Position numbers and translations under genes: made by a program
Notes under the pieces: model-generated
What the model was told of the DNA's origin: nothing
Databases searched by the model: none
Seen by the model: only the letters and a program-made list of their open reading frames with translations
IMG/VR virus record: IMGVR_UViG_3300022719_000283
Span: 124,067 to 188,066 of that record
Direction: 5' to 3' (one strand)
DNA length: 64,000 bases
DNA from: a virus
Taxonomy: Duplodnaviria; Heunggongvirae; Uroviricota; Caudoviricetes
In this document: one piece after another, positions 1 through 64,000 of the stretch
Layout of the letters: each line of letters opens with the position of its first letter
How positions within the stretch are numbered: the stretch's first letter is position 1

Positions 1-2
1 AA

Positions 3-3000
3 GAAATCAGTGCGCTCAGGGAAGATTCGTGAGAACCGGCTGGGCTGTCCGAGCACACGATACAGGCCAAAGGCTTCAAGTCGCAGCGGGAACAACCGCA
101 ACCGTTTGCGAGTACGAGAAAAAAGGACGAGATCGTCTACGTCGTTGGTGGCAAGCTCACGCTGTAGGAGCTGGAGGTCGGACAAAAAGTCGGGGTCGAT
201 GAACGGACCCTCGAGCTGGTCCCCAGCAACATCGAAATCCGTGGGGTCTACCACCGGGTCTCGACGCATGAACGTGGCCTTGGGGTTGTATCCGAAGAAG
301 ACTTCCGAGAAGAGGTTCCGTCGGTTTAGTTCGCCCGAAATCGAATCCTCGTACCCAGGAGGAGGCACATCCTTACCGCGACCGATGAAGAACTGAAACT
401 TGCCATCTCGGTCCCCGATGATGTTGCCGGTGATGGTCTCGAGGATCTGCTCGAAGTTGATGATGTTGACGTTGTAGAACTCAAGGAACACTCGAGCTGC
501 CCGGTCAGTGTCCTCCAAGTCCCGAAGCTGCGACTTGAGCCCCAGGCGCCCTTGATTGGCATTTTCAACAGGAGGTACGACGGCAGGAGCAGGCCCTTGT
601 GAAGGAAGCTGAGCCGCGATGTCCTGAGCCACTTGATCAGCCACCTCGCCGATGTAGTTGAGCAGAGGGACTGTCCGGTAGAAGAAAGTGTCCGGGTTCG
701 AGAACGTGTACGTGGCCCGGAGGATTTTCCCAAGGCGTCCGTTGCCTGGCTCGCCGGTGATGGGATCTTCCTCGGCGGTCGGTGGCGTGATGTAGACAAA
801 CCGCGCGTCGAAACGGGGATTCAGTAGGACCGTGTTCGCCAGGATAGGAGTCAGAATACGCTGCTGCGTGTGGCGAAGGTACAAGCTTTGCGTTGGCTGG
901 AGCGCACCCTGTGGAGGATTGAGGAACTCCACCGAACCATCATCGACGTTGAGCACATAGTCGATCGACGGGCGGAGCGTGCGCCCAGGAAGTAGGTTGC
1001 CATCATCATCACGTTCTCCGAACAGAATCAGCTCAGAAGGCTCGGTGTCGATCACTGCACCGCGCCCGATGAACTGCTCTGGCAAAGGTTGATAGACAGG
1101 GCGCACGCTGATCTTGGCGGTGTCTTGCCCGAAGGCAAACCCCCGAGGGAAAAAACTGGTGATGTCGATCTGCGTACGAGTACCGTTGTCGATCAACGTG
1201 GAGCCCGAAATGAGGAAAGGGATGCCTCCGAGCTCCAGCAGATGGCCGACGACCGCTACTGCCGTCAAGTCTCCTGCAAACAGGATGCTTTGGAACCCGC
1301 GATTTACGGGCTCATAGGAGTTGTTGATGTCGAGCCAAAAACCTTCAGGAGCATCAGGTGTGATGTCCGTCGCGAGAGGAATGTCGGAAAGCAACGACAA
1401 GGAATCAGATCCCGGGTCCCGCGATCCCGCCTCGAGCTGTGTCTCCGGCGTGAACTCCACGGTCGTGACGTCCGTGGTGGCGTTGTAGCTGGACGCGGTG
1501 ATGTAGAAGGGGAACTGTGCAACCCGAAGCAGCTTGCCGGGTGAGACGTCCGAAGTCCGATCCGTCTCGAGCGCGAAACTCGTCTGGTCGGCCTCAATCC
1601 GGAAAGGAGGTCGGTACACAGGGGACTGGCTGACGGTATAAGTCTGCTCTCCTCCGAACGCCTCGAACACCGCGTAGGTGATGAGTGCGGTACTAGATGC
1701 GTCTACCTCTTCCTCAAGAATGACTCGGTACACCTCCTGATCGTTGTCGATCTCGAAAGAGGCCACCGGAGAGCTGCCGATGTTGTAAAGCGTCGAGTTA
1801 ATGTAGAAGGCCGGCTCGTTTTCGATGTCGTCGTCAACGGTTCGGTTAGTCGGGTTGAACGACCATCGTTTGGTCGGGCTCGGGTCCAAGGACGTTGCAG
1901 GATCGAGTCGGACAAAGGTCGGAAGCTGCTCCGTCACCTCCACTGGCTGCAACCCACTTTCAGGGTCCTCCGGATCAATAGGCTCCAGGAACAGGTTGCC
2001 CGTGCCGTTTTCCGCACGGAAGTAGTTGACCTCGACAATTTGGAATTCTCGGAGAGGTTTCGTGAAAAGCAGCGAACCCTGAATCGGGTTGAGCGTCACA
2101 TCAACGCCTCCAGTCGGGTTCATTTGCTCGACGAGATACACCTTGTTTCCTCCGAAGAGCGTGAAGGCTCCTTCAGGGAAATTGAGCTCTCCTATGTCGG
2201 GTTTGTACTCGACAACAGCCGAATCCAGAAGCGACGGAGATAGGAACTCTTCGACGTAGATGGCGTCCTGGCCATCGAACTGCTCGAATACTTCGGACCC
2301 GAAGTTGAGAAGCCCCGAGACCTCTTGGACTTCGATCACATCTCCCATCAGGGGGAAGGTGAGCGCCCCAGCCACCTTGACCAGGTCCCCGTTGGCAAAG
2401 GTGTAGGTCTTGGTGCCTACCCGAATCGAGAAGGCATCGTCATCAAACCTAGCCCCCGTAGGATCAGGGACGTTGCGAGCCGAGTTGAGAATGGTCCCCA
2501 AGTTCGTTTGGGTAAGACCAATCATCGAACCGATTCCTGAATCGGGCTCAAGACCATATCGGATAGAGATGGCCCGGTCTGAAGCCAGTGCGTCGCCCAG
2601 AACAGCCACCAGACGGTTGCTCTTTTGTTCGGCCGCACTAGTAGGCACGTCTCCCAGAAGCGACAAGACACGAACCTTCCACGGGTCTTCCGGCAGGTGT
2701 TGGAACTGAACGTATTGGGAGTCAGCAACTACCCCGAGGTCGAACTCATCACGGGTCTTTCCTTCGTAGAGCTCCCAAGGAACCACCGAATCAGTGGCCG
2801 GGAAAGGTTGTTCGACCGTCAACGAATTCGTGCTTGTAGCGTCTGCGGCGACAATGTACGTGCCTTCTGCATCACCTTGCGTGATCTTGAGTTGCCACCC
2901 GGCCTCCACCCCCAGGGCTACAAAATCAACATCCGGGGAGTTATCCGTGAACGTGGTACCTCCAGCCGTGAAGAACCCCCGCGCTCCAAGCTGTTTTTGA

Positions 3001-5714
3001 GCTCCTACCGTCTCGATGAAGAAGGCCAAACCGGAATCCCCGTCGGAATCCAGGAGGAAATCTTCGTTGAGAATCTGCTCTTCGAAGGGTTGCCCGAACG
3101 TCGAGAGGCGCAACCCTTTTCCGGGAAGGCGGAAAGAGTTCGGGATGACTGGAGCCTCTCCCAGGAAAATGTTGTTCGTAGCCTGCTGGATCGTCTGCTG
3201 TTCGCTGCTCTCGTCAGCCCACGAGAACTTGCCCTGACCAAACTGGTAGAAGACCTCTTCGTAGTTCTCCAGGTTAAACTGCACGAGCCCGTCCTGGATC
3301 TGGAAGAAGATGTTCTCGTCATAGCCCGCCACATCTTCGAGAGGCACTCGATCCAGAATGAAGACGGGTGTGCCACTAATGCTCGAAACCAGGACCTCAT
3401 CTTCGAATCGGGCGATGTGGTTCGTGTCCGCAATGTCGTCCTTGGCACCGTTCAGGTTAAAGGGGCTCCGGAAAACCCCCAAGGAGCTACCGTTATCCGG
3501 CAGCCAGCGGAGGTCAGGTGGGGTAACGCCAACGTTGGGCGAAGCAATGCGCACCCTCCAACCTGGCAAGAACCCCAACGCGACCGGTCCAACCAAATCC
3601 TTCGCTCCACTGGGTCCGTAACCGATCTCGAGGTCTCCATAACGGAAATCCCCGATGACCAATGTCGAACGCATGACAAGGCGCCCGTTCTGGGCCACGA
3701 ACTCCCCATTAGCCGGAGTCACCGCGTTGAGGCTTGTTGCCATCTCTTCGGCTGTGAAGGTGCCTCCGGCCGATGTCGGGATGCCTCCTGGATCGGTCGA
3801 GGCATCCCATGTCATTTGCTGGCTGTTGATTGCGAAAACCAGGATCTCGTTTCCGACCAACGTCCACTGGTTTCGAACGCGAGAGACCATCCGGCAATCT
3901 TCGGCGTAGACCGAAGGCTGAATTGCGGATTGGAGGAAGTACATCGGTTCGCCCTCGAAGCGCTTGAGATCCTGGCGCCCCAAAATGACTTCACTGCCTC
4001 CCGAACCGAGTCGCTTGTCGACCCAGGCGGTGCCACGAGGAATCCGGAACCGGAACCGGGGGACTTCGTCGTCATCATCGAACGTGACGATGGAACGGAT
4101 CTGTCCGCTCTGTGTGAAAAGGACGACATCCCATGGCCCATCGATCTCACGAACGAGGCCCGACCCTCCGCCAAACCGAATCCCCGCTGGCACAGAGGTG
4201 TTGGGAACCGTCCCGGTTGTGTCCGGGACATGCACGACTCCAGATACCCCTGGGGTGGGGGTCGGTACTGCGTCAGGGATGAAGATGCTGTGGTTCTTTC
4301 CATCAACCACCGTGGGCGACCCTCCGCTGTCCACTAACTGCACAGCTTGGCGGAGAGGCACAGGGCGCCGAGTGAGGGAAACACCGTCGTAAAACACCTG
4401 GGCGCCGAGATAGGTGTTGTCGAAACCAGGGTCCTCCGGATCGGCCTTGACGAGATCAGCGTCCGAGAACTTCAGCCGCCCCGTCGAAAGCGCGACCCCA
4501 ACTTGACCCTCTTCGAGGGTGATCAACGCGAGGTCTGCTTCGGTATCCGCAAACTTGACCTCCAGAGGATTACGTGACCCGATCCGGACGAAGGGGTAAT
4601 CCGTAGGGCCAGGAATCGGCGCAAGAAACAGAAGATCGAGATTCGCGTTCTCGAGGTCCCCGAGTGGCTCCGCTTCTTCTTGATCGACGAATTGGTCGTA
4701 CGAATAGAAGATGGTCTGGCCAGCAAACTCTTCGACGAAAGCCGGATTCCACTTTAGGGTGCCCGTCCCGGAAGACACCACTCCAGCGAGCTCGGGCTCA
4801 GCCCCGAAATCGAACTCCTCTACCTCCGCATCCGTGACGACCTTGATGCCGCTAAACCCGGATGCCGCCACTGGAGGGGCTACAGGGACGGAGGAGGCGT
4901 CAGGACGGCTCCCAAGGCGCACCATGCAGTAGGAGTCGGGGTCAGAGCTATCGCCCGGCAGGAAGGCTCCTGGCGTCACCAAAGGGACAGGGGCCAGCGT
5001 GTACTCGGTATCCGCCAGGAGAGCTCCCAAGTTGCGCGGAGGAGTGCCGCGCAAAGGGCGCCACCGGTCCAATTGCCCATCCCAGATGAACCGGTTTCCG
5101 TAGATGTCGTTTTTGGACCACCAAAACGTGGGGGCCGAAACCTCGTATTGGAGCTCAACCGCCCGATCACCTCGGATGCTCGACACACCCCCGCCGAGGT
5201 TGGCCAAGGTGGCGGCGTCCGTAATCGTGAAAACGCTGGTTACGGGATTCCATGTTCCGTTGCCAACAAGTTGGAATTCCCCATCGGTGTCCCCCCGACG
5301 GACGATGAGACTGGTTACCTCAGCGATACTGCGGTTGGCATCATCAATGATGATGACGCGGTCCGACCCCGTGGTTCCCGCAAAGATGGTGTTGGTGTTG
5401 GTGACCGGAACATTCCCAGTCGGGAAGGAGGCCGTGCCTTCCCCGCTCACCTCGAACCCGGCTACGTCAGCCAGGTTGGCCGTGTTGGCAGACCAGACCA
5501 AGTACTCGGTTTGGCCGTCATCCGGGCGCAGAAGCACGGCAGAGCGATACTGATCCGCAGCCAGCTCGACGAGCTCGGGAGACGTGATCTCGTAATCCGA
5601 GCTAAGCGGCTTGAAGTCCCTGTCGACGCCATTAGAAGCCTCTTCCGTCGTCGTTTCATTGGACGGGGCAGTGCGTGGCGCACGAAGGACAAATCCGGAG
5701 AAATCGAAACCCAT
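3..5714 (-). CDS. Very large (>1904 aa) acidic, beta-rich virion structural protein, probably baseplate-associated; 3' end runs off the window
   Basis: ATG at 5714 (MGFDFSGFVLRAPRTAPS...), 9 nt after the stop of the 194-aa gene. The frame is still open at the left edge (...YRVLGQPSRFSRIFPERTDF). It is absent from the ORF track, consistent with no stop in the window. It follows the spike genes, where baseplate wedge genes usually lie. Confidence 0.75.
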   Translation of the reverse strand, partial: MGFDFSGFVLRAPRTAPSNETTTEEASNGVDRDFKPLSSDYEITSPELVELAADQYRSAVLLRPDDGQTEYLVWSANTANLADVAGFEVSGEGTASFPTGNVPVTNTNTIFAGTTGSDRVIIIDDANRSIAEVTSLIVRRGDTDGEFQLVGNGTWNPVTSVFTITDAATLANLGGGVSSIRGDRAVELQYEVSAPTFWWSKNDIYGNRFIWDGQLDRWRPLRGTPPRNLGALLADTEYTLAPVPLVTPGAFLPGDSSDPDSYCMVRLGSRPDASSVPVAPPVAASGFSGIKVVTDAEVEEFDFGAEPELAGVVSSGTGTLKWNPAFVEEFAGQTIFYSYDQFVDQEEAEPLGDLENANLDLLFLAPIPGPTDYPFVRIGSRNPLEVKFADTEADLALITLEEGQVGVALSTGRLKFSDADLVKADPEDPGFDNTYLGAQVFYDGVSLTRRPVPLRQAVQLVDSGGSPTVVDGKNHSIFIPDAVPTPTPGVSGVVHVPDTTGTVPNTSVPAGIRFGGGSGLVREIDGPWDVVLFTQSGQIRSIVTFDDDDEVPRFRFRIPRGTAWVDKRLGSGGSEVILGRQDLKRFEGEPMYFLQSAIQPSVYAEDCRMVSRVRNQWTLVGNEILVFAINSQQMTWDASTDPGGIPTSAGGTFTAEEMATSLNAVTPANGEFVAQNGRLVMRSTLVIGDFRYGDLEIGYGPSGAKDLVGPVALGFLPGWRVRIASPNVGVTPPDLRWLPDNGSSLGVFRSPFNLNGAKDDIADTNHIARFEDEVLVSSISGTPVFILDRVPLEDVAGYDENIFFQIQDGLVQFNLENYEEVFYQFGQGKFSWADESSEQQTIQQATNNIFLGEAPVIPNSFRLPGKGLRLSTFGQPFEEQILNEDFLLDSDGDSGLAFFIETVGAQKQLGARGFFTAGGTTFTDNSPDVDFVALGVEAGWQLKITQGDAEGTYIVAADATSTNSLTVEQPFPATDSVVPWELYEGKTRDEFDLGVVADSQYVQFQHLPEDPWKVRVLSLLGDVPTSAAEQKSNRLVAVLGDALASDRAISIRYGLEPDSGIGSMIGLTQTNLGTILNSARNVPDPTGARFDDDAFSIRVGTKTYTFANGDLVKVAGALTFPLMGDVIEVQEVSGLLNFGSEVFEQFDGQDAIYVEEFLSPSLLDSAVVEYKPDIGELNFPEGAFTLFGGNKVYLVEQMNPTGGVDVTLNPIQGSLLFTKPLREFQIVEVNYFRAENGTGNLFLEPIDPEDPESGLQPVEVTEQLPTFVRLDPATSLDPSPTKRWSFNPTNRTVDDDIENEPAFYINSTLYNIGSSPVASFEIDNDQEVYRVILEEEVDASSTALITYAVFEAFGGEQTYTVSQSPVYRPPFRIEADQTSFALETDRTSDVSPGKLLRVAQFPFYITASSYNATTDVTTVEFTPETQLEAGSRDPGSDSLSLLSDIPLATDITPDAPEGFWLDINNSYEPVNRGFQSILFAGDLTAVAVVGHLLELGGIPFLISGSTLIDNGTRTQIDITSFFPRGFAFGQDTAKISVRPVYQPLPEQFIGRGAVIDTEPSELILFGERDDDGNLLPGRTLRPSIDYVLNVDDGSVEFLNPPQGALQPTQSLYLRHTQQRILTPILANTVLLNPRFDARFVYITPPTAEEDPITGEPGNGRLGKILRATYTFSNPDTFFYRTVPLLNYIGEVADQVAQDIAAQLPSQGPAPAVVPPVENANQGRLGLKSQLRDLEDTDRAARVFLEFYNVNIINFEQILETITGNIIGDRDGKFQFFIGRGKDVPPPGYEDSISGELNRRNLFSEVFFGYNPKATFMRRDPVVDPTDFDVAGDQLEGPFIDPDFLSDLQLLQRELATNDVDDLVLFSRTRKRLRLFPLRLEAFGLYRVLGQPSRFSRIFPERTDF

Positions 5715-5723
5715 AGGGACTGC

Positions 5724-6308
5724 TCAAAATATTACCGAGACACTGGTACCAGAAGCTCCGGTAGGTGAAGCGCTTCCTACGACGCCCCCGATACCAGTCC
5801 CAGTAAGGACAATGTTTGCGATCCCCATCGCAACCCCCGAAGCGAACTGAGGAGCGTTCGACCCGGCGACCGACTGCCCTTGGAGATTTGCGATGAGGAT
5901 GGGCACCAAGGTTGCGGAGTTCGCGTTGGAAGTTTTTGATGTATCGGACCCTGTGCCCACGGCCGCCGAGGTTCCGGTGTACTGGGCAGACGCGTTCAAA
6001 GCCGACAAGACCCCGGCCCCGATGGCCAAGCCGATGCCAGAGGAGGAAGGCCCTGAAACCCCAACTTGAGCTAGGCCGGCGGACACCAAGTTGGGAGCTC
6101 CGGAGAAGAGCATCTTGCCATTGACTGTCCCAGTCCCTGCGGTTCCTGCCGTGACTCCCTGCACGGTGACGTTCGCAGGCACCGAAACCCACGAAAGAAT
6201 GGAACGAGCGACCGCACTGGCAATACGAGGAGTGACCTGTGAGCCCGGGTACCTGGCCTGAGCTGCGGCGATGATGGCTCCGCTGATTGCTGAGGTAGAA
6301 AGCGCCAT
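5724..6308 (-). CDS. Gly/Ala/Ser-rich 194-aa protein, candidate spike-tip (PAAR/gp5.4 position)
   Basis: Directly downstream of the spike gene; only 6 charged residues; three internal pseudo-repeats. Confidence 0.55.
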   Translation of the reverse strand: MALSTSAISGAIIAAAQARYPGSQVTPRIASAVARSILSWVSVPANVTVQGVTAGTAGTGTVNGKMLFSGAPNLVSAGLAQVGVSGPSSSGIGLAIGAGVLSALNASAQYTGTSAAVGTGSDTSKTSNANSATLVPILIANLQGQSVAGSNAPQFASGVAMGIANIVLTGTGIGGVVGSASPTGASGTSVSVIF

Positions 6309-6312
6309 GACG

Positions 6313-8739
6313 TCAGATCGGCAGACCGAGGCGGTGACCAGTGCTGCCCATGCCGAAGAAAGAGAAAGGAAGGTTGGTGAGAGGGTCCCGATCTGTGCTG
6401 CTGATGATGCGGCCCGGAGTCCCCGATGCCCCCAACGTGGTCACGTTACCGGAAAGCTTGGCTTGCCCCACGGCTTTCAGAGTAATGGATGCGAGAGCTG
6501 AAATGGTGGTCGCGAGGGTCGAAGTCATCTGGGTAGTCGTAATGGAGGTCATCCGAATCCCAGAAGACGTGCCGACCTCGATCGAGTTGAGACCTGCCTG
6601 GTTGGTCACTGTACCCACGCGAGTCTGGTAAGTGATGTCGCCCACAAACACAGTGGTGCTGTGACTTCCAACCCTGAACCGCTCGTCGCGATCTCCGAAC
6701 AACATCGTGTACGTGTCCGTGTCGCCTCCAGCGTGGCCCGTCAGGGGAGTGCCAATGAACTTGGTCTCTCGAAAGGGAGCGTTTGTAGGCAAAAAGCCCT
6801 TGGGCCCCGAGTACAGGTTTGTTTCGCGGCCTTGAACCGTCTTGTCGTGCGTGTTGCACTGAAGCAGCTTCTTGTCAGCGAGAACGTTGATGTTCTGCTT
6901 CGCCGACATGAGAATTTCGTTCGTATCGACGAGCTGGATCCCGTTGGCCCCAGTGATCTTCGTGAAACGCCCGGACTTGATGTGCGTGTTCCCGCTGGGA
7001 CTTTCCACGAGAACCGAGGGGAAAGTGTTCTCTTGAAGGTCCGTACTCGTGGTTCGAGCCGAAAACGTGCCTTCCGTGGTGGGAGCATTGCCGCGAATCG
7101 CCACGGCCCCCGTATCCGAAGAGATCACGGCAGCGAAGTTGTTGATCGGGTCCGCGTTGCGGAAATTGAGCACCGTGTTCGGGGCATCGAAAACCAAAGG
7201 ACCGTTGGACTGGAGGCGCATACCACCATTGAGGGCGAGCTCGAGGGAGTTTTGATCCTGGGGACCTCCGATGAACCCTTTGACACGACCGTCTTTCGTA
7301 GTCGAAAGGAACATGGGTGGCAGGCGTGACGGATCGTCGACGGGTGGCACGACACTGAAAAGACTCGCGGCGTGCTCCCCTAAAGGCACCCCCAGGCCCG
7401 AATCCATACGAGGGTCCACGCGCGACTCCGAGAAAATCCGAGGAACCAACGGAAGCCCGTAGAGCTCACGTCCTCGTTGGGTGTAGGGATCGTTACCGAC
7501 TACCGATCCTAGGACCCACTGGAGATAGGGGCCCGCGTTAGACATCGCAGTGACCTGCGCAGAGTTCGAAGGAAGCCGATCCGCATCAAAACCATCGGTC
7601 TGTTCCGTTACCGGCAAAGTCCCATCCCACGAGTGATCGAGCTCAATCCGGTACTCGGTTAAGGTGTCGGCCTCGGCCCCGTCCAAAGCCGTAAGCGAAT
7701 TCGTCGGGAGCGTATTGTTCTCGGGGTTGGGATCGATGGCCACTCGCCACATAGGCTTGCCGCCGTACTCCGCGGAAGAAAAGGCCCGCGAGCTGTCAAA
7801 GACGAACCCATCCGAACCGATGAAGAGCCCTCGTGCCAAAAACGAGTAAGGATCCACGTTGCTATCAATGGAGATTCCGCTATCGGCAAAAGGCAACGTG
7901 GAGTCCGACCGAAGAAATACCGGGTGCGGAGTCAGACCCCCTTCGGGCACCGAAGAAGAGCCAAGCTCCGACGAAGGAAGAGGGTCGCCGTTCTCATCAA
8001 CCTGGATCCCCGCAGCCCAATCCGTGCCATCGCTGAACATACGGGACGGAAGAAATTGAGCGTCACGTTGGACCATTCCGGCATAAACACGAGCTCCTCC
8101 CATCGCGTGAAACTGCTGCAACGAACGCAGCACGATGGCCTGGTCCTGATCACGCAAACGGATCTCGGTGGATCGACGATTCGTGATCAGGACACTCTCA
8201 TCGAGGTAGATGTCCGACCCTTGACTCGAGGACAAGCAAATGGCACCAGGACGCATGGCCTTCATCTTGTGGCGGTAGCGACCATAGATGCCCTCATAGT
8301 GCGCCTGTGTCTGAGGGTTCATGTCGACCTCGGTCGGCATGAACGATTGCAAAGGAGTCCATTCGTTACCCGACTGCGTGGCAATCGGCATGTACGTCAA
8401 GATGATCGGAACCTTTGAATCCGAAGACAGCCAGCCGATGATACAAACGTCACCGGGCTCCGGCAGCGATCCAATGAAGTGCCGGGACCCGGCTCCAGGA
8501 CACCCCACCGGGATCGGGCTCCAATCGAAGTAGTCCTTCTCCCCATGGATGACCTGGATCTGGATCTGGAGTTTCGCATAATCCACCCGCACCACACGGG
8601 CGACTCCCAAGGCGTAAGCCGCCGGTCCGGTGCTTGGATCTTGAGTACGGGTGATGTACTGCCCGGACACATCCCCCTTCATCTTGGAAGTGGGGATAGT
8701 CGTCTCGGGGATCGTGGAAGGAGGTCGGTTGCTGGCCAT
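6313..8739 (-). CDS. Baseplate central spike (gp5/gpV/VgrG-like) with N-terminal OB-fold
   Basis: The N-terminus ALGVARVVRVDY...GSLPEPGDVCIIGWL...PIILTY fits the gpV/gp5 OB-fold pattern. The C-terminal Thr/Gly/Val-rich segment resembles a beta-helix. It follows the hub gene with a TAATG overlap. Confidence 0.75.
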   Translation of the reverse strand: MASNRPPSTIPETTIPTSKMKGDVSGQYITRTQDPSTGPAAYALGVARVVRVDYAKLQIQIQVIHGEKDYFDWSPIPVGCPGAGSRHFIGSLPEPGDVCIIGWLSSDSKVPIILTYMPIATQSGNEWTPLQSFMPTEVDMNPQTQAHYEGIYGRYRHKMKAMRPGAICLSSSQGSDIYLDESVLITNRRSTEIRLRDQDQAIVLRSLQQFHAMGGARVYAGMVQRDAQFLPSRMFSDGTDWAAGIQVDENGDPLPSSELGSSSVPEGGLTPHPVFLRSDSTLPFADSGISIDSNVDPYSFLARGLFIGSDGFVFDSSRAFSSAEYGGKPMWRVAIDPNPENNTLPTNSLTALDGAEADTLTEYRIELDHSWDGTLPVTEQTDGFDADRLPSNSAQVTAMSNAGPYLQWVLGSVVGNDPYTQRGRELYGLPLVPRIFSESRVDPRMDSGLGVPLGEHAASLFSVVPPVDDPSRLPPMFLSTTKDGRVKGFIGGPQDQNSLELALNGGMRLQSNGPLVFDAPNTVLNFRNADPINNFAAVISSDTGAVAIRGNAPTTEGTFSARTTSTDLQENTFPSVLVESPSGNTHIKSGRFTKITGANGIQLVDTNEILMSAKQNINVLADKKLLQCNTHDKTVQGRETNLYSGPKGFLPTNAPFRETKFIGTPLTGHAGGDTDTYTMLFGDRDERFRVGSHSTTVFVGDITYQTRVGTVTNQAGLNSIEVGTSSGIRMTSITTTQMTSTLATTISALASITLKAVGQAKLSGNVTTLGASGTPGRIISSTDRDPLTNLPFSFFGMGSTGHRLGLPI

Positions 8740-11700
8740 TAGAGTTCCTCTTCCTCTTCCTCTTCTTCTTCCTCTTCTTCTTCCAGATCGTCTAGAAGAC
8801 TCGGAAGCGTAGGCTCATCGGACACTTCCTCGATAGGATCAGGGGGCAACGGGGTGGACGCTTCGTTGGGATCCAAACCCGGAAGAAGTGTAGGCTCATC
8901 GGGTACTTCCTCGACAGCATCAGGCGGTAACGGGGTGGACGCCACATCGGGATCCAAATCTGGGAGAATACCGGGCCCTGTTTCGGAAAATTCGTCGGGG
9001 TTTGCAGTGCTGGGAGGGTTTTCGGCTGACACCGTCCCTGCATCGGGGGGCGGGTTGTTGGCTCCCGTTCCTGAAGCGCCCGCTCCGGTGGTACGGCCTT
9101 CCTCGAAACTTCCAGCATCGGGAGCCACACCGCTTTGAGCTCCGGAAACCCGTTTCTGTTGAGACGCGTGAGGTCCCGAAAGTTGAATAGCCTCTTCGCT
9201 AGCGAATGCCTCGGGCTTTTCGGTCTCCGTGTCGATGCCCGCAGAGGCAAGGAGATTGTCTCGAGTATATGCCTCCATCGTCACGTCCGCATAGGACCCA
9301 CGACAGATGCAGGCACGGCCGGCTCGGTTGATGAGGTGGGCCGTGAGATCAGACAAGCGATACGCCGCATTGGCAGCCGTCGTTTTGAACACTGGACTCT
9401 TGCCGAAATTCGCTGCGAAGTTGACGAAATTACGGAGAAACTGGGTCTGTGAGATGTCGAAAGATTTCCCTTTCAGAATGTTCGGGTCGTCGCCATTAGC
9501 CTCGAGCAACTCTCGCAAAACATCCTGTCCTCGCGCAGTCTGACCAAGACGTGTCACCGTGGCCGCGAGGTCTTCGGCCGATTGCTCCACCTGGACACGC
9601 TCAAACTCCGTGAGGCCAACCTTCGCCACCACGTCTTTCGCATTGTTGGTGGCTGCCGCGGTGGCAGTGAACTCGGATCCCTGAGCGGCCACGCTGGAGC
9701 TCAACCCTTCAGTGCTCAACGGATCTTGTTTTTGGCTGAAAAGGGACTCCACCGCATCCAGCGCTGCTTTTTTGATGCCGCCGAGGATCGAAGTGTCACC
9801 ATCGATACGTCCTGTCTTGACGAGCGTCATCACCCGCAGGAACTCCTCTGCACTTTGGGCCGTCACATTACGGAAGGGGTCTTTACCGCTGTGGATGAAC
9901 TCGAAGGTCCCTCCAGGCTCCACGGACAGTCCCCGACCATAGCGATAGGCCCCATAGTGTTCGTACCCTTTCTCATCAGACACCGGGAAAACGGGAGAGT
10001 GAATGGGTTTTTCGTCTTTTCCGGTCTTGGCCACCGTCTCAATCACGGCGTTCAAAAGAGTCGAGCCCACCGCTTCGTTCCGGCCCAAGGCTTTCTCGAG
10101 AGCTAGATTGAAGGCGGTGGAGACCTTGGCCATCCGATCTTGTTTACCCGAAGTTCCCTGGCCTGGGATCGAAGTCGACGCGTTTTTGACCGTCTGCTGG
10201 TAGCCGATCCATTTCTCCGGCCCCACCAGGTTGTTACCACGTTCGATCTGTCGAACGATCGAGGTCGCGTAAGCACTTGCCGCAGCCAAGACAGGCCGCT
10301 GACTGCCCTGACCATTCGCTTGGGGGTCCCCCGTCGTCTTGTACCCCGGAACCAAGCCAAGCTGTTTGAAGGTGAAATCTCCGACGGAGATGACAGTGAC
10401 TTCAGGGTCAATGTTTTCGTTCTCTGCGGCCAATTGCTCGAGTACCGAAGGAGGCAACTCCTTGCTTTCGACCGCTACCGCGTCCGCGAAGTCAACAAGT
10501 TGGATCTGACTAGGGTCGAGCTCATCTCCCGTTTCGGGATCAAACTGCGGAATAGGGATCGCCTCAAGATTGGTTCCGATCTCTTCATAGATCGGGCGAA
10601 AGACTGATGCCACCGTAACCGAAGTGTCGTCTAGTTCTTGAGCTGTCATGCTGAAAATCTCGAACACGGCCTTTTGTAGGCTGACAGCATTGAAGGCATA
10701 GGTGCCGCCCGAATTTTGAGACACTCCCGCCACTTCAGTGAACTTACTGGCTTGGTGACGAACGAAATGGACGCGTTGAATTTGGTCTGTCGTAAGCACC
10801 TGGGGCGTGCGGCTGGGCCCCAACGCAACCTGGATTCCTTTGCGACATTTCCCAGTGCTGAGGATAACTTCAGGAGCTCGGCGGTCGGGGGAGGGTCGCT
10901 TGGTCTGCTCCTTAAACTGGACTACGGTGCGGGGGACCTCCAAGGACAGTTCCCGAGTGTCGATAGAGGGAGGCATAGCGGGAGTCACCACCTGTTGTGG
11001 CTCTTCGACCTGGGCCTGTCCTCCCGGAGCGGTCTCTTCCTGTTGTGGCAACAGTGCATTGACAGCATTCAGAGTCCCGAAAATAACAGCGGCAGGATCG
11101 TTACCCTGCAAAAACGCTGCGTCGAATTGTTCAAACTGCTCCGCTAAGGCATCAAGCCTGGCCTGTTGTTCTGGGTCGAAATTTTTCCTGTTTTTGGACC
11201 CTGGGTTTCGAGGGATCTTTCTCCAGGCATCTCGATCATAAGGGGTGTTCGCAAACTCCACCGCCTCCTCGAGACTAAACCCTATACCCCATAACCCCTT
11301 GAAGTACCTCGACTGAGCAGCAATATAAGTTTTGCCGTCAAAATCTACCCCGGCGGGTTCCTTACCTGTTCGGAAATTGAAGATGTTATTTTGCACAAAT
11401 TGGGCCGAGGGTCTTCGATTAGTACCTGTGGTGTCCTGCCATTTATCGCCCCCAGTTCCAGCCCCCGAAGCAATTCTCAAATTCATCTGCGTTCGGTCGC
11501 GGGGGTCCCGCAGCTTTGTTGGTAGGATGCGTACAGCGTACGACGCTGTATTCCGAAGCTGAGCAGCGGTTGCGGTTCCTGGATTAATCCGCAGATTTTC
11601 GTTATCTTGGCCATGATATTTGCTACCCTTTTGGTACGCGCGTCGAGCCCACGAGGGGAGCTCTTGGAACCATCCCAGTGCGTTACCATCCGACCGTGCA

Positions 11701-14513
11701 TCGATCACGAAACGGCTTTCGGCGAATGCCCACTGCAACATGAAGGTCTTCAGCCCTGGGATGCCCGTAATGTCTTCAACCCTCTCGAACAATGCTTCGG
11801 CGCGCGCCTGCTGTTTCCGGCCTTTCCCTTTACGCGTCCGTCGACCTCGCCGGGAGTTTGTTCGGGTACGCCTTCCTGACCGAGTAACTTTCTCAACTTG
11901 CCCGTCATCCCACTGGATGATGGGCATCCCTTGCATCTTCTCGTCAGGATGCGAACACGAGAAATACCGGTAGTTGCCGGGCACTGCCCCGGCCAGGTAC
12001 TGCCCTTTGAGGTGACTCAAGGTCTCGAAGTAGGAAAGACGAACATCCGATCCCGGGATACCATCGATCTTACGGCGAATGGGCTTGTTGCTGCTGGGTT
12101 GAAGGGCTTCGAAGATCTGCACCAGCGTGCTGATGCTTGGAGAGGCCGAAACAACTTCATTGAACCGAATGCGTTCACTTTCAAGCTCTCCTCCAAGTAC
12201 GTCGAGACGATCTGTTGCCGTTACTCGGTCCGATCCGGGGTCCCCCTTGGTTTTACCGCCTGCCTTTTGAGCCAACTTGAACGCATTGAAATTCCGGTCC
12301 TTCTCAGCAACAATATCGGCCTGCGCATTCACACGAGAATCGGCTTGCTGAAGAGGTGTTTGAGCCGACTTAAGATCATCAAACCCACGACGCAAATCAT
12401 CGACTGTAAAGGAGATGAAGTCGTTGGGCCCCGAACCAGTCTGAAGCTTCAAGCTCGTGACTAGTGAGGGGTCTTCGATCACATTTTTGCCGTCCGGGCC
12501 CTGAGCTGGCACTTCGATGTTGAAAGCCTTTAACAGATGAATGTCTCGGACTAGCAAACTAAAGAGTAAGTCACCAGGTGCTTCGACGCTGTCGAAGTAA
12601 TCGATCCCTACCCCGACCACCGAAAAATTCGGGTTGAACTTCCGAGGATCAAGGGCCATCACGACATTTGGAAACCCAACCAGTCGCGAGTTGTCGTTGA
12701 CGTAAGCTTCGAGAGGTCGAGGCGGAAGATCCGGCCGATCCAATCGAATCTGCTTGATGGCCGAATCGCCTTCGTTTTGAGGTTCCAGAAATCCCGGAGC
12801 ATGAAACTTGGCCCGTCGACACGTCAGCACCAAGCTTGTAGTGCACTGGCCTCCAAACGCGAACGAATGGCTAAGCTGGCGGATGTAGTAGTAACAGTCC
12901 GCGAAAGGGATGTAGACCGGGAACCCGGGACGTAGCTCAGCCCGAATCGGGATGGTAGCGGTTGCACTGAACGTGTCGACGTTCAGCATGTCCAGCCTTG
13001 CTACACCGATCCAGAACAGCACCTTGGGGTCGGTGACGTAGGTGAGCTCGAGGGTCGGTGCTGGGCGCCACCCAAACTGAGCCACGAGCTTATAGTCGAT
13101 ATACAGTCCTCGTTTGAGCAGCACCTCATCGGGTGGGGTGGCATCTGTGAGCCCTGGAATCCAGACACCGCGCACGATGATGTAGGTCGCGTTGGGCTCT
13201 TTCTCCGTGAATGTGATGTTGATGATGTCAGAGTCTTCCAGCCGATAGAACCGATTCGGAGCCGTGTCCAGATTCCAGAACGGAGGTTTGAAAACCAGGT
13301 CCCCGTCTACATCCTGGTAAAACTCGTAGCCCGTCACCTCCATCACCCGCTGGGCGATGTCCATCTTCGTCTGATAGGTGGACTGCCAAAGGTTGTTCGC
13401 CCCCATGTCCGCGATCGCCTGGTTGAAGGCGTACATGTCGAGCACGGACAGGTTGAAAAACTCGTTGTCCTGTTGGATGAGAGGCGAGTACGTGAAATCG
13501 GCACCAGCCGCCTGAAGACCCAAACTCTTGGCCACGGAGTATCGAGCTGCAAAAGGATCTGTCACGCTCGACTTCGTCGTGGGGTCGTTGGCAGTCGAAC
13601 TCGTGAGCAACCCGTTTACGTCTCGATTCGTGCCCAGCCAAGCTTGCTGTACACCATTGAAGAGCTGGCCATTGACCCCGTACATTCGCAGGTTTTGAAT
13701 GCGCGTCTTGAAACGCTGCGTCCAGTACATCGAGACCATGCTGAAGAGCTGGCGTCCGTCATTACCCATGCTGGCACCGACAGACGCGGTCCTGTTTGTC
13801 TCTTCACCCAAAGCGAAGTCGACTCCAGCCGCCGATCCGGCAACGTCCCGGTAAAGCGTGTAGATGATCGAGAAGGGGTGGGTGTTGTTGAAGTTGTGAC
13901 CGTAAAGTGTGGGGCGCCCCTGGTCCTGGGTGGGACGTTCGTCCATGGCCATCCACGCGCCCGCCGTCGTGATATTCACGAACTGCCAGAAGTGCAAGAG
14001 CGAGGTGCAGCTAAGAGTCCCGTAGTAAAACCCGTCGCTGTACTCATAGCTAACTTGAGTGATGAGCCCGTGAAAAGCCGGATAGTACGGATAGGTCGCG
14101 TATTTCGACAGATCGAGCTGGTTAGTGTCACTGGGCGACTGTCCGGCACCAGGACCGCTTTGGCGGTTGGCCAGGTGGGCAAACATCCCCCGGATCGGAA
14201 AGTACCCTCGCAGGAAGATGTGCACTTCAAGACCAGGACGCAGAATATTGTACCCGTCGATGAAAACCTGCTTGCCCTGCATACGAGGGAGGGCCAGGTT
14301 GATGGTGGCCGAATGAGACAGAGGATCCGTCCCGGCCTCAACCGACAGCCCTGTCACATACTGCTGGACTTCAATCCGGCCTCGACACCGAGCACATCCA
14401 GGCAACGAGGTGTCCCCATTGATGAACACCAACGCGTCCGGCGTGTACTTCACCACCGTTCGGTTGTTGAGCACCCACGTCCCCACGTAGGGACGCTGCT
14501 TGATATTACTCAT
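8739..14513 (-). CDS. Baseplate hub (gp27-like) with inserted lysozyme/lytic-transglycosylase-like domain and acidic C-tail
   Basis: Hub-like motifs GYEFYQDVDGDLVFKPPFWN and TATIPIRAELRPGFPVYI...YYIRQLSHSF; insert WAFAESRFVIDARSDGNALGWFQ; position between tube initiators and spike. Confidence 0.75.
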   Translation of the reverse strand: MSNIKQRPYVGTWVLNNRTVVKYTPDALVFINGDTSLPGCARCRGRIEVQQYVTGLSVEAGTDPLSHSATINLALPRMQGKQVFIDGYNILRPGLEVHIFLRGYFPIRGMFAHLANRQSGPGAGQSPSDTNQLDLSKYATYPYYPAFHGLITQVSYEYSDGFYYGTLSCTSLLHFWQFVNITTAGAWMAMDERPTQDQGRPTLYGHNFNNTHPFSIIYTLYRDVAGSAAGVDFALGEETNRTASVGASMGNDGRQLFSMVSMYWTQRFKTRIQNLRMYGVNGQLFNGVQQAWLGTNRDVNGLLTSSTANDPTTKSSVTDPFAARYSVAKSLGLQAAGADFTYSPLIQQDNEFFNLSVLDMYAFNQAIADMGANNLWQSTYQTKMDIAQRVMEVTGYEFYQDVDGDLVFKPPFWNLDTAPNRFYRLEDSDIINITFTEKEPNATYIIVRGVWIPGLTDATPPDEVLLKRGLYIDYKLVAQFGWRPAPTLELTYVTDPKVLFWIGVARLDMLNVDTFSATATIPIRAELRPGFPVYIPFADCYYYIRQLSHSFAFGGQCTTSLVLTCRRAKFHAPGFLEPQNEGDSAIKQIRLDRPDLPPRPLEAYVNDNSRLVGFPNVVMALDPRKFNPNFSVVGVGIDYFDSVEAPGDLLFSLLVRDIHLLKAFNIEVPAQGPDGKNVIEDPSLVTSLKLQTGSGPNDFISFTVDDLRRGFDDLKSAQTPLQQADSRVNAQADIVAEKDRNFNAFKLAQKAGGKTKGDPGSDRVTATDRLDVLGGELESERIRFNEVVSASPSISTLVQIFEALQPSSNKPIRRKIDGIPGSDVRLSYFETLSHLKGQYLAGAVPGNYRYFSCSHPDEKMQGMPIIQWDDGQVEKVTRSGRRTRTNSRRGRRTRKGKGRKQQARAEALFERVEDITGIPGLKTFMLQWAFAESRFVIDARSDGNALGWFQELPSWARRAYQKGSKYHGQDNENLRINPGTATAAQLRNTASYAVRILPTKLRDPRDRTQMNLRIASGAGTGGDKWQDTTGTNRRPSAQFVQNNIFNFRTGKEPAGVDFDGKTYIAAQSRYFKGLWGIGFSLEEAVEFANTPYDRDAWRKIPRNPGSKNRKNFDPEQQARLDALAEQFEQFDAAFLQGNDPAAVIFGTLNAVNALLPQQEETAPGGQAQVEEPQQVVTPAMPPSIDTRELSLEVPRTVVQFKEQTKRPSPDRRAPEVILSTGKCRKGIQVALGPSRTPQVLTTDQIQRVHFVRHQASKFTEVAGVSQNSGGTYAFNAVSLQKAVFEIFSMTAQELDDTSVTVASVFRPIYEEIGTNLEAIPIPQFDPETGDELDPSQIQLVDFADAVAVESKELPPSVLEQLAAENENIDPEVTVISVGDFTFKQLGLVPGYKTTGDPQANGQGSQRPVLAAASAYATSIVRQIERGNNLVGPEKWIGYQQTVKNASTSIPGQGTSGKQDRMAKVSTAFNLALEKALGRNEAVGSTLLNAVIETVAKTGKDEKPIHSPVFPVSDEKGYEHYGAYRYGRGLSVEPGGTFEFIHSGKDPFRNVTAQSAEEFLRVMTLVKTGRIDGDTSILGGIKKAALDAVESLFSQKQDPLSTEGLSSSVAAQGSEFTATAAATNNAKDVVAKVGLTEFERVQVEQSAEDLAATVTRLGQTARGQDVLRELLEANGDDPNILKGKSFDISQTQFLRNFVNFAANFGKSPVFKTTAANAAYRLSDLTAHLINRAGRACICRGSYADVTMEAYTRDNLLASAGIDTETEKPEAFASEEAIQLSGPHASQQKRVSGAQSGVAPDAGSFEEGRTTGAGASGTGANNPPPDAGTVSAENPPSTANPDEFSETGPGILPDLDPDVASTPLPPDAVEEVPDEPTLLPGLDPNEASTPLPPDPIEEVSDEPTLPSLLDDLEEEEEEEEEEEEEL

Positions 14514-14516
14514 GGG

Positions 14517-15977
14517 TTAGAGCCCTCCTCCGGTGCCGGTCGGAAAGCGCGTTGTAGAGCCTGGCGACAAGAAAACCCCCGGAGCAATTTCAGGTCCCTG
14601 GAAGGGGCCTCGTCCTTCGAAAGGGTTCACGGTCGGATCCAAGATGGCGGTCCCCGGACTGCCCCCAGCTCCCGGGGGCAAAGTCTGGCCGATGGTGGCG
14701 TTGCTAGGTTGCGACACGATCGATTCGAATTCCGCCTCCGCAGCCGCTCGAGCTTCGGCCCGCAATTGTGCCGGCGAAGGCGTCGGTGAGGGGATAGGTG
14801 CCACTGTACCGGCCTCCGACCGGTCAAAAATGAAGGACGCGACAAAGTCGAAACTGAAATCGACTGCTCCATGCTGTTTGTCTTCGGTGTACGAGTACTG
14901 GAAATTCTCGAAATTGCCGACGTAGAGCCACTGATCGTAGAAGATTTCGATGTTTCCGATGAACAGGTGGGCTTCAGAAGGAGGTCTCCCTCCCGTACCC
15001 CCGTCGTAGATGTATCCGTTGTTCCGGTAGAAAGCGAACAGGCCCATGAGGTTCTGCCACGCTGCGGAATCCCACTTCGAAGCGTATTGGTATCCCGAAA
15101 CCTCCTGGGTCTCGATGCCTCCTAACCCCACATCGTCAAAATTGATGGTGCGCCCTAGTGAGCCCACCACGAAACCAGCAGACCGCCCAGTGACATTGAG
15201 GCGAACCTGCTCCTCACCCCAAGCCTGGAAGATGTAGTTGAACCGATTGCGGTCTTGGTAGACCTGTTTTTTCCCGTACGTGATCTGAAGCTGATCCGGA
15301 TTCACGAGCAGAGTCAAAGGCGGCGTGGCCAGGACCTTGTTAAGCTGCACCAGAACATCTCGAGCCTGGGCCAGGTCGGAAACCGCTGGCTGGTTCGCAC
15401 TGCTTTGATCAACCTTCCCAGGCGAAAACCTTTCTCCGTTATTGGCGATCAGGTCTTGGCTTCTCGTGACACCGGATCCCTGTGTGTCACTGCTAGGACG
15501 GAAGCTACGAGCATCAAAACTGGCCCGCGCGTCCAACTGCCGCTTGAAGTTGTTGTTCGCAGCTTGGGCGGTTTCGATGATGTTGATGTTCTGATTGGCT
15601 GGTGGACGCCCCCCCAGCAAGGCGTTGCGCGCTTCTTCGACCTCTTCCGCCGTCGCCACACCCTCCAGAAATTGTTGTTCTACAGTCTGGAGATTGTCGA
15701 GGGCCTCGTTGAACACCTTTCGAAGAAGCGGATCGAAGGGCCCTTGAGTCCGTGCAGCTCCTTGGCCTAGCAAGGAGTTAACCAGGGCCGCAGGCGGGCG
15801 TACCCGGAACGTGAAGGGGGATCCTCGTCGCGGGTCCCGAAGCCCAGGACGCGTCCCATCCAGTGCGACCGATTCCGAGCCTCTCGCCTGCGGCCGGAAA
15901 TTGGGCCCGTAATCCAGACCTCGATAGCTCGATAATGGCTGGAATCCGGGGAAGTCCTCGTCGGTCAGATCAGCCAT
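14517..15977 (-). CDS. Baseplate/tail-tube initiator-like protein, paralog 2
   Basis: LTLLVNPDQLQITYGK...IFQAWGEEQVRLNVTGRS, homologous to the adjacent 276-aa protein; position between tape measure and hub. Confidence 0.65.
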   Translation of the reverse strand: MADLTDEDFPGFQPLSSYRGLDYGPNFRPQARGSESVALDGTRPGLRDPRRGSPFTFRVRPPAALVNSLLGQGAARTQGPFDPLLRKVFNEALDNLQTVEQQFLEGVATAEEVEEARNALLGGRPPANQNINIIETAQAANNNFKRQLDARASFDARSFRPSSDTQGSGVTRSQDLIANNGERFSPGKVDQSSANQPAVSDLAQARDVLVQLNKVLATPPLTLLVNPDQLQITYGKKQVYQDRNRFNYIFQAWGEEQVRLNVTGRSAGFVVGSLGRTINFDDVGLGGIETQEVSGYQYASKWDSAAWQNLMGLFAFYRNNGYIYDGGTGGRPPSEAHLFIGNIEIFYDQWLYVGNFENFQYSYTEDKQHGAVDFSFDFVASFIFDRSEAGTVAPIPSPTPSPAQLRAEARAAAEAEFESIVSQPSNATIGQTLPPGAGGSPGTAILDPTVNPFEGRGPFQGPEIAPGVFLSPGSTTRFPTGTGGGL

Positions 15978-15980
15978 GAC

Positions 15981-16811
15981 CTACCCTCCTCCACCGGCTG
16001 GGAAACGGGTCGTCGACCCCGGAGGCAGGAACACACCAGGTGCCACTTCAGGCCCGCGGAAGGGGTCTGCAAAGGGGTCCACTGTCGGGTCCAGGATGGA
16101 GGTACCACGGTCTCCTGCCAACTGTGGATTATCCTCCGAGTCGCTTTGGGTAATGGACTGGGCGCTGAAGTTGGAAGCTGCGGCTTCTTGGACCTGATCA
16201 TTGCGAAGACCCAGGTCAGCACTACGCCACCGAAGAATTTCGCGATCCATGATGAAGCGAGTGGAGAGCTCGAACAGGTAAGGCTTTTGAGCAGATTCCG
16301 TTATGACAAACTGACCATCGAACCATCCAATGTGGACCGCGCCATCGAAGGTCATCTTGATGTAGCCCTGGACTACAATGTTGCCGAGCGGGTCGTACAT
16401 CGACCCGTTGTTGTGGAACAATGCAAGCATGTCGAGGTACTTCTCATAGGCGATCGTTTCGCGACGGCCTTGGGTTCCGATACCTCCGGTGATGTTCGAA
16501 AGACCCGAGTAGAGGCGCATGAAACCACCTGTTGCCGATTCGAAGGTGATTTCCTCGGCCGCATCCCCCCAGTGGAACTCCACGAACCCGCCCCGCGTCT
16601 GCGTCCGTTCCGTCTGCTTTCCATAGGACAGGCTCATCGTGCGCGGATTCACGTGCATGACCATCTTGAGTCCTTCCGGAAGCAAGCTCGTTTCGCCGTC
16701 TCCCTTCACGACGTCAAAGATCACAGGTCGATGTCCGTCGCGCTTGTTTCCAAACTCGGGGTCGTCCCCCAATGTCTGGAACGGCTCGAAGACTGGAAGT
16801 TGATCAGGCAT
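15981..16811 (-). CDS. Baseplate/tail-tube initiator-like protein, paralog 1
   Basis: MVMHVNPRTMSLSYGK...VEFHWGDAAEEITFESATG; immediately follows the tape measure gene. Confidence 0.65.
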   Translation of the reverse strand: MPDQLPVFEPFQTLGDDPEFGNKRDGHRPVIFDVVKGDGETSLLPEGLKMVMHVNPRTMSLSYGKQTERTQTRGGFVEFHWGDAAEEITFESATGGFMRLYSGLSNITGGIGTQGRRETIAYEKYLDMLALFHNNGSMYDPLGNIVVQGYIKMTFDGAVHIGWFDGQFVITESAQKPYLFELSTRFIMDREILRWRSADLGLRNDQVQEAAASNFSAQSITQSDSEDNPQLAGDRGTSILDPTVDPFADPFRGPEVAPGVFLPPGSTTRFPAGGGG

Positions 16812-19800
16812 GGCCCAACGTCTTCATCACGCGCATCACCTCGTTGTAGACCTTCTTCGGGTCTCCTCCGTAGATGTTCACGTTCACTGAAGTTTGCCCT
16901 CCAGCACCGGCCTGCGCGATCGGACCTCCGGGTTTGAATCCCATAAGAGTGTCGTTGGGGTCGGTAATGATTGGACGCCCTCCAGGTCGAAGGATGAAGT
17001 CTCCTGCTTTCTTACCTTCTGACAGGAGACCCGTTTTGAGGTTCTTCTCCTCCTCCGTGATGGCCGCGGTATTCTTCTCGATCTCCTTCATCACATCTAC
17101 GGCCGGGTCCTTCTCGGCTTCTTGTTCAACCTGTTTTTGAGCCAACCTGACCAATTCGGGCAGCACGTCTTCGAAGGTCTTTCCACTTTCCTCCGCTGCG
17201 GTTGCTGCGGCGAGCACAGCATCTCTTTGCTGCTTGGAAGCAGCGCCCAAACCAGCCGCTTCACGAATGTCCGCCAGAACAGCCCCGGCGCCTGCTTCGT
17301 ATCCTTGTTCTGCGGCTTTCTCTACATAGGGATCGGCTCCAGAAGTTCCCATCATATGCCCAACGGCTCCTCCAAGGGCCATCCCATGCGGACCCCCAAT
17401 CATGCCGATAGTAGCCCCCAAACGTCGCCTCCCCTTGGTGGTGTCGGTCAGGATGTCCGCTCCTTTGGCATAGGCACCTGACACATCCGCCGTGCCCCCC
17501 ACTCCAAATCCCCCAAGCCCCTCTTCCCGAAGCTGTTTATCGATTTGAGCCTGAATCTGAGCTTGCGTCATCCCCGTCGTGTCCATGCCACGAGCGACGC
17601 TTTCAGCAGCAGCCGCCCTGTCACGAAGATCTGCCAATCTTTCTTGACCCACAGCGCGAGTTTCAAGTTGCTTTTCGAGCATGATCTTTTTCTGGGGATC
17701 CTGTTCCAGTTCAATCTGCTTCTCGAGATCGCGCATGGCTTTACTGTTCTCTTGCATCTTCTTCGTGGCATCAGCCTGGATTGAGAAGAACCGATTAATC
17801 GCCCCAATTCGACCTTGGACACCCGGATCTTCTTTCCCCCAGGCAAGCAAGGCGTCCATCCAGAAGCCATGCAATGCGTCGTAGATCTTGTTCAGAACGA
17901 GAAGCATGTTGGCTTCCATCACATTAGCCATCTTCTCCGTTTGCTGTGAAATCTTACGGGCTAGTTTGATGTCCTCAGTGACATTCTCCTCATCGATCTT
18001 CGCAAAACGCTCTTGCTGAGAAAGCATGAGCTTTTGCTCATCTTCAATGATGGTCCCCGTTTTTTTAGCCTGCCCCTCTGCCGCATCATAGACGGCCGAA
18101 ACGATATTCCCCTGTTCGTCGATGATGGCACCAAATTTGGTCGCGTAGAGTGCCTCCTCTTCAGGGGACATAGGACGCCCCTCTTTCTCGAGGGTCTCCT
18201 GCATTTTCCGCAACTGAGCCATGTCAGCAGCAACGCCTCGCGAAGCATCCAACAGCAACTCGAACGGTTTGCCCGTCATCCCTGTCATCTTCTCCGCCCC
18301 CGCTCTTTGAGCTGTTCCTTGGCTCACAAACTCATGCAGCCGCATACCGTCAAACACTTGACTTTGAGTCAATGCAGCCAGGGTTCCCGCAGTTCCCATG
18401 GTGCTCATGGCGTTGACCTGAGCAGCCAAATCACCTTGACCCGCTTTCGTGGTATCGATTAGATTGTCGAGTCGCTGAATCAGCTCGGGCTCGTACCCTT
18501 CCGCCTTCATCTCTCCCATGAAGGCAGCTCGATCTTTTTCACTCATCTGGCCAAGTTTTCGAAGTAGCTCATCGGGAGACCCGAACATGGATTCTCTCCC
18601 AGCCGTTCGATCAGCAGCGCCCAAATCTCGGAAGATAGAACCGGCCTCTGCTTGAGCCTGCTGCCCGAAAATCTCTGCCATCTGAGGACCGCCCGTTGTC
18701 AAGATCCTCCTCAATCGGTCACCAGTGGACAATTCAGTGAACGCGTTGGCCAACGACCGAGTGAGCTCAGCAGCACCAACCTCTCCCATGATGTTGCTCA
18801 ATTGGCTAAGGGTGGCCCCAACCTCTTCAATTCGAACCGCATAGGCCCCCATGCCGGACACCGCTTCCGCTACAGTGCTTGTAAACCGTTTCATGGAGAA
18901 TCCGGAGGCCAGTGCTTCTTGCCGAATCGCCGACAAGCCCTCGTAGACCCGCTCCATGTCACGGCCAAAATCATTTGACCATGCGCTCATCATGCGAGCC
19001 ATGTCCTGGCTCGTCGTCCCCATCAGTTTTGCGTACCCGATGGCATTTTCAGCAGCATCACCGTAGCCCTTCAGATGAGTGGTGCCGGCTTCGATGTTCT
19101 TCGAAATCTTCTCAAATCCACGTCCGTACTCGTTGAGAGTGCCAAGTGTCTGGAACATCTCTTCACTCGAAGCCCGAAACCCATCCAACTCACTTGAGGC
19201 ATCCAAGATGTCGCCTCGCATGTCCTCCATGGTCTGACGGAACTTGTAAGCAGCCTCCCAAGCACGTCCCCCAATCCCCATGTCCGTTGCGACACCGGTC
19301 TGGAGGATGGATTTGTTCATGTCAACGATGCGGTCGTTGAGGTCCATGAACAACTTGATGAGAGCCAGAACCGCTGCCGCTACGGCTGCAATCGTGACCA
19401 AGGCTGCCCCAATCCCGGCGATAGCCTTGCCCATTTTGGCCATCTTGCCAGCCGACGCTTGCCCTGCCTTTTCAACTGCCTGAGCTTTAGCTTCTGCTCC
19501 CTCGCCTCCATTTTCTCTAATTTCTGCGGCCCTAGCCTCTGCCATCTTTCTTCTACGAGCCGCCTGTTCCAGTCGTCCTCGTCCAGCTTCTTGAACACGA
19601 CCCCCCAATTGACGGGCAACACCTACGTAGCCTGAAGGGTCTCCCGCGAACATTGCCCCTTGAAGTTTCCCAACCTTGTCCGTGAAAGAGTCCGCACCCT
19701 CAGCCCAAGTACGGGCTGCCCTTTTGCTCATGGCCTCGAAGGCATCGACTTGTGCCTTAACTTCGCGTTCGAAACGACGTGTCCGTTTATCGAGAACCCG

Positions 19801-20085
19801 TTCGAGTTTTTCAGCCGCCTGGATATTCCCTGCGTTCAGTTCCTTATGAAACTTGCTGTAGACATCCGTGATGTTGGTCTCGAGAAATTTCTTGATCGCT
19901 GCGCCACTTCGGCCCGACGACATAGCAAGCGTGAGCCCCGACTCAATTCCTCGGGCTGTCTTGTCTTTGACGTCACCTTCCCATTCGGTTGCCGCCTTGT
20001 TTAGAGACTTCCCTATGCTGTCAGCAATTTGGCGACCGCTTTTATTGTTAAGGAGAAGATCAACGGTAATGTGGGGGTTTGCCAT
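16804..20085 (-). CDS. Tail tape measure protein (1093 aa)
   Basis: Long Ala/Gly/Glu/Lys-rich, apparently helical protein with a hydrophobic segment (AIAGIGAALVTIAAVAAAVLALIKLF); canonical position after tube and chaperone genes. Confidence 0.85.
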   Translation of the reverse strand: MANPHITVDLLLNNKSGRQIADSIGKSLNKAATEWEGDVKDKTARGIESGLTLAMSSGRSGAAIKKFLETNITDVYSKFHKELNAGNIQAAEKLERVLDKRTRRFEREVKAQVDAFEAMSKRAARTWAEGADSFTDKVGKLQGAMFAGDPSGYVGVARQLGGRVQEAGRGRLEQAARRRKMAEARAAEIRENGGEGAEAKAQAVEKAGQASAGKMAKMGKAIAGIGAALVTIAAVAAAVLALIKLFMDLNDRIVDMNKSILQTGVATDMGIGGRAWEAAYKFRQTMEDMRGDILDASSELDGFRASSEEMFQTLGTLNEYGRGFEKISKNIEAGTTHLKGYGDAAENAIGYAKLMGTTSQDMARMMSAWSNDFGRDMERVYEGLSAIRQEALASGFSMKRFTSTVAEAVSGMGAYAVRIEEVGATLSQLSNIMGEVGAAELTRSLANAFTELSTGDRLRRILTTGGPQMAEIFGQQAQAEAGSIFRDLGAADRTAGRESMFGSPDELLRKLGQMSEKDRAAFMGEMKAEGYEPELIQRLDNLIDTTKAGQGDLAAQVNAMSTMGTAGTLAALTQSQVFDGMRLHEFVSQGTAQRAGAEKMTGMTGKPFELLLDASRGVAADMAQLRKMQETLEKEGRPMSPEEEALYATKFGAIIDEQGNIVSAVYDAAEGQAKKTGTIIEDEQKLMLSQQERFAKIDEENVTEDIKLARKISQQTEKMANVMEANMLLVLNKIYDALHGFWMDALLAWGKEDPGVQGRIGAINRFFSIQADATKKMQENSKAMRDLEKQIELEQDPQKKIMLEKQLETRAVGQERLADLRDRAAAAESVARGMDTTGMTQAQIQAQIDKQLREEGLGGFGVGGTADVSGAYAKGADILTDTTKGRRRLGATIGMIGGPHGMALGGAVGHMMGTSGADPYVEKAAEQGYEAGAGAVLADIREAAGLGAASKQQRDAVLAAATAAEESGKTFEDVLPELVRLAQKQVEQEAEKDPAVDVMKEIEKNTAAITEEEKNLKTGLLSEGKKAGDFILRPGGRPIITDPNDTLMGFKPGGPIAQAGAGGQTSVNVNIYGGDPKKVYNEVMRVMKTLGHA

Positions 20086-20087
20086 GA

Positions 20088-21332
20088 TTACCTGTCACCC
20101 TCCCCCTCATCGCGGAACGTCGCCGTAGGGCGTCGCTGTTCAATTTGGTCTTGCAGACTCTGAGACCCTTCCTCGGGCCGGAGCATCATGTTCACCATGT
20201 CTGGATCAGTAGGCTGCGATGAAACAATGCGTCCTTGGTCATCTACCTCGAGACTGCCCACCTCGGGGTTCTTGGCGATGTATTTCTCGTACGCGCTGTT
20301 ATGTGTCGCGTCCTGGACAACCTTAGAGGTTCCAGGAACCCGAGCACGAACACGATCAAGGAAATCCTGACCTGCTTTACCGGTGATCGGCACCAAGGCG
20401 CTGCCCCGAACTCCCTCTTCCTCGAGCGCTTGGTCGAGAGCTCGTCGTTGAGCAGCTTGCTTTGCGCGGCGCTCCTCCACCTCGCGTTTGATCCGGGATT
20501 TCGTGCCGTCAACGACACGATCGTGGTCGTCTTTAACACCGAGGACCCAACGGCGCATGACCTCATGCAGTTCATCTTCCGTCTCGGCCATGCGCACGTC
20601 TTGCCAAGGTCCGCGAACTCCTTTGCGACGGTCCTCATCGTTCGTTCGCGAAATCAGACCTTTGGCCTCGTAGTAAATACGATCCATGGTCTGCTTACGA
20701 CGTCGCTCTTCTTCCGAGCGCGACTTCTGGTCTTGTGCTTGGACCTTTTTGACTCCTTTTGGGGCATGAGGACTGGCCATGAACTTGGCCAGAGACCACA
20801 AGTAGTCGTTGTGCTCTCGAAGATCCTCAAACTGATTGAAATACGACCAAATTCGACGAACCGGGTTGGACCCCACCACACGACCATGGAAATTTGTGTC
20901 GGGACGGGCACCGCCCTGAGACTTCCAGATCAAGCGTGATTCGTCCTCATACATGAAGCCCTCGACCACTTGGGTAGCCTCTGACACGCGTGTCATCAAA
21001 GCAGTAACGATCATCTCCATATCGTCCAGCAGAGACTGGGGCATTGACAGGCACATCTCGAAGATTTGATATGCCGAGTCGTCCTCTCCCAGGATGATCT
21101 GGCCATCGACCATCCAGACCGACATGCTGACCAGCCACGACTTCCACTCACGTACGCTGCCACCCCAAGTGCGCGTACGCAGAACAAACCAGTCATCATC
21201 GCTCAGAGAGCGAAGAACGAATCGAGCTCCGTTAATCGACGCGTGGTGAACCAGGAATCCTCGGTCCACGAGCTCCCGGACATCATCGTAGATTCCCCGA
21301 CGTTGCTCCGGAGTGGTGGGAGACAGTTGCAC
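20088..21332 (-). CDS. Tail assembly chaperone-like protein 2
   Basis: Lies between chaperone 1 and tape measure; GTG start in frame with the upstream gene; N-terminal FVLRSLS motif echoes ITLRILR of chaperone 1. Confidence 0.55.
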   Translation of the reverse strand: MQLSPTTPEQRRGIYDDVRELVDRGFLVHHASINGARFVLRSLSDDDWFVLRTRTWGGSVREWKSWLVSMSVWMVDGQIILGEDDSAYQIFEMCLSMPQSLLDDMEMIVTALMTRVSEATQVVEGFMYEDESRLIWKSQGGARPDTNFHGRVVGSNPVRRIWSYFNQFEDLREHNDYLWSLAKFMASPHAPKGVKKVQAQDQKSRSEEERRRKQTMDRIYYEAKGLISRTNDEDRRKGVRGPWQDVRMAETEDELHEVMRRWVLGVKDDHDRVVDGTKSRIKREVEERRAKQAAQRRALDQALEEEGVRGSALVPITGKAGQDFLDRVRARVPGTSKVVQDATHNSAYEKYIAKNPEVGSLEVDDQGRIVSSQPTDPDMVNMMLRPEEGSQSLQDQIEQRRPTATFRDEGEGDR

Positions 21333-21335
21333 CCG

Positions 21336-22769
21336 CTAGGACCCCTTTGGACGAAAGTTAGGATTACGCCCGCCCGCGGTCGGATTCATCTGCACCGGGC
21401 CCGGAGCAGGCTCGCCGTGTTTCCGCTCTTTTTGTGGTCGATCCAGAGTTTGGGTCGGCATCTTGTATACGGGTTTTCCGTGTAGCTCCGCTGGCTTGCC
21501 CGGAGCTTGTGCCTGGGGACGAGCTCGAGTAGGCCGTCCTGGTCGAACCGATCCGGCGTTTGCGTCCTTGACGGCATCCTGAAGATTGGCCGCCTGCCGC
21601 AGTGTGTCCACCGATGGACCCGTCGATCGACCCGAGCCAACATTCTGCCCTGGCTGCGACCCCGAAAGATCCACCGCGTTCGGCCGCTGGTTTTGACGTT
21701 CATCCTCCATGCGCTGCCGGGCCATTTCTTGTTGGGTCGGGATTCCCATTTCACGACGCATCTGGGCTTCCTGCGCCTTCGCACGTTCTCGTGCCATGTG
21801 TTGCTGATGCAGGAGAGCTTGACGACGAGACTCGATCTCCATTGCTTGTCCTGGATCTGAGGGATCGAAAAACGAATCCCCCTCATGAGGAAGCCAGATC
21901 CCTTGCTCATCCATGTACTGTTGTTCCTCTGTTTCTCCTTGCTGAGGCTGCTGAGGGCCTGCTGGAGCGGCTTCTTGAGGGGATCGGTCCCTGGGAGGGG
22001 CACTTGTCGGAACCGCTGAGCGGCGCCCCTGTGGCTGCTGGGGGCTCTGTGGCTGATGTGCTTCCTGGGAGGGTTGCTGGGGGCTCTGTGACTGCGGTGA
22101 GCTCGGGGCATTTTGCGGATCTTGTTCAGACTGCCGGCGTGCTTCGGCGACCTGATCCGCCGCACGATTCGCCGCATCCTGAACCGACTCTCGGTTTTCA
22201 TTTTCCGGAACCGGGCCCCCCGATGGAGCCCCGTCACGTTTACTTTGAGCAGCTCGCAGGTCTTTCAATCGAGACTCCACTCGAGAAATCTCGGCCTCCA
22301 AGTCCACGGGGTCGTATTTCACGACCTTCTGTGCGTGCAAGTCGGCTTGATCGACCAAGTCCCCGTACCGCTGGGACACCTCACTCAGCATGTGCTGTCC
22401 CCACTCGGCAACTTGATCCCGAATCACTTCCCACTTTGGAAGCGAAACAGGGTTTCCGTGCCGGTCGGTCTCGTCGGTCTCGATGAACTGGACCTCGCGC
22501 AAGTCGATGTCGTCGATCTGCACGATGGAAAACCCGAGCGTCGCTTGACGCATCCGATTCATCAGGCTCATGTAGGCAGCCTGATCGGGAGGACCTTTTG
22601 GATCGACGTCCTCGAGCGCAACCTGGGCGTATGCCTGGACGTGTGCTTCCTCCTCCGGACGGAGAATGCGAAGCGTAATTGTGTGATCGTCCACCTCGAA
22701 CGTGAGTTCGTGGTGCCGGACGTTCTCGACTCTGGTGATAGCGGCCTGGAGGGCCTTGAGATTGACCAT
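21336..22769 (-). CDS. Tail assembly chaperone-like protein 1 with Gln/Pro-rich disordered C-terminus
   Basis: First gene after the tube. Start moved to ATG 22769 (MVNLKALQ), which has a GGAG RBS. The C-half is low-complexity (QSPQQP). Confidence 0.6.
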   Translation of the reverse strand: MVNLKALQAAITRVENVRHHELTFEVDDHTITLRILRPEEEAHVQAYAQVALEDVDPKGPPDQAAYMSLMNRMRQATLGFSIVQIDDIDLREVQFIETDETDRHGNPVSLPKWEVIRDQVAEWGQHMLSEVSQRYGDLVDQADLHAQKVVKYDPVDLEAEISRVESRLKDLRAAQSKRDGAPSGGPVPENENRESVQDAANRAADQVAEARRQSEQDPQNAPSSPQSQSPQQPSQEAHQPQSPQQPQGRRSAVPTSAPPRDRSPQEAAPAGPQQPQQGETEEQQYMDEQGIWLPHEGDSFFDPSDPGQAMEIESRRQALLHQQHMARERAKAQEAQMRREMGIPTQQEMARQRMEDERQNQRPNAVDLSGSQPGQNVGSGRSTGPSVDTLRQAANLQDAVKDANAGSVRPGRPTRARPQAQAPGKPAELHGKPVYKMPTQTLDRPQKERKHGEPAPGPVQMNPTAGGRNPNFRPKGS

Positions 22770-22854
22770 GACTGTCTCCACATCGGTGGAGCAAGTCGGT
22801 GGGTCTGGGTCACAGCGCAAACTTGATGTGTGTGTTCAATCCCATCTTCATCTT

Positions 22855-22880
22855 CATTTGACCGTCCCCGAAGGGAGGAA
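22855..22880 (-). promoter_or_regulatory. Conserved 26-nt intergenic element, copy 1 (TTCCTCCCTTCGGGGACGGTCAAATG)
   Basis: 25/26 identical to 34127-34152; contains a TCCC-TTCG-GGGA hairpin. Confidence 0.5.
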
Positions 22881-23005
22881 GGGAGAACAGCTCGAAAGGA
22901 ATCCGTTCATTTCCATCTGGTTCACATTTCGTCTGCGTCATGGACGCGGTCCACCGATTGCTCGGGTTGCACAAAAACCACTCCTCAAAAGCGAGGAGGG
23001 CGCCG

Positions 23006-23038
23006 GGGTAGGGTGAGAAGTTGACCCTCACCCTACCC
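23006..23038 (-). terminator. Hairpin after the tail tube gene (probable terminator or stabiliser)
   Basis: Perfect 12-bp inverted repeat GGGTAGGGTGAG/CTCACCCTACCC, 12 nt after the tube stop. No immediate U-tract; a second short hairpin lies at 22981-22998. Confidence 0.55.
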
Positions 23039-23050
23039 AGAATCCTCCGC

Positions 23051-23842
23051 TTACGCGGTGATGAAGTCAGAAGCCGTGCGCTGCGTGCTGGCGTTGAAAC
23101 GGACCGATCCGACCTGTCCAATGGTCGGGTCATTACCGGTTGCCAGGAACTCGCCGTAATCGGACGAGAAGTCGTGCACATCGCTGATCGTGACGTCGCC
23201 CGTTTCCATGAGCATGCCCGTGTCACGGCTCAGGTTGGTGAGCGACCAAGAGTTAAACCAACACGTCTCGTAGAGCGTGATAATCGCCGTGTGACTGCGA
23301 GCATCACCCGGCTGGTTCTGGGGATCGTTGGTGACAGTCGGATACTGGATGGACTTGACGCCACCGTCGAAAGTACCGCCGCCGCCATTGAAACCGACCC
23401 CCGACTGACCCGTGAGATCGAAGTCCGCGAGCGTGCTGAAAACGAGCTGCTGCTCGATGTCAAAGGGCCACCGGTGATGCCGAAGGCTACGCACCGGTCC
23501 CGAAACACCGCCTGCATAACCCGTGGCCTGCCACAGGTTGGACAGGTAGAGCAGAGCGCGCTCGAACCCAGCCGTCATGGCCTCGGTCACCGAAGGGACG
23601 AGCTCGGCGATCATGTCTCCGAAACCGATCCCACGAAGCGTGTCGATGGTACGTGTCTCGTTCGGCGTGAACGAGCTCAGGACGCCCATCTGGAAGAGAA
23701 GTTGCGCATCCGACCCGTAGGCCGGGGTCAGAAGACGCACCTTCTGCGAAACGGCCGTACGCGTCTGTGGAGACGTCCCGAAATCGTAGATGTAGCTCGA
23801 GCCCTGAACACTGTTGGCGGGCATCATGTCGGTGTTTGGCAT
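23051..23842 (-). CDS. Tail tube protein (263 aa)
   Basis: Beta-rich; ETRTIDTLRGIG...ELVP and ITLYETCWFNSWS...LMETGDVTISDV match contractile tube patterns. ATG 23842 has a GGAGAGGAAGG RBS. Position is between sheath and chaperones. Confidence 0.8.
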   Translation of the reverse strand: MPNTDMMPANSVQGSSYIYDFGTSPQTRTAVSQKVRLLTPAYGSDAQLLFQMGVLSSFTPNETRTIDTLRGIGFGDMIAELVPSVTEAMTAGFERALLYLSNLWQATGYAGGVSGPVRSLRHHRWPFDIEQQLVFSTLADFDLTGQSGVGFNGGGGTFDGGVKSIQYPTVTNDPQNQPGDARSHTAIITLYETCWFNSWSLTNLSRDTGMLMETGDVTISDVHDFSSDYGEFLATGNDPTIGQVGSVRFNASTQRTASDFITA

Positions 23843-23933
23843 TGGCCTTCCTCTCCGTGAGGCGGCTGGACCCACCAGGGAACCAGGACCGCGCAAAATG
23901 GGACAAAATTAGTCCCTCTAATCAAGACGCCGT

Positions 23934-24134
23934 CTATAAGCAAACAAACGAACCAAGCCACGAGCGCACAACACGCCGTGCGCTACGAGCGAGTGGGTTC
24001 CCCTGAGTCAGGCGCCACGCCTCAAGAGCCTTCTGCATCTCTCGGCGTTTTTCAGGATCCCGCTCTGTCCTCACCATCCGAGCGAGCTCGGTTGGGGGCA
24101 CGTTCATGTAGGCGGATTCGTGAAAGCTGTTCAC
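23934..24134 (-). CDS. Small hypothetical protein (66 aa) ending in ARRVVRSWL
   Basis: Fills the gap between the MTase fusion and the tube gene; start uncertain (GTG 24134 or ATG 24107). Confidence 0.5.
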   Translation of the reverse strand: MNSFHESAYMNVPPTELARMVRTERDPEKRREMQKALEAWRLTQGNPLARSARRVVRSWLGSFVCL

Positions 24135-24178
24135 GGTTTACTTGGGAATCCGATAGCGAAAAAAGCGCGCCCAAGATC

Positions 24179-26419
24179 CTATTTTCGGTAAACCACCGCC
24201 CGAGACACTTTTCCGTTAGGAAGCTCGAAGCCCACCTCTTCGACAAACTTCAACTCAAACTGAGGCGCCGATCTTTCCACTTCCGGGTGAAGGTCGTCGG
24301 GGAGCACCACTGCAAAATGGCCCCCCTTCGTCAAAACTTCTGCACTTTTCCTGACTAACGGGACCAGAAATTTGCGAACCCAGTCGGAGCGATTGTCATA
24401 CGAGATGTGGGGCTGGCCTTCCCGATCGGAGTACTGCTCAACGTCGAAGTAAGGAGGTGACGTAAAAACGAATTCAACGGGTGGGATCTCAGCATCCAAC
24501 GCCGACACGAGACGCACGTCTGCCTTGTACCCCAAATCCCGAGCTAGAGCCTTGTTGCCATGAACCGTTTCCGGCTCGATATCGGTACCAATGTATCGAA
24601 CCCCCGCTGCCGCAGCTCCCAACAAGCGCCCACCGTAACCAGAGCAAGGATCCCACACCAAAGCGCCTCGGCGGCAGTACCTCTCACACAAGAACCGAGC
24701 GAACGCTGGCCGAAACACCGCTGGAAGACGATGATGGAAAGTCAAAGCCTTGAGCACACGTTCGGGACTTGTGGGATGCCCCGCAGCCATCTGGGTGAAG
24801 ATCGCCTTTTCCAATTCACGGTCATCTTCCCAACACTCCACGGCCGAAGGATGTCCTTTGCGCCGTGCCGTGTAGATGTTTGGGAAATACCGACGACACA
24901 ACTTGTTCCCCGTGTATGACCGTGGAAGGATGATCCCCTGATCCAGTCGCTGACGTATCCGAGACAGCTTGTGAAGCACCTGTGTGGCTTCTTCTGGAGT
25001 GGGTTTTTGCAGGTACGGGAAAGACCTTGATCGAAGATCCTCAAGCACCTCTTTGGCCTTCTCACGCATCTGTGCCTGCTGCTGCAAATAATCCCCACGT
25101 TGTTCGATCAGCCCTCGAACGTGGTCCTCCGTGAGCGGCTCCGTGTACGGAATCACCACCAAACCCAGGCCGAGCTCTTGAGCCTTTTGGGCTTTGAACC
25201 GATCCATCTCTTGCTGCCGTTCAAACCCTTCAGGGGTTCGGTGCCAGCGTGGAACAAACTGAAAATGCTGAGGACCGTGGTACTCAACGAGCAGGTTGTG
25301 GCGACGAAAATACCCATCGTAATAAACCCGAAAACCTGTCTCCGGGTTTCGAATCTCGTCGTGGGACCACTCCCACTGGTAACGCTCTCCCAGAATCTTG
25401 GAAACAACTTCCAAAGCTTTTCGCTGAGCGGCCAGCCGGTTCCGTGTCGGAATGCCGAGAAGTTTGGCGTAGGTCCGAACGGATTCTTGAGAAACCTTAA
25501 GTCCCTTGGCTGCCGCCAACACCACTAAATCTCCGTTGTCATCCAAGTACGGGGCCAAGTGGGCGTGGTCGAGCCCGAGACGATGATGAGTCTCTCGTAT
25601 TCTTCGATTCCGAAACTCGTAAGTGTCATCCGACCACAAACTGGAGCCGGGATACTTCCGGGCGTACTCCGCCCAGGTCAAGTCGTGGGTTCGGATATGG
25701 CTTGAAAGGGACTTGGCCTCGAAGCCACAGACACGACACCGAACGTATTCGGTGCCTTCCTCCATCCCTTCAAACTTCGTAAGAAGTTTCTGGGCCTTGT
25801 GTTTGGCGTGCTTTTCATCTTCGGCTTGATGTCGAAAATGGCTCGACAACCCTCGCTGACCTTCACAAACCAAACCGCAAACCGGACACTCCATCGGGTT
25901 CCTCTTGATCGAAGCGCACGCGGGACACAGGTAAGTCTTTCGTTTCGCCTTGGAGCCCCGACTCAAAGTGAACTTGGCTTCGCATTTCTCGCACACCGCT
26001 TGTGTCTGCTGAGTCCGACGAGCTTTGCCCGTCTTGGTGATGTTCGAAGCAGTCGCTTTTTTCCGTTGAAGCTCTCGACTTCGTTTGTTGAATCCTTCTT
26101 CACCGTGCTCCTCTTTCCACCATCGACGAACAACGGTGAAATGAACCCCCACCTGGGAAGCTACGGACTTGAGAGACTCCTCCCCGTAAAACAGCTCTTT
26201 GGCTCGAGCTTGTGCTTTTTCCAAGGCGCTCCCCTTGAGCCGGCTCCTATTGCCCGACCGGGCCTTTTTGCCTCGAAGCCGTACCCCGCTCTCCCCGTGC
26301 TCCTTCACCCACCACTCTCGAACCTGAGAACGTGAAACTTGAAGTTGCTTGGCAGCCTCTACGAGACGAACACCCTCCTTGAACATCTTGAGTGCCCGTT
26401 CCCGCACATCGGAAGTCAT
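24179..26419 (-). CDS. HTH/Zn-finger + PD-(D/E)XK (DUF559/Vsr-like) endonuclease fused to an amino-DNA methyltransferase
   Basis: Two HTH-like repeats ending WWxxEHG; CxxC ribbons; C2H2 CPVC...H...H; MucR-like CRVCG..KSLSSHIRTHDLTWAEY; nuclease YYDGYF...LLVEYHGPQHF; MTase motif I VWDPCSGYGGRLLG and motif IV TSPPYF. Confidence 0.8.
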   Translation of the reverse strand: MTSDVRERALKMFKEGVRLVEAAKQLQVSRSQVREWWVKEHGESGVRLRGKKARSGNRSRLKGSALEKAQARAKELFYGEESLKSVASQVGVHFTVVRRWWKEEHGEEGFNKRSRELQRKKATASNITKTGKARRTQQTQAVCEKCEAKFTLSRGSKAKRKTYLCPACASIKRNPMECPVCGLVCEGQRGLSSHFRHQAEDEKHAKHKAQKLLTKFEGMEEGTEYVRCRVCGFEAKSLSSHIRTHDLTWAEYARKYPGSSLWSDDTYEFRNRRIRETHHRLGLDHAHLAPYLDDNGDLVVLAAAKGLKVSQESVRTYAKLLGIPTRNRLAAQRKALEVVSKILGERYQWEWSHDEIRNPETGFRVYYDGYFRRHNLLVEYHGPQHFQFVPRWHRTPEGFERQQEMDRFKAQKAQELGLGLVVIPYTEPLTEDHVRGLIEQRGDYLQQQAQMREKAKEVLEDLRSRSFPYLQKPTPEEATQVLHKLSRIRQRLDQGIILPRSYTGNKLCRRYFPNIYTARRKGHPSAVECWEDDRELEKAIFTQMAAGHPTSPERVLKALTFHHRLPAVFRPAFARFLCERYCRRGALVWDPCSGYGGRLLGAAAAGVRYIGTDIEPETVHGNKALARDLGYKADVRLVSALDAEIPPVEFVFTSPPYFDVEQYSDREGQPHISYDNRSDWVRKFLVPLVRKSAEVLTKGGHFAVVLPDDLHPEVERSAPQFELKFVEEVGFELPNGKVSRAVVYRK

Positions 26420-26461
26420 CCCGCAGAGACTACTTCGGCAGGAACAGCCAGTCAACCTACC

Positions 26462-26506
26462 AAAATAAAGTAAAGGAGGTGCCCGCCAAAACGGGCACCT
26501 CCTTTA
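26462..26506 (-). terminator. Rho-independent terminator after the sheath gene
   Basis: Perfect 15-bp stem TAAAGGAGGTGCCCG/CGGGCACCTCCTTTA (26471-26506) followed by CTTTATTTT on the minus strand. Confidence 0.8.
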
Positions 26507-26524
26507 GATGTCCTCTGCTGGGAG

Positions 26525-29500
26525 TTACGTGCCCAAATTCGAGCGCACGTTGAAGGTGATGACGACGTAGAGAAGCGGGAAAACCGGCTGATAGAACGCC
26601 TCCACCTCGACGATCGTCGGATCGTTGGTGGTACGTGCCTGGACTCCCGTGAACGCGGTGATGATCTCCGCGTTCTTGAGCGCCTTCAACGTGGTCGTGA
26701 GCTGACCTTCGATCTGGCTCAGAACACCAGGCAAGAACTTGATGCCGATGAAGCGATCGAGGTCCCGACGTGCCGACCGTTGCACCTCGTCCGCGATGGT
26801 GATCACGGTCGGGAGCTTGGTCAGGATGTTCGTTACGTCCGTGGTCAGGCCCTGACGGACCCGGATCACGGTGCCACGCTGATCCATGATGGTGACACCC
26901 TGGACTGCGATCTGGTTCTGCTCCACCGCATCGAGCGTTCGAGCAAGCTGATCGAACCCAACGATGCGTGCCCGCGTCCACGGGGTAGCCACGTCGATAT
27001 TCGGGCTGGCCCGGTTACCCGCCATGGCCGAAGCCAAGAAGGTGCCGTCCACCAGGAACTGCTTGTCGTTGCCGAGAGCATCCTGGATGGTCAGCGTCAC
27101 GATATCCGGGTACACCATGCGGATACGGGTGTTCTGGATCTGTTGGGCGATCCCACCCACATCCGTCGGCTGAGTCCCAGAGGCGACACCGATGAGACCC
27201 GTCCGCTCCGAACGGAATCGGATACTGGACTGAATGTCGCAGTGGTTCGAGAGCGACAGGAACAGGTCCACGTCATCACCCTTGAGCGGCGTGATGGTAT
27301 CCAGGATCGAACCGCCCGGAAGCGGTCCGCGCAACTCATTGAGCGCGTCGATGTAGTTCGGCGTGCTGGCTTGGTTGCTACCAGGGATCTTCGGCACCTG
27401 CTTGACGCCGAGGACAACTGCACCGTTCAGGAACGAGAGGAAAGCAGCCATCGACACCGGGTTGTCCGGGTTGATCTCGCCGTAGTTGCGCTCCACCGCC
27501 CGTTGGTTGGTGTAGAGCATCGTCTCGAAATCGGCCGCCGTCTTCGTGTAGTTGTAGGTGATGTAGTAGCTATCACCCACCGCCGGTTCCTGACCTCCAC
27601 GATCGAAGGTCTCCACGATAGCCGTGTCTCCCGTCGGAATGGTCGATCCTTCGGTGTTGGCCACTCTGAGCTCGAGACCCGGGATGGAATTCACAGGCAC
27701 ATTGGCATCCGTAGTCACGAGCTTGCGCACCTGGAAGGTGAAGAACGCTCCAGCTCCGATCGGATAGTCTGCCCCGCCTTCACGCGGAAGGATGGTGAAG
27801 ACCAATCCTGTGACCTCATCGCGGTAGGTCTGACCGATCACACCGTCCTGGCCCACGCCATTGTTGAGACAGGAGGTGTTGGCCGTACCCGATCCGTCGA
27901 TGGGATCCGAGCTCGTGACATAGAACCCCTGGAAACCGGTCTCGCCGGATGCTCCATCCCCGCTTTGGACTTGGAGGCCCGTTCCAGTACGAAGCCACGA
28001 ATCGGTGGCCGCATCCAAGAACGTGATGTTCGAGGAGGCTCCCAGACCCACGATGTTGTTGGCCTGCGATTCGATGAACAGGAATTCCGCGTTGGTGGAG
28101 CTCACTTCCTTGGCGGCCAGAGCCTGGTCCGCGAAGAAAGAGGAGTCCGGGGACTGGTAATCCAACAGAACACCGTTGATGCTCGAGCTGTGGTGCATCA
28201 TCAAGGACGATGCGACCTTTTCGGGCTGGACGCTGGTGCGCGTCGAAGTCGCTCCCTCAGAGAATCCCAAGGAATCGTTGGCATTACCGTTGTCGATGGT
28301 GACCGCCGAGTTGATGTTGCTCAGGGCCGACACCAAACGGATGCCCGCACCTTCAGGCACAACCTGATCGGCAGCCAAACCGGCGCCGACGGCCGCAGAC
28401 CGAATCTGCTCGAGAATCGTGTTGGGCACCGTGACAGGACCCAGCGGAACCGTGGCCTGGCCAGCAGACGGGATCGCGACCCCGGACGCATCCGTGAACA
28501 CGACGGTGACCGGGGTCCCGTCAATGTTGAACTTGAATACGTTGTTCTGCGGATTCACACCATTCGGCCCAAAGAACACGACCTGGGGCTGACCATCACG
28601 GTCATCCGTGAAGGTGCCAGAGGGCACCTGCCCGTCGGCGAATCCAACCTCTCCGAAGAGCGAAGCCGGTTGAATGACCGCACCCACTCCAGCTTCACCG
28701 AAGAAGCCGGAGGGAAGACCGGTCTCATCGGACGCGTTCGTACCCTGGATGACCAGGTTGGTTTGGGCCACCTGGCTCTCGGGACGAAGCGAACCGGATC
28801 CCGGCGTGATGCGGTTACGCATGATGAGACGGTCGTAGATCAGCCGGCCACTGGTGCCCGCCACCGAGAACCGGCGCACCACATCGCCATCGATGATCTT
28901 GGTCTGCTCCTGGCTGGGAAGCGCATCGGTGCTGATACCCGCCAAGACCGCGAAGTCCTCGCCAAAGGAGGCTGCGTCGAGGAACTCGAACACACCACCC
29001 CCGAGCCCTGAGCCGCCCGTAAGCGTGGCCGCAGACACGGGTAGACGAAGGGCATCGCTGGAAGACAGCGTGATGAAGTTGCCCTGTGGCCCGGGGTCCG
29101 CCGCAGTGATGTCGACCGTGGAAGAGGTCCCTGAGCTGTTGTCGGCCGTCACGATGGTGTCCAGACCATTGAGCGGATCCGTGATGGCCGTGACGATGGT
29201 AGTAGCCACCCCAACATCGGTGAGTCCTCCTCCAAACACGGCTCCCGAAACAGGAAGTCGCACAGGATCCGAGCTCGCCAAGGTGATGCCGTTTCCAGCT
29301 ACACCGGGCACGTCGGCCCAGACCGTAACGGTCGAAGAGGTGCCGCTATCGTTGTCGGCGGAGACGTCAGCCGCAAGGCCGTTGCCCAAGTCGTTGATGG
29401 CCGCTGCCAAGGAGCTCGCCACCGTCAGATCGGTGCCCACACCACCCTGAAGGGTGAGGTTGGACATGATCAGGCGGCTCGCACTCGAGCTCGTCGTGTC

Positions 29501-32500
29501 GATGATATTGCCCGCGTTTCCGGGGGTGACTGCGGTCATGGTGACCACGTTGCCCACGGAGGAGCCACTCACGGTGACGGAGATACCGTTACCAGCATCG
29601 TTGATGGCCGCCGTGATGGAGGCTGCAACGGTGGTATCGGTACCCACACCACCCAGCAGAGTGGCTCCTGAGAGGGTAATGCGGGCGGCGCCCGTGGACT
29701 CCATCAAGCCAATGCCATCGCCCACAACGCCGGGAGTGAACGACTCGATCGTGACCGTGTCGGAGGTCCCGCTGGCATTGTCCGCGACTACATCAGTGAG
29801 TCCGTTGGCCGCGTCAGAAATAGCCGCCACCAGGCTCGTAGCCGCCGAAATGTCGTCACCAATCCCACCTGTGAACAACCCACCCGACAGAACGAAACGT
29901 CCCGCAGCGGTGGTGCTGAGGGTAAGGAGGTTGCCCACCGCCCCCGGAGTCACAGCCGTCATGTTGACAGTGCTGCCCACTGCAACCGCGGTGACATCCC
30001 CGTCGAACGAGTTGGCAGCATCGTTGATCGCCGCCGCAGCGTCCGTAGCCGCGGAATCGTTGTCTCCCGCACCTCCCGACAAAGTAGCCCCGCCAAAGGT
30101 GAGACGAGCCGGCGCGGTGGAGACGGTGCTGATCGAATCCCCGGCAAGACCGGGCGTCAGGGCCTGGAGGTCCACCGTGGCCGAAGTGCCAGCCGTGTTG
30201 TGAGCCTGCACAAGGCCAGAGAGCCCGTTCAATGGATCGAGGACTGCCGAGACAATGGCCGTGGCAGTCGTGATCTCATCACCCACGCCGGCCACGGTGG
30301 CTCCAAAGCCGCCCGCCGTGGTGACGGTGCCGTCCGAGCTCATGTTGGTCACGACGTTGGCGAACGAGCCCGGGACCGTCCAGGTCAGGGTCACGTCACT
30401 CGGGCCGGGGCCAACCGCCGCGGACATGAACGTGGCAAAGGCATTCGCCGGATCGTTGAGGGCCGCGGCAATTTCAGCCGCAATGGCCGCTGTAGTTCCC
30501 AGCGTTTCGTCGTAGTCGTTTGCACCCGGGGTGCGGGGACCACCAGCCGGTGCCAGCGGGAAAGGACCGCCATTGGCACCGCCACTGTCGATCGTGATCG
30601 TGGCGCTGGAGGGAGCTGCCGTTACGGTCAGCGTATCCGTGGCCTGGGTTCCGGCGTCGAAGTTCAGACCGCCCGGAGTAGTCACGGAGTCTGCGGTGAG
30701 CGCAATACCTCCGATGGTGATCGTGTCGCCGTAGAGAACCCCCGTGCTCGGGCTAAGCGAGTCGGCCACCACCGTGAGCATCCCAATGGACCGGGTCCCA
30801 GCATCGAAGTCATCCGCACCAGGAGTCCTGGCTCCCTCCACCGGCGTCAGAACATTGCCGTTGATGGTAACCGTGTCAGCGGGCACGGCAGGGAAGGGCG
30901 CCGTAGTGGCCGGTCGAACCCCCATCACCATGAAATCGGCGATGGCAGCCTGACCCACGTTGAAGTCCATGCCCCCCGGGGTGAGCGTATTGCTCGCCGT
31001 CAGGGTGACAGGACCACCGCCGACTACCGAAGTGTCGATGGTGATCGTATCCCCATACTGCACGCCACTGAGCATGGCCGTGCCGGAAGAACGAGTACCT
31101 TCGTCGAAATCGAGACCACCCGGGGTCTGAGATCCCGAAGCGGTCAGAGTGATTCCGTCGACAGTGACGGTGTCACCGGGGATGGGGCCCACCACGGTGA
31201 GAGTGCCCGTGGCCTGGGTGCCTTCGTTGAAGTTCAGACCACCCGGAGTCTGAGCTCCAGATGCCGTCAAAACGACAGGACCACCGCCCACAGCCGTGGT
31301 GTCGATGGTGACCGTGTCCCCAGGCTGCACACCGGAGGTCATGATCGTGGCTCGAGCCTGTCCGGTATCGTAGTCCAATCCACCAGGGGTGACGCCGAGA
31401 GAGCCGGTCAGGGTGATGCCGCCGATCTCGATGGTGTCACCGAGAACGGACCCGACGTTGGTCACAGTGCCGGTGGCAAAGGTACCCAGGTCGGTATCGG
31501 CTCCCGTGAAGGTGAACCGCATTTGCCCGTCCGCATTCGCCGTGCACTCGACATCGACACCGTCGAAAGCGGCCGGAAGAGCCGCAATGGCCGTATCGAG
31601 AGCCGTGTTGACGGCAGCCGCCAGCGCATTCGGGGAAGTGTAGGTTCCCGGAGCAACCGTGGCCGTCACAGGGCCCGTGGACCCGTTCGTGATGCCGGTG
31701 TAGTTGAACGCCAAGCTGTCGTATTCCCCAGCCGTGATGACCGTAGCTCCCAGGAACCGAGTCACGCCATCGTAGTACGGGGCGTTGTCGCTGAGTTTGA
31801 CCTCGGCATTGATGGCCTCGACATAGGCATCCGCATCCACGCCCGTCTGAGCAGGCACGTCGACCGTGACGACAACATTGTCGACCGTGAACGAAATGTT
31901 GTCGTTCAGGCCCGACAAGACGTCGTAGGTAGTCTTGCCCGAATCATCGGTGTACTGGATCTCGTCGCTGAGAAGCGATGCGTTGAACCCGAGGCCAGCG
32001 ATTCCATGAGGTGCCGAGAGATCAATACCCGCAGCACCCCCAGACAGTGGGGAGCTGTCGATCATGAATCGAGCTCGATCCGACTCGCCTTCTACGAAGA
32101 AGTACGGCCCCGAACCAGGAACCGTGTATTTCGCGATCGTGGAATCCTTGTCCGAGAACTGGACCGTAACCGTCTCCTCCACGGGACCCTGGGTGCCTCC
32201 CTCGAAGTGCACATCGGGAGTGATTTCCGATCCGGAAGGGAATTGGATCGTCACGCCAGTGAGAGCCGGCCCCTTCGACCCAAACTTCGGGGTGAAGATC
32301 GGGTTGCCGTCGCTGTCGAACAGGAAGTAGGTTCCGATCCCGGAGGGACCGCTGGTCTCAACCTGAACCGTGTACTCCTCATCGACGATGATGTTGTACC
32401 AGAAGGTTGCCCAGACACCGGCTCCAACAGGCACCGGATCCTCGAGTGTGATCTCGGTTCCGTTCACCTCGGTGACAGCCACGGGGCCGCGTTGAAGAGC

Positions 32501-33991
32501 ATCCTGGATCCCGAAACCCCAGTAGGCACGAACGAGATTGGGGTTGTTCGTAGGCAGGTCGCGCCGATTGTTGCTGATGGTCAGGAACGTATCGGTACCG
32601 AGCGGAGTGTCGCGCCCGTTGCCTGTAGTGGGCTGAACCGGAAGTGTGAACTTGGTGCGGTCCTCGACTGGAGGATTCACCGAGTCGTCGACCACCACCT
32701 CTGTGGGAGCCAAGAACCACCGGTTGTCGATCAACAGCCCACTGATCTGGCTGGGGCCCAACTCCGGGGCTCCGGGAGTAGTGAGTCCCGGAGTAATCAG
32801 GAAGGCGGTGCCCCAAACAACCAGATCGTCCTTGAGAATGAAGTCTGCATCCTCGATGAAGTCGTTGTTGAGCGGAACGATGCCGCAACGGATAACTTCC
32901 GTGACGTTGATATTCGCCAAGTAGTCGAAGGTATCTTGCCACGTATTGAAGAAGTACTGGACCGTGACCTCGGCACCCGCCTGGGGAGCAAAGGGCAACG
33001 AAATCGCACGGTTTTGACCGTCGACCTCGGTCGGAAGCACCTGCACCCCATCCACCCGGACAGTCACCTTGGAGGTGTCGGTGGTCGTAATGCCGCCGTT
33101 CGTACCGTCCACGATCGGACCGTTGTACGTGAAAAAGGTGCGGTTGCGGCTGGTATTCTGGCCTTCCGTGAACCCGAGGACGACGTTGGCCGAGCCATCG
33201 CCGATGAGGAGATCACGATCGGCAACGAGCCGAACTGCGGTCAGCCCGAAGTTGTTCGTATAGGTCGAAGCGACCAGCGAAGTGCCGGCAGCAGCACCGT
33301 TGATCAGAGACACGACGGTTGCAGCAGTGACGCTTCCAGTAGGAAGTGTGACGTTGACCACCTGTTGGCTGGTCTGCGAAACGTCCTGATCCACGGTCAC
33401 AACGAACTCGTTGGTGTCCGAAGTGAACTCGTACTGGTTGCCAATCGCGCCATTCAGGATGGCGGCTTCAGGCGTGGCTTGATTAGACAGATCGTCGGTG
33501 ATCTGGGTGTCGGTGCGCTTGAAAAAGTACGTGACGCGGACATCGTCACCCAACTCAGGAGCAGTGCTGAGCTCGATGACGCCGATATCGGCGCGAGCCA
33601 CGGATAGCACCACGTCGGGGACTCCGTTGATCGTCACGAAAATCGTACTGGGATCCGTAGCGATGGTGCCGCTCCCATCACCGTTGGTGATGGGAAAGTT
33701 GCGCACCTGGATACGACGACGATCACCGTTGAAGTCACCAAGGATGACTTCGCCGGTCTGCGTGATCTGTACGACCGAGCGGCCCGTCTCATCCTCCTGT
33801 GGGACCTCCTGATCCACGGAGCTCGAGGAGCCACGGATGACCTCCAGGTCCTGCTGTTGGAGAAGTTCATTGCCTGTCCCGATGTAGACGGGAATGCGAA
33901 CACCCGCCAGCACGGCGGAGACCGGGCTCTCGAACAGTGTGCGCGTGTAGACGTCTGGGGGTGCGTAAATGTTGCCGGGGAAAGATGCCAT
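26525..33991 (-). CDS. Giant contractile tail sheath protein (2488 aa) with large inserted repeat region
   Basis: Sheath-type N-terminus YAPPDVYTR...IPVYIGTG and C-terminal domain (RERTGLIGV...VRQGLTT...TIADEV...FIG...VEAFYQPVFPLLYVVITF); GAGG RBS. Confidence 0.9.
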   Translation of the reverse strand: MASFPGNIYAPPDVYTRTLFESPVSAVLAGVRIPVYIGTGNELLQQQDLEVIRGSSSSVDQEVPQEDETGRSVVQITQTGEVILGDFNGDRRRIQVRNFPITNGDGSGTIATDPSTIFVTINGVPDVVLSVARADIGVIELSTAPELGDDVRVTYFFKRTDTQITDDLSNQATPEAAILNGAIGNQYEFTSDTNEFVVTVDQDVSQTSQQVVNVTLPTGSVTAATVVSLINGAAAGTSLVASTYTNNFGLTAVRLVADRDLLIGDGSANVVLGFTEGQNTSRNRTFFTYNGPIVDGTNGGITTTDTSKVTVRVDGVQVLPTEVDGQNRAISLPFAPQAGAEVTVQYFFNTWQDTFDYLANINVTEVIRCGIVPLNNDFIEDADFILKDDLVVWGTAFLITPGLTTPGAPELGPSQISGLLIDNRWFLAPTEVVVDDSVNPPVEDRTKFTLPVQPTTGNGRDTPLGTDTFLTISNNRRDLPTNNPNLVRAYWGFGIQDALQRGPVAVTEVNGTEITLEDPVPVGAGVWATFWYNIIVDEEYTVQVETSGPSGIGTYFLFDSDGNPIFTPKFGSKGPALTGVTIQFPSGSEITPDVHFEGGTQGPVEETVTVQFSDKDSTIAKYTVPGSGPYFFVEGESDRARFMIDSSPLSGGAAGIDLSAPHGIAGLGFNASLLSDEIQYTDDSGKTTYDVLSGLNDNISFTVDNVVVTVDVPAQTGVDADAYVEAINAEVKLSDNAPYYDGVTRFLGATVITAGEYDSLAFNYTGITNGSTGPVTATVAPGTYTSPNALAAAVNTALDTAIAALPAAFDGVDVECTANADGQMRFTFTGADTDLGTFATGTVTNVGSVLGDTIEIGGITLTGSLGVTPGGLDYDTGQARATIMTSGVQPGDTVTIDTTAVGGGPVVLTASGAQTPGGLNFNEGTQATGTLTVVGPIPGDTVTVDGITLTASGSQTPGGLDFDEGTRSSGTAMLSGVQYGDTITIDTSVVGGGPVTLTASNTLTPGGMDFNVGQAAIADFMVMGVRPATTAPFPAVPADTVTINGNVLTPVEGARTPGADDFDAGTRSIGMLTVVADSLSPSTGVLYGDTITIGGIALTADSVTTPGGLNFDAGTQATDTLTVTAAPSSATITIDSGGANGGPFPLAPAGGPRTPGANDYDETLGTTAAIAAEIAAALNDPANAFATFMSAAVGPGPSDVTLTWTVPGSFANVVTNMSSDGTVTTAGGFGATVAGVGDEITTATAIVSAVLDPLNGLSGLVQAHNTAGTSATVDLQALTPGLAGDSISTVSTAPARLTFGGATLSGGAGDNDSAATDAAAAINDAANSFDGDVTAVAVGSTVNMTAVTPGAVGNLLTLSTTAAGRFVLSGGLFTGGIGDDISAATSLVAAISDAANGLTDVVADNASGTSDTVTIESFTPGVVGDGIGLMESTGAARITLSGATLLGGVGTDTTVAASITAAINDAGNGISVTVSGSSVGNVVTMTAVTPGNAGNIIDTTSSSASRLIMSNLTLQGGVGTDLTVASSLAAAINDLGNGLAADVSADNDSGTSSTVTVWADVPGVAGNGITLASSDPVRLPVSGAVFGGGLTDVGVATTIVTAITDPLNGLDTIVTADNSSGTSSTVDITAADPGPQGNFITLSSSDALRLPVSAATLTGGSGLGGGVFEFLDAASFGEDFAVLAGISTDALPSQEQTKIIDGDVVRRFSVAGTSGRLIYDRLIMRNRITPGSGSLRPESQVAQTNLVIQGTNASDETGLPSGFFGEAGVGAVIQPASLFGEVGFADGQVPSGTFTDDRDGQPQVVFFGPNGVNPQNNVFKFNIDGTPVTVVFTDASGVAIPSAGQATVPLGPVTVPNTILEQIRSAAVGAGLAADQVVPEGAGIRLVSALSNINSAVTIDNGNANDSLGFSEGATSTRTSVQPEKVASSLMMHHSSSINGVLLDYQSPDSSFFADQALAAKEVSSTNAEFLFIESQANNIVGLGASSNITFLDAATDSWLRTGTGLQVQSGDGASGETGFQGFYVTSSDPIDGSGTANTSCLNNGVGQDGVIGQTYRDEVTGLVFTILPREGGADYPIGAGAFFTFQVRKLVTTDANVPVNSIPGLELRVANTEGSTIPTGDTAIVETFDRGGQEPAVGDSYYITYNYTKTAADFETMLYTNQRAVERNYGEINPDNPVSMAAFLSFLNGAVVLGVKQVPKIPGSNQASTPNYIDALNELRGPLPGGSILDTITPLKGDDVDLFLSLSNHCDIQSSIRFRSERTGLIGVASGTQPTDVGGIAQQIQNTRIRMVYPDIVTLTIQDALGNDKQFLVDGTFLASAMAGNRASPNIDVATPWTRARIVGFDQLARTLDAVEQNQIAVQGVTIMDQRGTVIRVRQGLTTDVTNILTKLPTVITIADEVQRSARRDLDRFIGIKFLPGVLSQIEGQLTTTLKALKNAEIITAFTGVQARTTNDPTIVEVEAFYQPVFPLLYVVITFNVRSNLGT
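29010..31490 (-). repeat. Seven N-half repeats followed by seven C-half repeats inside the sheath
   Basis: 7x (A/S)TGT..V..GDT(I/V)TI...LT....TPGG..FD.G, then 7x A..(I/L)..AI.D..NG...V.A....TV...A..PG..GN.I.....RL..SG.TL.GG; coordinates approximate. Confidence 0.85.
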
Positions 33992-34126
33992 TTTGGGCTA
34001 CCTCGTCGGATTCGTCAGGGCAGATCTCTCCTGTGGAGCTTTTAAGCCCTGGTTGCAGTCGCTGAGTGCGCTCGAAAGAACGCTGGAATACACATCTGCT
34101 TTGGTTCACGTCCGTTTGTCGGTTTC

Positions 34127-34152
34127 CATTTGGCCGTCCCCGAAGGGAGGAA
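34127..34152 (-). promoter_or_regulatory. Conserved 26-nt intergenic element, copy 2, in the sheath leader
   Basis: TTCCTCCCTTCGGGGACGGCCAAATG, preceded by a CCTGC-GAAA-GCAGG tetraloop hairpin. Confidence 0.5.
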
Positions 34153-34243
34153 ATCCTGCTTTCGCAGGGATGCGTCTCAATCTGTCGTGTCTGTTTGGTT
34201 CAATCTGGGTGTCTTCGAAGAGGCCCGGGTGTAGCGACCACTC

Positions 34244-34756
34244 TTACGAAGCAGCCTCGTCTGGAATCTCGTGAACACCGGAGAGCGCGCGGTAATTTTC
34301 CGCCTGCGAGCCATAGGCTCGGCGCTCTTTCCGGTACTGGTTGATGCGCTTCATGGCCTCCTGGTGTTGAAGGCGCGCCTTCTTGGAAGCGACCCTCTCC
34401 TTCTCCGTCATCACGAAGTAGTCACCGTCGTCGAGACGGGAGAGGTGGTCGCCAGTAGTCTGGTTTGCGGCAATCACGCGCCGCTTGTGATCGGCTCGTG
34501 CCTGGAATTCTCGAAGGTGAGCCTGTGCGCTTCGGCCAATCACCACATCGACATCGTGATCGACCGAGCTCGCTCCCGTGTTCTGAGGAGCGGGGGCATC
34601 AGGGCGGTGCCCAAACCTGAAGCTGGGCGCCGAAAGCTGCCGAGACGCAGTTTCTCCGCACTTCTTACACGGAAGCGTCCCCTTTGCAGCCGCCTTTGAC
34701 TGCATAGCACTGAACTGCAAACCGCAGTCTGGGCAGTGGTACTTGAAAATCGGCAA
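34244..34756 (-). CDS. FmdB-family zinc-ribbon protein
   Basis: MPIFKYHCPDCG...CKKCG..ASRQLSAPSF pattern; TTG start with GGAG RBS. Confidence 0.7.
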   Translation of the reverse strand: MPIFKYHCPDCGLQFSAMQSKAAAKGTLPCKKCGETASRQLSAPSFRFGHRPDAPAPQNTGASSVDHDVDVVIGRSAQAHLREFQARADHKRRVIAANQTTGDHLSRLDDGDYFVMTEKERVASKKARLQHQEAMKRINQYRKERRAYGSQAENYRALSGVHEIPDEAAS

Positions 34757-34796
34757 ACGCGCGTGCTCCGTCTATTAGGGCGCGCGTATAGGATGG

Positions 34797-36059
34797 CTAA
34801 CGAAGCATCGGTCCGGTGCCCTTCACGCCGGGAAGACCGCCCTTCCCCGCAAACCATGGATCGAAGGTTTGAGTGAGCCCCAAGTTGGCCAAAGCCTTGA
34901 TGTTGTCCTGAATCTGAGCGATCTCTTCGTCGGACAAGCCCGCGATCTGCTCGATGAAAGGCGGAGTAAGCGGCGCGGTCCCTGGCACAATAGGAGGCCC
35001 ACCTCCAGGCTCCACGCTCCGAATGCAAATCCCTAGCGGCACGTGGATGCTCCAGTCGGTCTGGAGTTGGAGGCTGAAACTGGCGTTGTAGAACCAGTCA
35101 TCGGCGTTTTCGTCGTAGATCTCCTCGGTCTCGCCTCCCATGCTGACCGACAGGATTTCGATGCCAGCACTCGAAAGACGGGGCCGAGCCGTCGCCCACA
35201 GATAAAGGGCGGTCTGATCCAGAATTTCACGTTGTGCCAAGGGGTCTCGAGCAACGACATCTATGTCCAACGTCAAATCCCAGCGCCCTCCAAATTCGAG
35301 AGCGGAAATTTGACGCTTCTCTTGGACGACTACCGCGAGCCGATCTCCTGGCGTGATCCGTCGACCAAAAGCCAACACCGCCCCAGGAAGGGGTTCAGTG
35401 AGGGCCCGATTCTCTTGCACCTTCCAAGGACCCGTCGATTCGCCGGGGACCTTGTAGTCGGCCGACAAGAAGTCGTCGTCGCTGAGAGGCGAATCGATGA
35501 GATCGATTTCCCCTGTCTCGACGTTGACGGTGTAGTTCACATCCTCGTACAACTGGATGTTCCCCGGCATCCGATACAGGCGAAGTGTCCCAGCCAAGAA
35601 CCCCGGATGCTGAACCTGATACTGCGTGTCGTTGATCTGAAGGACCGTCTCATCCAAGACCTCGAGCAACGGGTCCACGAAAAACGCTTTGTCTGTGGGG
35701 TTCCCATTCGCATCGCAGAAGTCGATGTAGTAGATGCCGGGGGCCGAAGGGAACAGGCCGCCGTTGTTCTGAATGAGAACGCTATTTTCCTTCACCCATT
35801 CGATGGACAAACCAGGCTTGCCTTCGACATTCGCCAGATAGACGTAGCTGTGGACGTGTCCTTGGAAGTTGTCGGCAGCGAGCTGAGCTTGATTACCCGC
35901 GCTATTTTTCAGGATGATGCCGAATTGGGGGCGCTCGCGGAACGAATACTTCCCCTGGATGTGCCCAACGAGGTCTCGGTACTTCGGGTGGTAGCTCCAA
36001 TAGTTTCGGAGCTCTTCGATGAACACTCGTTGGATCTGCTGGGTTAAGAAGTAGTACAT
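34797..36059 (-). CDS. Tail terminator/completion-like neck protein with inserted beta domains
   Basis: RWDLTLDIDVVARDPLAQREILDQTALYL and FYNASFSLQLQTDW; position upstream of the sheath. Confidence 0.55.
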   Translation of the reverse strand: MYYFLTQQIQRVFIEELRNYWSYHPKYRDLVGHIQGKYSFRERPQFGIILKNSAGNQAQLAADNFQGHVHSYVYLANVEGKPGLSIEWVKENSVLIQNNGGLFPSAPGIYYIDFCDANGNPTDKAFFVDPLLEVLDETVLQINDTQYQVQHPGFLAGTLRLYRMPGNIQLYEDVNYTVNVETGEIDLIDSPLSDDDFLSADYKVPGESTGPWKVQENRALTEPLPGAVLAFGRRITPGDRLAVVVQEKRQISALEFGGRWDLTLDIDVVARDPLAQREILDQTALYLWATARPRLSSAGIEILSVSMGGETEEIYDENADDWFYNASFSLQLQTDWSIHVPLGICIRSVEPGGGPPIVPGTAPLTPPFIEQIAGLSDEEIAQIQDNIKALANLGLTQTFDPWFAGKGGLPGVKGTGPMLR

Positions 36060-36153
36060 TTAGGTCATACTCCTGCCAGCCTGGGTGTTGCCAAACACAG
36101 CACAAAGCTTCCTGTGGGGTCTCACAGGAGGTTTCGTGATAGACAGAAAACCG

Positions 36154-37176
36154 CTAATCTTCGTCGTCGTCGACGTATTCCTGCATCGCTTGGACGAGAA
36201 GCCCGCGCGCAACAGCGTCCAGAGGTTCCCGGGCCGCCCGGATTTCGCTGATCTCGATGGGGAATTTTTTACGTTTGTCCTCGAAGACCTGGGTGAAGAA
36301 CTCAAGGAAGCCGCCGGCCTTGGACGTGCCGCCGCTGACGACGATGGGGATCGGCTTAGGCAACGCGAACTTGCCCTGGATCTTTTTGAACTCGCTCGCC
36401 ACATTGTCGATCGCGTATTCGATCAGACTTTTGTAGTAGACGACCAGAGCTTCCTCTTCCCGACTCTGCGGGTGCATGAGGTTGAGCCCCTTTTCCTTGA
36501 GCGTACACATGCGGGCCTGTGTCGAACCCGTGGACTTCGCAGCACCGTGGTCTAACCAATCACCGCCCCTGGCAACCGAAAAACTCAACCCTTCGATGGT
36601 GCCCATTGCAAGTGCGACGTTCGTCATCCCGCTCCCGAAGCTCATCCCGATGCCGGAGAACCCATCCTTCGCACATTCGGAATAGATGATGGCCAGCGCC
36701 TCGTTACTTGGGTACGCCTTGTAGCCGCATTCGGTAACAATGCGCTCAAGAACACCTTGGTGATAGACCACATCTCGGTCCGGGTCGTCGACAGGGGCGG
36801 CCGGCACTGAAAAGTAGCAGACCTCGTTTTCGGCCTTCGGCTCACCCAGCACGTGCTTGACGAGGATACCAAGGATCTCGAGGGCGTCGATTTCCCCTGC
36901 CGAGATGAGTCCCGACTGAAGAGGACGCCGAACTTCCCGGCTGAACATGTTGGCCATGTCATAGGCCGCATCGCCCACGATAACTAGGCCATCCTCGGTT
37001 GTCACGTAGTTGACACCGGAAAGCTTGAGCATCTTGCGGTGTTCCGACGGCAGATCAAGGAAAGCATCACGAATGCGGTTCGTGATGACGCCTTCCCTGG
37101 TACGCCGGGCAGCGACAATATTCATGGTGCCCATGTCGAGCCCAACTCCGAGCACTGGATTTTCACTATCGCTCAT
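36154..37176 (-). CDS. Actin-family ATPase (MreB/FtsA/ParM-like)
   Basis: Phosphate-1 GLDMGTMN, connect-1 NEALAII, phosphate-2 GMSFGSGMTN, adenosine motif VVSGGTS; 340 aa. Confidence 0.85.
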   Translation of the reverse strand: MSDSENPVLGVGLDMGTMNIVAARRTREGVITNRIRDAFLDLPSEHRKMLKLSGVNYVTTEDGLVIVGDAAYDMANMFSREVRRPLQSGLISAGEIDALEILGILVKHVLGEPKAENEVCYFSVPAAPVDDPDRDVVYHQGVLERIVTECGYKAYPSNEALAIIYSECAKDGFSGIGMSFGSGMTNVALAMGTIEGLSFSVARGGDWLDHGAAKSTGSTQARMCTLKEKGLNLMHPQSREEEALVVYYKSLIEYAIDNVASEFKKIQGKFALPKPIPIVVSGGTSKAGGFLEFFTQVFEDKRKKFPIEISEIRAAREPLDAVARGLLVQAMQEYVDDDED

Positions 37177-37904
37177 GATTTGTTCTCCTCGTTCCTATTC
37201 TTTCTACCGCGCTTCTTGCCTCGCAGTGCACGAAGTGCAGCCTGTGCATCATCGAGCTCCTCGCCGCCTTCGCTGGCCTTCTGCTTCACGTCAATTTTGG
37301 CCTTGCGGTCTTTCGCAACGATCTTGTCCGGGATGAAAACGGGCTCTTCGGGCCCGGAACTCTTACGGGTTCGGCCTTCCGGAGATACGGCGCCCCCCGT
37401 CGGGAGTCCTACGCGCCGTAGGACGCTCTCCAAGACGCCCTCGAGCTGCGCAGGGTCCAAGGAGGCCGCGGGCGCTGGGGCGGCCTGGGGAGCTTCAGGC
37501 GGTGCCTGAGAGGCCACTTTGCCTACCTCCTCCGCAATGGCAGAGCGCAGCCCGGGAAGAAGATCACCCAGGAGCTCGGCTTTGAGTTTCTCGGTGTCGA
37601 CTTCCTGGACGATGGTTTTCTCGATGGTTTTCTCGATGATCTTCTGGTCCGGCTCCTTTGTCCCTTTGTGACTTTGGGGACGGCTGTGAGCCACAAAAGG
37701 AGGAGCGGGGCGCCTGGGGTTTTGGTTCGGCCGTCGGCTTTTTCGATTCACGCGGATGTTGCCCTTGGCTTGCTCCCGTTGCACATCCTTTGAGGAGCGA
37801 GCCTGGGCATCAGAAACCCAAATTTCCTGACCACGCTTCAACCCCTCCAGCCCCAGATCGGGGAGGTCACAAGGATGGCAAACAGTGATCTGGGCCTCGA
37901 TCAT
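37173..37904 (-). CDS. Hypothetical protein translationally coupled to the actin gene
   Basis: ATGA overlaps at both ends; Pro/Ala linker; basic C-tail RGKKRGRK. Confidence 0.7.
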   Translation of the reverse strand: MIEAQITVCHPCDLPDLGLEGLKRGQEIWVSDAQARSSKDVQREQAKGNIRVNRKSRRPNQNPRRPAPPFVAHSRPQSHKGTKEPDQKIIEKTIEKTIVQEVDTEKLKAELLGDLLPGLRSAIAEEVGKVASQAPPEAPQAAPAPAASLDPAQLEGVLESVLRRVGLPTGGAVSPEGRTRKSSGPEEPVFIPDKIVAKDRKAKIDVKQKASEGGEELDDAQAALRALRGKKRGRKNRNEENKS

Positions 37905-38440
37905 GCAATGGGCATCCCCTTGAGCACCTTCACGACCTGCTTTTCCAACAGTTTCACCATCTTGCGCCTGGCCTTCTCGTATCCGCGACGCACGAAGGTG
38001 TGCTTCTTGAATCCCGGATGGATCCAAGCACCTTCCGCGCTACTCGGGGTGCTCCTGATCAACACTGTACCGTCCGGCCCCTTCATCGGCACACGTGAAA
38101 CTCCGGCCTGTTGAGTCAGCCAATCCATGGGGTAGGGACGACGCCCTTCCGTAATTTGCTCAATCCAAGGCCACGTCGAGTAAATCTCCACGCGTCCTTT
38201 TGAGGGATCGGTCTTGTAGTGAAAGGAATCGAAAAACCTGACCGAGCCTGGAATCCCCTCCGGCATTCCTCGATCTGTTGGTCGATTCCCCTGCTTAGCG
38301 AAATCTTTCCCGGCCTCGAAGATGATGCTTTCTAAAAGGAGCTTTCCGACCTCTTCCAGAAAATCGGGGGTAACGAAATCCTCACTCTGAGCCGATGCCC
38401 AGGTCTTTCCAGCAGTACGCTTGATTCGAATTTCGGCCAT
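37901..38440 (-). CDS. Neck/tail-completion protein (HK97 gp10-like)
   Basis: C-terminal WIHPGF..HTFVRRG.EKAR pattern and position after the head-closure gene; start set at ATG 38440. Confidence 0.45.
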   Translation of the reverse strand: MAEIRIKRTAGKTWASAQSEDFVTPDFLEEVGKLLLESIIFEAGKDFAKQGNRPTDRGMPEGIPGSVRFFDSFHYKTDPSKGRVEIYSTWPWIEQITEGRRPYPMDWLTQQAGVSRVPMKGPDGTVLIRSTPSSAEGAWIHPGFKKHTFVRRGYEKARRKMVKLLEKQVVKVLKGMPIA

Positions 38441-38457
38441 TACAGTGACCGCAGACT

Positions 38458-40041
38458 TCACACGAGCCCAGGAAAAGAGGAGAGGGCATCCCCCAACCAC
38501 ACCGAGAGCGGCAGCAAAGCGTACGTCAGATTAGACCACACTGGCGTACGGCCTCTTTGTTCGCGCTCGTCAGGGATGTTGTCCTTCTCGGTCTGCATGG
38601 GAGTCTGCTGATAGTCCGCGCCCACAGGGTAGGGGCCCTCGGGCGGGTACTCGGTTTCCCAACCTCCTCCTTGCACAACGGCAGGGCGCCCTCGGCATTC
38701 AGGCCAACAGAGCTCCGTGGTATCAAACAACGGGATCTTGTACCGGATGTCATTCTCCTCCAGGTACTTGATCGTGAAGTGCTGCTGCATGATGTTGCCA
38801 CGGTTGCTCGGCTTGCGGACAGGGCCGATCGAGTACCGCTCGTTGGTCTGCTTCACGATGAAATCACGCATGGTAAGAAGAGGACTTGGCCCTGTCCACA
38901 CATCCTGCGTGTGGTCGAGATAGCGACCATTAGGAGTCTGCTTGACCGCACGGTCAGCATCGTCGGGCGCGATGATTATGTCGTATGGGCCCTCATACCC
39001 ACCAACAAACCCCGTTCCGAAACAGTCCAAGCACCGGGAATCCGGCTGCTGGTTGTACTCGATAGTGCGAGGGTCTCGACCACAAAAGCACTGAACTCCG
39101 CTCGTCTTTTTGATGAAGACCTTGGCCCGTTCTCCACCCTGCTCGAGCACCCAGTTGTTGCGGCGCATCGCTTCACGCCAGATGTAGTCGATGCGTTCGA
39201 CAGCGCGGTAAGTAATTGGCTCAGTGAACTCAAGAGGGGTCTCTCGAAACCCTGTAGGGGACGTCGGGTCCTGAGCCACCGTGGTGATCCGATACCAGGT
39301 CTTTTTGTCGAGGTCGGTTTTGATCGCGTTCGTGTTGTAGCGATAGCTGATCGACACCGCCGTTTCGGGCCCGGTTGGCAACGTAGGTTCGATCCAACGC
39401 TCCGTAGCGAAGTTGTATCCGCGAACGTTGATGAGTGTGATCTCGCCCGTAGGTCCGAACACGGCATGAACCGGCACGATCTGGTTGTCGATGACAAGCT
39501 GAACATCCATTGGGCTGTCCGCTGCCATGACTTGACCCGAGTTTTTTACAATCGGGAACTTCTGGGTACGAAACACCCACTTCCGCTGATTGGCCTCTTC
39601 TCCTCGGGAAAGCCAGCTCGTCTCCCAATCGACAACCTCGCTGTCGACGTAGGCGTTGTCCGTAAAGTCCCGGTAGAAAGTGCCCCCAACGGGAGCGATA
39701 TTCAAACGCTCGTAGGGACCACGCTCCGAAGAAGTGCTCCGGTAGATGTTAACGCCCAGAACGGTGAATTTGCTGTTCTTGGCAAGAATGGCCGGGTTAT
39801 CCCAACGGAGATCAAGTGTGCCCGAAAAAAGCGGACTCACGACTTCACTATTGATCGGTGGAGCCGGGCAGTCGTTCGGCCCCACCTCCCAACCGGGACA
39901 CCCGGGGCCAAAAGGCCCCGGGCTTGGGGGCGGATCAGGGCATGGCGGCGTCGGGGTGGGTTCCGGGGTCACGCACGAAACCGGCTCCAACGGATCTGGT
40001 TTCTGTACCCACGGCTCTTCACCCTTGTTGATGCACGTCAT
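38458..40041 (-). CDS. Head-closure/neck protein with Fn3-like N-domain and Zn ribbon
   Basis: LDLRWDNP...GVNIYRS (Fn3-like); GERAKVFIKK...CFC...CLDCFGTGFVGGY; RYSIGPV. Confidence 0.55.
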   Translation of the reverse strand: MTCINKGEEPWVQKPDPLEPVSCVTPEPTPTPPCPDPPPSPGPFGPGCPGWEVGPNDCPAPPINSEVVSPLFSGTLDLRWDNPAILAKNSKFTVLGVNIYRSTSSERGPYERLNIAPVGGTFYRDFTDNAYVDSEVVDWETSWLSRGEEANQRKWVFRTQKFPIVKNSGQVMAADSPMDVQLVIDNQIVPVHAVFGPTGEITLINVRGYNFATERWIEPTLPTGPETAVSISYRYNTNAIKTDLDKKTWYRITTVAQDPTSPTGFRETPLEFTEPITYRAVERIDYIWREAMRRNNWVLEQGGERAKVFIKKTSGVQCFCGRDPRTIEYNQQPDSRCLDCFGTGFVGGYEGPYDIIIAPDDADRAVKQTPNGRYLDHTQDVWTGPSPLLTMRDFIVKQTNERYSIGPVRKPSNRGNIMQQHFTIKYLEENDIRYKIPLFDTTELCWPECRGRPAVVQGGGWETEYPPEGPYPVGADYQQTPMQTEKDNIPDEREQRGRTPVWSNLTYALLPLSVWLGDALSSFPGLV

Positions 40042-40054
40042 GCCTTACCTGCTT

Positions 40055-40471
40055 TCAAGAAGACGCTGGAGCGCCTCCTTGATCTTGACCTCCATCACGA
40101 GGTTTGACCAGTCGAATGGTTCCGTTTTGCAACGCGACCCACTGCTCACCCTCCTCCAAGCCCAGACGCTTGGAGACCGCGTTGATGTAGCTCTGTCCCC
40201 TCTCGTCGAGCTCGTCGAGCTTCGCCAAGATGCGCATCTTGAGTACCTCATGCTCTCCGACCTTGGCGAGGAGCTGTTGAGATTCTTGACGGATCCCCAT
40301 CAGAGCCTGTTGCTCCTCGGGGGTCAACTTGCCGATTTCACCCGGGATCTGGGCCTGAGCCTCAGCTTCAGGGGCAGGGGGAGTATCCGAGGTCTCGGGG
40401 GTCTCCGAGGTCTCGGGATCAGTGTCGATGTTGGAAGTGTTCTGTTCGGTATCCATTTGAGCCTCCGGCAC
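40055..40471 (-). CDS. Hypothetical protein (acidic Pro/Thr N-tail plus short coiled coil)
   Basis: Tightly packed, co-oriented ORF. Confidence 0.65.
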   Translation of the reverse strand: MPEAQMDTEQNTSNIDTDPETSETPETSDTPPAPEAEAQAQIPGEIGKLTPEEQQALMGIRQESQQLLAKVGEHEVLKMRILAKLDELDERGQSYINAVSKRLGLEEGEQWVALQNGTIRLVKPRDGGQDQGGAPASS

Positions 40472-40480
40472 GATGGCACT

Positions 40481-40720
40481 CTACCCACGCCCCTGGGACT
40501 TGGCCTTTTCATCTTCAATGAGGATTCGGCGATGAGCTCGTAGCTCCGAAAGGAAATTGTCGAAATGTGTCCCCACACGGTCTGCCAGGGTGAGAGTCCG
40601 GGCGTGCTTGACCACACTGGGGAATTTCTCGAAAGACCAGAACACATTTCCGTCCTGGTCCGTGTACTCGTAAACTCGAAGACCCTTGGTGACCGCCCCT
40701 TCTTTCAGAGAGCTCATCAC
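40481..40720 (-). CDS. Hypothetical protein (79 aa)
   Basis: GTGA overlap with the upstream stop; AGGAGGAG RBS. Confidence 0.65.
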   Translation of the reverse strand: MMSSLKEGAVTKGLRVYEYTDQDGNVFWSFEKFPSVVKHARTLTLADRVGTHFDNFLSELRAHRRILIEDEKAKSQGRG

Positions 40721-41319
40721 ATCTCCTCCTTTGGGTTCCTGGTCTCCTCACTGTCTTCAGGAAGCACAGCCTGGGCATCCCGAAGATTTTTCTCTTCCCT
40801 AAGCTGCTCGATGATCTCGTCGAGATCGTCTTCGGCCTTGTCGATCTGAACGATCTGCTGCTCGAGAAGCTCACGGGCAGCGTCCGCAGTTTCTTCTGGC
40901 TTAGCTTTTTTGACTTTGACCAGAGCATTTTTCTCGCGCTCTTCGACGATCTCCTTGACCTTTTGCTTATCGTGGCACTTCCCTTCGAAAACCATCGATC
41001 CGAAAGGGCATCTCTTCTTGGAGGACACACCTCCACCAGCCTTTTCCGAAACCGGATCTTCCCCTCCGGTGCCCTCGACCCCTTCTCCCTCACCCTCTTC
41101 TTCTTCGCCGTCATTAACGGCCTCGGCTTCCGATGACCCGGTTTCGAAACTCTGGACTTCTACGTGTTTCTCGTCGTTTTTTTGAAGATCCTCTTCAACC
41201 AAAACCACAAAACGATCCGGCAACGCCGCACCATCTTCTTTGGGGCTCTGCGAGAGACAGGAGATCGAGAACAGCAGGAGGCTACTGTGGACGATCGCGG
41301 AGTAGCTTCTTGACCTCAT
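40717..41319 (-). CDS. Possible lipoprotein or secreted protein with acidic linker and coiled coil
   Basis: MRSRSYSAIVHSSLLLFSISC signal with imperfect lipobox; overlaps the upstream TM gene by 38 nt. Confidence 0.55.
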   Translation of the reverse strand: MRSRSYSAIVHSSLLLFSISCLSQSPKEDGAALPDRFVVLVEEDLQKNDEKHVEVQSFETGSSEAEAVNDGEEEEGEGEGVEGTGGEDPVSEKAGGGVSSKKRCPFGSMVFEGKCHDKQKVKEIVEEREKNALVKVKKAKPEETADAARELLEQQIVQIDKAEDDLDEIIEQLREEKNLRDAQAVLPEDSEETRNPKEEM

Positions 41320-41587
41320 CGATCTTTTCATCCACATTGTCGAGCTTGCCTTCGAGCCGTACAAGTGTCAGCGTGTTCTTCTGAACCGTGTCCGTCACAT
41401 CGGCAAGTTTGTCCAGATCCTCTTGGAGCTCGGTGATGCGCTCATCCTGAATCGCGTTGTTCACTTCCAGCTTGACACCCCAAATGATCAACGGAATGAC
41501 AAGCCCAGAAAGAACCTTCAGGACGATGTCGAGGATTTTCGAGGTTGCATCTTTCGACGCACCGCTGGAACCAGAGGACGACGGCAT
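41282..41587 (-). CDS. Single-TM plus coiled-coil membrane protein (holin-like or i-spanin-like)
   Basis: ILDIVLKVLSGLVIPLIIWGV hydrophobic helix followed by a heptad-rich tail; AGGAG RBS. Confidence 0.6.
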   Translation of the reverse strand: MPSSSGSSGASKDATSKILDIVLKVLSGLVIPLIIWGVKLEVNNAIQDERITELQEDLDKLADVTDTVQKNTLTLVRLEGKLDNVDEKIDEVKKLLRDRPQ

Positions 41588-41624
41588 GGATAACGCTCCT
41601 GGTAAAGGAAGCCCTATAGAGGCG

Positions 41625-41984
41625 CTACCGAGACCGTTGAATGCTCGCCATCAGGTAGCGAGCCGTCACACGCGCCACTTTATTCAGCTCGAGTTCATCC
41701 CCAACGCTCTTGACCCAGCCAGCTCGTTTCAGCGCGTCCACCGCCTCCTGAAAAAACTCCACCCCTTCGTTGTGAAAGGGGTAATGGCGGCTGATGTCTT
41801 CGCTCATCGTTTGCAGATTGACCGTTTTCTCCGCAGGAAGGTTCTCTAGATAGCGAAGAACCATGCTCTGAGCCTGTTTAAGCTGGTCACCACCGAAGTC
41901 GTTGCGAAGATCGGTCCACTCCACGCGCCGAGGCTCGAGGTCACCTCTGAGGAATTGCCAGGTTTGTGGTTCACGGAGTGGCAT
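41625..41984 (-). CDS. Hypothetical protein, possible winged helix, ending in KVARVTARYL
   Basis: GGAG RBS; ...EAVDALKRAGWVKSVGDELEL resembles a wHTH wing. Confidence 0.6.
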   Translation of the reverse strand: MPLREPQTWQFLRGDLEPRRVEWTDLRNDFGGDQLKQAQSMVLRYLENLPAEKTVNLQTMSEDISRHYPFHNEGVEFFQEAVDALKRAGWVKSVGDELELNKVARVTARYLMASIQRSR

Positions 41985-42142
41985 GTTCAGGTCTCCAATC
42001 AGGGCCTACTCAGGGACACGTCATAGGGGTTTCACCGACACGGCCTGAATTCGTGAAAAGCTCCTATCGAGACCACCACGAAAGTCGCAGAAGACGCCTG
42101 TACACCTCTCGGGCCGCACGCCCCTCCTGGATCGCCGTACGG

Positions 42143-42469
42143 TCACCGGGAGGTGTCCATTTCGTGAATCTCCTGCGCCCGCAGGTACACCTCGTCGTGG
42201 CGACGACACGCCTCATCGAGCTCGTCGACGGGCTCGCGGTCGGGATTCCCGTGGCCCGGTCCACAGTGTTCGCCATACCACTCAAAGTCGAGTCCCGCGG
42301 GATAGGGGTCCTCGTAGCTGCATGTGAACGCCCGTACCGTGAAAACGATCGCGACGCCGAGCGTGGCAAGGAGCGGGGTCTTCCGATTCCACACGAGCTG
42401 CCACGCTCGCTTGGCGAGCGACAAATCGGCCTCGCGTAACTGCTCGGGTTGTTCCTGTCTCTCTGCCAC
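42143..42469 (-). CDS. Membrane-anchored phospholipase A2-like protein
   Basis: WYGEHCGPG (Ca-binding loop) and PVDELDEACRRHDEVY (catalytic His-Asp helix); N-terminal hydrophobic segment PLLATLGVAIVFTV; GAGAGG RBS. Confidence 0.75.
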   Translation of the reverse strand: MAERQEQPEQLREADLSLAKRAWQLVWNRKTPLLATLGVAIVFTVRAFTCSYEDPYPAGLDFEWYGEHCGPGHGNPDREPVDELDEACRRHDEVYLRAQEIHEMDTSR

Positions 42470-42492
42470 CTGCTCGGCCTCTCACCGTGTGT

Positions 42493-42535
42493 CCTGCGAG
42501 GCTCTGGGTCCTGGGCAGGACCCAGAGCCGGCAGG
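42493..42535. promoter_or_regulatory. Strong hairpin between the lipoprotein and PLA2 genes
   Basis: GGCTCTGGGTCCTG/CAGGACCCAGAGCC perfect 14-bp inverted repeat, extended by CCTGC/GCAGG; no U-tract. Confidence 0.55.
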
Positions 42536-42545
42536 GACGTGCATG

Positions 42546-42989
42546 TCAGTCCAGCGAAGAGATGCAAGCATCCGCCACACAGCAACGCTGTGCGTCTGCG
42601 GGGCACGCGATGAGGTGCTCGATGCAGTCCACCCAGCCGCAGTCCGGGCAACCGCCCGTGCACTGCGTCTCTCCGCGGCAGTTGGGAATGACCTTTGCCG
42701 CCTCCTTGACGGCCGCGTCGTACCGAGCGACCTGATCCGGCGTGCGCTCTACCTCAGCCTCCTTGGCCTTCGGCAGCGAGCTGTCGTCAATCTGGTCCCA
42801 CTGCACGCGAGTCGCCTCGCAGTTCGTGGGTCTCACCGTCGCCGCCATCGTCTCGGTCGTGATGACCGCGTTCTCGACGGCCTTCTCTTCCTCGACCTGT
42901 TCGGGCGGCTTGGGGTCTGGCTCCGGTGCCGGGCTTGGAGGACATCCTCCGAGAACCAACAAGGAGATCAACATCATAGAGCCCCTCAT
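42546..42989 (-). CDS. Cys-rich lipoprotein
   Basis: Lipobox LLVLGGC, Pro/Glu linker, Cys-rich C-terminus; ATG 42977 is an alternative start. Confidence 0.7.
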   Translation of the reverse strand: MRGSMMLISLLVLGGCPPSPAPEPDPKPPEQVEEEKAVENAVITTETMAATVRPTNCEATRVQWDQIDDSSLPKAKEAEVERTPDQVARYDAAVKEAAKVIPNCRGETQCTGGCPDCGWVDCIEHLIACPADAQRCCVADACISSLD

Positions 42990-43597
42990 CCCGGTCCTCC
43001 GTTCACGGGCGCCTGCATGGCGACCAGCAGACGTGCACGACGGATCTTTGCGGTATTCGATGCACCCACGCGACGCCAGTTGATGGCGATGGTGGGAGAA
43101 TCCCCTGCCGAAAGCTGAACGATCGCGCTGCCCGAAAACGATCTGTAAAAATCCGAGCTGCTCGAAGTGAAACCGCGCTCGGTGCCGTTATAGGTGACCT
43201 GCGCGAAAACCCCCGACCCACCAAGCAGAGTGTCCACCCCGATCTCGCAGTACCACGAAATGAGGTAGTCCCCTTCTGGCAGCGGTCCCGTGCTGAGGGT
43301 CAGTTTCTCCTGGTAACTCGTGTCTGTGGTCGTGCTCTCAGCCTCGCTAAAAACTCTCTGCACGGTGTCAGAGAAGGCAACGCCCTGGTGAGCGGCGACG
43401 ATACCGTCCAGTGTCGTCTTATCAGCACCACTCAGTGCGTCAACGAAAGTGATGTCCACGTCGTCGTTGAGCACCGAAATACCGACGAGCGCCGTGGTGA
43501 TGGAGGACCCCTCGATCTCTGCGGTCAGGACATCTGTATTGACAGCCTGGTTCGGGAAATCGATCTGGAGGTCGTAGTTGTACGTGGTCTGTGGCAT
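42986..43597 (-). CDS. Virion decoration protein: shared N-domain plus C1q/TNF-like jelly-roll
   Basis: N-domain ending DALSG..KTTLDGIVAAHQG; C-domain ESTTT.TSYQEKLTL...GDYLISW...AKIRRARL. Confidence 0.7.
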   Translation of the reverse strand: MPQTTYNYDLQIDFPNQAVNTDVLTAEIEGSSITTALVGISVLNDDVDITFVDALSGADKTTLDGIVAAHQGVAFSDTVQRVFSEAESTTTDTSYQEKLTLSTGPLPEGDYLISWYCEIGVDTLLGGSGVFAQVTYNGTERGFTSSSSDFYRSFSGSAIVQLSAGDSPTIAINWRRVGASNTAKIRRARLLVAMQAPVNGGPG

Positions 43598-43601
43598 GGA
43601 A

Positions 43602-44747
43602 TTAGCTTCCGTTTCCTTCGTCGGTCTCCTGGCCGTAGTAGGTCAGGGTGAGAAAGTGGCCGCCGTAGGGGACGTCGCCGACGATTCGACCCTCTGCACG
43701 GTTGAAGGTGATCTTCTGAGGAGCAATGTTTTTGTCCACATAATTTGGAGTTGCGTAAAAAAGATCCGAGCGCGCGTACTGCCATTCGAACGTCCACTTG
43801 GGAGAAGAAACTCCTCCCGTGCCTCCAAACCCCGAAGGAAGAGGCCCCCAGAACCGACGCGCAGCGGCCTGAAAGTCATGGAAATTTTTGTAGGCCCGAA
43901 ATCCAACCTCGACAACGTTGCCTCCAGTCAAGGTCGTGTGGCTCCCGTGAAGAGCAGTTCGAAACACCTCCGTCATGTCCACGTCTTCGGAAGCATCAAT
44001 TTCGGCATCCTCAAAACTCCATTTTTTGCCCGCCGGGGGTTGAAATGTGTACAGGCTTGACCCCGGAGTGCGATAAGAAACGGTCACGACCTCACTGGGT
44101 TGTCGTGCCACTGCGAAAGTGATGACGCCGTTTTCGTAATCGATGACGTACCTGTCATCTCCAGAATCAGTGTCCTCATTACTTTGCTCAAGGGCCACAT
44201 CGTCGACCTTCACAACAGGCACGAGATGCGTCATCGTGTTGCCGTTTGGCGCCACGGTACTTTCATTAAGGTCGTCTTCAAAGGTGAGACGACCGTGCCG
44301 AACATCGATCATTTTGTCACCGCTATCAAGCGTGTAAACCGTTTCGGATACGCTGGAGGTGGTCGACCCGTCCACCACTTCAGTGCTCTCTTGCCACCAC
44401 GAGCACGAGTCGCAGAAATTGTGGGTGACCTTGCGGAACCCTCCGCCAACGGGGACGACCTGAGCCACGAGAAGGTTGCCTTGGATGTCTTTTTTCTGCG
44501 CGAGTGGGTCCGGAATCGGTTCTCCGCTGTGGGCTGCAACGATGGCGTCCAGGGCAGTCTCTTCGCCGGATGGAAGCGCATCCTTGAAAAAAACCGTACA
44601 GTCGTCGTTGGCCACGTCCGTTTCAATACGATCCAACGCGATCGTAATGTCCGTGCTCTGACGAATCTCGCGGTCGAGGCGATCAGGAGAGACCTTCTGG
44701 TTCGGGAAATCGAGACTGATGTCGTAAAGGTAGGATGTTTCTGCCAT
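43602..44747 (-). CDS. Virion structural protein with shared N-domain
   Basis: DALPSGEETALDAIVAAHSG; YVIDYENGVITF beta motif. Confidence 0.7.
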   Translation of the reverse strand: MAETSYLYDISLDFPNQKVSPDRLDREIRQSTDITIALDRIETDVANDDCTVFFKDALPSGEETALDAIVAAHSGEPIPDPLAQKKDIQGNLLVAQVVPVGGGFRKVTHNFCDSCSWWQESTEVVDGSTTSSVSETVYTLDSGDKMIDVRHGRLTFEDDLNESTVAPNGNTMTHLVPVVKVDDVALEQSNEDTDSGDDRYVIDYENGVITFAVARQPSEVVTVSYRTPGSSLYTFQPPAGKKWSFEDAEIDASEDVDMTEVFRTALHGSHTTLTGGNVVEVGFRAYKNFHDFQAAARRFWGPLPSGFGGTGGVSSPKWTFEWQYARSDLFYATPNYVDKNIAPQKITFNRAEGRIVGDVPYGGHFLTLTYYGQETDEGNGS

Positions 44748-44756
44748 GGTTCGCTC

Positions 44757-46610
44757 CTAAACCGCCGTCACGCGCACTAGCTGGAGGCACCGATCGAAGG
44801 CGCTGGCGGTGCCAGATCCGCCCGTGTACCAGTAGACCTGGACGCTGTCCCCGGCCGTGAGCGAGAGGCGTCGAGTGGTGGCCAGCACCTGTGTGTACCC
44901 GGCCGCGTTCACCTGGGTGTGGCGCTCGGTGCTCGCCTGGAAGGTGCCGTTGACGTGGATCCGCATGCGGACGCTCCACCCCGCGAGACTGTTCTCGGTG
45001 TAGACCGAGAAGATGGCGAGGTAGCTGCCGGTGGCCGGGGCCGTGAGCGTCATGCCGGTCATGGCCACGGGGGAGGTCGCAGTGGTCGTGATGGTCGAAC
45101 TCGACACCACCTCCTGGCAGTCCGGGGGAGCCGCCGTGGCCGACACCTGGAGTGTCTCGTTCCCGCCGTCATTCTGCTCCGTGAGCGTGATGTTCGTGCC
45201 CGCGACGAGCTTGCCATTGAGGTATCCGGCCGTGGTATCGTTCGCCGATACCTTGACGAGCTCGTCTCCTCCCCCGCCGCTTTGATCGGCCGGCTGCCAC
45301 TCAGACGCAGCATCGTTCCAGACCAGCACCTGGTTGTTCGTCGGTTGCGTCGAAGAGACTGCCCTTCCCTGAATCTGTTCGGCATCAATGCCCGCTCCAA
45401 TGCCGATCCTCACAATAGAAAGACCACTCCCGCCCGCAGCCGTTTCAATCACCGAAGTCCCTGCGAGCTGGATGGCCTGGAGCTTGAGTATGTCCCCCGC
45501 TGAAAGGTTAAGGATGGCGAGGAAGGATCCTGTGTTTGACCCAGCTCCTTGGGTGCGGTTGTACAACCACACGACGGTACCCCCCACAAGACCGAAACCG
45601 GAACCCGCGTCCAGCACGAGTATGCCTGCACTTTCAGAACGGCTGGTGCCGCCAGTCGCAGGGATCTCCGTGGAGACATGCCCGTAGACCAGGTACGTGG
45701 CTGTCGTATTGATCGTGATCGTCGGCTGGCCCGCCGTGTGAGAGTAGTCGGACCCCACGATACGCTGCGTGTCCAGGGGGATATCAGTGAGCACACCTGG
45801 GATGGTGGTGCCGCCTGCGTTATCGTACGCCTCAAAATAGTTGGACGTGTCCCCCGAAGCCGTCGTCGTGAGGATCCAAGACGCCGCCCCCACGGACGCA
45901 TCGACGCAGACGAACTCGTCTCCGGTCGTGGTGTTGATCCAGCGAGACCCGACCGCGTAGTCCTGCGTCGAGTCATCGCCGACCGTGGGTGATCCGGCCG
46001 TCTCGTTCGTCTTAATGCCGGCGTAGGTCGCCGGTCCAGTGCGAGTGAGGATAGCTGGATACGTGCCTGAGAAGTCGCCGTCCATGACGGCCCCGGCCGC
46101 TGCGACGTTAGCCGCATCGGTCACGTCTGCCCCGGCCTCGACACCGTCGAGCTTTGTGCCGTCCGTGGCCACGTCACGGCCGTCCACGGTCCCCGGGACG
46201 GAGACGTTCCCCGAGTCGTCCACGGTCACGCCCGATCCTTGGACGAGTTTCCCGGTCGTGCCGTCGAACCGGACCACCGCATCATCGGTCGAAGCCCCAG
46301 GACCCACTACGTCGCCCTGACCACCGGACTGCTCCACGTTGGAGACCAGCTCAGGACTCAGGTTGTTTTGGAGAGGCACGTCCGTGCTGGTGAGCTGGAT
46401 CGTCCCCGTCTGCGCCGACGTGAGCGTGACCGTCAGTTCATTCCTCGCGTTGCCAGGCGTAAGGGCGATGTCGCTGATCAGGTCTGCACGGGACTCCGCG
46501 TCGATCAAGACGCGAACCGCCACCGCGAACCGATTCAGGTTGTGCGTGACGATGATCGTATCGGTAGCGGTAAAGTCTTGTCGGAAAAGTTCGTCGTATC
46601 TGCCCGCCAT
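44757..46610 (-). CDS. Modular fibre protein with two C1q-like domains
   Basis: Fibre-type motifs GDVVGPGASTDDAVVRFDGTTGK, DGRDVATDGTKLDG, IQGRAV....PTNNQVLVW, KVSANDTTAGYLNGKL. Confidence 0.7.
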   Translation of the reverse strand: MAGRYDELFRQDFTATDTIIVTHNLNRFAVAVRVLIDAESRADLISDIALTPGNARNELTVTLTSAQTGTIQLTSTDVPLQNNLSPELVSNVEQSGGQGDVVGPGASTDDAVVRFDGTTGKLVQGSGVTVDDSGNVSVPGTVDGRDVATDGTKLDGVEAGADVTDAANVAAAGAVMDGDFSGTYPAILTRTGPATYAGIKTNETAGSPTVGDDSTQDYAVGSRWINTTTGDEFVCVDASVGAASWILTTTASGDTSNYFEAYDNAGGTTIPGVLTDIPLDTQRIVGSDYSHTAGQPTITINTTATYLVYGHVSTEIPATGGTSRSESAGILVLDAGSGFGLVGGTVVWLYNRTQGAGSNTGSFLAILNLSAGDILKLQAIQLAGTSVIETAAGGSGLSIVRIGIGAGIDAEQIQGRAVSSTQPTNNQVLVWNDAASEWQPADQSGGGGDELVKVSANDTTAGYLNGKLVAGTNITLTEQNDGGNETLQVSATAAPPDCQEVVSSSTITTTATSPVAMTGMTLTAPATGSYLAIFSVYTENSLAGWSVRMRIHVNGTFQASTERHTQVNAAGYTQVLATTRRLSLTAGDSVQVYWYTGGSGTASAFDRCLQLVRVTAV

Positions 46611-48925
46611 CAGAGCACCTCCCCCAGGGTCCAGGTCACGGAGATGACCTCCAAGGAGACGACGAACAGGTCCGTCGCCGGGAACCCGTCGTCATCCAGC
46701 TCGAGGCGGATGAAGATCGAGTCGCCCTCGTAGTAGTCGGCGATGTCAATCACTCCGAAGTCGATGCAGTGGATCTTGTTGACCGTCGTCTCTGGCAACA
46801 TCAAGGTCGTATCCGCACCCGGGTTCGCCGTGATCGTGTCCGTGTTGGCGTCGGTGCGAGCCACGGGCACGGAACCTCCCGCAGGGTCTGCCACCAGGAT
46901 CCCCGAGACCTCCTGGGGCAGCACCGAGAGGATGACCGTGGGCGCAGTCGTGGACGAGTTGTTGTTGACGCCGTAGTAGAACCGAAACCGCAACGGATAC
47001 GCCGTGCAGATGCCCTTCGGCAGCACGAACTGGGTGTATATCGCGTCGCCGCTGCTGTTGAGCACCGAGTTCTTGATCTCGTGCGTCCACCCGGTCGGAA
47101 GGCCGCCTGATCCCACGGAGAAGTTACCGTCGGTGACTCCGCCGGACTCGCCAAAGATGTTGCCCGATCCAAATAGGGTCTCTCGGTACAGGGCCGTGCC
47201 ATAGAAAGCCAGCTTGCCGTTGACGTTGATCGCCGTCCGGGAGTCGCTCAGTCGCCACTGCTGGAACACGGGAAGCGTCGAGACTGCGGACGTGATGCGG
47301 ACCCGTGACCAGTAGGCGTTCGTGCCATTGATCGTTTTCGTGGCCCAAGTCGTAGAGGACGTGACGCCGAGCCGCAGGTTCTCACAGGACCCCGTGCGCA
47401 GGAACACGACGTTCGCGTAGCTGAAGAACTGCTCGTTGCAGGTGGCGTGTGCGCCGACCTCGACCCACCCGCTTCCGTCCCAGATCTCGAAGATGTACAC
47501 ACCTCCGATGCTCCCGATCGTCTGTGTGCTCTGCCAGCCGAAGATCTTGCGGAGGTCCGACGCGTCGGACAGCGTGGAGGCGACCAAGATCGAGTGTCCT
47601 GCGCCGACGCCCTGGAACGTGAACGTCGAGCCCGACCCGCTCGCTGCGGCGGCAGACACGTCCGTGAAGTTACCCCCGTCGGACGACGGGCTGGCCGTGT
47701 CGTCGGTCGTCAGCACGACCATCCCGCGCGTGTAGCCGTCCCCGCGCCCGAAGGCTGCCTCTGCGCCCGCCTCCGGGTGCCCCACGTGCAGCTCCCCCCA
47801 GATGGACAGCGCGGTGTCGTGCGTGAGCGTCGAGGAATCGTCCTGGAACGTGAAGGTCTGGTCGGCCTCCGCGGCCCACGCCCCGGGCACCGAGATTTTC
47901 GACTCGGACAGTTCCCCTCCGATGATGTGGAACGTCCCGGCCGTGAGTCCGGGATCCACGAGGATGTCGAATGTCGAGGCGTTGAGCCGAGGGGATCGAA
48001 GCTGCACGTTGGCGGAGTCGCTCGTGACGTGGACGCCGTTCGTGCCGGTCTGGAAGTTGAAGTCCGATCCAACGACGGCCCCGGCGCCGACCTCCAAACA
48101 GTCGGTCACCGTGGGAGGGAAACCGACGTTGATGCTGTCGGCGATCAGAGACCCTCCGGCCACCCGGATGAAGTCCGCGGCAGTACCGGACGACATCAAC
48201 GTCTGAGAGATGATCAGTTGACCCCCCGACACCTCGAACACGGCATCGCAGGTCCCCGCGGCGTACTCAGTGCGGTCTACGATCATCGCCCCGGAGTTGG
48301 AGTTCTGTATGCCGATCCCGGACGCGCCCTGCCCCTGGAGGCCGATCTCGGACACGTTGGCGCGCTCGCCAATCCCTCCGGCGAAGGACACGGCCGGAGT
48401 CGCGTCCGTGGGAAGCACGACGAACATCTGCCGGATAGACGAGCCGTTGCTCATCGTGATGCGCGTGCCCGTAGCGCCCGACCCGGAGATGACGGTCGTC
48501 CCGCCCCCGTACGCGCCCTGCATCGTGACGTTCGCGGGGACCGTGAAACTCTCGGCGTAGGTTCCGGGGCCGATGAGGATCACGTCTCCGCTCGAGGATG
48601 CCGTGATCGCGTCCGCGATCGTACCGTAGCGGCTCACCGTGGAGCCGCTGATCAGCGTGATCCCGGCCGGACTGGCAGAATCCTCCTCGGGGTCGAACGT
48701 GGCTACGCCCGTGTGGGCGGCAACGACGGCGGTGAGGGCCGTTAGCTCGGGTCCCGACAGCGCGCTGACGAAGTCAATCTCAAGCAAGTCTTGGCCCACG
48801 TCCACGGTGACCCAGTTGAGCGTGGTCGTGATGGTACCCTCCGCCAGGATCTCCTGGTGGAGACTGGAAGCATCCACGACCCCATTCAGAGTGTCCGTGG
48901 AGATCGTGTAGCTCTCGATGGCCAC
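46610..48925 (-). CDS. Fibre/tailspike with pectin-lyase-like beta-helix (possible depolymerase)
   Basis: YGTIADAITASSSGDVILIGPGTYAESF helix-cap motif followed by Gly/Val-rich rungs; shared N-domain (LTAVVAAHTG). Confidence 0.65.
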   Translation of the reverse strand: MAIESYTISTDTLNGVVDASSLHQEILAEGTITTTLNWVTVDVGQDLLEIDFVSALSGPELTALTAVVAAHTGVATFDPEEDSASPAGITLISGSTVSRYGTIADAITASSSGDVILIGPGTYAESFTVPANVTMQGAYGGGTTVISGSGATGTRITMSNGSSIRQMFVVLPTDATPAVSFAGGIGERANVSEIGLQGQGASGIGIQNSNSGAMIVDRTEYAAGTCDAVFEVSGGQLIISQTLMSSGTAADFIRVAGGSLIADSINVGFPPTVTDCLEVGAGAVVGSDFNFQTGTNGVHVTSDSANVQLRSPRLNASTFDILVDPGLTAGTFHIIGGELSESKISVPGAWAAEADQTFTFQDDSSTLTHDTALSIWGELHVGHPEAGAEAAFGRGDGYTRGMVVLTTDDTASPSSDGGNFTDVSAAAASGSGSTFTFQGVGAGHSILVASTLSDASDLRKIFGWQSTQTIGSIGGVYIFEIWDGSGWVEVGAHATCNEQFFSYANVVFLRTGSCENLRLGVTSSTTWATKTINGTNAYWSRVRITSAVSTLPVFQQWRLSDSRTAINVNGKLAFYGTALYRETLFGSGNIFGESGGVTDGNFSVGSGGLPTGWTHEIKNSVLNSSGDAIYTQFVLPKGICTAYPLRFRFYYGVNNNSSTTAPTVILSVLPQEVSGILVADPAGGSVPVARTDANTDTITANPGADTTLMLPETTVNKIHCIDFGVIDIADYYEGDSIFIRLELDDDGFPATDLFVVSLEVISVTWTLGEVL

Positions 48926-48926
48926 G

Positions 48927-49601
48927 CTAGCTCACCCTCCAAAGCGCGACACGTGCCCGCCGGATCGTAGCTGTCGGTGGGAAAAAACCCCCGTCTCGTC
49001 GGAAGTCGATGTCGATGTCGTGCGTAGCAGCCGTCAACGTCACCTGAGCTGCTCCTGCGGAGGGGATGAACTGTGTCGCTGCGCCGTCCTTCGGCTCCGT
49101 GACCTGCTCGGCGACGACCGTCGTGTCATCGAGGTGCACACGGGCGGCGAAACTGTTGAACGTGGAATTCAGGTTCCACTCGTAGGCCCACGAGACAAGG
49201 TAATCCCCGGCCGGGACGCTCGCCGTCGTCACCTTGAGTTTCTGGATGTACGTCATGGAGGTCGTCGAACTATCCGCGAGGCTCTCCCCGTACGTGTACT
49301 CGGTGCCGAAGACGCTGACCGCTCCGGTGGCCACCAAGGCCCAACCCGTGTTCGTCCCATCCGTGTTGACGTAGAGAGATCCTACGCCCGCATCGGTGCG
49401 CATAAACACGTCACCTTCATTGCCAGAGACCGAGCCGTTAGGGTCCCCGGATCCACGCTTAAGGTTGTCCGACTCAAAAACCGCGCCAGACTGAAGAGTT
49501 AGATCGACGGAGAGGAACAAGTCATCCGAACTCACATCAACGGTACGAGTTAACCCCGTCGTATTGTCGTTAAGCGTAATGTTATCGACCTGGTTGGCCA
49601 T
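48927..49601 (-). CDS. Short fibre/decoration protein with C1q-like C-domain
   Basis: GSGDPNG...GDVFMRTD...LYVNT...W module; C-domain homologous to that of 42986-43597. Confidence 0.7.
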   Translation of the reverse strand: MANQVDNITLNDNTTGLTRTVDVSSDDLFLSVDLTLQSGAVFESDNLKRGSGDPNGSVSGNEGDVFMRTDAGVGSLYVNTDGTNTGWALVATGAVSVFGTEYTYGESLADSSTTSMTYIQKLKVTTASVPAGDYLVSWAYEWNLNSTFNSFAARVHLDDTTVVAEQVTEPKDGAATQFIPSAGAAQVTLTAATHDIDIDFRRDGGFFPPTATIRRARVALWRVS

Positions 49602-49605
49602 ACCC

Positions 49606-49818
49606 CTATTTCACCTTACTGGGCGCCCCCACGTCGATCCCTCGGACAGTAACTTCCCATCCAACGGGATGTCGCTCGCCTCCAAGGCGCTGGCCTCGAA
49701 GTGCCTCAAGGCGCCTCGCACAGACACGTCGCATCATAGCAGTGACGTTGGCCTGCTCCTTAGCCCTCAGCTCCTTCTCAGGCTCGAGCTCAAGATCGAT
49801 TGTAAGTTGTACCTTCAT
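49606..49818 (-). CDS. Small hypothetical protein (70 aa)
   Basis: Fills the gap between co-oriented genes. Confidence 0.5.
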   Translation of the reverse strand: MKVQLTIDLELEPEKELRAKEQANVTAMMRRVCARRLEALRGQRLGGERHPVGWEVTVRGIDVGAPSKVK

Positions 49819-49828
49819 GCGTTATCTC

Positions 49829-52660
49829 CTACGGGCGCACCGAGATGAATTGCGGCTGGAACATGACCAGTGGCGAGGTATTGGCACCGTTGGCACCTTG
49901 AAGAATGCCAATGACGTAGACGACGTTGCCACTACCCGTCGGGGCCGTCGTAGTACCTTCGCCTGCGGTCGCACTGACAAACACAGGACGACCATTAAGA
50001 GAGGCAGCCGGAGCCGCAGCGAAGTTCACTGGGATCAAGGACCCCGGCACGGTGTAAACCTTCACCGGGTCCGTGTCGGCCGCTGCATAGGCCGCCACCC
50101 CAATAGCCAAGCCATCCAGGGTTGTGCCCGTGTTGGAGTCAGCCAAGATCACGTCACCGGTCGTACCTTCAATCGTGACCACCTCACCAGCGGAGAGTGC
50201 TTCTCCAGCAGTGAGAGTCACACCAGCTCCGTTGCCGACGATGTCCAAGAACTCGTTGACCTCGACCGCAAGTTCGCCGGTCGTCGTATCAAAGGTCATG
50301 AGGTTGTCGGTGCCGTCATCGATCACCATCGCCGTAGCGTTGTTGGTGCCGACGGTTACTTGGACATCCTCAGCCGAGGTGATGTCGATCGTGCCGCTCG
50401 TGGTCGTCGAAAGCGTCAGGTCCGCTCCGGCTACGGTGAAGTTCGATGCGAGACTGGCATCGAGACTGATGGCCTGCGTGCCGGACACGTCGAAATCTCC
50501 GTTGGTGGCGTCAGTGGCGATCGTATTGCCGCCTTCATAGGCGTTTTGGAGAGTGACGGAGCCCCCGGTGGCCACCTGCGTCCAGCTCGTGCCCGAGCCG
50601 GTCGAAGTGTTGATGTAGAGCTCACCGCCTGTACCAGTATCACGCATGAACAGCGAGCCTGCCAGACCGGTCACGACCGTGTCGGGATCGTTGTCGCCCA
50701 CGAACAGGCCAACCGAATCTCCTCCGGTGCCCGTCGCCGTAAGGGTCATGAGGGCCGACGCCTCTCCAACCGTTGAGTCGAAGGTGAAGGCACCCGTACC
50801 GGAGTCAAGGTTCACGGAGGTAGCCCCGGTGGCGTTACCCACCGTGATCGTGCGAGCGGCGGCACCGGTGCCGACATTGATGGCGCCAGTGTCAGCATCA
50901 TTGCCAAGCTGAAGGGCGCCCCCTGTCGAGTTAATCTCCACACCGTCCACACCGTCCACAAGCACTGAGCCGCTTGTGGTGGTCGAAAGCGTGAGATCGC
51001 CGGTATCAGCACTGACGTTCGAAGCACCCGTGCCATCGATGCTGAAGGCACCTGTCGACAACATGTCGAAAGCCCCTGTGACATCGATGTCGAGGCCCGC
51101 CCCAGCGTTGACATCCATCAGGCCCGCAGAGGTCAGATCGAGCTCTCCAGAAGTGGTCGTGGAGAGGACCAGATCCGCACTATCGACCGTAAAGTTTGAC
51201 GCGCTCGAGGCATCCAGGGAGATGGCCTCGGTCCCAGAGACGTCAAAATCACCGTTCGTGGTGTCAGTGACGATGGTGTTCCCGGCTTCGTATGCCTGCT
51301 GAAGGTTATTTCCGGCGCCCGTGGTGAAAGGCGTCCAGCTCGTGCCCGACCCGGTCGAAGTATTCAGGTAAGCAACAGCACCCGCCCCTGTGTCCCGCAG
51401 GAACATCGAGCCGGCATCTGCTGTCACAGCGCCACTGGGATCACTCGTACCTGTGAAGAAGGCGGCAGCATTGGCGCCTGTTCCCGTCGACTCGATTTGA
51501 AAAAGGATTTCGTCTTCGTCCGCCGGGGAGGTGATATTGACGAAACCAGCAACGCCCGTAGTGTTGCCGTCACCTGGTGTGAGAACGATGGAAGCACCTC
51601 CAGCCGTACCACCGGTGCTCGAACCTGCGGTCATGGTGATGTCGTTGCCTGAAGCGTCCGCAGCGTCCGCCGTATCAAACGTCATCGAGGTCGTCGCATC
51701 TACGTCCACATCCGCAGCAGACGAAGCAACCAAACTGCCCGAGGTAATCGTCGAAAGCGTGAGGTCTCCGCTGGTAACACTGACGTTCGAAGCATCAGTA
51801 CCGTCGATCGAAAAACCGTTCGTGCCCGTCATCTGAACATCGAACGTAGTCACGTCGGCATCAAAAACCGTATCGAGATCGATCCCTCCCGTGGTTGTGA
51901 TGCTCAGGAGCTCCGTACCCGCGATGATCACGTTGCCGTTGCCGGCATCCGTCGTGATCGTGTTACCAGCCTCGTACGCCTCTTGCAGGTCCACCACCCC
52001 CTGCTGCGTGAAGATGTTGTAGGTCAATCCCGAAGTCGTGGTTGTCGTTGCGGTTTCCCAGTCACCGCTCGAGTTCCCACGCAGGACGTTGACGTTGACA
52101 AGCGTGATGGCACCAGCAACCGTGGTGTCCGTGACGAAGTCGTTCTGAACCCAATCCTGAGTCGTACCCACGGTGCCAACACCACGGATCGTCAAGGTGG
52201 TGCCGACATGCGACTCGACCTCGTAGATACCGTCGTTCTCCTGGTCGTTGGCCCCCGAGACCTGGACGATGTCGCCCGCCGAGAAGGTCGCGGACCCGGC
52301 CGTGATGACGGTCGGGTTGCTGACGGCCGCGACACCCGCCGTGAATCCCGTGGCCGCAACGGTGTCCGCTGTAGCGGTCGGCAACACGTTCACCACGAGG
52401 CCGCCTGTCTGGGCCCCAGCGGTAGTGTAATCCGCGTTCAGGTACAGGTGGTTGTCCCGGATATTGACCTGTTCCGAGTGAAGGGTCGTAGTCGTGCCGT
52501 TGACGACCAAGTTACCGTCCACAAGCATGTTGGCCCCAGACAACAGCTCCAGATCAGTCTCGATTTGAAGCGTGTCCGGAGTACCTCCGGTTTCAAGCGT
52601 GCGGGTCAGACCTGTAGTCAGATCCAAGATGGTGATGTTGTTGAGTTGGTTGCCAGCCAT
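49829..52660 (-). CDS. Long Thr/Gly-rich modular fibre (943 aa) with DUF2190/cement-like C-domain
   Basis: 3x LQ.AYE(A/G)GN repeats, 2x DP...G.....RDTG....Y.NTSTGSGTSWT, C-terminal AGEALSAGEVV.....GDV..A...AIGVA. Confidence 0.75.
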   Translation of the reverse strand: MAGNQLNNITILDLTTGLTRTLETGGTPDTLQIETDLELLSGANMLVDGNLVVNGTTTTLHSEQVNIRDNHLYLNADYTTAGAQTGGLVVNVLPTATADTVAATGFTAGVAAVSNPTVITAGSATFSAGDIVQVSGANDQENDGIYEVESHVGTTLTIRGVGTVGTTQDWVQNDFVTDTTVAGAITLVNVNVLRGNSSGDWETATTTTTSGLTYNIFTQQGVVDLQEAYEAGNTITTDAGNGNVIIAGTELLSITTTGGIDLDTVFDADVTTFDVQMTGTNGFSIDGTDASNVSVTSGDLTLSTITSGSLVASSAADVDVDATTSMTFDTADAADASGNDITMTAGSSTGGTAGGASIVLTPGDGNTTGVAGFVNITSPADEDEILFQIESTGTGANAAAFFTGTSDPSGAVTADAGSMFLRDTGAGAVAYLNTSTGSGTSWTPFTTGAGNNLQQAYEAGNTIVTDTTNGDFDVSGTEAISLDASSASNFTVDSADLVLSTTTSGELDLTSAGLMDVNAGAGLDIDVTGAFDMLSTGAFSIDGTGASNVSADTGDLTLSTTTSGSVLVDGVDGVEINSTGGALQLGNDADTGAINVGTGAAARTITVGNATGATSVNLDSGTGAFTFDSTVGEASALMTLTATGTGGDSVGLFVGDNDPDTVVTGLAGSLFMRDTGTGGELYINTSTGSGTSWTQVATGGSVTLQNAYEGGNTIATDATNGDFDVSGTQAISLDASLASNFTVAGADLTLSTTTSGTIDITSAEDVQVTVGTNNATAMVIDDGTDNLMTFDTTTGELAVEVNEFLDIVGNGAGVTLTAGEALSAGEVVTIEGTTGDVILADSNTGTTLDGLAIGVAAYAAADTDPVKVYTVPGSLIPVNFAAAPAASLNGRPVFVSATAGEGTTTAPTGSGNVVYVIGILQGANGANTSPLVMFQPQFISVRP

Positions 52661-52672
52661 GGGTTCGTTCCT

Positions 52673-53113
52673 TTACGGGATCTGGGAGATGAATTGCGGA
52701 CGAAAGAGCACGTCCGGGGTGAGGGTGACGCCATCGCCACCAATCAAAATGCCGACACGAAAAATGGTGTTGCCGCTCGAGGTAGGGGGGGTGAGCGAAG
52801 CAACCCCTGCAATCGTTGAAAGAAAAACAGGATCGTTATTGGCCGCGCCTGCTGGAGCGACGGCAAAGCGAACGGATTGAACCACCCCAGAAATCTCCGC
52901 CACCTCAACCGAAGCAGCGGCGGCGACGCTCATCAGCGCGATCCCGGCAACATCCCAAATCCCAGAAGTCGTCGTGGACACCGCCGGCACGACGTTGCTG
53001 CTCGTGTCGAACGCGACCAGATCGAAGGCCGTGATGGGCGCCCCAGCCGTCTCCGTTCGAGACTCTGGAAGCCCGGTTCCCATGGAACCGATGGGGATGA
53101 ACGGGTAAGTCAT
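52673..53113 (-). CDS. Stand-alone homolog of the 943-aa protein's C-terminal domain
   Basis: FLSTIAG....PPTSSGN....VGIL.G......VLFRPQFIS vs FVSATAG...APTGSGN...IGILQG......VMFQPQFIS. Confidence 0.7.
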   Translation of the reverse strand: MTYPFIPIGSMGTGLPESRTETAGAPITAFDLVAFDTSSNVVPAVSTTTSGIWDVAGIALMSVAAAASVEVAEISGVVQSVRFAVAPAGAANNDPVFLSTIAGVASLTPPTSSGNTIFRVGILIGGDGVTLTPDVLFRPQFISQIP

Positions 53114-53187
53114 AGCCCTCGTACAGGCAAAGACTAAAGGAGGATTAGCGGCGCTCAGCGCCGCTTTTCAGCCCAAAGTGGCGCTTT

Positions 53188-53766
53188 TCACGTAACTTCG
53201 AACGCGTAACCCAACCTCTCGATGTCAGCCCCGAAACGTCGGTTCACCAACCCCACAATCTCGACGTTGTAGTAGCCCCTCCAAGGCTTCTTGCCGGCAG
53301 TTTGGTTCTTGTGAGGAAGAGCCATCCCTGAGAGCCCAAAACGGCTCAGAAAAGCGTTGAGCTCTTCTGGGAGGTGCTCCCAGTGCAGGAGCTCGTCCGC
53401 CTCGTGCCAGAAGATTTTCCCGTTCCGGACATAGGCGCCAGGGCTTGTTTCGCAAAGTTCTGCGACGTATTGAACAAAAGGCACGCCACCGCCTCGACGC
53501 AACCAACAGGACACAAGCCAGTCGTACGGGTTGCGCACCGTGGCTACGGTAACTTCGCTCCCGTCCATCACGTCCCCGGGCTCGAGATGCTCATGTTGTC
53601 GAACGAAAAAATCTTGCCGAACTTTGAGAAGACGATCAGGAGAGGCATGGTGAGGACCCACTCGGTAGGTCTCCTCTATTTGTTCGTCCAATGCCTGCGC
53701 CGTAGCCAACGAAGCCACATGGTAGTTGGCGACGTATAGGAATTTTCCCGGTAAGACGACCGCCAT
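53188..53766 (-). CDS. Sulfotransferase-family protein (Sulfotransfer_2-like)
   Basis: 3'-PB motif TVRNPYDWLVSCW; HWEHLPEEL; LPHKN; WRGYY...VNRRFGADIERLGYAF. The 5'-PSB loop is atypical. Confidence 0.7.
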   Translation of the reverse strand: MAVVLPGKFLYVANYHVASLATAQALDEQIEETYRVGPHHASPDRLLKVRQDFFVRQHEHLEPGDVMDGSEVTVATVRNPYDWLVSCWLRRGGGVPFVQYVAELCETSPGAYVRNGKIFWHEADELLHWEHLPEELNAFLSRFGLSGMALPHKNQTAGKKPWRGYYNVEIVGLVNRRFGADIERLGYAFEVT

Positions 53767-53769
53767 CGT

Positions 53770-56700
53770 CTAGATCTCTTCAACGATCACCTTGGCAAGA
53801 GCCGCGAACCCAGGGGCGGAGTCCCCCGATCCGTTTCGCCTGACTCGAAGGCGAAACGCTTCGCCGGGGAGGGTACCGTTGATGTCCGGCAGCGGAACCA
53901 GGCTCAGGACGAGCTCGTTCAAGGTTGAGGGCACGCCGGCAGAGATGCTAGTCCCGGTCCCGAAACTGTCGGTCGTGAGCGTGGTGAGGCCGAGTTCCCA
54001 CCGCTCGAAGAAGACCTCCCAGGAGACAGAGCCAGCGGTCGATCCCGTAATCGCCCAAATGAGGCGCACCTGCACGTTCCCCGTCTTGAACGTGGGCGGC
54101 ATGAGCCCGGCGAACACGGCATCTTCATCGAGGCCGGCCGAAAACGTGAGGACAGGGTGTGCGTTGATAGTGCTCGAGCTCGCGGCCCCGCTGCTCGGAG
54201 GCTCGTTGTCCTGGGGCTTGAACACGACCGGAGGCATCAAACCGAGCGGCGACCAAGTCGTGCCGTTGTACCCCTCGAACTGATCCGTGGTGGTGTTGAG
54301 ACGAACGGTGCCCGCCGGAGGCGTCGAAGGTCGCTGTCCCGTAGTTCCGGTGGGCACCCTCGTGCCCCCGGTGCCGCCGACGTACAGCTCAACCGCCGGG
54401 TCAAAGGAGCCGATCCCCACGGTGCCCGGACTCGTAGTCCCGCTCCCCGGAGAGAGCAGGATGTGGCCCCCCGCGCCCGACGTGGCCGATCCGCCCGTGA
54501 GTGTGATGACACCCCCGTCCCCAGAAGTGGCACCCCCCGCGCCCGCCGTGACCGTGACGTCACCGCCGCGCCCGGTCCCCGCCGGTGCCGGACCCGCGGC
54601 CCCCAGGATCTGCACAGAGCCGCCGTTGCCGGACGTGTTCCCCACGAATCCGCCTCCGACGGTGCACAGGCCGCCGTTGCCGCCGTTGGGCCCCGATCCC
54701 CCCGCGACGAGCCCGGCCTCGCCTCCGTCCCCGCTGTCCGCGTTGTTACCTCCGTTGACGCTGGCCGAGCCTCCTTGGGTCGAGCCCTGCGATGTGCCTC
54801 CGATGAGCGTCAGGAACCCGGCGGCCCCCGAAGCACCTCCGCCGTTGCCGGGCCGGATGATCACCGGGCCGCCCGTGCCGTCGGAGGCGTCCGATCCCTG
54901 GATGCTGATCGGGCCACCTTGGCCCGATGCTCCAGGGAATCCTCCCGAGAGAAACAAGGCGCCTCCTCGTCCGGTCCCGTCGCCGAAACCTCCGCGGATC
55001 TGAGTGGTGCCGCCGTTGGCGTTGGAGCCGGTAGCGGCCGTCTCCCCGTTGATGGCGTCCCCGTTGCTGACCACCAACGGGGTGCCCCCGGTGAAGTTCC
55101 CGACGGCCAGCGTCGAAGCCAAGCCGCTGAAGGCACCCGAGACGACGAAGTCCGTGCCGTCGTCGTCCGTGAACATCAACGTGTTCGGAGCATCGTTGCG
55201 GAGCCACAGCGTGCCGTTGCCCGCCGCAACCGTGCCAGGGTTGGCCGCCGACTCCGTCATCTGAAGCCCCGGAGGATCGATCATCCCCGTCACAGTGAGC
55301 TTGCCCGTGACGACCGTATCTGCGTTCAGATTGATGTCACCGGTTCCAGCATCGACGTTGACCGCCGTAGCTCCCGTCGTGTTGCCGATCGTAATCGTCC
55401 GAGCCGCGGCCCCCGTACCAACGTTCAAAGATCCGGTATCGGCGTCGTTGCCGATCTCCAAGTCTCCGCCACTGGAGTTGATCTCGACACCGCCATCCCC
55501 GTCTACAAGCGTCAGGACGCTCGACGAGATCGCCACATTTCCGCCCGTTGCCGAAACGTCAATCCCACCGGAAAAGATATTCACGACCGCGCTGCTGCTG
55601 ATGGCGATCTCGTCGGCTGCGGTGACATTCACGTCCCCGCCCGTCGTCGTGGAGAGAGTTAGGTTTGCGCCGTCGACCGTGAAGTTCGAGGCTGCTTGAG
55701 CGTCCAGAGAGACGGCCTCCGTGCCGGAAACATCGAAGTCCCCGTTCGTCGAATCGGTGACGATCGTGTTACCCGCCTCGTACGCTTCCTGGAGCGTCTC
55801 AGTAATGTCTCCCGTACCCACAAGGGACCAGGCAGTGTTTGCAGCCCCAGTCTTGAGCCACAGCTCTCCAGTAGTGCCCGCGCCTCCAGAATCTCGATGG
55901 AACACAGACCCCACGGGAGCTGCAACACCACCCCCAGCGCTCGGATCGATGTCCCCAACGAAGACCTCGACGCTGTCCCCGTTGGCCCCCGTGGTCGTAA
56001 AAGTAGCCACCGAACTCGTGGCACCCACACTCGAGCTCAGCGTCAGCGTACCGTTGATGAAAGTGTTCAACTCCGCTGTGGAACCGCCCACCATGAACTG
56101 GTTGGTCGTCGTTGTCGTCGAATCTCGACCAAGAGCAACCGATTCCGTGTGCGTCGAATCTGCGTTCCACCCCAACGCAACGCTGGCAGTAGCAGTAGCG
56201 CTGGAAAAGCTGCCGATACAGATGCCGCGCTCTCCCGAAGCCGAACTGACAGGGCCGATGGCCGTACCGGCCAGGGCCGAGGAAGTTGCACTGTCGCCGA
56301 TGACCGTGCTGTTCCCTGATCCCGTAACCGTGGCGCCTCGTCCGATGGCAATGTTGTTGCCTCCCGATGTGCCTGCGATACTGGCACCCGATCCGATGGC
56401 AATCGACTCCGAGTTCAAGGCCCCAGACACCACAGCCGCGCGCCCAATGGCCAACGGGCGCCCTGAAGTTCCGGTAGCACCATCACCGATGACGATGCCC
56501 TCACCGCTGCCAATCGACGTAGATTGTCCGATGGCAACGTTGCTCGGCATGTTGATCGTGTCGCCTTGAAGCGTCAGGTCTCCCGTCGTGGCATTGACAC
56601 GCACACGCTCTGTGCCGCTGGTCTCGACCACAAAATCGAAGGCATCGTTGGTGCCGATCCTCTGTTCGGATCCAACGGTGTTGCCTCCCAAAAGCCACGA

Positions 56701-59334
56701 AGTGGTGGGTGTGGTCGTCGTGATCAGGTTCCCAAAAGAAAGCGGGGTTGCGTTCCCGGCAGCCGACTCCCAAGCACCACCTGTGCCAGCACGAATCACC
56801 GAAACCGAAACCGGGGTGATGGTGCCTTGCACCGTGGTATCGGTCACGAACTGATTCTTTGTGAAGTCTTCAACGGTGCCCGTGACACCGATACCGCGGA
56901 TCGTGATGGTGGAGGGGCTCGCAGAAAGGAGCTCGTACAGCCCGTCATTATCAGGATTCGCAGATCCAGAAATTTGGATGAACTGCCCAGGAGTGAAAAG
57001 CCCGAAACCACTGTACTCGACAGTCGGGTTGCTTGTCGCCGCTACACCCGCGGTGAACCCTCCCGTATCAACGCTCAGAACCGTACCGCTCGGAAGGTAA
57101 TTAACGACAAGACCACCTGTTTGAGCTGAGGCAGTCGTGTAGCCATCATTCAGGTACAGATGATTGTCCGCGATGCGAACGGTTTCTGACTCCACGCTGG
57201 TAGTGGTGCCTTCAACGACCAGATTGCCGGTGACTCGAGCATCACCGTCCACGAGCACTTGACCGTCTGCACCAGCCCCATCACCAGAACCTGGAGTAAG
57301 AGTGATCGATCCACCAGCAAACCCGCCTCCACCCCCGGCCGGACTTGCCGTGATATCGATGTCAGCTCCGGCCCCCGTACCAGCAGGAACACCTGCGGTG
57401 ATGAGGATGCCGCCGCCAGCACCTGACATGGCTCCCGTACCGCCTCGGACAATTGCCCGACCACCATCACCTCCCGCGGTTCCCCCATCGCCGCCCGCAA
57501 GTGTGGCTTCTCCACCGGTTCCGGAACCCCCCGCAAGCCCGTTGCCGCCAAGGACCCCGGCATCGCCGCCAACACCGTTGACAACACCACCAAACCCTCC
57601 GCGGAGCTGGGCCGTGGCACCGTTAGCAGTGCCATCACTGTTGCCGGCGACGAGAAGCATCGCACCGCCTTGTTGGTTCCCCCCAGTCGCATTTCCAGCG
57701 ATTCCGATGAAAGCGCCCCCAGCTCCTCCGGTCCCCGAACCTCCATTGGAGGCCCGGATGTCTACACTCCCACCGGCAGCATCAGCTCCAGCCACACCAC
57801 CACGAAGGTTGAGCGTAGATCCAGTGGTTACTGCCGTTGCACCTGCTTCGGCGACAATGGAATCGCCGCTCGAGACTTCGAGGTCAGTGCCTCCCGTTGT
57901 GTTACCCGCAACAAGGGTTGTGGACAGAGGCTCGACCGAAGCCAGCCCACCGATGACGAAATCCGTGCCGGCATCGTCCGTGTACATCAGGACGTTCGGC
58001 GCATCGTTCCGAACCCAGACCGTTCCATCACCCGCGGCTACAGCCCCCGGGTTGGAAGCCGACTCCGACATTGTCAGACCCGGAGGGTCGATCATCCCGG
58101 TGACGGTGAGTTTGCCCGTGACCGTCACGCCGCTGGCGTCGACAGAAAGGAACTCGGTCGTGCCCGCGTTGTCCGTGACCTCAAACAGATTGCTGCCGAT
58201 GGGCGTCGCGTTGTCGCGGATGTTGACGCCCTCAGAAGCGGCGCCGTTGAGCACGACGGTGCGGTCGGTCGCCGTGGAGTTATCATAGGCCCCCTGGAGA
58301 TCTGTAGTGCCTACGGCAGCGCCAAAGCTCAAGTTACCGGAACCGTCAGTGATCAGAGCCTGGTTCGCCGAGCCGTCCGTTGCCGGCAAGCGCCAGATAA
58401 AATCAGCGGGCACCGAAAGAGGAGCTCTGAATCCAACCATGCTGGGACTGTTGTCGTTCTCTTCGAACGCCAAGATACCGGTTTCACCGGTCACGTTGGT
58501 CACCCGTTGGATGACGATGCGACCTTGCGTACCCGCTCCGACCGTATCTCCGGCACGGATGAGGACGCTGCCGCCCTCGGCCCCTACAGCTCCAACGCCG
58601 CCAGCGATGAATATGTCTCCGCCGTCTTGACTGACGAAACCTTGACCGGCAAACAGCTCGATGTCACCTCCCTCTTGGTCGAGGAAAGAAGACTGCGAAC
58701 CTTGGATACGAACGTTGGCTCCGGACGTTTCACTCGCACCCCCTGGCGACGCCAAGATGACGACACCGCCTCCTGAACCGCTGGCCCCTTGCGCCTCACC
58801 TCCCTCGATACGAACGTTGCCTCCATCGAAGGCAGTGCCTCCCAAGACCTCCACATTTCCGGCAGGCCCCTGATAGCCGAGGTCGGCAGGCCCACCTTGA
58901 ATCCGCGTCAGACCACCTTCGTAATATCCGAAGGCACCTGTGATCTCCATGAGAGGCGTTGGGTTACCACCAGTAGTCTCGCCCGCGGGTTGGATCAGAA
59001 CCCCAACCGGAGCCGAAGCATCAAAGATGGGACTGGAAACATCGAAGTCTCCACTGTTGTCCCCCACTCGCATGGTGATGCGATCGGAATCAGCTCCCGG
59101 GTTGAACTCGGTACGCAAAAACGTGTCACCATCGGTGTCAATCGTTTCCGTTGCACGACCCAACGCGGCCCAGTCGCTGTCACCTGCTCCAGTCTTGATG
59201 AACAGACCAGAGCCGTCTGCCGCAGCCGCATAGGAGCCTACAGGGGCAGTAGTGCCGCCTGCGGTCGTAGGGTTGGTATCGGTTTCAAGGGCGACAACCC
59301 CGTTGAACAACTTCCTTCCGAGAATCATAGCCAT
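53770..59334 (-). CDS. Very long modular tail fibre/adhesin (about 1854 aa) with Gly-rich tracts and YadA-head-like repeats
   Basis: Start at 59334 via TGATG overlap; AIG/VALG repeats at about 56100-56530; duplicated GKLTVTGMIDPPGL module; RVPTGTTGQRPS...GTVRLNTTTDQFEGYNG motif. Confidence 0.8.
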   Translation of the reverse strand: MAMILGRKLFNGVVALETDTNPTTAGGTTAPVGSYAAAADGSGLFIKTGAGDSDWAALGRATETIDTDGDTFLRTEFNPGADSDRITMRVGDNSGDFDVSSPIFDASAPVGVLIQPAGETTGGNPTPLMEITGAFGYYEGGLTRIQGGPADLGYQGPAGNVEVLGGTAFDGGNVRIEGGEAQGASGSGGGVVILASPGGASETSGANVRIQGSQSSFLDQEGGDIELFAGQGFVSQDGGDIFIAGGVGAVGAEGGSVLIRAGDTVGAGTQGRIVIQRVTNVTGETGILAFEENDNSPSMVGFRAPLSVPADFIWRLPATDGSANQALITDGSGNLSFGAAVGTTDLQGAYDNSTATDRTVVLNGAASEGVNIRDNATPIGSNLFEVTDNAGTTEFLSVDASGVTVTGKLTVTGMIDPPGLTMSESASNPGAVAAGDGTVWVRNDAPNVLMYTDDAGTDFVIGGLASVEPLSTTLVAGNTTGGTDLEVSSGDSIVAEAGATAVTTGSTLNLRGGVAGADAAGGSVDIRASNGGSGTGGAGGAFIGIAGNATGGNQQGGAMLLVAGNSDGTANGATAQLRGGFGGVVNGVGGDAGVLGGNGLAGGSGTGGEATLAGGDGGTAGGDGGRAIVRGGTGAMSGAGGGILITAGVPAGTGAGADIDITASPAGGGGGFAGGSITLTPGSGDGAGADGQVLVDGDARVTGNLVVEGTTTSVESETVRIADNHLYLNDGYTTASAQTGGLVVNYLPSGTVLSVDTGGFTAGVAATSNPTVEYSGFGLFTPGQFIQISGSANPDNDGLYELLSASPSTITIRGIGVTGTVEDFTKNQFVTDTTVQGTITPVSVSVIRAGTGGAWESAAGNATPLSFGNLITTTTPTTSWLLGGNTVGSEQRIGTNDAFDFVVETSGTERVRVNATTGDLTLQGDTINMPSNVAIGQSTSIGSGEGIVIGDGATGTSGRPLAIGRAAVVSGALNSESIAIGSGASIAGTSGGNNIAIGRGATVTGSGNSTVIGDSATSSALAGTAIGPVSSASGERGICIGSFSSATATASVALGWNADSTHTESVALGRDSTTTTTNQFMVGGSTAELNTFINGTLTLSSSVGATSSVATFTTTGANGDSVEVFVGDIDPSAGGGVAAPVGSVFHRDSGGAGTTGELWLKTGAANTAWSLVGTGDITETLQEAYEAGNTIVTDSTNGDFDVSGTEAVSLDAQAASNFTVDGANLTLSTTTGGDVNVTAADEIAISSSAVVNIFSGGIDVSATGGNVAISSSVLTLVDGDGGVEINSSGGDLEIGNDADTGSLNVGTGAAARTITIGNTTGATAVNVDAGTGDINLNADTVVTGKLTVTGMIDPPGLQMTESAANPGTVAAGNGTLWLRNDAPNTLMFTDDDGTDFVVSGAFSGLASTLAVGNFTGGTPLVVSNGDAINGETAATGSNANGGTTQIRGGFGDGTGRGGALFLSGGFPGASGQGGPISIQGSDASDGTGGPVIIRPGNGGGASGAAGFLTLIGGTSQGSTQGGSASVNGGNNADSGDGGEAGLVAGGSGPNGGNGGLCTVGGGFVGNTSGNGGSVQILGAAGPAPAGTGRGGDVTVTAGAGGATSGDGGVITLTGGSATSGAGGHILLSPGSGTTSPGTVGIGSFDPAVELYVGGTGGTRVPTGTTGQRPSTPPAGTVRLNTTTDQFEGYNGTTWSPLGLMPPVVFKPQDNEPPSSGAASSSTINAHPVLTFSAGLDEDAVFAGLMPPTFKTGNVQVRLIWAITGSTAGSVSWEVFFERWELGLTTLTTDSFGTGTSISAGVPSTLNELVLSLVPLPDINGTLPGEAFRLRVRRNGSGDSAPGFAALAKVIVEEI

Positions 59335-61373
59335 CAGATCACCTCCACCACCTCGGCTGTGGCACTCCAAGAAATGGTGGTCGCATCGGCGCCTGTGACT
59401 TCAACGATCAAAGCACCACCTCCTGAAACCGTAATCGTGGCGTCCCATGTAGGATCGTCCTCGAAGGTAAAATCCGTGGTCACCACACTGACCGTGGGGG
59501 TTCCTCCGGAAACCTCCACATGAGCCGTTCGGATGTATGAAGCCGACACTCCTGCAACGGTACGCCCCACGATTTGAGCCCGGATGTTCAAAGCCGCAGT
59601 GGCTGCCGTGGGGATCGTGATCACTGCCGTAGGGGAAGCCGTCGTCGTGGTCGTGGTATCCACCAGCGGCGTAGGGCGTCCCTTCAGAGCATCAATGGCT
59701 GCTTGAACATTACTCGCACCACCACCGACGATGGGAGGGGCCGTGACGCTGTCGTCGTACTCAAGGTTGGATGCAATCCCAACAAGAGTCGGGCCCGACA
59801 AGGTACCTGTGAAGACTGGTCCTGTAATCGGATCGTATCGGGCACTTGGGTTCCGAAGCGAAAACACGATCGTGCTTCCCGGAGACCCTCCGACAGTATC
59901 CACCCCGTTGCTGCTTGCTTCATCAAGGGCGAAAGACATGGTGCCCGTCGCTCCCAACTCGACCACAACACCAGAGCCCGTTGGGTTGAAACCAGAAGCA
60001 TTCTCGAACTGTGTCAACAGCACAGCCCCTGGTGTTGTCACATCGAAGAAAGGAGCGGTGCCCCCCGTGCGATCGATGGAAGCACCCCACATACGAAAAT
60101 AGGAAAGGCCCGGTGACACCACCATGGCCGGAGCAGCGCCTGACCAGGACAAGGCGCACCATTCGAGCCTCTCAAGATTGGCGAAACTGGTGCCCGCAGC
60201 GATGGTGACCGGGACAGGTACCCCCGACAACTTGCGACCCGTGAGAATCGTGTCTCGCATGTCGTAGGGACCACCAGCCGGAATAACCACAGCTCCAAAC
60301 CGGTTGTCGAACTCAACCCACTTCGGCCCCGACACAGCCGAGAGAGCGGTCATGAGCGACGACCACGACGTGAACACGTTCGCCCCAGCAGCCCCTCCCG
60401 GCTGGAAAACGAACGTCGGTCCGGCCCCCGACGTCTTGAGCGCGTCGATGGCCGCCTGGACGTTCGAAGCGATGCCGCCTACGATGGGGGGAGCGACGGC
60501 GCCGTCGTCGTACTGGACTCGCTCGCTCAGGGAGGTGAGCGACGTCGTGAAGGTGCCCGCCACCCCGGACTGCGTGAAAGAGATGGTGCTGTCCGGCGTC
60601 GAGATCGAAAGGAAGACCGTCGTCCCCGCCACGCTCGAGATGACGTCATCGGGGATGATCGCCTGATCGAAGCCCACGATCCCGACGAAAGCTCCTGCCG
60701 TGGTGAGAGACACCACCGGAGACACACCAGTCTCGAACGTGGAGGAGAACAGGCTGATGATGTGAGCGGAGGCGTCCGCCACCTCGAAGAAGGGGGCCGT
60801 GCCGTCCGCGCGGAAGTGGACGTCGTCGCGTGCCAAGACCACGGCGTCGGGAGGCACTATCACGACCGGAGACGTGCTGACGGAGACGAGCTGAAGGCTC
60901 GTTTCGAACCTCCATACACCGACGATCTCCGCCCCGTCGGCGAACTCGACCTCCACAGAGCGCGCGCTGACGCTGGGCGACTGTCCCTGGAACACCGCAC
61001 CGAACGGGAACGTGTGGGTACCCGCGGGGACCGGGGCAGGGCTCGTCACGGAGTCGTCGAGGTGGATCGTGACGGGGCCGTCCACGGAGGCGACCTGCGT
61101 CATGAGATCTCCCCAGGTCCCGAACACGTTGCCCGAGGTCGCGGCCCCGGGGCGGTAGACGAGCAGGCTCTCGCTCGCAGCAGACGGCCCCGAAGATCCC
61201 ACCTCGGTCCAGTCGGTGTCCAAGGCGCCCGTCTTCGTGTAGGCACTGCCCGAAGCGGAATCCAACGCCATGGTGCCCACCGGAGCGGGGGTCCCTCCCC
61301 CGGCCGCAGGGGCACCGTCGACCTCGCAGATCTCGACCGTGTTGACTGTAATTCTGCCAAGGACCGTGGCCAT
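59334..61373 (-). CDS. Fibre/decoration protein with tandem internal duplication
   Basis: Two copies of (Y/F).PG.A..GNVF..W..LM...GP...YDD....PPIVGG.ASNVQAAIDALK; C-domain shared with 61373-62716. Confidence 0.75.
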   Translation of the reverse strand: MATVLGRITVNTVEICEVDGAPAAGGGTPAPVGTMALDSASGSAYTKTGALDTDWTEVGSSGPSAASESLLVYRPGAATSGNVFGTWGDLMTQVASVDGPVTIHLDDSVTSPAPVPAGTHTFPFGAVFQGQSPSVSARSVEVEFADGAEIVGVWRFETSLQLVSVSTSPVVIVPPDAVVLARDDVHFRADGTAPFFEVADASAHIISLFSSTFETGVSPVVSLTTAGAFVGIVGFDQAIIPDDVISSVAGTTVFLSISTPDSTISFTQSGVAGTFTTSLTSLSERVQYDDGAVAPPIVGGIASNVQAAIDALKTSGAGPTFVFQPGGAAGANVFTSWSSLMTALSAVSGPKWVEFDNRFGAVVIPAGGPYDMRDTILTGRKLSGVPVPVTIAAGTSFANLERLEWCALSWSGAAPAMVVSPGLSYFRMWGASIDRTGGTAPFFDVTTPGAVLLTQFENASGFNPTGSGVVVELGATGTMSFALDEASSNGVDTVGGSPGSTIVFSLRNPSARYDPITGPVFTGTLSGPTLVGIASNLEYDDSVTAPPIVGGGASNVQAAIDALKGRPTPLVDTTTTTTASPTAVITIPTAATAALNIRAQIVGRTVAGVSASYIRTAHVEVSGGTPTVSVVTTDFTFEDDPTWDATITVSGGGALIVEVTGADATTISWSATAEVVEVI

Positions 61374-62716
61374 CAGAGCACCTGCACCTGCGTGACGATT
61401 CGCCAGTCAACTGCGTTGGTGGCGTCTCCAGTGATTCGGACAACAACGGCAGCACCGGTCGTCGTGATGGTTACGTCCCAAGCCGCATCATCTTCGCTCG
61501 TATAGTCGGTTTGAACGGTGAACGCCGTCGGGGCAGAAGCGTCCACATTGATCCGAGCCGTTCGGATGTAGGCAGCCCGGTCCAAGTTTGGGGCCTGTTC
61601 TCGACCAAGCACCCGCGTTTCTACGAGCATCACACCATCCGTCGGCACCGTGATCGTTTGCCCGTCCACAGGCGTCGCGTTCACCGTGGTGACCGTCGAA
61701 ACGAGAATGCCTCCCGTGATAGTGCCGGGACCATATGCACGCCAGGGAAGCACCCAACCGCTTGTGGCTGTCTCAGCCAGGAGCACCGGGTTCGAGAAAA
61801 ACAACGGGTCTGTTGTCGAAGGATCGGTGCCGACGAGCGCCCCGGCTGTCGTCGCACTCGTGAAGTAGTAATCACCGGCCGTAAGCCCAGCCAACCCGGT
61901 GTCGAAGTATCCCGACTGGATAGCCGTGAAGTTGTCCACGTCCGCGACCTCGTAGACGAGGTGCGTGGCCAAGGTCGCAGCCGCATTCGACTGAGCAAGT
62001 TGCCAATCGGCACCGTCAAAGTAGATCGCTTCTCCAACACTCAGACCGTGACCAACTTGATTGATCTCGAGGACGATGCGCTCAGCCTCGGTTCCCCCAC
62101 TTCCCGCTGTCGGACCGATGTACCGAAACCCGAGAACGTAAGGATCGAAGGCCGCAGGAGTGATCCCCGTCTCCGTGTAGAAGTCATCTGACAGGAGCAA
62201 GATCCCGTTGGAGTAGTTCCACACCCAACCCGAGCTCTTGTTGACGCCGGTGCCGGTCTGACCGTCCGTTGTGAAAATCTCGACACCCGCACCGGCCGGA
62301 TCGCCATCGAACAAACGAATGGCGTAGCCGTTTGAAGCTGCTCCCGAAGCCTGGGGAATCTGCTGCGGTTGCAGCCAGTTCTTCAATCGTGGACTCGTGA
62401 AGTCCCCAAACGTGGTGTAGGCGACGTACGTCGAGTTGTTAGAGGCGGTGACTTCAGTAAGTCGAATAGCACTACCAGCCGCGCTCAGGTCCGAAATCAG
62501 GGTGGGATTGGCAGCCGCGTTCGCTTGGGCGGTTGCAAGCGAACCTGCCGGCAGCCCTTCGAGCGTGGCAAACTCGGTCCAAGTCTGGCGAGAATCGATG
62601 ACCTTTCCCGCAAACAAACGCGACTCAAACCAAACAGCCGCGCTGATAGCGTCCATAACGTCCGCTTGCAGCACCTTGCTGTTGAGGTTGATTCGCTCTT
62701 GGTTGGAGAAGCCCAC
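61373..62716 (-). CDS. Virion structural/fibre protein (447 aa)
   Basis: HGLSVGEAIYFDG..W.LA motif, GLTAGDYYF, C-domain AAYIRTA...EDDAAWDVTI shared with the next gene; GTG start. Confidence 0.7.
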   Translation of the reverse strand: MGFSNQERINLNSKVLQADVMDAISAAVWFESRLFAGKVIDSRQTWTEFATLEGLPAGSLATAQANAAANPTLISDLSAAGSAIRLTEVTASNNSTYVAYTTFGDFTSPRLKNWLQPQQIPQASGAASNGYAIRLFDGDPAGAGVEIFTTDGQTGTGVNKSSGWVWNYSNGILLLSDDFYTETGITPAAFDPYVLGFRYIGPTAGSGGTEAERIVLEINQVGHGLSVGEAIYFDGADWQLAQSNAAATLATHLVYEVADVDNFTAIQSGYFDTGLAGLTAGDYYFTSATTAGALVGTDPSTTDPLFFSNPVLLAETATSGWVLPWRAYGPGTITGGILVSTVTTVNATPVDGQTITVPTDGVMLVETRVLGREQAPNLDRAAYIRTARINVDASAPTAFTVQTDYTSEDDAAWDVTITTTGAAVVVRITGDATNAVDWRIVTQVQVL

Positions 62717-62739
62717 GCGAGTGTCTGCCTATCGGAAGA

Positions 62740-62913
62740 TCAGTCTTCCTTGCTGTCGTGCTCCCGAAGGAGCGCTTGGGCAGCGGCCACAAAAGCGCGC
62801 GCCTGTTCAACGCTCATGTCACGGGTCACGATGACCTCGTCCGTGAGCTTCACGGAGACGCGGAACTTCCCGTCCTCCGTGATTTTCGCTGCAAATGGTT
62901 CTGGAAATCTCAT
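62740..62913 (-). CDS. Small hypothetical protein (57 aa), absent from the ORF track
   Basis: GGAGG RBS 5 nt before ATG; MRFPEPFAAKITEDGKF...LLREHDSKED; fills the intergenic gap. Confidence 0.6.
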   Translation of the reverse strand: MRFPEPFAAKITEDGKFRVSVKLTDEVIVTRDMSVEQARAFVAAAQALLREHDSKED

Positions 62914-62922
62914 CGTGGCCTC

Positions 62923-64000
62923 CTAGAAGAAAGTCGCCGAGACACTATCGATCTGGATCGATGGGTCGTTGATCTTCCACGCAACGTGGATCCCATCGAG
63001 CATGGAGAATCCGCCAAACGTGAAGTTGATGGTGTTGACTGAGCTCGTCGCCTCCCGGATTTTTGGGTCCGTAAGACCGTCATCGAACGTGGCAAAGCTG
63101 TAGGTGCCTCCGTGCAAAATGAGAGGACGGCTGTTGCCCGGAAGAGGCCCCGCATTGCCGACCGATCCTGTGCGCTTGAAGATCCAGACTTGCAACGCAC
63201 CACTTACAAGGTCCGCCAGCGCGTTGGCACCTGCGAAAGACCCTGTGAAGACGAGGGTGCCACTCGCACGGAACAAACCACTGGTGTCGTCGAAGGTTTC
63301 GAACCCGATCGCGGGGGCTGTGAGGGTCGTGTAATCGGGGTTCGCTCCCAAGGTCGTAGGCGAGTACGTAGTCCAATCGGCGTTGGGAGAGTTGGGGCCG
63401 TCGGAGCGAACAAGAGTCGTCGAGCTCGGAACGACGAGACGGCTGTTCCAAACCTGGGCAGGAATGCCGCCTCGCAAAAGGGTTGTGGCAGAAACCGCGA
63501 TGCGAGCAGGGACCGAGGTTGCCAGGGCAATAGCGTTTCCTGCCGACCCCGCAGTGACAGCCGTGACCCGCACATCCCCGCCAGTGCCGTCCAGGAGGCC
63601 CGCACTGGCCGTAACCACGCCGGCCGTCCCATTCAAAGGGTCGTTGATCGCAGTGATGAGCTCGGCTTGTAGAGCCGCCAGCGTGCCCAAGGTGGCATCG
63701 AAATCATCAGAACCAGGAGTCCGTGCCCCGGCCACTCCCGTGAACGTCGTGGCTCCGATCGTGAAGGTGTCCCCCACGGTCAAAGGAGCGGTCAGAACTC
63801 GAATCACTCCGGTGGCAGCATAGAGAATGCCGTTGAGATCATCGGTACTGATCCAGTTCCCGGTAGCCGCTCCGGCATTGAACGTGGCATCCTGGCGTCG
63901 TGCCTCATCGTCGTAATCACGCGTCAGCACCGTGCTCGTGACCCCGTAGGTGTCGATGAGAACAGAAGCATCGCTGCTCACGACGGAACCGCTCGTCGCC
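62923..64000 (-). CDS. Virion structural protein, 5'-truncated by the window; carries one intact copy of the sheath repeat domain
   Basis: Frame open to the right edge; ATGVIRV...GDTFTIG...RTPGSDDFDATLGT.AA.....AINDPLNG...VTAGSAGNAI.LA......ATTLLRGG. Confidence 0.75.
   Translation of the reverse strand, partial: ATSGSVVSSDASVLIDTYGVTSTVLTRDYDDEARRQDATFNAGAATGNWISTDDLNGILYAATGVIRVLTAPLTVGDTFTIGATTFTGVAGARTPGSDDFDATLGTLAALQAELITAINDPLNGTAGVVTASAGLLDGTGGDVRVTAVTAGSAGNAIALATSVPARIAVSATTLLRGGIPAQVWNSRLVVPSSTTLVRSDGPNSPNADWTTYSPTTLGANPDYTTLTAPAIGFETFDDTSGLFRASGTLVFTGSFAGANALADLVSGALQVWIFKRTGSVGNAGPLPGNSRPLILHGGTYSFATFDDGLTDPKIREATSSVNTINFTFGGFSMLDGIHVAWKINDPSIQIDSVSATFF

Follow-up and report, generated by a model that had tools for sequence, protein, structure and literature searches.

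A huge uncultured phage very probably carries, in the subunit of its tail sheath, an insert of seven domains of one type nested within one another, in which each N-terminal half (N_i) is completed by the C-terminal half C_(8-i). Both the nested topology and this mirrored pairing are supported by structure prediction and by evolution. The analysis covered a window of 64,000 nucleotides (the whole stretch of DNA examined, to which all nucleotide positions refer) and the 618,736-bp source record from which it comes, a phage of ~620 kb.

A tail sheath gene with seven N-type and seven C-type units

The array lies in a gene of 2488 codons (P0001), which has 44 full-length orthologs of 2420-2489 aa with 55-89% identity. 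In tblastn searches, its C-terminal core (residues 1969-2488) matched 224 records in all, including the Tunturi_5 tail sheath (E 5e-41, 84% of the query covered), the annotated tail sheath gp178 of Bacillus phage G (E 5e-29) and the sheaths of cluster-C mycobacteriophages (E about 1e-19), and the Atlas features of the protein led to sheath clusters. Judged by sequence comparison, the core is homologous to known contractile tail sheath proteins. Pfam and PHROG scans of the whole 2488-aa protein gave no significant sheath match: PF17482 scored 13.4-15.7 bits, below its curated cut-off of 26.9, with weak matches in 9 of 20 homologs, and a PF04984 profile scan of the phage's own genome found no match. 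PF04984 was found in the sheath homolog P0090 (E 4e-7). The sub-cut-off Pfam scores reflect limited model sensitivity for a divergent clade and are no argument against sheath homology. PDB sequence searches with the whole protein yielded nothing usable, and a profile of the C-terminal core run against PDB sequences was also empty. A conserved 281-aa neighbour, for which a Pfam scan gave no match, has homologs adjoining the sheath gene in LR745208.1 (E 3e-93) and in Tunturi_5, where it is annotated 'virion structural protein' (E 1e-39); from its gene position it is possibly the tail tube. A candidate terminal overlap from a contig-end repeat near 3.7 kb was dropped since only 127 nt recur, and we make no claim on genome ends.

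The array consists of seven N-type units of 41-52 aa (residues 836-1164) followed directly by seven C-type units of 68-74 aa (residues 1165-1660), and a T-P-G-G/A motif occurs 7 times at residues 868-1154, each time ending one N-type unit. It occupies positions 29012-31486 with the pivot between N7 and C1 at 30499/30500, a refinement of the 29010-31490 and about 30503 given in an earlier note on this DNA, whose description of seven N-halves and then seven C-halves was borne out by the unit HMMs. Because these HMMs, run over all six frames of the 618,736-bp genome, matched 14 of 14 units strongly (independent E 5e-10 to 6e-27) and outside the sheath gene only four other ORFs (two with an adjacent N+C pair, two with C-unit matches only), the array is not due to chance. 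The 7+7 layout is kept in all 44 full-length orthologs. Pairwise identity among paralogs is 25-53% for N units and 31-51% for C units, one HMM per half finds all seven, and the host and guest domains of the nested array are, at the sequence level, homologous to each other. Among the paralogs, N7 and C1 have diverged most. A period-2 block duplication (D2,D3 to D4,D5), which the identities suggest weakly, is not claimed.

Table 1. Features in the window, with their strand and the evidence for each. Spans are first and last aligned residues in the full AF2 model unless stated otherwise.
Feature	Position	Strand	Evidence
Tail sheath gene P0001, 2488 aa	26525..33991	-	ORF; 44 orthologs; C-terminal 520 aa similar to annotated tail sheaths (tblastn)
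Conserved sheath core, residues 1969-2488	26528..28087	-	tblastn matches to annotated sheaths
281-aa conserved neighbour of sheath gene, possibly tail tube	23051..23896	-	homologs adjoin sheath gene in 2 other phages
Intact contiguous NC domain (N7+C1 type) in large structural-type ORF running off the window	63463..63819	-	HMM N 1.4e-8, C 5e-11, adjacent
N1, residues 836-878, N-half of D1 (outermost, nearest sheath body)	31358..31486	-	HMM; partner C7 by elimination and residual co-evolution (r 0.24)
N2, residues 879-925, N-half of D2	31217..31357	-	HMM; structural alignments 50..764 (N2..C6); residual r with C6 0.47
N3, residues 926-966, N-half of D3	31094..31216	-	structural alignments 97..693 (N3..C5); residual r with C5 0.68
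N4, residues 967-1014, N-half of D4	30950..31093	-	one structural alignment 148..623 (N4..C4)
N5, residues 1015-1066, N-half of D5	30794..30949	-	structural alignments 184..551 (N5..C3) in truncated model
N6, residues 1067-1115, N-half of D6	30647..30793	-	structural alignments 239..482 (N6..C2), both models
N7, residues 1116-1164, N-half of tip domain D7	30500..30646	-	contiguous with C1; 287..410 (N7..C1) similar to A-1(L) sheath outer domain, Z 11.0
C1, residues 1165-1238, C-half of tip domain D7; pivot 30499/30500	30278..30499	-	HMM and structural alignment
C2, residues 1239-1310, C-half of D6	30062..30277	-	unit comparison and structural alignments
C3, residues 1311-1378, C-half of D5	29858..30061	-	unit comparison, subtype scoring, structural alignments
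C4, residues 1379-1450, C-half of D4	29642..29857	-	unit comparison and structural alignment
C5, residues 1451-1519, C-half of D3	29435..29641	-	unit comparison, co-evolution, structural alignments
C6, residues 1520-1589, C-half of D2	29225..29434	-	unit comparison, co-evolution, structural alignments
C7, residues 1590-1660, C-half of D1	29012..29224	-	unit comparison and co-evolution

Structure prediction and co-evolution point to mirrored pairing

The AF2 model of residues 828-1670, built from a 44-sequence alignment, has a mean pLDDT of 91.4 with every unit ordered. At a pTM of only 0.52, it does not fix how the beads lie relative to one another, in a straight rod or folded back. We deduced the pairing from where structural alignments (VIA) begin and end and from shifts in pLDDT rather than from a contact map. 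Single-domain structural matches of 66-100 aligned residues run from N_i to C_(8-i), and their spans cover i = 2-7 (Table 1; N5..C3 was found in a second, truncated model), so domains are assembled from chain segments that lie far apart and follow a mirrored order. The earlier note had expected structure prediction to join N7 to the first C-half and N1 to the last: the former was seen, together with mirrored pairs for i = 2-6, and N1-C7 is assigned by elimination and from co-evolution rather than read directly from the model. AF2 was also used to fold an unbalanced construct of N1-N7 plus C1-C3, from which C4-C7 had been removed. N5-N7 and C1-C3 retained pLDDT 89-97, N1-N4 dropped to 62-86, each losing its first strand, and the switch fell at the N4/N5 boundary. 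An ESM-Atlas shape search with the truncated model returned TM 0.20-0.32 only and was uninformative.

Across the 44 orthologs, residual mirror-tree correlations peak on the anti-diagonal (N3-C5 0.68, N2-C6 0.47, N7-C1 0.33), and the nested permutation ranks 2 of 5040 in residual co-evolution. With nested pairing, the two halves of a pair are correlated in mean divergence (r 0.90, rank 21 of 5040), and the similarity matrices of N and C paralogs mirror each other (r 0.82). As a separate observation, the outer beads of the proposed stalk evolve faster.

The same domain occurs singly and nested in other proteins

Related sheaths and other genes of the phage have N and C as one contiguous domain of ~115 aa (NC). 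Sheath relatives have the layouts NC, NCNC, (NC)x5, NNCC and 7N+7C, other phage proteins have NNCC, NNNCCC and NNNNCCCC, and outside this gene the domain is nested 2-4 deep. Every clean case has as many N as C units, at depths of 1, 2, 3, 4 and 7, as nesting predicts; together with the AF2 spans, the truncation and the co-evolution, these counts support the nested order originally suggested (N1..N7-C7..C1 in the numbering of the earlier note), with each domain inserted into the previous one. Some distant proteins show apparently unequal counts, where the short N model is insensitive or matches overlap, and these were set aside as neither support nor refutation. Subtypes in the other nested proteins match by i+j=8 in clear cases: P0146 reads N4,N7 and then C1,C4, P0128 reads N3,N7 and then C1,C5, and five other nested proteins have an N7+C1 type as their innermost pair. 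The best-scoring subtype of contiguous NC domains in relatives is N5+C3 or N7+C1, and a tblastn search with the tip domains of P0121, P0123 and P0128 also led to the one at 63463..63819.

We rejected an origin of the single-NC relatives (P0045, P0051, P0047) from the 7+7 form by deletion of N2..C6 with fusion of N1 to C7; their NC domain is a divergent copy, which global alignments scatter over the array. The core tree interleaves single-NC and 7+7 sheaths, therefore the cassette appears to have been exchanged, not trimmed. We tentatively entertain the possibility that the nested stalk is a mobile cassette, adjustable in depth (2, 3, 4 or 7), that passes from one virion protein to another and works as a tunable spacer.

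Other pairings of the two half-arrays

The linear order, simply N seven times and then C seven times, could also describe two independent tandem arrays, seven beta-meander repeats and seven helix-plus-sheet repeats, with the equal count a coincidence or a matter of assembly stoichiometry, and orphan N units do retain some strands in the truncated model. However, many relatives and solved sheaths have N and C side by side as the two halves of a single compact domain, in agreement with the earlier view that they are not separate repeat types; single-domain structural matches bridge N_i and C_(8-i), loss of C4-C7 destabilises exactly N1-N4, rate co-variation is mirrored between the halves, and counts are equal at five different depths. 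Independent arrays are very improbable and by present evidence largely refuted. A parallel register, with N1-C1 up to N7-C7 paired and the array closed as a ring or horseshoe, would fit the coarse unit classes as well as nesting does: these indel patterns (N units that are long or short, C units that have or lack a 3-residue insert) cannot separate the two because they are almost palindromic. Parallel pairing nevertheless ranks 4412 of 5040 in residual co-evolution, gives a divergence r of -0.65 and is contradicted by the structural alignment spans; it was topologically possible in the N1-N7 plus C1-C3 construct, yet AF2 ordered N5-N7 there and not N1-N3. We give this register next to no credence.

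Single-chain AF2 cannot distinguish pairing within a subunit from swapping between chains, and the sheath subunits of pyocin and T4 exchange strands with their neighbours. By 3D domain swapping under the same mirrored pairing rule, the C-arm of one subunit might complete the N-arm of its neighbour, cross-linking the sheath lattice with no free stalks; such seven-domain swaps would make a chain-mail sheath that slides or unzips on contraction, and N-halves alone do stay partly ordered in the truncated model (pLDDT 62-86). Against this, the tip domain must sit within one chain because N7 and C1 are joined without a linker, proximity favours zipping back along the same chain, and the same array type is found in small stand-alone proteins of 298-521 aa, which have no sheath lattice. 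Swapping between subunits is unlikely, and we favour nested domains that close within one chain.

Proposed architecture and its significance

In the architecture that we propose for the nested array, ~825 residues would be inserted into a beta-hairpin loop of one peripheral domain of the contractile-tail sheath subunit. The insert would comprise seven copies of one ~115-aa alpha/beta surface domain that shares its fold with the outer domain of small phage sheaths. Each copy would sit in a loop of the previous copy, between that copy's N-terminal strand block and its helix. The outgoing chain would lay down the N-halves of D1 to D7 and turn at the sole contiguous domain, D7 (N7+C1); on the return, C2 to C7 would complete D6 to D1 before the chain re-enters the host domain beside its exit point. 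The outcome would be a seven-bead, two-stranded stalk on every sheath subunit. We infer the geometry of this stalk and its projection from the tail; the tail would be densely bristled, the gene would have grown by repeated duplication into itself, and pairing would occur within rather than between subunits. For the stalk, the most likely role is that of an exposed 'bristle' for adhesion or spacing, or of lateral contacts that add stability.

Self-nesting of one domain is a rare design, so far reported mainly for cyanobacterial RNA polymerase. With seven levels, one pivot and no branches, the array would rank among the deepest and cleanest natural recursive self-insertions. Each virion has hundreds of copies of the protein that carries it, and at least 44 sequence clusters conserve it. 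The array offers a rule for recognition at the sequence level (mirrored half-arrays, matching divergence within pairs, subtypes with i+j=8) and a natural depth series (1, 2, 3, 4, 7) for studies of folding and growth. For phage biology, it predicts a tail covered by built-in stalks and not by separately attached fibres, which bears on the stabilisation of very long tails or on host adhesion in huge phages. For protein evolution and design, it suggests that the sheath outer-domain fold tolerates repeated insertion in one loop.

Comparison with known systems

The predicted fold of the NC domain is that of the outer (protruding) domain in small sheaths such as those of A-1(L), PhiTE and Mu. In comparisons of the predicted model with solved structures, N7+C1 (model residues 287-410) matched residues 91-185 of the A-1(L) sheath 8kee_A with Z 11.0 and rmsd 2.1 (93 aligned, 27% identity), and other outer domains matched with Z 9.3 (PhiTE, 9cb9_A), 8.0 (Mu, 9khy_a), 6.2-6.4 (Milano, 8fop_T) and 4.6-5.0 (E217, 8env_A); identities were 18-33% over 69-99 aligned residues, and 11-15% for E217. 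Those sheaths carry this surface-exposed fold as a single contiguous domain, whereas the present sheath has seven copies, and the first six are each interrupted by the copy that follows. Multi-domain sheaths, namely T4 gp18 and the 'type 3' sheaths of jumbo phages with 'five and more' domains in total (Evseev et al. 2022), combine an N- plus C-terminal core with peripheral domains that are inter-inserted, some from outgoing and returning segments (PMC9230969). They resemble the present sheath, whose C-terminal core is homologous to annotated sheaths, in the peripheral nesting of extra domains, but they nest different domains, in contrast to one domain type self-nested seven deep in a sheath that is already giant without the array (about 1660 aa, 2488 aa with it).

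The NC domain also superposes on FliD D2-D3 and FliC D2 regions with Z 6.5-7.7, a range in which perhaps only a common arrangement is shared; the likeness is one of structure. These outer domains of FliD and flagellin are likewise exposed and variable, in a helical assembly, on an out-and-back chain. 'Hairy' jumbo myoviruses (phAPEC6, CBB, Y3) bear hair-like tail appendages thought to aid host interaction (PMC7247149, PMC13282480). Their hairs are separate fibre proteins at a few rings, whereas here the predicted projection is part of every sheath subunit.

The closest architectural parallel is Si3 of the cyanobacterial RNAP beta' subunit, in which homologous small domains are recursively inserted, up to six nesting levels (PMC13114784), with SBHM-2 to -5 discontinuous in the crystal structure (PMC10895346). 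The earlier note, which knew of no case of sevenfold recursive insertion of one domain, accordingly put the lack of precedent too strongly, and its statement is further weakened by the NC domain nested 2-4 deep in other proteins. Si3 and the phage array share recursive insertion and an elongated arm whose chain runs out and back. The likeness is in architecture only: the SBHM beta-barrel fold and the host protein of Si3 appear unrelated to those of the phage array, and no SBHM structure was among the 50 best structural matches, the best being alpha/beta sheath outer domains. Si3 mixes nested and tandem copies with branch points, whereas the phage array is strictly linear, seven deep, with one pivot.

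A tail sheath protein with a fourteen-unit array

Whole-protein Pfam and PHROG scans of the 2488-aa protein returned only a sub-threshold PF17482 match at the C-terminus, and PDB sequence searches gave no match. When residues 1969-2488 were used as a tblastn query against 50,697 phage records, 224 records were matched, and the annotated ones listed fall within tail sheath genes, including the 1204-aa sheath of Tunturiibacter phage Tunturi_5 (E 5e-41), the tail sheath gp178 of Bacillus phage G (E 5e-29) and the tail sheaths of cluster-C mycobacteriophages and Gordonia phages (E 1e-13 to 1e-19). Language-model features of the protein likewise indicate sheath clusters, the homologous protein P0090 matches PF04984 (E 4e-7), and the linkage of a nearby 281-aa ORF to the sheath gene is conserved in two other phages. 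Based on these data, the protein was accepted as a sheath subunit.

The earlier note described seven N-type units followed by seven C-type units, which was borne out. The motif T-P-G-G/A occurs seven times within residues 868-1154, each time at the end of one N unit, and N and C HMMs recovered all 14 units in a six-frame genome scan (E 5e-10 to 6e-27). The N units consist of beta-strands; the C units follow directly after N7, each with an Ala-rich helix first and L-x-G-G last. Beyond the sheath gene, the HMMs matched only four ORFs in the six-frame scan of the 618,736-bp genome. Two other ORFs of this genome, one of them in the window, contain an N and a C unit as one contiguous domain (NC, ~115 aa). 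Three of the four ORFs lie outside the window and carry the NC domain or its C-half (E 9e-10 to 2.5e-15), so the module is common to several proteins of this phage.

Coordinates of the sheath array and of other features of the window and the record
Feature	Position	Strand	Size
Sheath gene	window 26525-33991	-	2488 aa
Array	window 29012-31486; residues 836-1660	-	14 units
N1-N7	residues 836-1164	-	41-52 aa each
C1-C7	residues 1165-1660	-	68-74 aa each
N7|C1 junction (pivot)	window 30499/30500	-	
Conserved neighbour	window 23051-23896		281 aa
ORF directly downstream of sheath gene	window 24179-26455	-	758 aa
ORF just upstream of sheath gene	window 34244-34756	-	170 aa
Volactin-like ORF	window 36154-37176	-	340 aa
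Antisense open frame	window 26780-29011	+	743 aa
Antisense open frame	window 30200-33607	+	1135 aa
Contiguous NC of another ORF	window 63463-63819		
ORF with NC or C-half	genome 96592-100026	-	
ORF with NC or C-half	genome 194900-195937	-	
ORF with NC or C-half	genome 274373-275980	-	
Copy of the final 127 nt of the record	record 3628-3754		127 nt

Genome setting of the sheath gene

The window spans positions 124067-188066 of one IMG/VR virus record. The record (618,736 bp, 58% G+C) is classed as linear, with a CheckV completeness estimate of 92%. No terminal overlap was found in it, and its final 127 nt recur exactly at an internal position. It encodes 54 tRNA genes, grouped in a few clusters and covering most amino acids. 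Minus-strand ORFs make up nearly all of the large ORFs of the window, many of them giant. The 758-aa ORF, which stands between the sheath gene and the conserved 281-aa neighbour, has N-terminal HTH domains (PF13518, E 4e-9), a DNA methyltransferase segment (PF01555, E 2e-5) and PHROG matches that are HNH or homing-endonuclease-like; it looks like a selfish insertion. The 170-aa ORF has a Zn-ribbon at its N-terminus (PF09723, E 1.5e-11). The 340-aa ORF matches Pfam Volactin over its full length (PF25216, E 8e-77); here a huge phage encodes an actin-family protein amid its structural genes. Rather than being genes, the two antisense frames over the sheath gene most likely result from its repeat composition, which is rich in G+C and poor in stops.

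N and C units are halves of one domain

A sheath homolog search yielded 120 proteins, in which units were counted with the N and C HMMs. The layout of seven N then seven C units (7+7) was found in 44 of the 120 (2420-2489 aa), with all 14 units present in each by unit-by-unit lengths; about 20 homologs (1730-1880 aa) have one contiguous NC and 54 (about 1600-1800 aa) have no array. The homologs P0056, P0063 and P0090 have the layouts NCNC, NCNCNCNCNC and NNCC, respectively. An N unit and a C unit together make up one domain. No sheath with a depth, or number of nested copies, of 3-6 was seen among the homologs counted.

Comparison with the array-less relatives places the array within a host-domain hairpin, flanked by the strands ..MRFTFTG and GVFEF... 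Position-specific HMMs typed the contiguous NC of most relatives as most like N5 with C3, or N7 with C1 in the homolog P0064, and the halves of P0090 as N3,N5|C3,C5/C3. The single-NC sheaths were also considered as N1 fused to C7; this was rejected, as their NC is a divergent copy. In the sheath-core tree, single-NC and 7+7 sheaths are interleaved (P0045 with P0010, P0051 with P0044, P0043 with P0046-49). The interleaving and the divergent single NC together suggest that the whole cassette has been exchanged by recombination.

Predicted structure and evolution favour mirrored pairing

Residues 828-1670 were modelled by AF2 with 44 orthologs (mean pLDDT 91.4, pTM 0.52; model residues are counted from residue 828). 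Each N unit was predicted as a strand block and each C unit as a helix followed by four strands. Pairing was read indirectly, from the first and last model residues of structural alignments and from the pLDDT of an unbalanced construct. In an exhaustive comparison against 48,161 PDB chains, the top match came from the sheath of cyanophage A-1(L), whose outer domain (8kee_A residues 91-185) aligned with N7+C1 at model residues 287-406 (Z 11.0, rmsd 2.1, 93 aligned, 27% identity), followed by the sheaths of PhiTE, Mu, Milano and E217, T7-like nozzle proteins, FliD D2-D3 and FliC D2. Many further single-domain alignments of 66-100 residues bridge distant model segments, with spans of 50..764 (N2 start to C6 end), 97..693 (N3 to C5), 148..623 (N4 to C4) and 239..482 (N6 to C2). 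Since such short alignments have such wide spans, the distant segments must form one compact body.

The unbalanced construct contained N1-N7 and C1-C3, for which mirrored pairing (i with 8-i) and parallel pairing (i with i) are both sterically possible. N5-N7 and C1-C3 kept a pLDDT of 89-97, and N1-N4 dropped from 90-95 to 62-86 with loss of the first strand in each, the switch falling precisely between N4 and N5. A structure search with this model gave spans of 287..411, 239..482 and 184..551 (N5 to C3) and none involving N1-N4. Read directly from the models, the domains D2-D7 (N_i+C_(8-i), with N7+C1 as the tip D7) appear to be mirrored pairs, and by elimination D1 would be N1+C7.

Evolutionary tests independent of AF2 were compared for the two pairings. 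The paralog similarity matrices of N and C units correlate at r 0.82 under mirrored matching (i to 8-i) and at -0.11 under parallel matching (i to i), with N7 and C1 as joint outliers. Unit distance matrices of the 44 orthologs were correlated after removal of the shared phylogenetic signal; the residual correlations peak on the anti-diagonal (N3-C5 0.68, N2-C6 0.47, N7-C1 0.33), and among 5040 permutations the mirrored pairing ranks 2 and the parallel pairing 4412. Mean divergence is nearly equal in both halves of each proposed domain (r 0.90, rank 21/5040; -0.65 for parallel pairing) and climbs toward the pivot from 0.32-0.35 in D1 and D2 to 0.45-0.49 in D6 and D7; length variation follows the same gradient. 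The alignment spans, the unbalanced construct and these tests support the out-and-back reading put forward in the earlier note, and we consider it very likely that the sheath array is a nest of seven domains.

Self-nesting in other phage proteins

A C-unit profile matched 1063 proteins among 1.84 billion representatives. In the ordered N/C matches of the best 150 of these 1063, nine clusters show NNCC, two show NNNCCC and one shows NNNNCCCC, and tandem forms are also numerous. N and C counts are equal in every clean case. The phage proteins P0128, P0123 and P0121 share a common N-terminal leader, differ solely in depth (2, 3 and 4) and have a tip domain of the N7+C1 type, as in the sheath. Among twelve typed nested proteins, the innermost pair is of this type in five (these three, P0142 and P0146) and N3-type or unclear in the remainder. 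Outer pairs follow the mirrored rule, as in P0146 (N4,N7|C1,C4) and P0128 (N3,N7|C1,C5). Self-nesting is thus a habit of this domain family, with a depth that evolves.

P0128, P0123 and P0121 are small stand-alone metagenomic phage proteins of 298, 406 and 521 aa (L003 3221-4786) that contain little besides the nested stalk. The contig of P0121 is phage-like, with ribonucleotide reductase and a RecD-like helicase adjoining. Many phage proteins, among them P0122, P0124 and P0127, carry tandem C-type units that repeat about every 100 aa, with spacers of only about 30 aa, which suggests a shortened domain variant whose N-half escapes the N model.

Proposed architecture, growth and role of the stalk

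Prediction and evolution together indicate that the chain exits the host hairpin, lays the seven N-halves outward, turns at D7 and closes D6 to D1 on its return. Folding would probably begin at the contiguous tip and zip toward the base as the C-halves emerge. The stalk is probably exposed on the outside of the tail, because inserted sheath domains sit there (PMC9230969). Seven extended domains of this size would reach roughly 20 nm, along a path that the pTM of 0.52 leaves open.

The distal beads evolve faster, which would fit an exposed role facing the host or the environment, such as adhesion or spacing, or may simply be due to weaker constraint. Alternatively, the stalk may function in lateral stabilising contacts. 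For the growth of the array, two routes are conceivable: a copy inserted into the loop at the pivot, or tandem duplications matched between the two arms. The period-2 similarity of the array (D2 to D4, D3 to D5) is weak. The bristled tail and the growth by repeated self-duplication envisaged in the earlier note stand as predictions.

Comparison with known systems

In 'hairy' jumbo myoviruses, separate fibres are found at a few tail rings (PMC7247149, PMC13282480). For sheaths, out-and-back insertion is already established with domains of different kinds, and a survey of modelled sheaths gives 'five and more' domains at most (PMC9230969). Neither for tail sheaths nor for this fold did our literature search find a description of self-nesting. 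The earlier note's suggestion that the design lacks a precedent was too strong: recursive insertion of a single domain type is known from Si3, an arm of cyanobacterial RNA polymerase. In the crystal structure, 4 of the 8 SBHMs of Si3 are discontinuous (PMC10895346), and a 2026 census calls the arm a six-level nested architecture (PMC13114784).

Follow-up and report, generated by a model that had tools for sequence, protein, structure and literature searches.

How can a phage protein of 108 amino acids, whose chain ends soon after its catalytic motif, be a phospholipase A2 (PLA2), and what could a tailed phage do with such an enzyme? The question is raised by one gene in the window analysed here, a stretch of 64,000 nucleotides covering positions 124067-188066 of a 618,736-bp IMG/VR phage record (92% complete by CheckV). 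We call its product mini-PLA2. Taken as a whole, the account that seems to us somewhat probable is that of an active, permuted, three-helix enzyme which would cut host lipids late in infection, most likely at lysis. Within it, we infer the enzyme activity, the compact geometry, the location, the calcium gating and the lysis role.

Identification of the gene and its homology to secreted PLA2

The mini-PLA2 gene lies on the minus strand at window positions 42143..42469 and is defined by its ORF, Pfam and PDB alignments, and family conservation. Its start codon is GTG, and a ribosome site of GAGG type lies about 10 nt 5′ of it. A promoter scan around the gene gave nothing exceeding shuffles. An earlier note, made from the letters alone, had read in the 108-aa ORF the motif YGEHCGPG of a calcium loop followed by a His-Asp helix, and the ORF, Pfam and PDB matches confirm this reading. 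Residues 64-74 are WYGEHCGPGHG and residues 82-95 are DELDEACRRHDEVY. Judged by its sequence, the motif is well beyond chance.

A profile search against PLA2 families, proposed in the same note, matched both PF00068 (E 1.3e-5, 26.1 bits) and PF08398 (E 3.2e-4, 21.4 bits) significantly, each below its Pfam gathering cut-off (32.1 and 23.9 bits, respectively). In PHROGs only an unannotated family was found. When all PDB sequences were searched with phmmer, about 60 chains of snake-venom and pancreatic secreted PLA2 (sPLA2) matched, the best with E 1e-5, and mini-PLA2 residues 48-101 were aligned onto PLA2 residues 9-58. The protein also scores 57.5 bits with an HMM made from 89 conventional bacterial PF00068-type proteins.

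In group I/II PLA2 the standard numbering identifies the residues that ligate calcium, those that catalyse, and the hydrogen bond between Tyr52 and Asp99. How many of these residues are found in mini-PLA2? According to Pfam, the PDB alignment and conservation, the calcium-binding loop is W64-G74 (42248..42280, minus strand). Here Y65-G66-E67-H68-C69-G70-P71-G72, together with D92, align to PLA2 residues 25-32 and 49, so that H68, G70 and G72 correspond in the phmmer PDB alignment to the calcium carbonyl ligands Tyr28, Gly30 and Gly32. The catalytic helix, residues 83-107 (42149..42223, minus strand), is delimited by alignment, conservation and AF2. The C-C-x-x-H-D-x-C-Y pattern of the superfamily reads A87-C88-R-R-H91-D92-E-V-Y95 in it. 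By the same alignment H91-D92 (codons at 42194-42199, minus strand) would be His48-Asp49, the catalytic pair and calcium ligand, and Y95 would be Tyr52, which hydrogen-bonds Asp99. C69 and C88 take the places of Cys29 and Cys45, which form a disulfide; none of the six further pairs of group I is present. Opposite Cys11 stands C50, for which there is no partner Cys.

The Pfam, PDB and HMM matches therefore support the claim that the phage encodes a PLA2 homologue in which calcium loop and HD dyad are intact. Mini-PLA2 is very probably a true PLA2 homologue. As far as sequence can tell, it is a genuine member of the sPLA2 superfamily in which only three helices and the calcium loop are left, and its active-site residues suggest that it is probably an active enzyme.

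Relatives and their distribution

With a word-indexed search we obtained 15 relatives, 94-118 aa long, which share 56-74% identity with mini-PLA2 and are all metagenomic. An exhaustive search of representatives brought 66 proteins at E<=0.001, among them a set of 83-112 aa with the same layout and identities down to about 30%. For the conservation analysis we used an alignment of 38 sequences, 25-71% identical to the query. Seven residues (G66, C69, G70, D85, C88, H91 and D92) are invariant in all 38, and near-invariance extends to D15 (37/38), L18 (36/38), P71 and D82. Over 38-52 diverged sequences neither the C69-C88 pair nor the residues of catalysis and of the calcium loop vary, and H91 is unchanged in 52 as well. 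Homologues lacking the HD dyad, which the earlier note had named as evidence against its reading, did not appear; every homologue keeps the dyad. At E<=0.001 PF00068 is matched by 33 of the 38 family members (best 7.3e-9) and PF08398 by 26.

The family profile further detects ordinary PF00068 proteins of bacteria (110-210 aa), including P0109 of Dermatophilus congolensis, which bears the NCBI name "phospholipase A2 family protein". One further match, P0018 (1215 aa, 18 matched stretches), was set aside as repetitive and probably a spurious translation.

Which organisms carry the short form? The 50,697 deposited phage genomes of INPHARED gave no tblastn match to the family. Representative bacterial genomes held no close relative and only conventional PLA2s, mostly in Methylobacterium. 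In IMG/VR, five huge-phage contigs carry mini-PLA2 relatives; the other matches there were rejected as family members, being VP1-like conventional PLA2s of 450-620 aa on contigs of 2-7 kb. Fused long forms of the family were not found in these searches. As far as could be seen, the family is confined to uncultured phages within the data searched, and it has therefore escaped experiment so far.

Three sequences met in these searches deserve separate mention. In an 82-kb relative (L012:6900-7230) the N-terminal helix and the remainder of the PLA2 gene stand in different frames, owing either to an indel of one base or to faulty assembly, and its 62-aa remainder is what the database lists as P0022. 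An RHS/YD-repeat protein (L211:1758-3416) has a C-terminal PLA2 tip (WYGNYCGPG...HDACY) that stops 7 residues past the HD dyad, and its sequence suggests a possible further case of a PLA2 that has no helix 3 downstream, here in the setting of a polymorphic toxin. The metagenomic protein P0180 (570 aa) has a PLA2-like match and the precomputed Pfam domains PF00729 and PF11729, which we take to be the tombusvirus-type coat domain and the nodavirus capsid domain. If these identities are right, it may be an RNA-virus capsid protein carrying a PLA2 module.

Evidence for a probable circular permutation

The C-terminus of mini-PLA2 comes only 13 residues after HDxxY, and the C-terminal third of a PLA2 is absent. 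All of the 56 short family members end likewise, no more than 27 residues after HD and with no downstream helix. Because the chain stops so soon after HDxxY, the helix 3 that bears Asp99 is missing from its usual place. Where, then, could its counterpart be?

The conventional bacterial relatives (n=89) have HDxCY, then 8-12 residues, then the motif CxCD(K/R)xL. At the N-terminus of the short members there is instead a conserved helix with the motif (R)EAD(K)xLA, which in three distant proteins reads CECDKELL in P0044, QCDMKLI in P0048 and KCDLALI in P0049, that is, as the helix-3 motif. In mini-PLA2 this N-terminal amphipathic helix comprises residues 2-28 (42386..42466, minus strand), and AF2, conservation, an HMM test of permutation and Cys covariation lead us to propose it as the equivalent of PLA2 helix 3. 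Always-hydrophobic positions (14, 18, 19, 22, 25 and 26) form a single face of it with D15 (codon at 42425-42427, minus strand) at the centre, and this central place on the apolar face marks D15 as a probable buried Asp.

In the HMM test, each short protein's own N-terminal helix was appended behind its HD helix and the result was scored against the HMM of the 89 conventional proteins, with 30 shuffles for each sequence. The calcium-loop/HD core of the short proteins gives about 53 bits against this HMM. Moving the helix behind the HD helix raises the score over that of shuffled helices with a mean z of 3.8; z exceeds 2 in 42 of 54 sequences, and 3.5% of the shuffles are as good. In the permuted arrangement the Asp of the helix falls on the CD column of the conventional HMM. 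Mini-PLA2 itself (P0001) reaches a z of 1.8, with 2 of its 30 shuffles scoring equally high. Its own signal is thus weak, and the claim of permutation rests on the family alignment.

Covariation between the two ends of the chain gives further indications. A Cys before the N-helix Asp occurs only together with the Cys in HDxCY (3/3 versus 0/51), a pattern that matches the Cys51-Cys98 disulfide of ordinary PLA2. A Pro before this Asp coincides with loss of the Tyr52 equivalent in 7/7 cases. The covarying sequences may reflect just one or two evolutionary events.

From these comparisons we consider it quite probable that the family arose by circular permutation of PLA2, which moved helix 3 to the N-terminus. 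The usual order of helix 1, calcium loop, helix 2 with His-Asp, and helix 3 with Asp99 would have become helix 3, helix 1, calcium loop, helix 2. The N-terminal helix would then supply the buried D15 as the partner of H91, and we propose D15 as the equivalent of Asp99.

Hydrophobic helix and predicted structure

The second helix, residues 33-49 (42323..42373, minus strand), is the hydrophobic one, and AF2, hydropathy and the PDB alignments suggest that it is the equivalent of PLA2 helix 1 and a membrane-inserting surface. The earlier note had described the protein as membrane-anchored behind one hydrophobic helix. The helix is real, but we do not favour the anchor, as it would split the D15 helix from the catalytic half.

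The best 19-residue Kyte-Doolittle mean of this helix is 1.4-2.3 in the huge-phage clade, which is transmembrane-like. The same helix in distant members gives 0.2-1.3 and is amphipathic, with the N-helix Asp still kept. The uninterrupted apolar run is of about 13 residues and is followed by invariant R46 and then by invariant C50. The PDB alignments place the end of the helix (residues 48-50) on PLA2 residues 9-11. Since the helix ends there, with C50 on Cys11, it is best read as the helix-1 equivalent. As such it would line the substrate channel, and in the huge-phage clade its hydrophobicity would suffice for insertion into a lipid leaflet.

With respect to D15, the membrane-spanning and compact readings are mutually exclusive. 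If the helix is a type II signal anchor, residues 33-49 span the inner membrane with the N-terminal helix in the cytoplasm and the calcium-loop/HD half in the periplasm, which offers calcium and disulfide formation, and at lysis this half-domain would attack the inner membrane from its outer leaflet. The hydropathy of the close clade (1.4-2.3 over 19 residues) fits such an anchor, as do the charges, with R29-K30 before the helix and acidic residues after it in agreement with N-in topology. The conserved C69-C88 pair would suit an oxidising compartment, the conventional bacterial relatives have a cleavable signal peptide at the equivalent position, and the neighbouring genes code for envelope proteins. 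However, an anchor would part the near-invariant D15 helix from the active site, and the apolar run is just about 13 residues long with the invariant Arg next to it. Moreover, the distant members, in which the helix is amphipathic (0.2-1.3), retain the N-helix Asp, and AF2 packs the three helices confidently. We therefore favour, as fairly probable, the compact, leaflet-inserted protein, and regard the signal anchor as unlikely, with perhaps a quarter of the weight.

Other routes of export were also considered. No cleavable signal peptide is evident in mini-PLA2. C50 was rejected as a lipobox cysteine on the ground that the preceding residue is often V, F or I in relatives, and a cleavable Sec site (VRA/F) on the ground that its position -1 is not conserved (A, S, V, T or P). 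A Tat signal (N-R-K) is unsupported: the consensus motif is absent, and relatives do not all keep the twin basic residues (P0010 has QK). SAR-type release to the periplasm was judged unlikely, as a charged N-terminus of 32 residues would have to cross the membrane.

What do the structure predictions add? The full-length AF2 model, built on the 38-sequence alignment, is compact with all three helices (2-28, 33-49 and 83-107) packed together (pLDDT 88.9, pTM 0.81). Residues 29-108 modelled without the N-terminal helix give pLDDT 89.1 and pTM 0.54; this drop of pTM is soft evidence, as pTM varies with chain length. For the full-length model, Foldseek against the PDB returned nothing significant (best E 2.9, generic helical bundles), and VIA-align against 48,161 chains returned generic helical bundles only (Z<=7). 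For the truncated model, the sole Foldseek match in the whole PDB was cobra PLA2 1poa, with a non-significant E of 4.9 over 37 columns (rmsd 1.9 A, 43% identity), and VIA-align found no match. Both programs were assumed to follow chain order; on this assumption a permuted chain would not align whole. A PLA2 fold is proposed from sequence homology; the structure searches have brought no significant confirmation of it.

These structure searches bear on another explanation, namely that the protein is an inactive PLA2-like module which binds calcium or lipid, for instance as a membrane tether or a fibre assembly factor. Fold searches without a significant PLA2 match are in its favour, together with scores under the Pfam gathering thresholds, the absence of a beta-wing and the loss of most PLA2 disulfides. 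However, inactive PLA2 homologues typically lose Asp49 or His48, as the Lys49 myotoxins do, whereas the present family keeps the His, the Asp, the calcium-loop glycines and the N-helix Asp down to 25% identity, as catalysis predicts. We hold an inactive module to be improbable, at about one chance in ten.

Genomic neighbourhood

Every window gene that we examined lies on the minus strand. Eight related huge-phage loci were available for comparison of gene order, three from exact look-ups and five from IMG/VR. This comparison, which the earlier note had suggested as a check, showed the PLA2 gene following fibre genes at all eight loci. Seven of them keep the order fibre-like, PLA2, p119, the TM-coiled-coil protein (101 aa) and an overlapped lipoprotein (175-225 aa), and it continues with p79, p138, p527, p199, p284, an actin-like gene and p420. 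Of this order the exception, L006, retains the fibres and the PLA2 gene alone; the pair of TM-coiled-coil and lipoprotein genes is lacking there. The PLA2 gene precedes the neck genes, and in L001 and L006 it is translationally coupled to the fibre-like gene.

Directly upstream of the PLA2 gene in relatives there are always fibre-like genes. In the window four of these (203, 381, 617 and 771 aa) occupy 42986..48925 on the minus strand, and at least three share an N-terminal module. Between them and the PLA2 gene stands a 147-aa lipoprotein (42546..42989, minus strand) with an LGGC lipobox and a Cys-rich C-terminus, outside the conserved unit. It has a counterpart at none of the eight related loci (0/8) and no Pfam match, and is peculiar to the source phage; the region 42470-42989 looks like a recent insertion. 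About ten Cys are found in the last 50 residues of this lipoprotein, and a 14-bp perfect inverted repeat lies after its gene at about 42500-42529. A split enzyme that takes helix 3 from the lipoprotein was considered and rejected, the lipoprotein being absent at 8/8 loci and having no Pfam match. Of the late-operon setting described earlier, an all-minus block of late virion genes near TM/coiled-coil and lipoprotein genes stands, but the 147-aa lipoprotein is not a conserved part of it.

Downstream of the PLA2 gene at seven of the eight loci comes p119, a soluble 119-aa protein (41625..41984, minus strand) ending in KVARVTARYL. In relatives its C-terminus reads KVARVTRRF, and by eye only its body is winged-helix-like. 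Further on, the actin-like protein of 340 aa (window 36154-37176, minus strand) matches Pfam PF25216 "Volactin" with E 8.4e-77. At the seven loci with a preserved downstream block its identity is 68-92%, and its gene always stands after neck-like genes; by sequence, it is a conserved actin-family gene within the virion block.

Candidate lysis genes and the possible time of action

One gene beyond the PLA2 gene, at seven of the eight loci, lies a spanin-like pair. An overlapped or embedded gene pair that codes for a TM-coiled-coil protein and a lipoprotein is the architecture of a two-component spanin. In the window the i-spanin-like member is a 101-aa protein with an N-terminal TM and a coiled coil (41282..41587, minus strand; 65-88% identical in relatives). 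The o-spanin-like member is encoded by an overlapping gene (40717..41364, minus strand) whose true start is probably downstream of the TTG; it has a signal peptide with lipobox, after which come two conserved Cys and, at the C-terminus, a coiled coil. This overlapped architecture is present in all six loci examined. An automated scan found the lipobox in five of the six, and in L009, where the longest-ORF start hid it, it was recognised by eye. For this pair no match to a spanin family was obtained. The TM-coiled-coil protein keeps its 65-88% identity where fibres are only 25-55% identical, which is unusually strong conservation for a spanin.

Is there a lysis cassette here? The sole endolysin candidate found in the 619-kb genome is a 429-aa protein with PG_binding_1 and Amidase_2 domains (G000:C1 ~601.3-602.6 kb, L088:1204-2493, minus strand), about 435 kb from the PLA2 gene. 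It adjoins a 201-aa gene that is thymidylate kinase-like by eye only, and it does not stand in a lysis cassette. No holin was found near the PLA2 gene, and Phage_lysozyme, SLT and Peptidase_M15_4 gave no match in the phage's own genome. The GH19 search of this genome was empty, and so was its control everywhere, which makes it uninformative. On a 6-kb metagenome contig one distant short PLA2 stands two genes before an Amidase_2 gene.

The spanin-like neighbours and this one amidase neighbour suggest lysis as the time of action. Mini-PLA2 would be produced late in the cytoplasm along with the fibre genes and would be held idle there by low calcium. On arrival of calcium it would cleave phospholipids of the host membrane at the sn-2 ester, and the likeliest moment for this would be lysis, together with the spanin-like pair. 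Against a lysis role we count the candidate endolysin 435 kb off, the lack of a nearby holin and the absence of the spanin-like pair from L006. We thus regard a role in lysis as possible, at somewhat less than even chances.

The same neighbourhood may be read in another way, with mini-PLA2 as a virion-borne entry enzyme like that of the parvovirus VP1 unique region, which would travel with the tail or head, inside or on the surface, and breach a host membrane at infection. The gene always comes after fibre genes and before neck genes, it is coupled to the fibre-like gene in L001 and L006, the product has no signal peptide, and L006 retains the PLA2 gene without the spanin-like pair; all this would agree with entry. 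However, no fused virion domain and no long fused family forms were found, and a very hydrophobic protein of 108 aa would be an unusual virion component. We think an entry enzyme rather unlikely, with somewhat over a quarter of the probability.

A stronger form of the lysis account can also be put forward. Natural permutation may have given the smallest self-contained PLA2 (83-118 aa), which serves huge phages as a calcium-triggered, lipid-hydrolysing lysis effector and stays inactive at the cytoplasmic side of the membrane as long as the envelope is intact. In this full form the proposal is doubtful, with something under one chance in three. If it is true, mini-PLA2 would add to holin, endolysin and spanin another class of lysis protein with a function of its own, and direct lipid hydrolysis would join the known routes of tailed phages through the bacterial envelope.

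Comparison with known systems

Among the papers listed by a full-text literature search combining circular permutation with phospholipase A2, none appeared from its title and abstract to deal with a permuted PLA2. In the ESM Atlas, Uroviricota clusters of about 95 aa are automatically named as PLA2-domain proteins with a score of 0.76. They serve as leads only, but the names mean that databases have already flagged such proteins, without study. If permutation and activity hold, the family shows how small a PLA2 can be with its active site still working, and offers enzymologists a natural experiment on the rewiring of the His-Asp-calcium machinery.

Among the literature searched, phage lipid hydrolysis is touched only for the unrelated TtaP/DUF1353 family (PMC11525133). 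TtaP (PF07087) is a PLA2 of the typhoid-toxin islet with prophage relatives (Gartly et al. 2024, PMC11525133). It is small, stays cell-associated, is linked with phage-type muramidase genes and is related to group XIV enzymes; the paper mentions prophage DUF1353 proteins and has the streptococcal prophage SlaA among its references (PMC11525133). Mini-PLA2 resembles TtaP as a small bacterial or phage PLA2 but relates to PF00068/PF08398 rather than to group XIV, and PF07087 does not match it in Pfam even at E<=10.

The neighbouring pair shares its overlapped gene architecture with the spanins Rz/Rz1 of lambda and LysB/LysC of P2. It differs from them in a lipoprotein 3-4 times longer than typical o-spanins and in a TM protein that is 65-88% conserved.

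The PLA2 of the parvovirus VP1 unique region (group XIII, PF08398) is likewise virus-encoded and a minimal YxGPG...HDxxY enzyme. Proteins of PF08398 carry these motifs at the N-terminus of a capsid protein, whereas mini-PLA2 has the motifs in a stand-alone gene, scores 21.4 bits against a cut-off of 23.9, and possesses a Cys pair. In the parvoviral enzyme the loop is followed by the HD helix and then by the Asp helix, unlike the order proposed for mini-PLA2.

The closest comparison is with sPLA2 of groups I/II and the bacterial PF00068 enzymes (cobra 1poa, bovine 1bp2 and P0109). With these mini-PLA2 has in common the calcium loop, His48-Asp49/Tyr52, Cys29-Cys45 and the Asp-x-x-Leu helix motif. 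In contrast to them, its core is of about 75 residues without a beta-wing, it has one disulfide rather than six or seven, it lacks a cleavable signal peptide and it remains below the Pfam cut-off. Its putative Asp helix stands before the remainder of the domain, where in sPLA2 it stands after.
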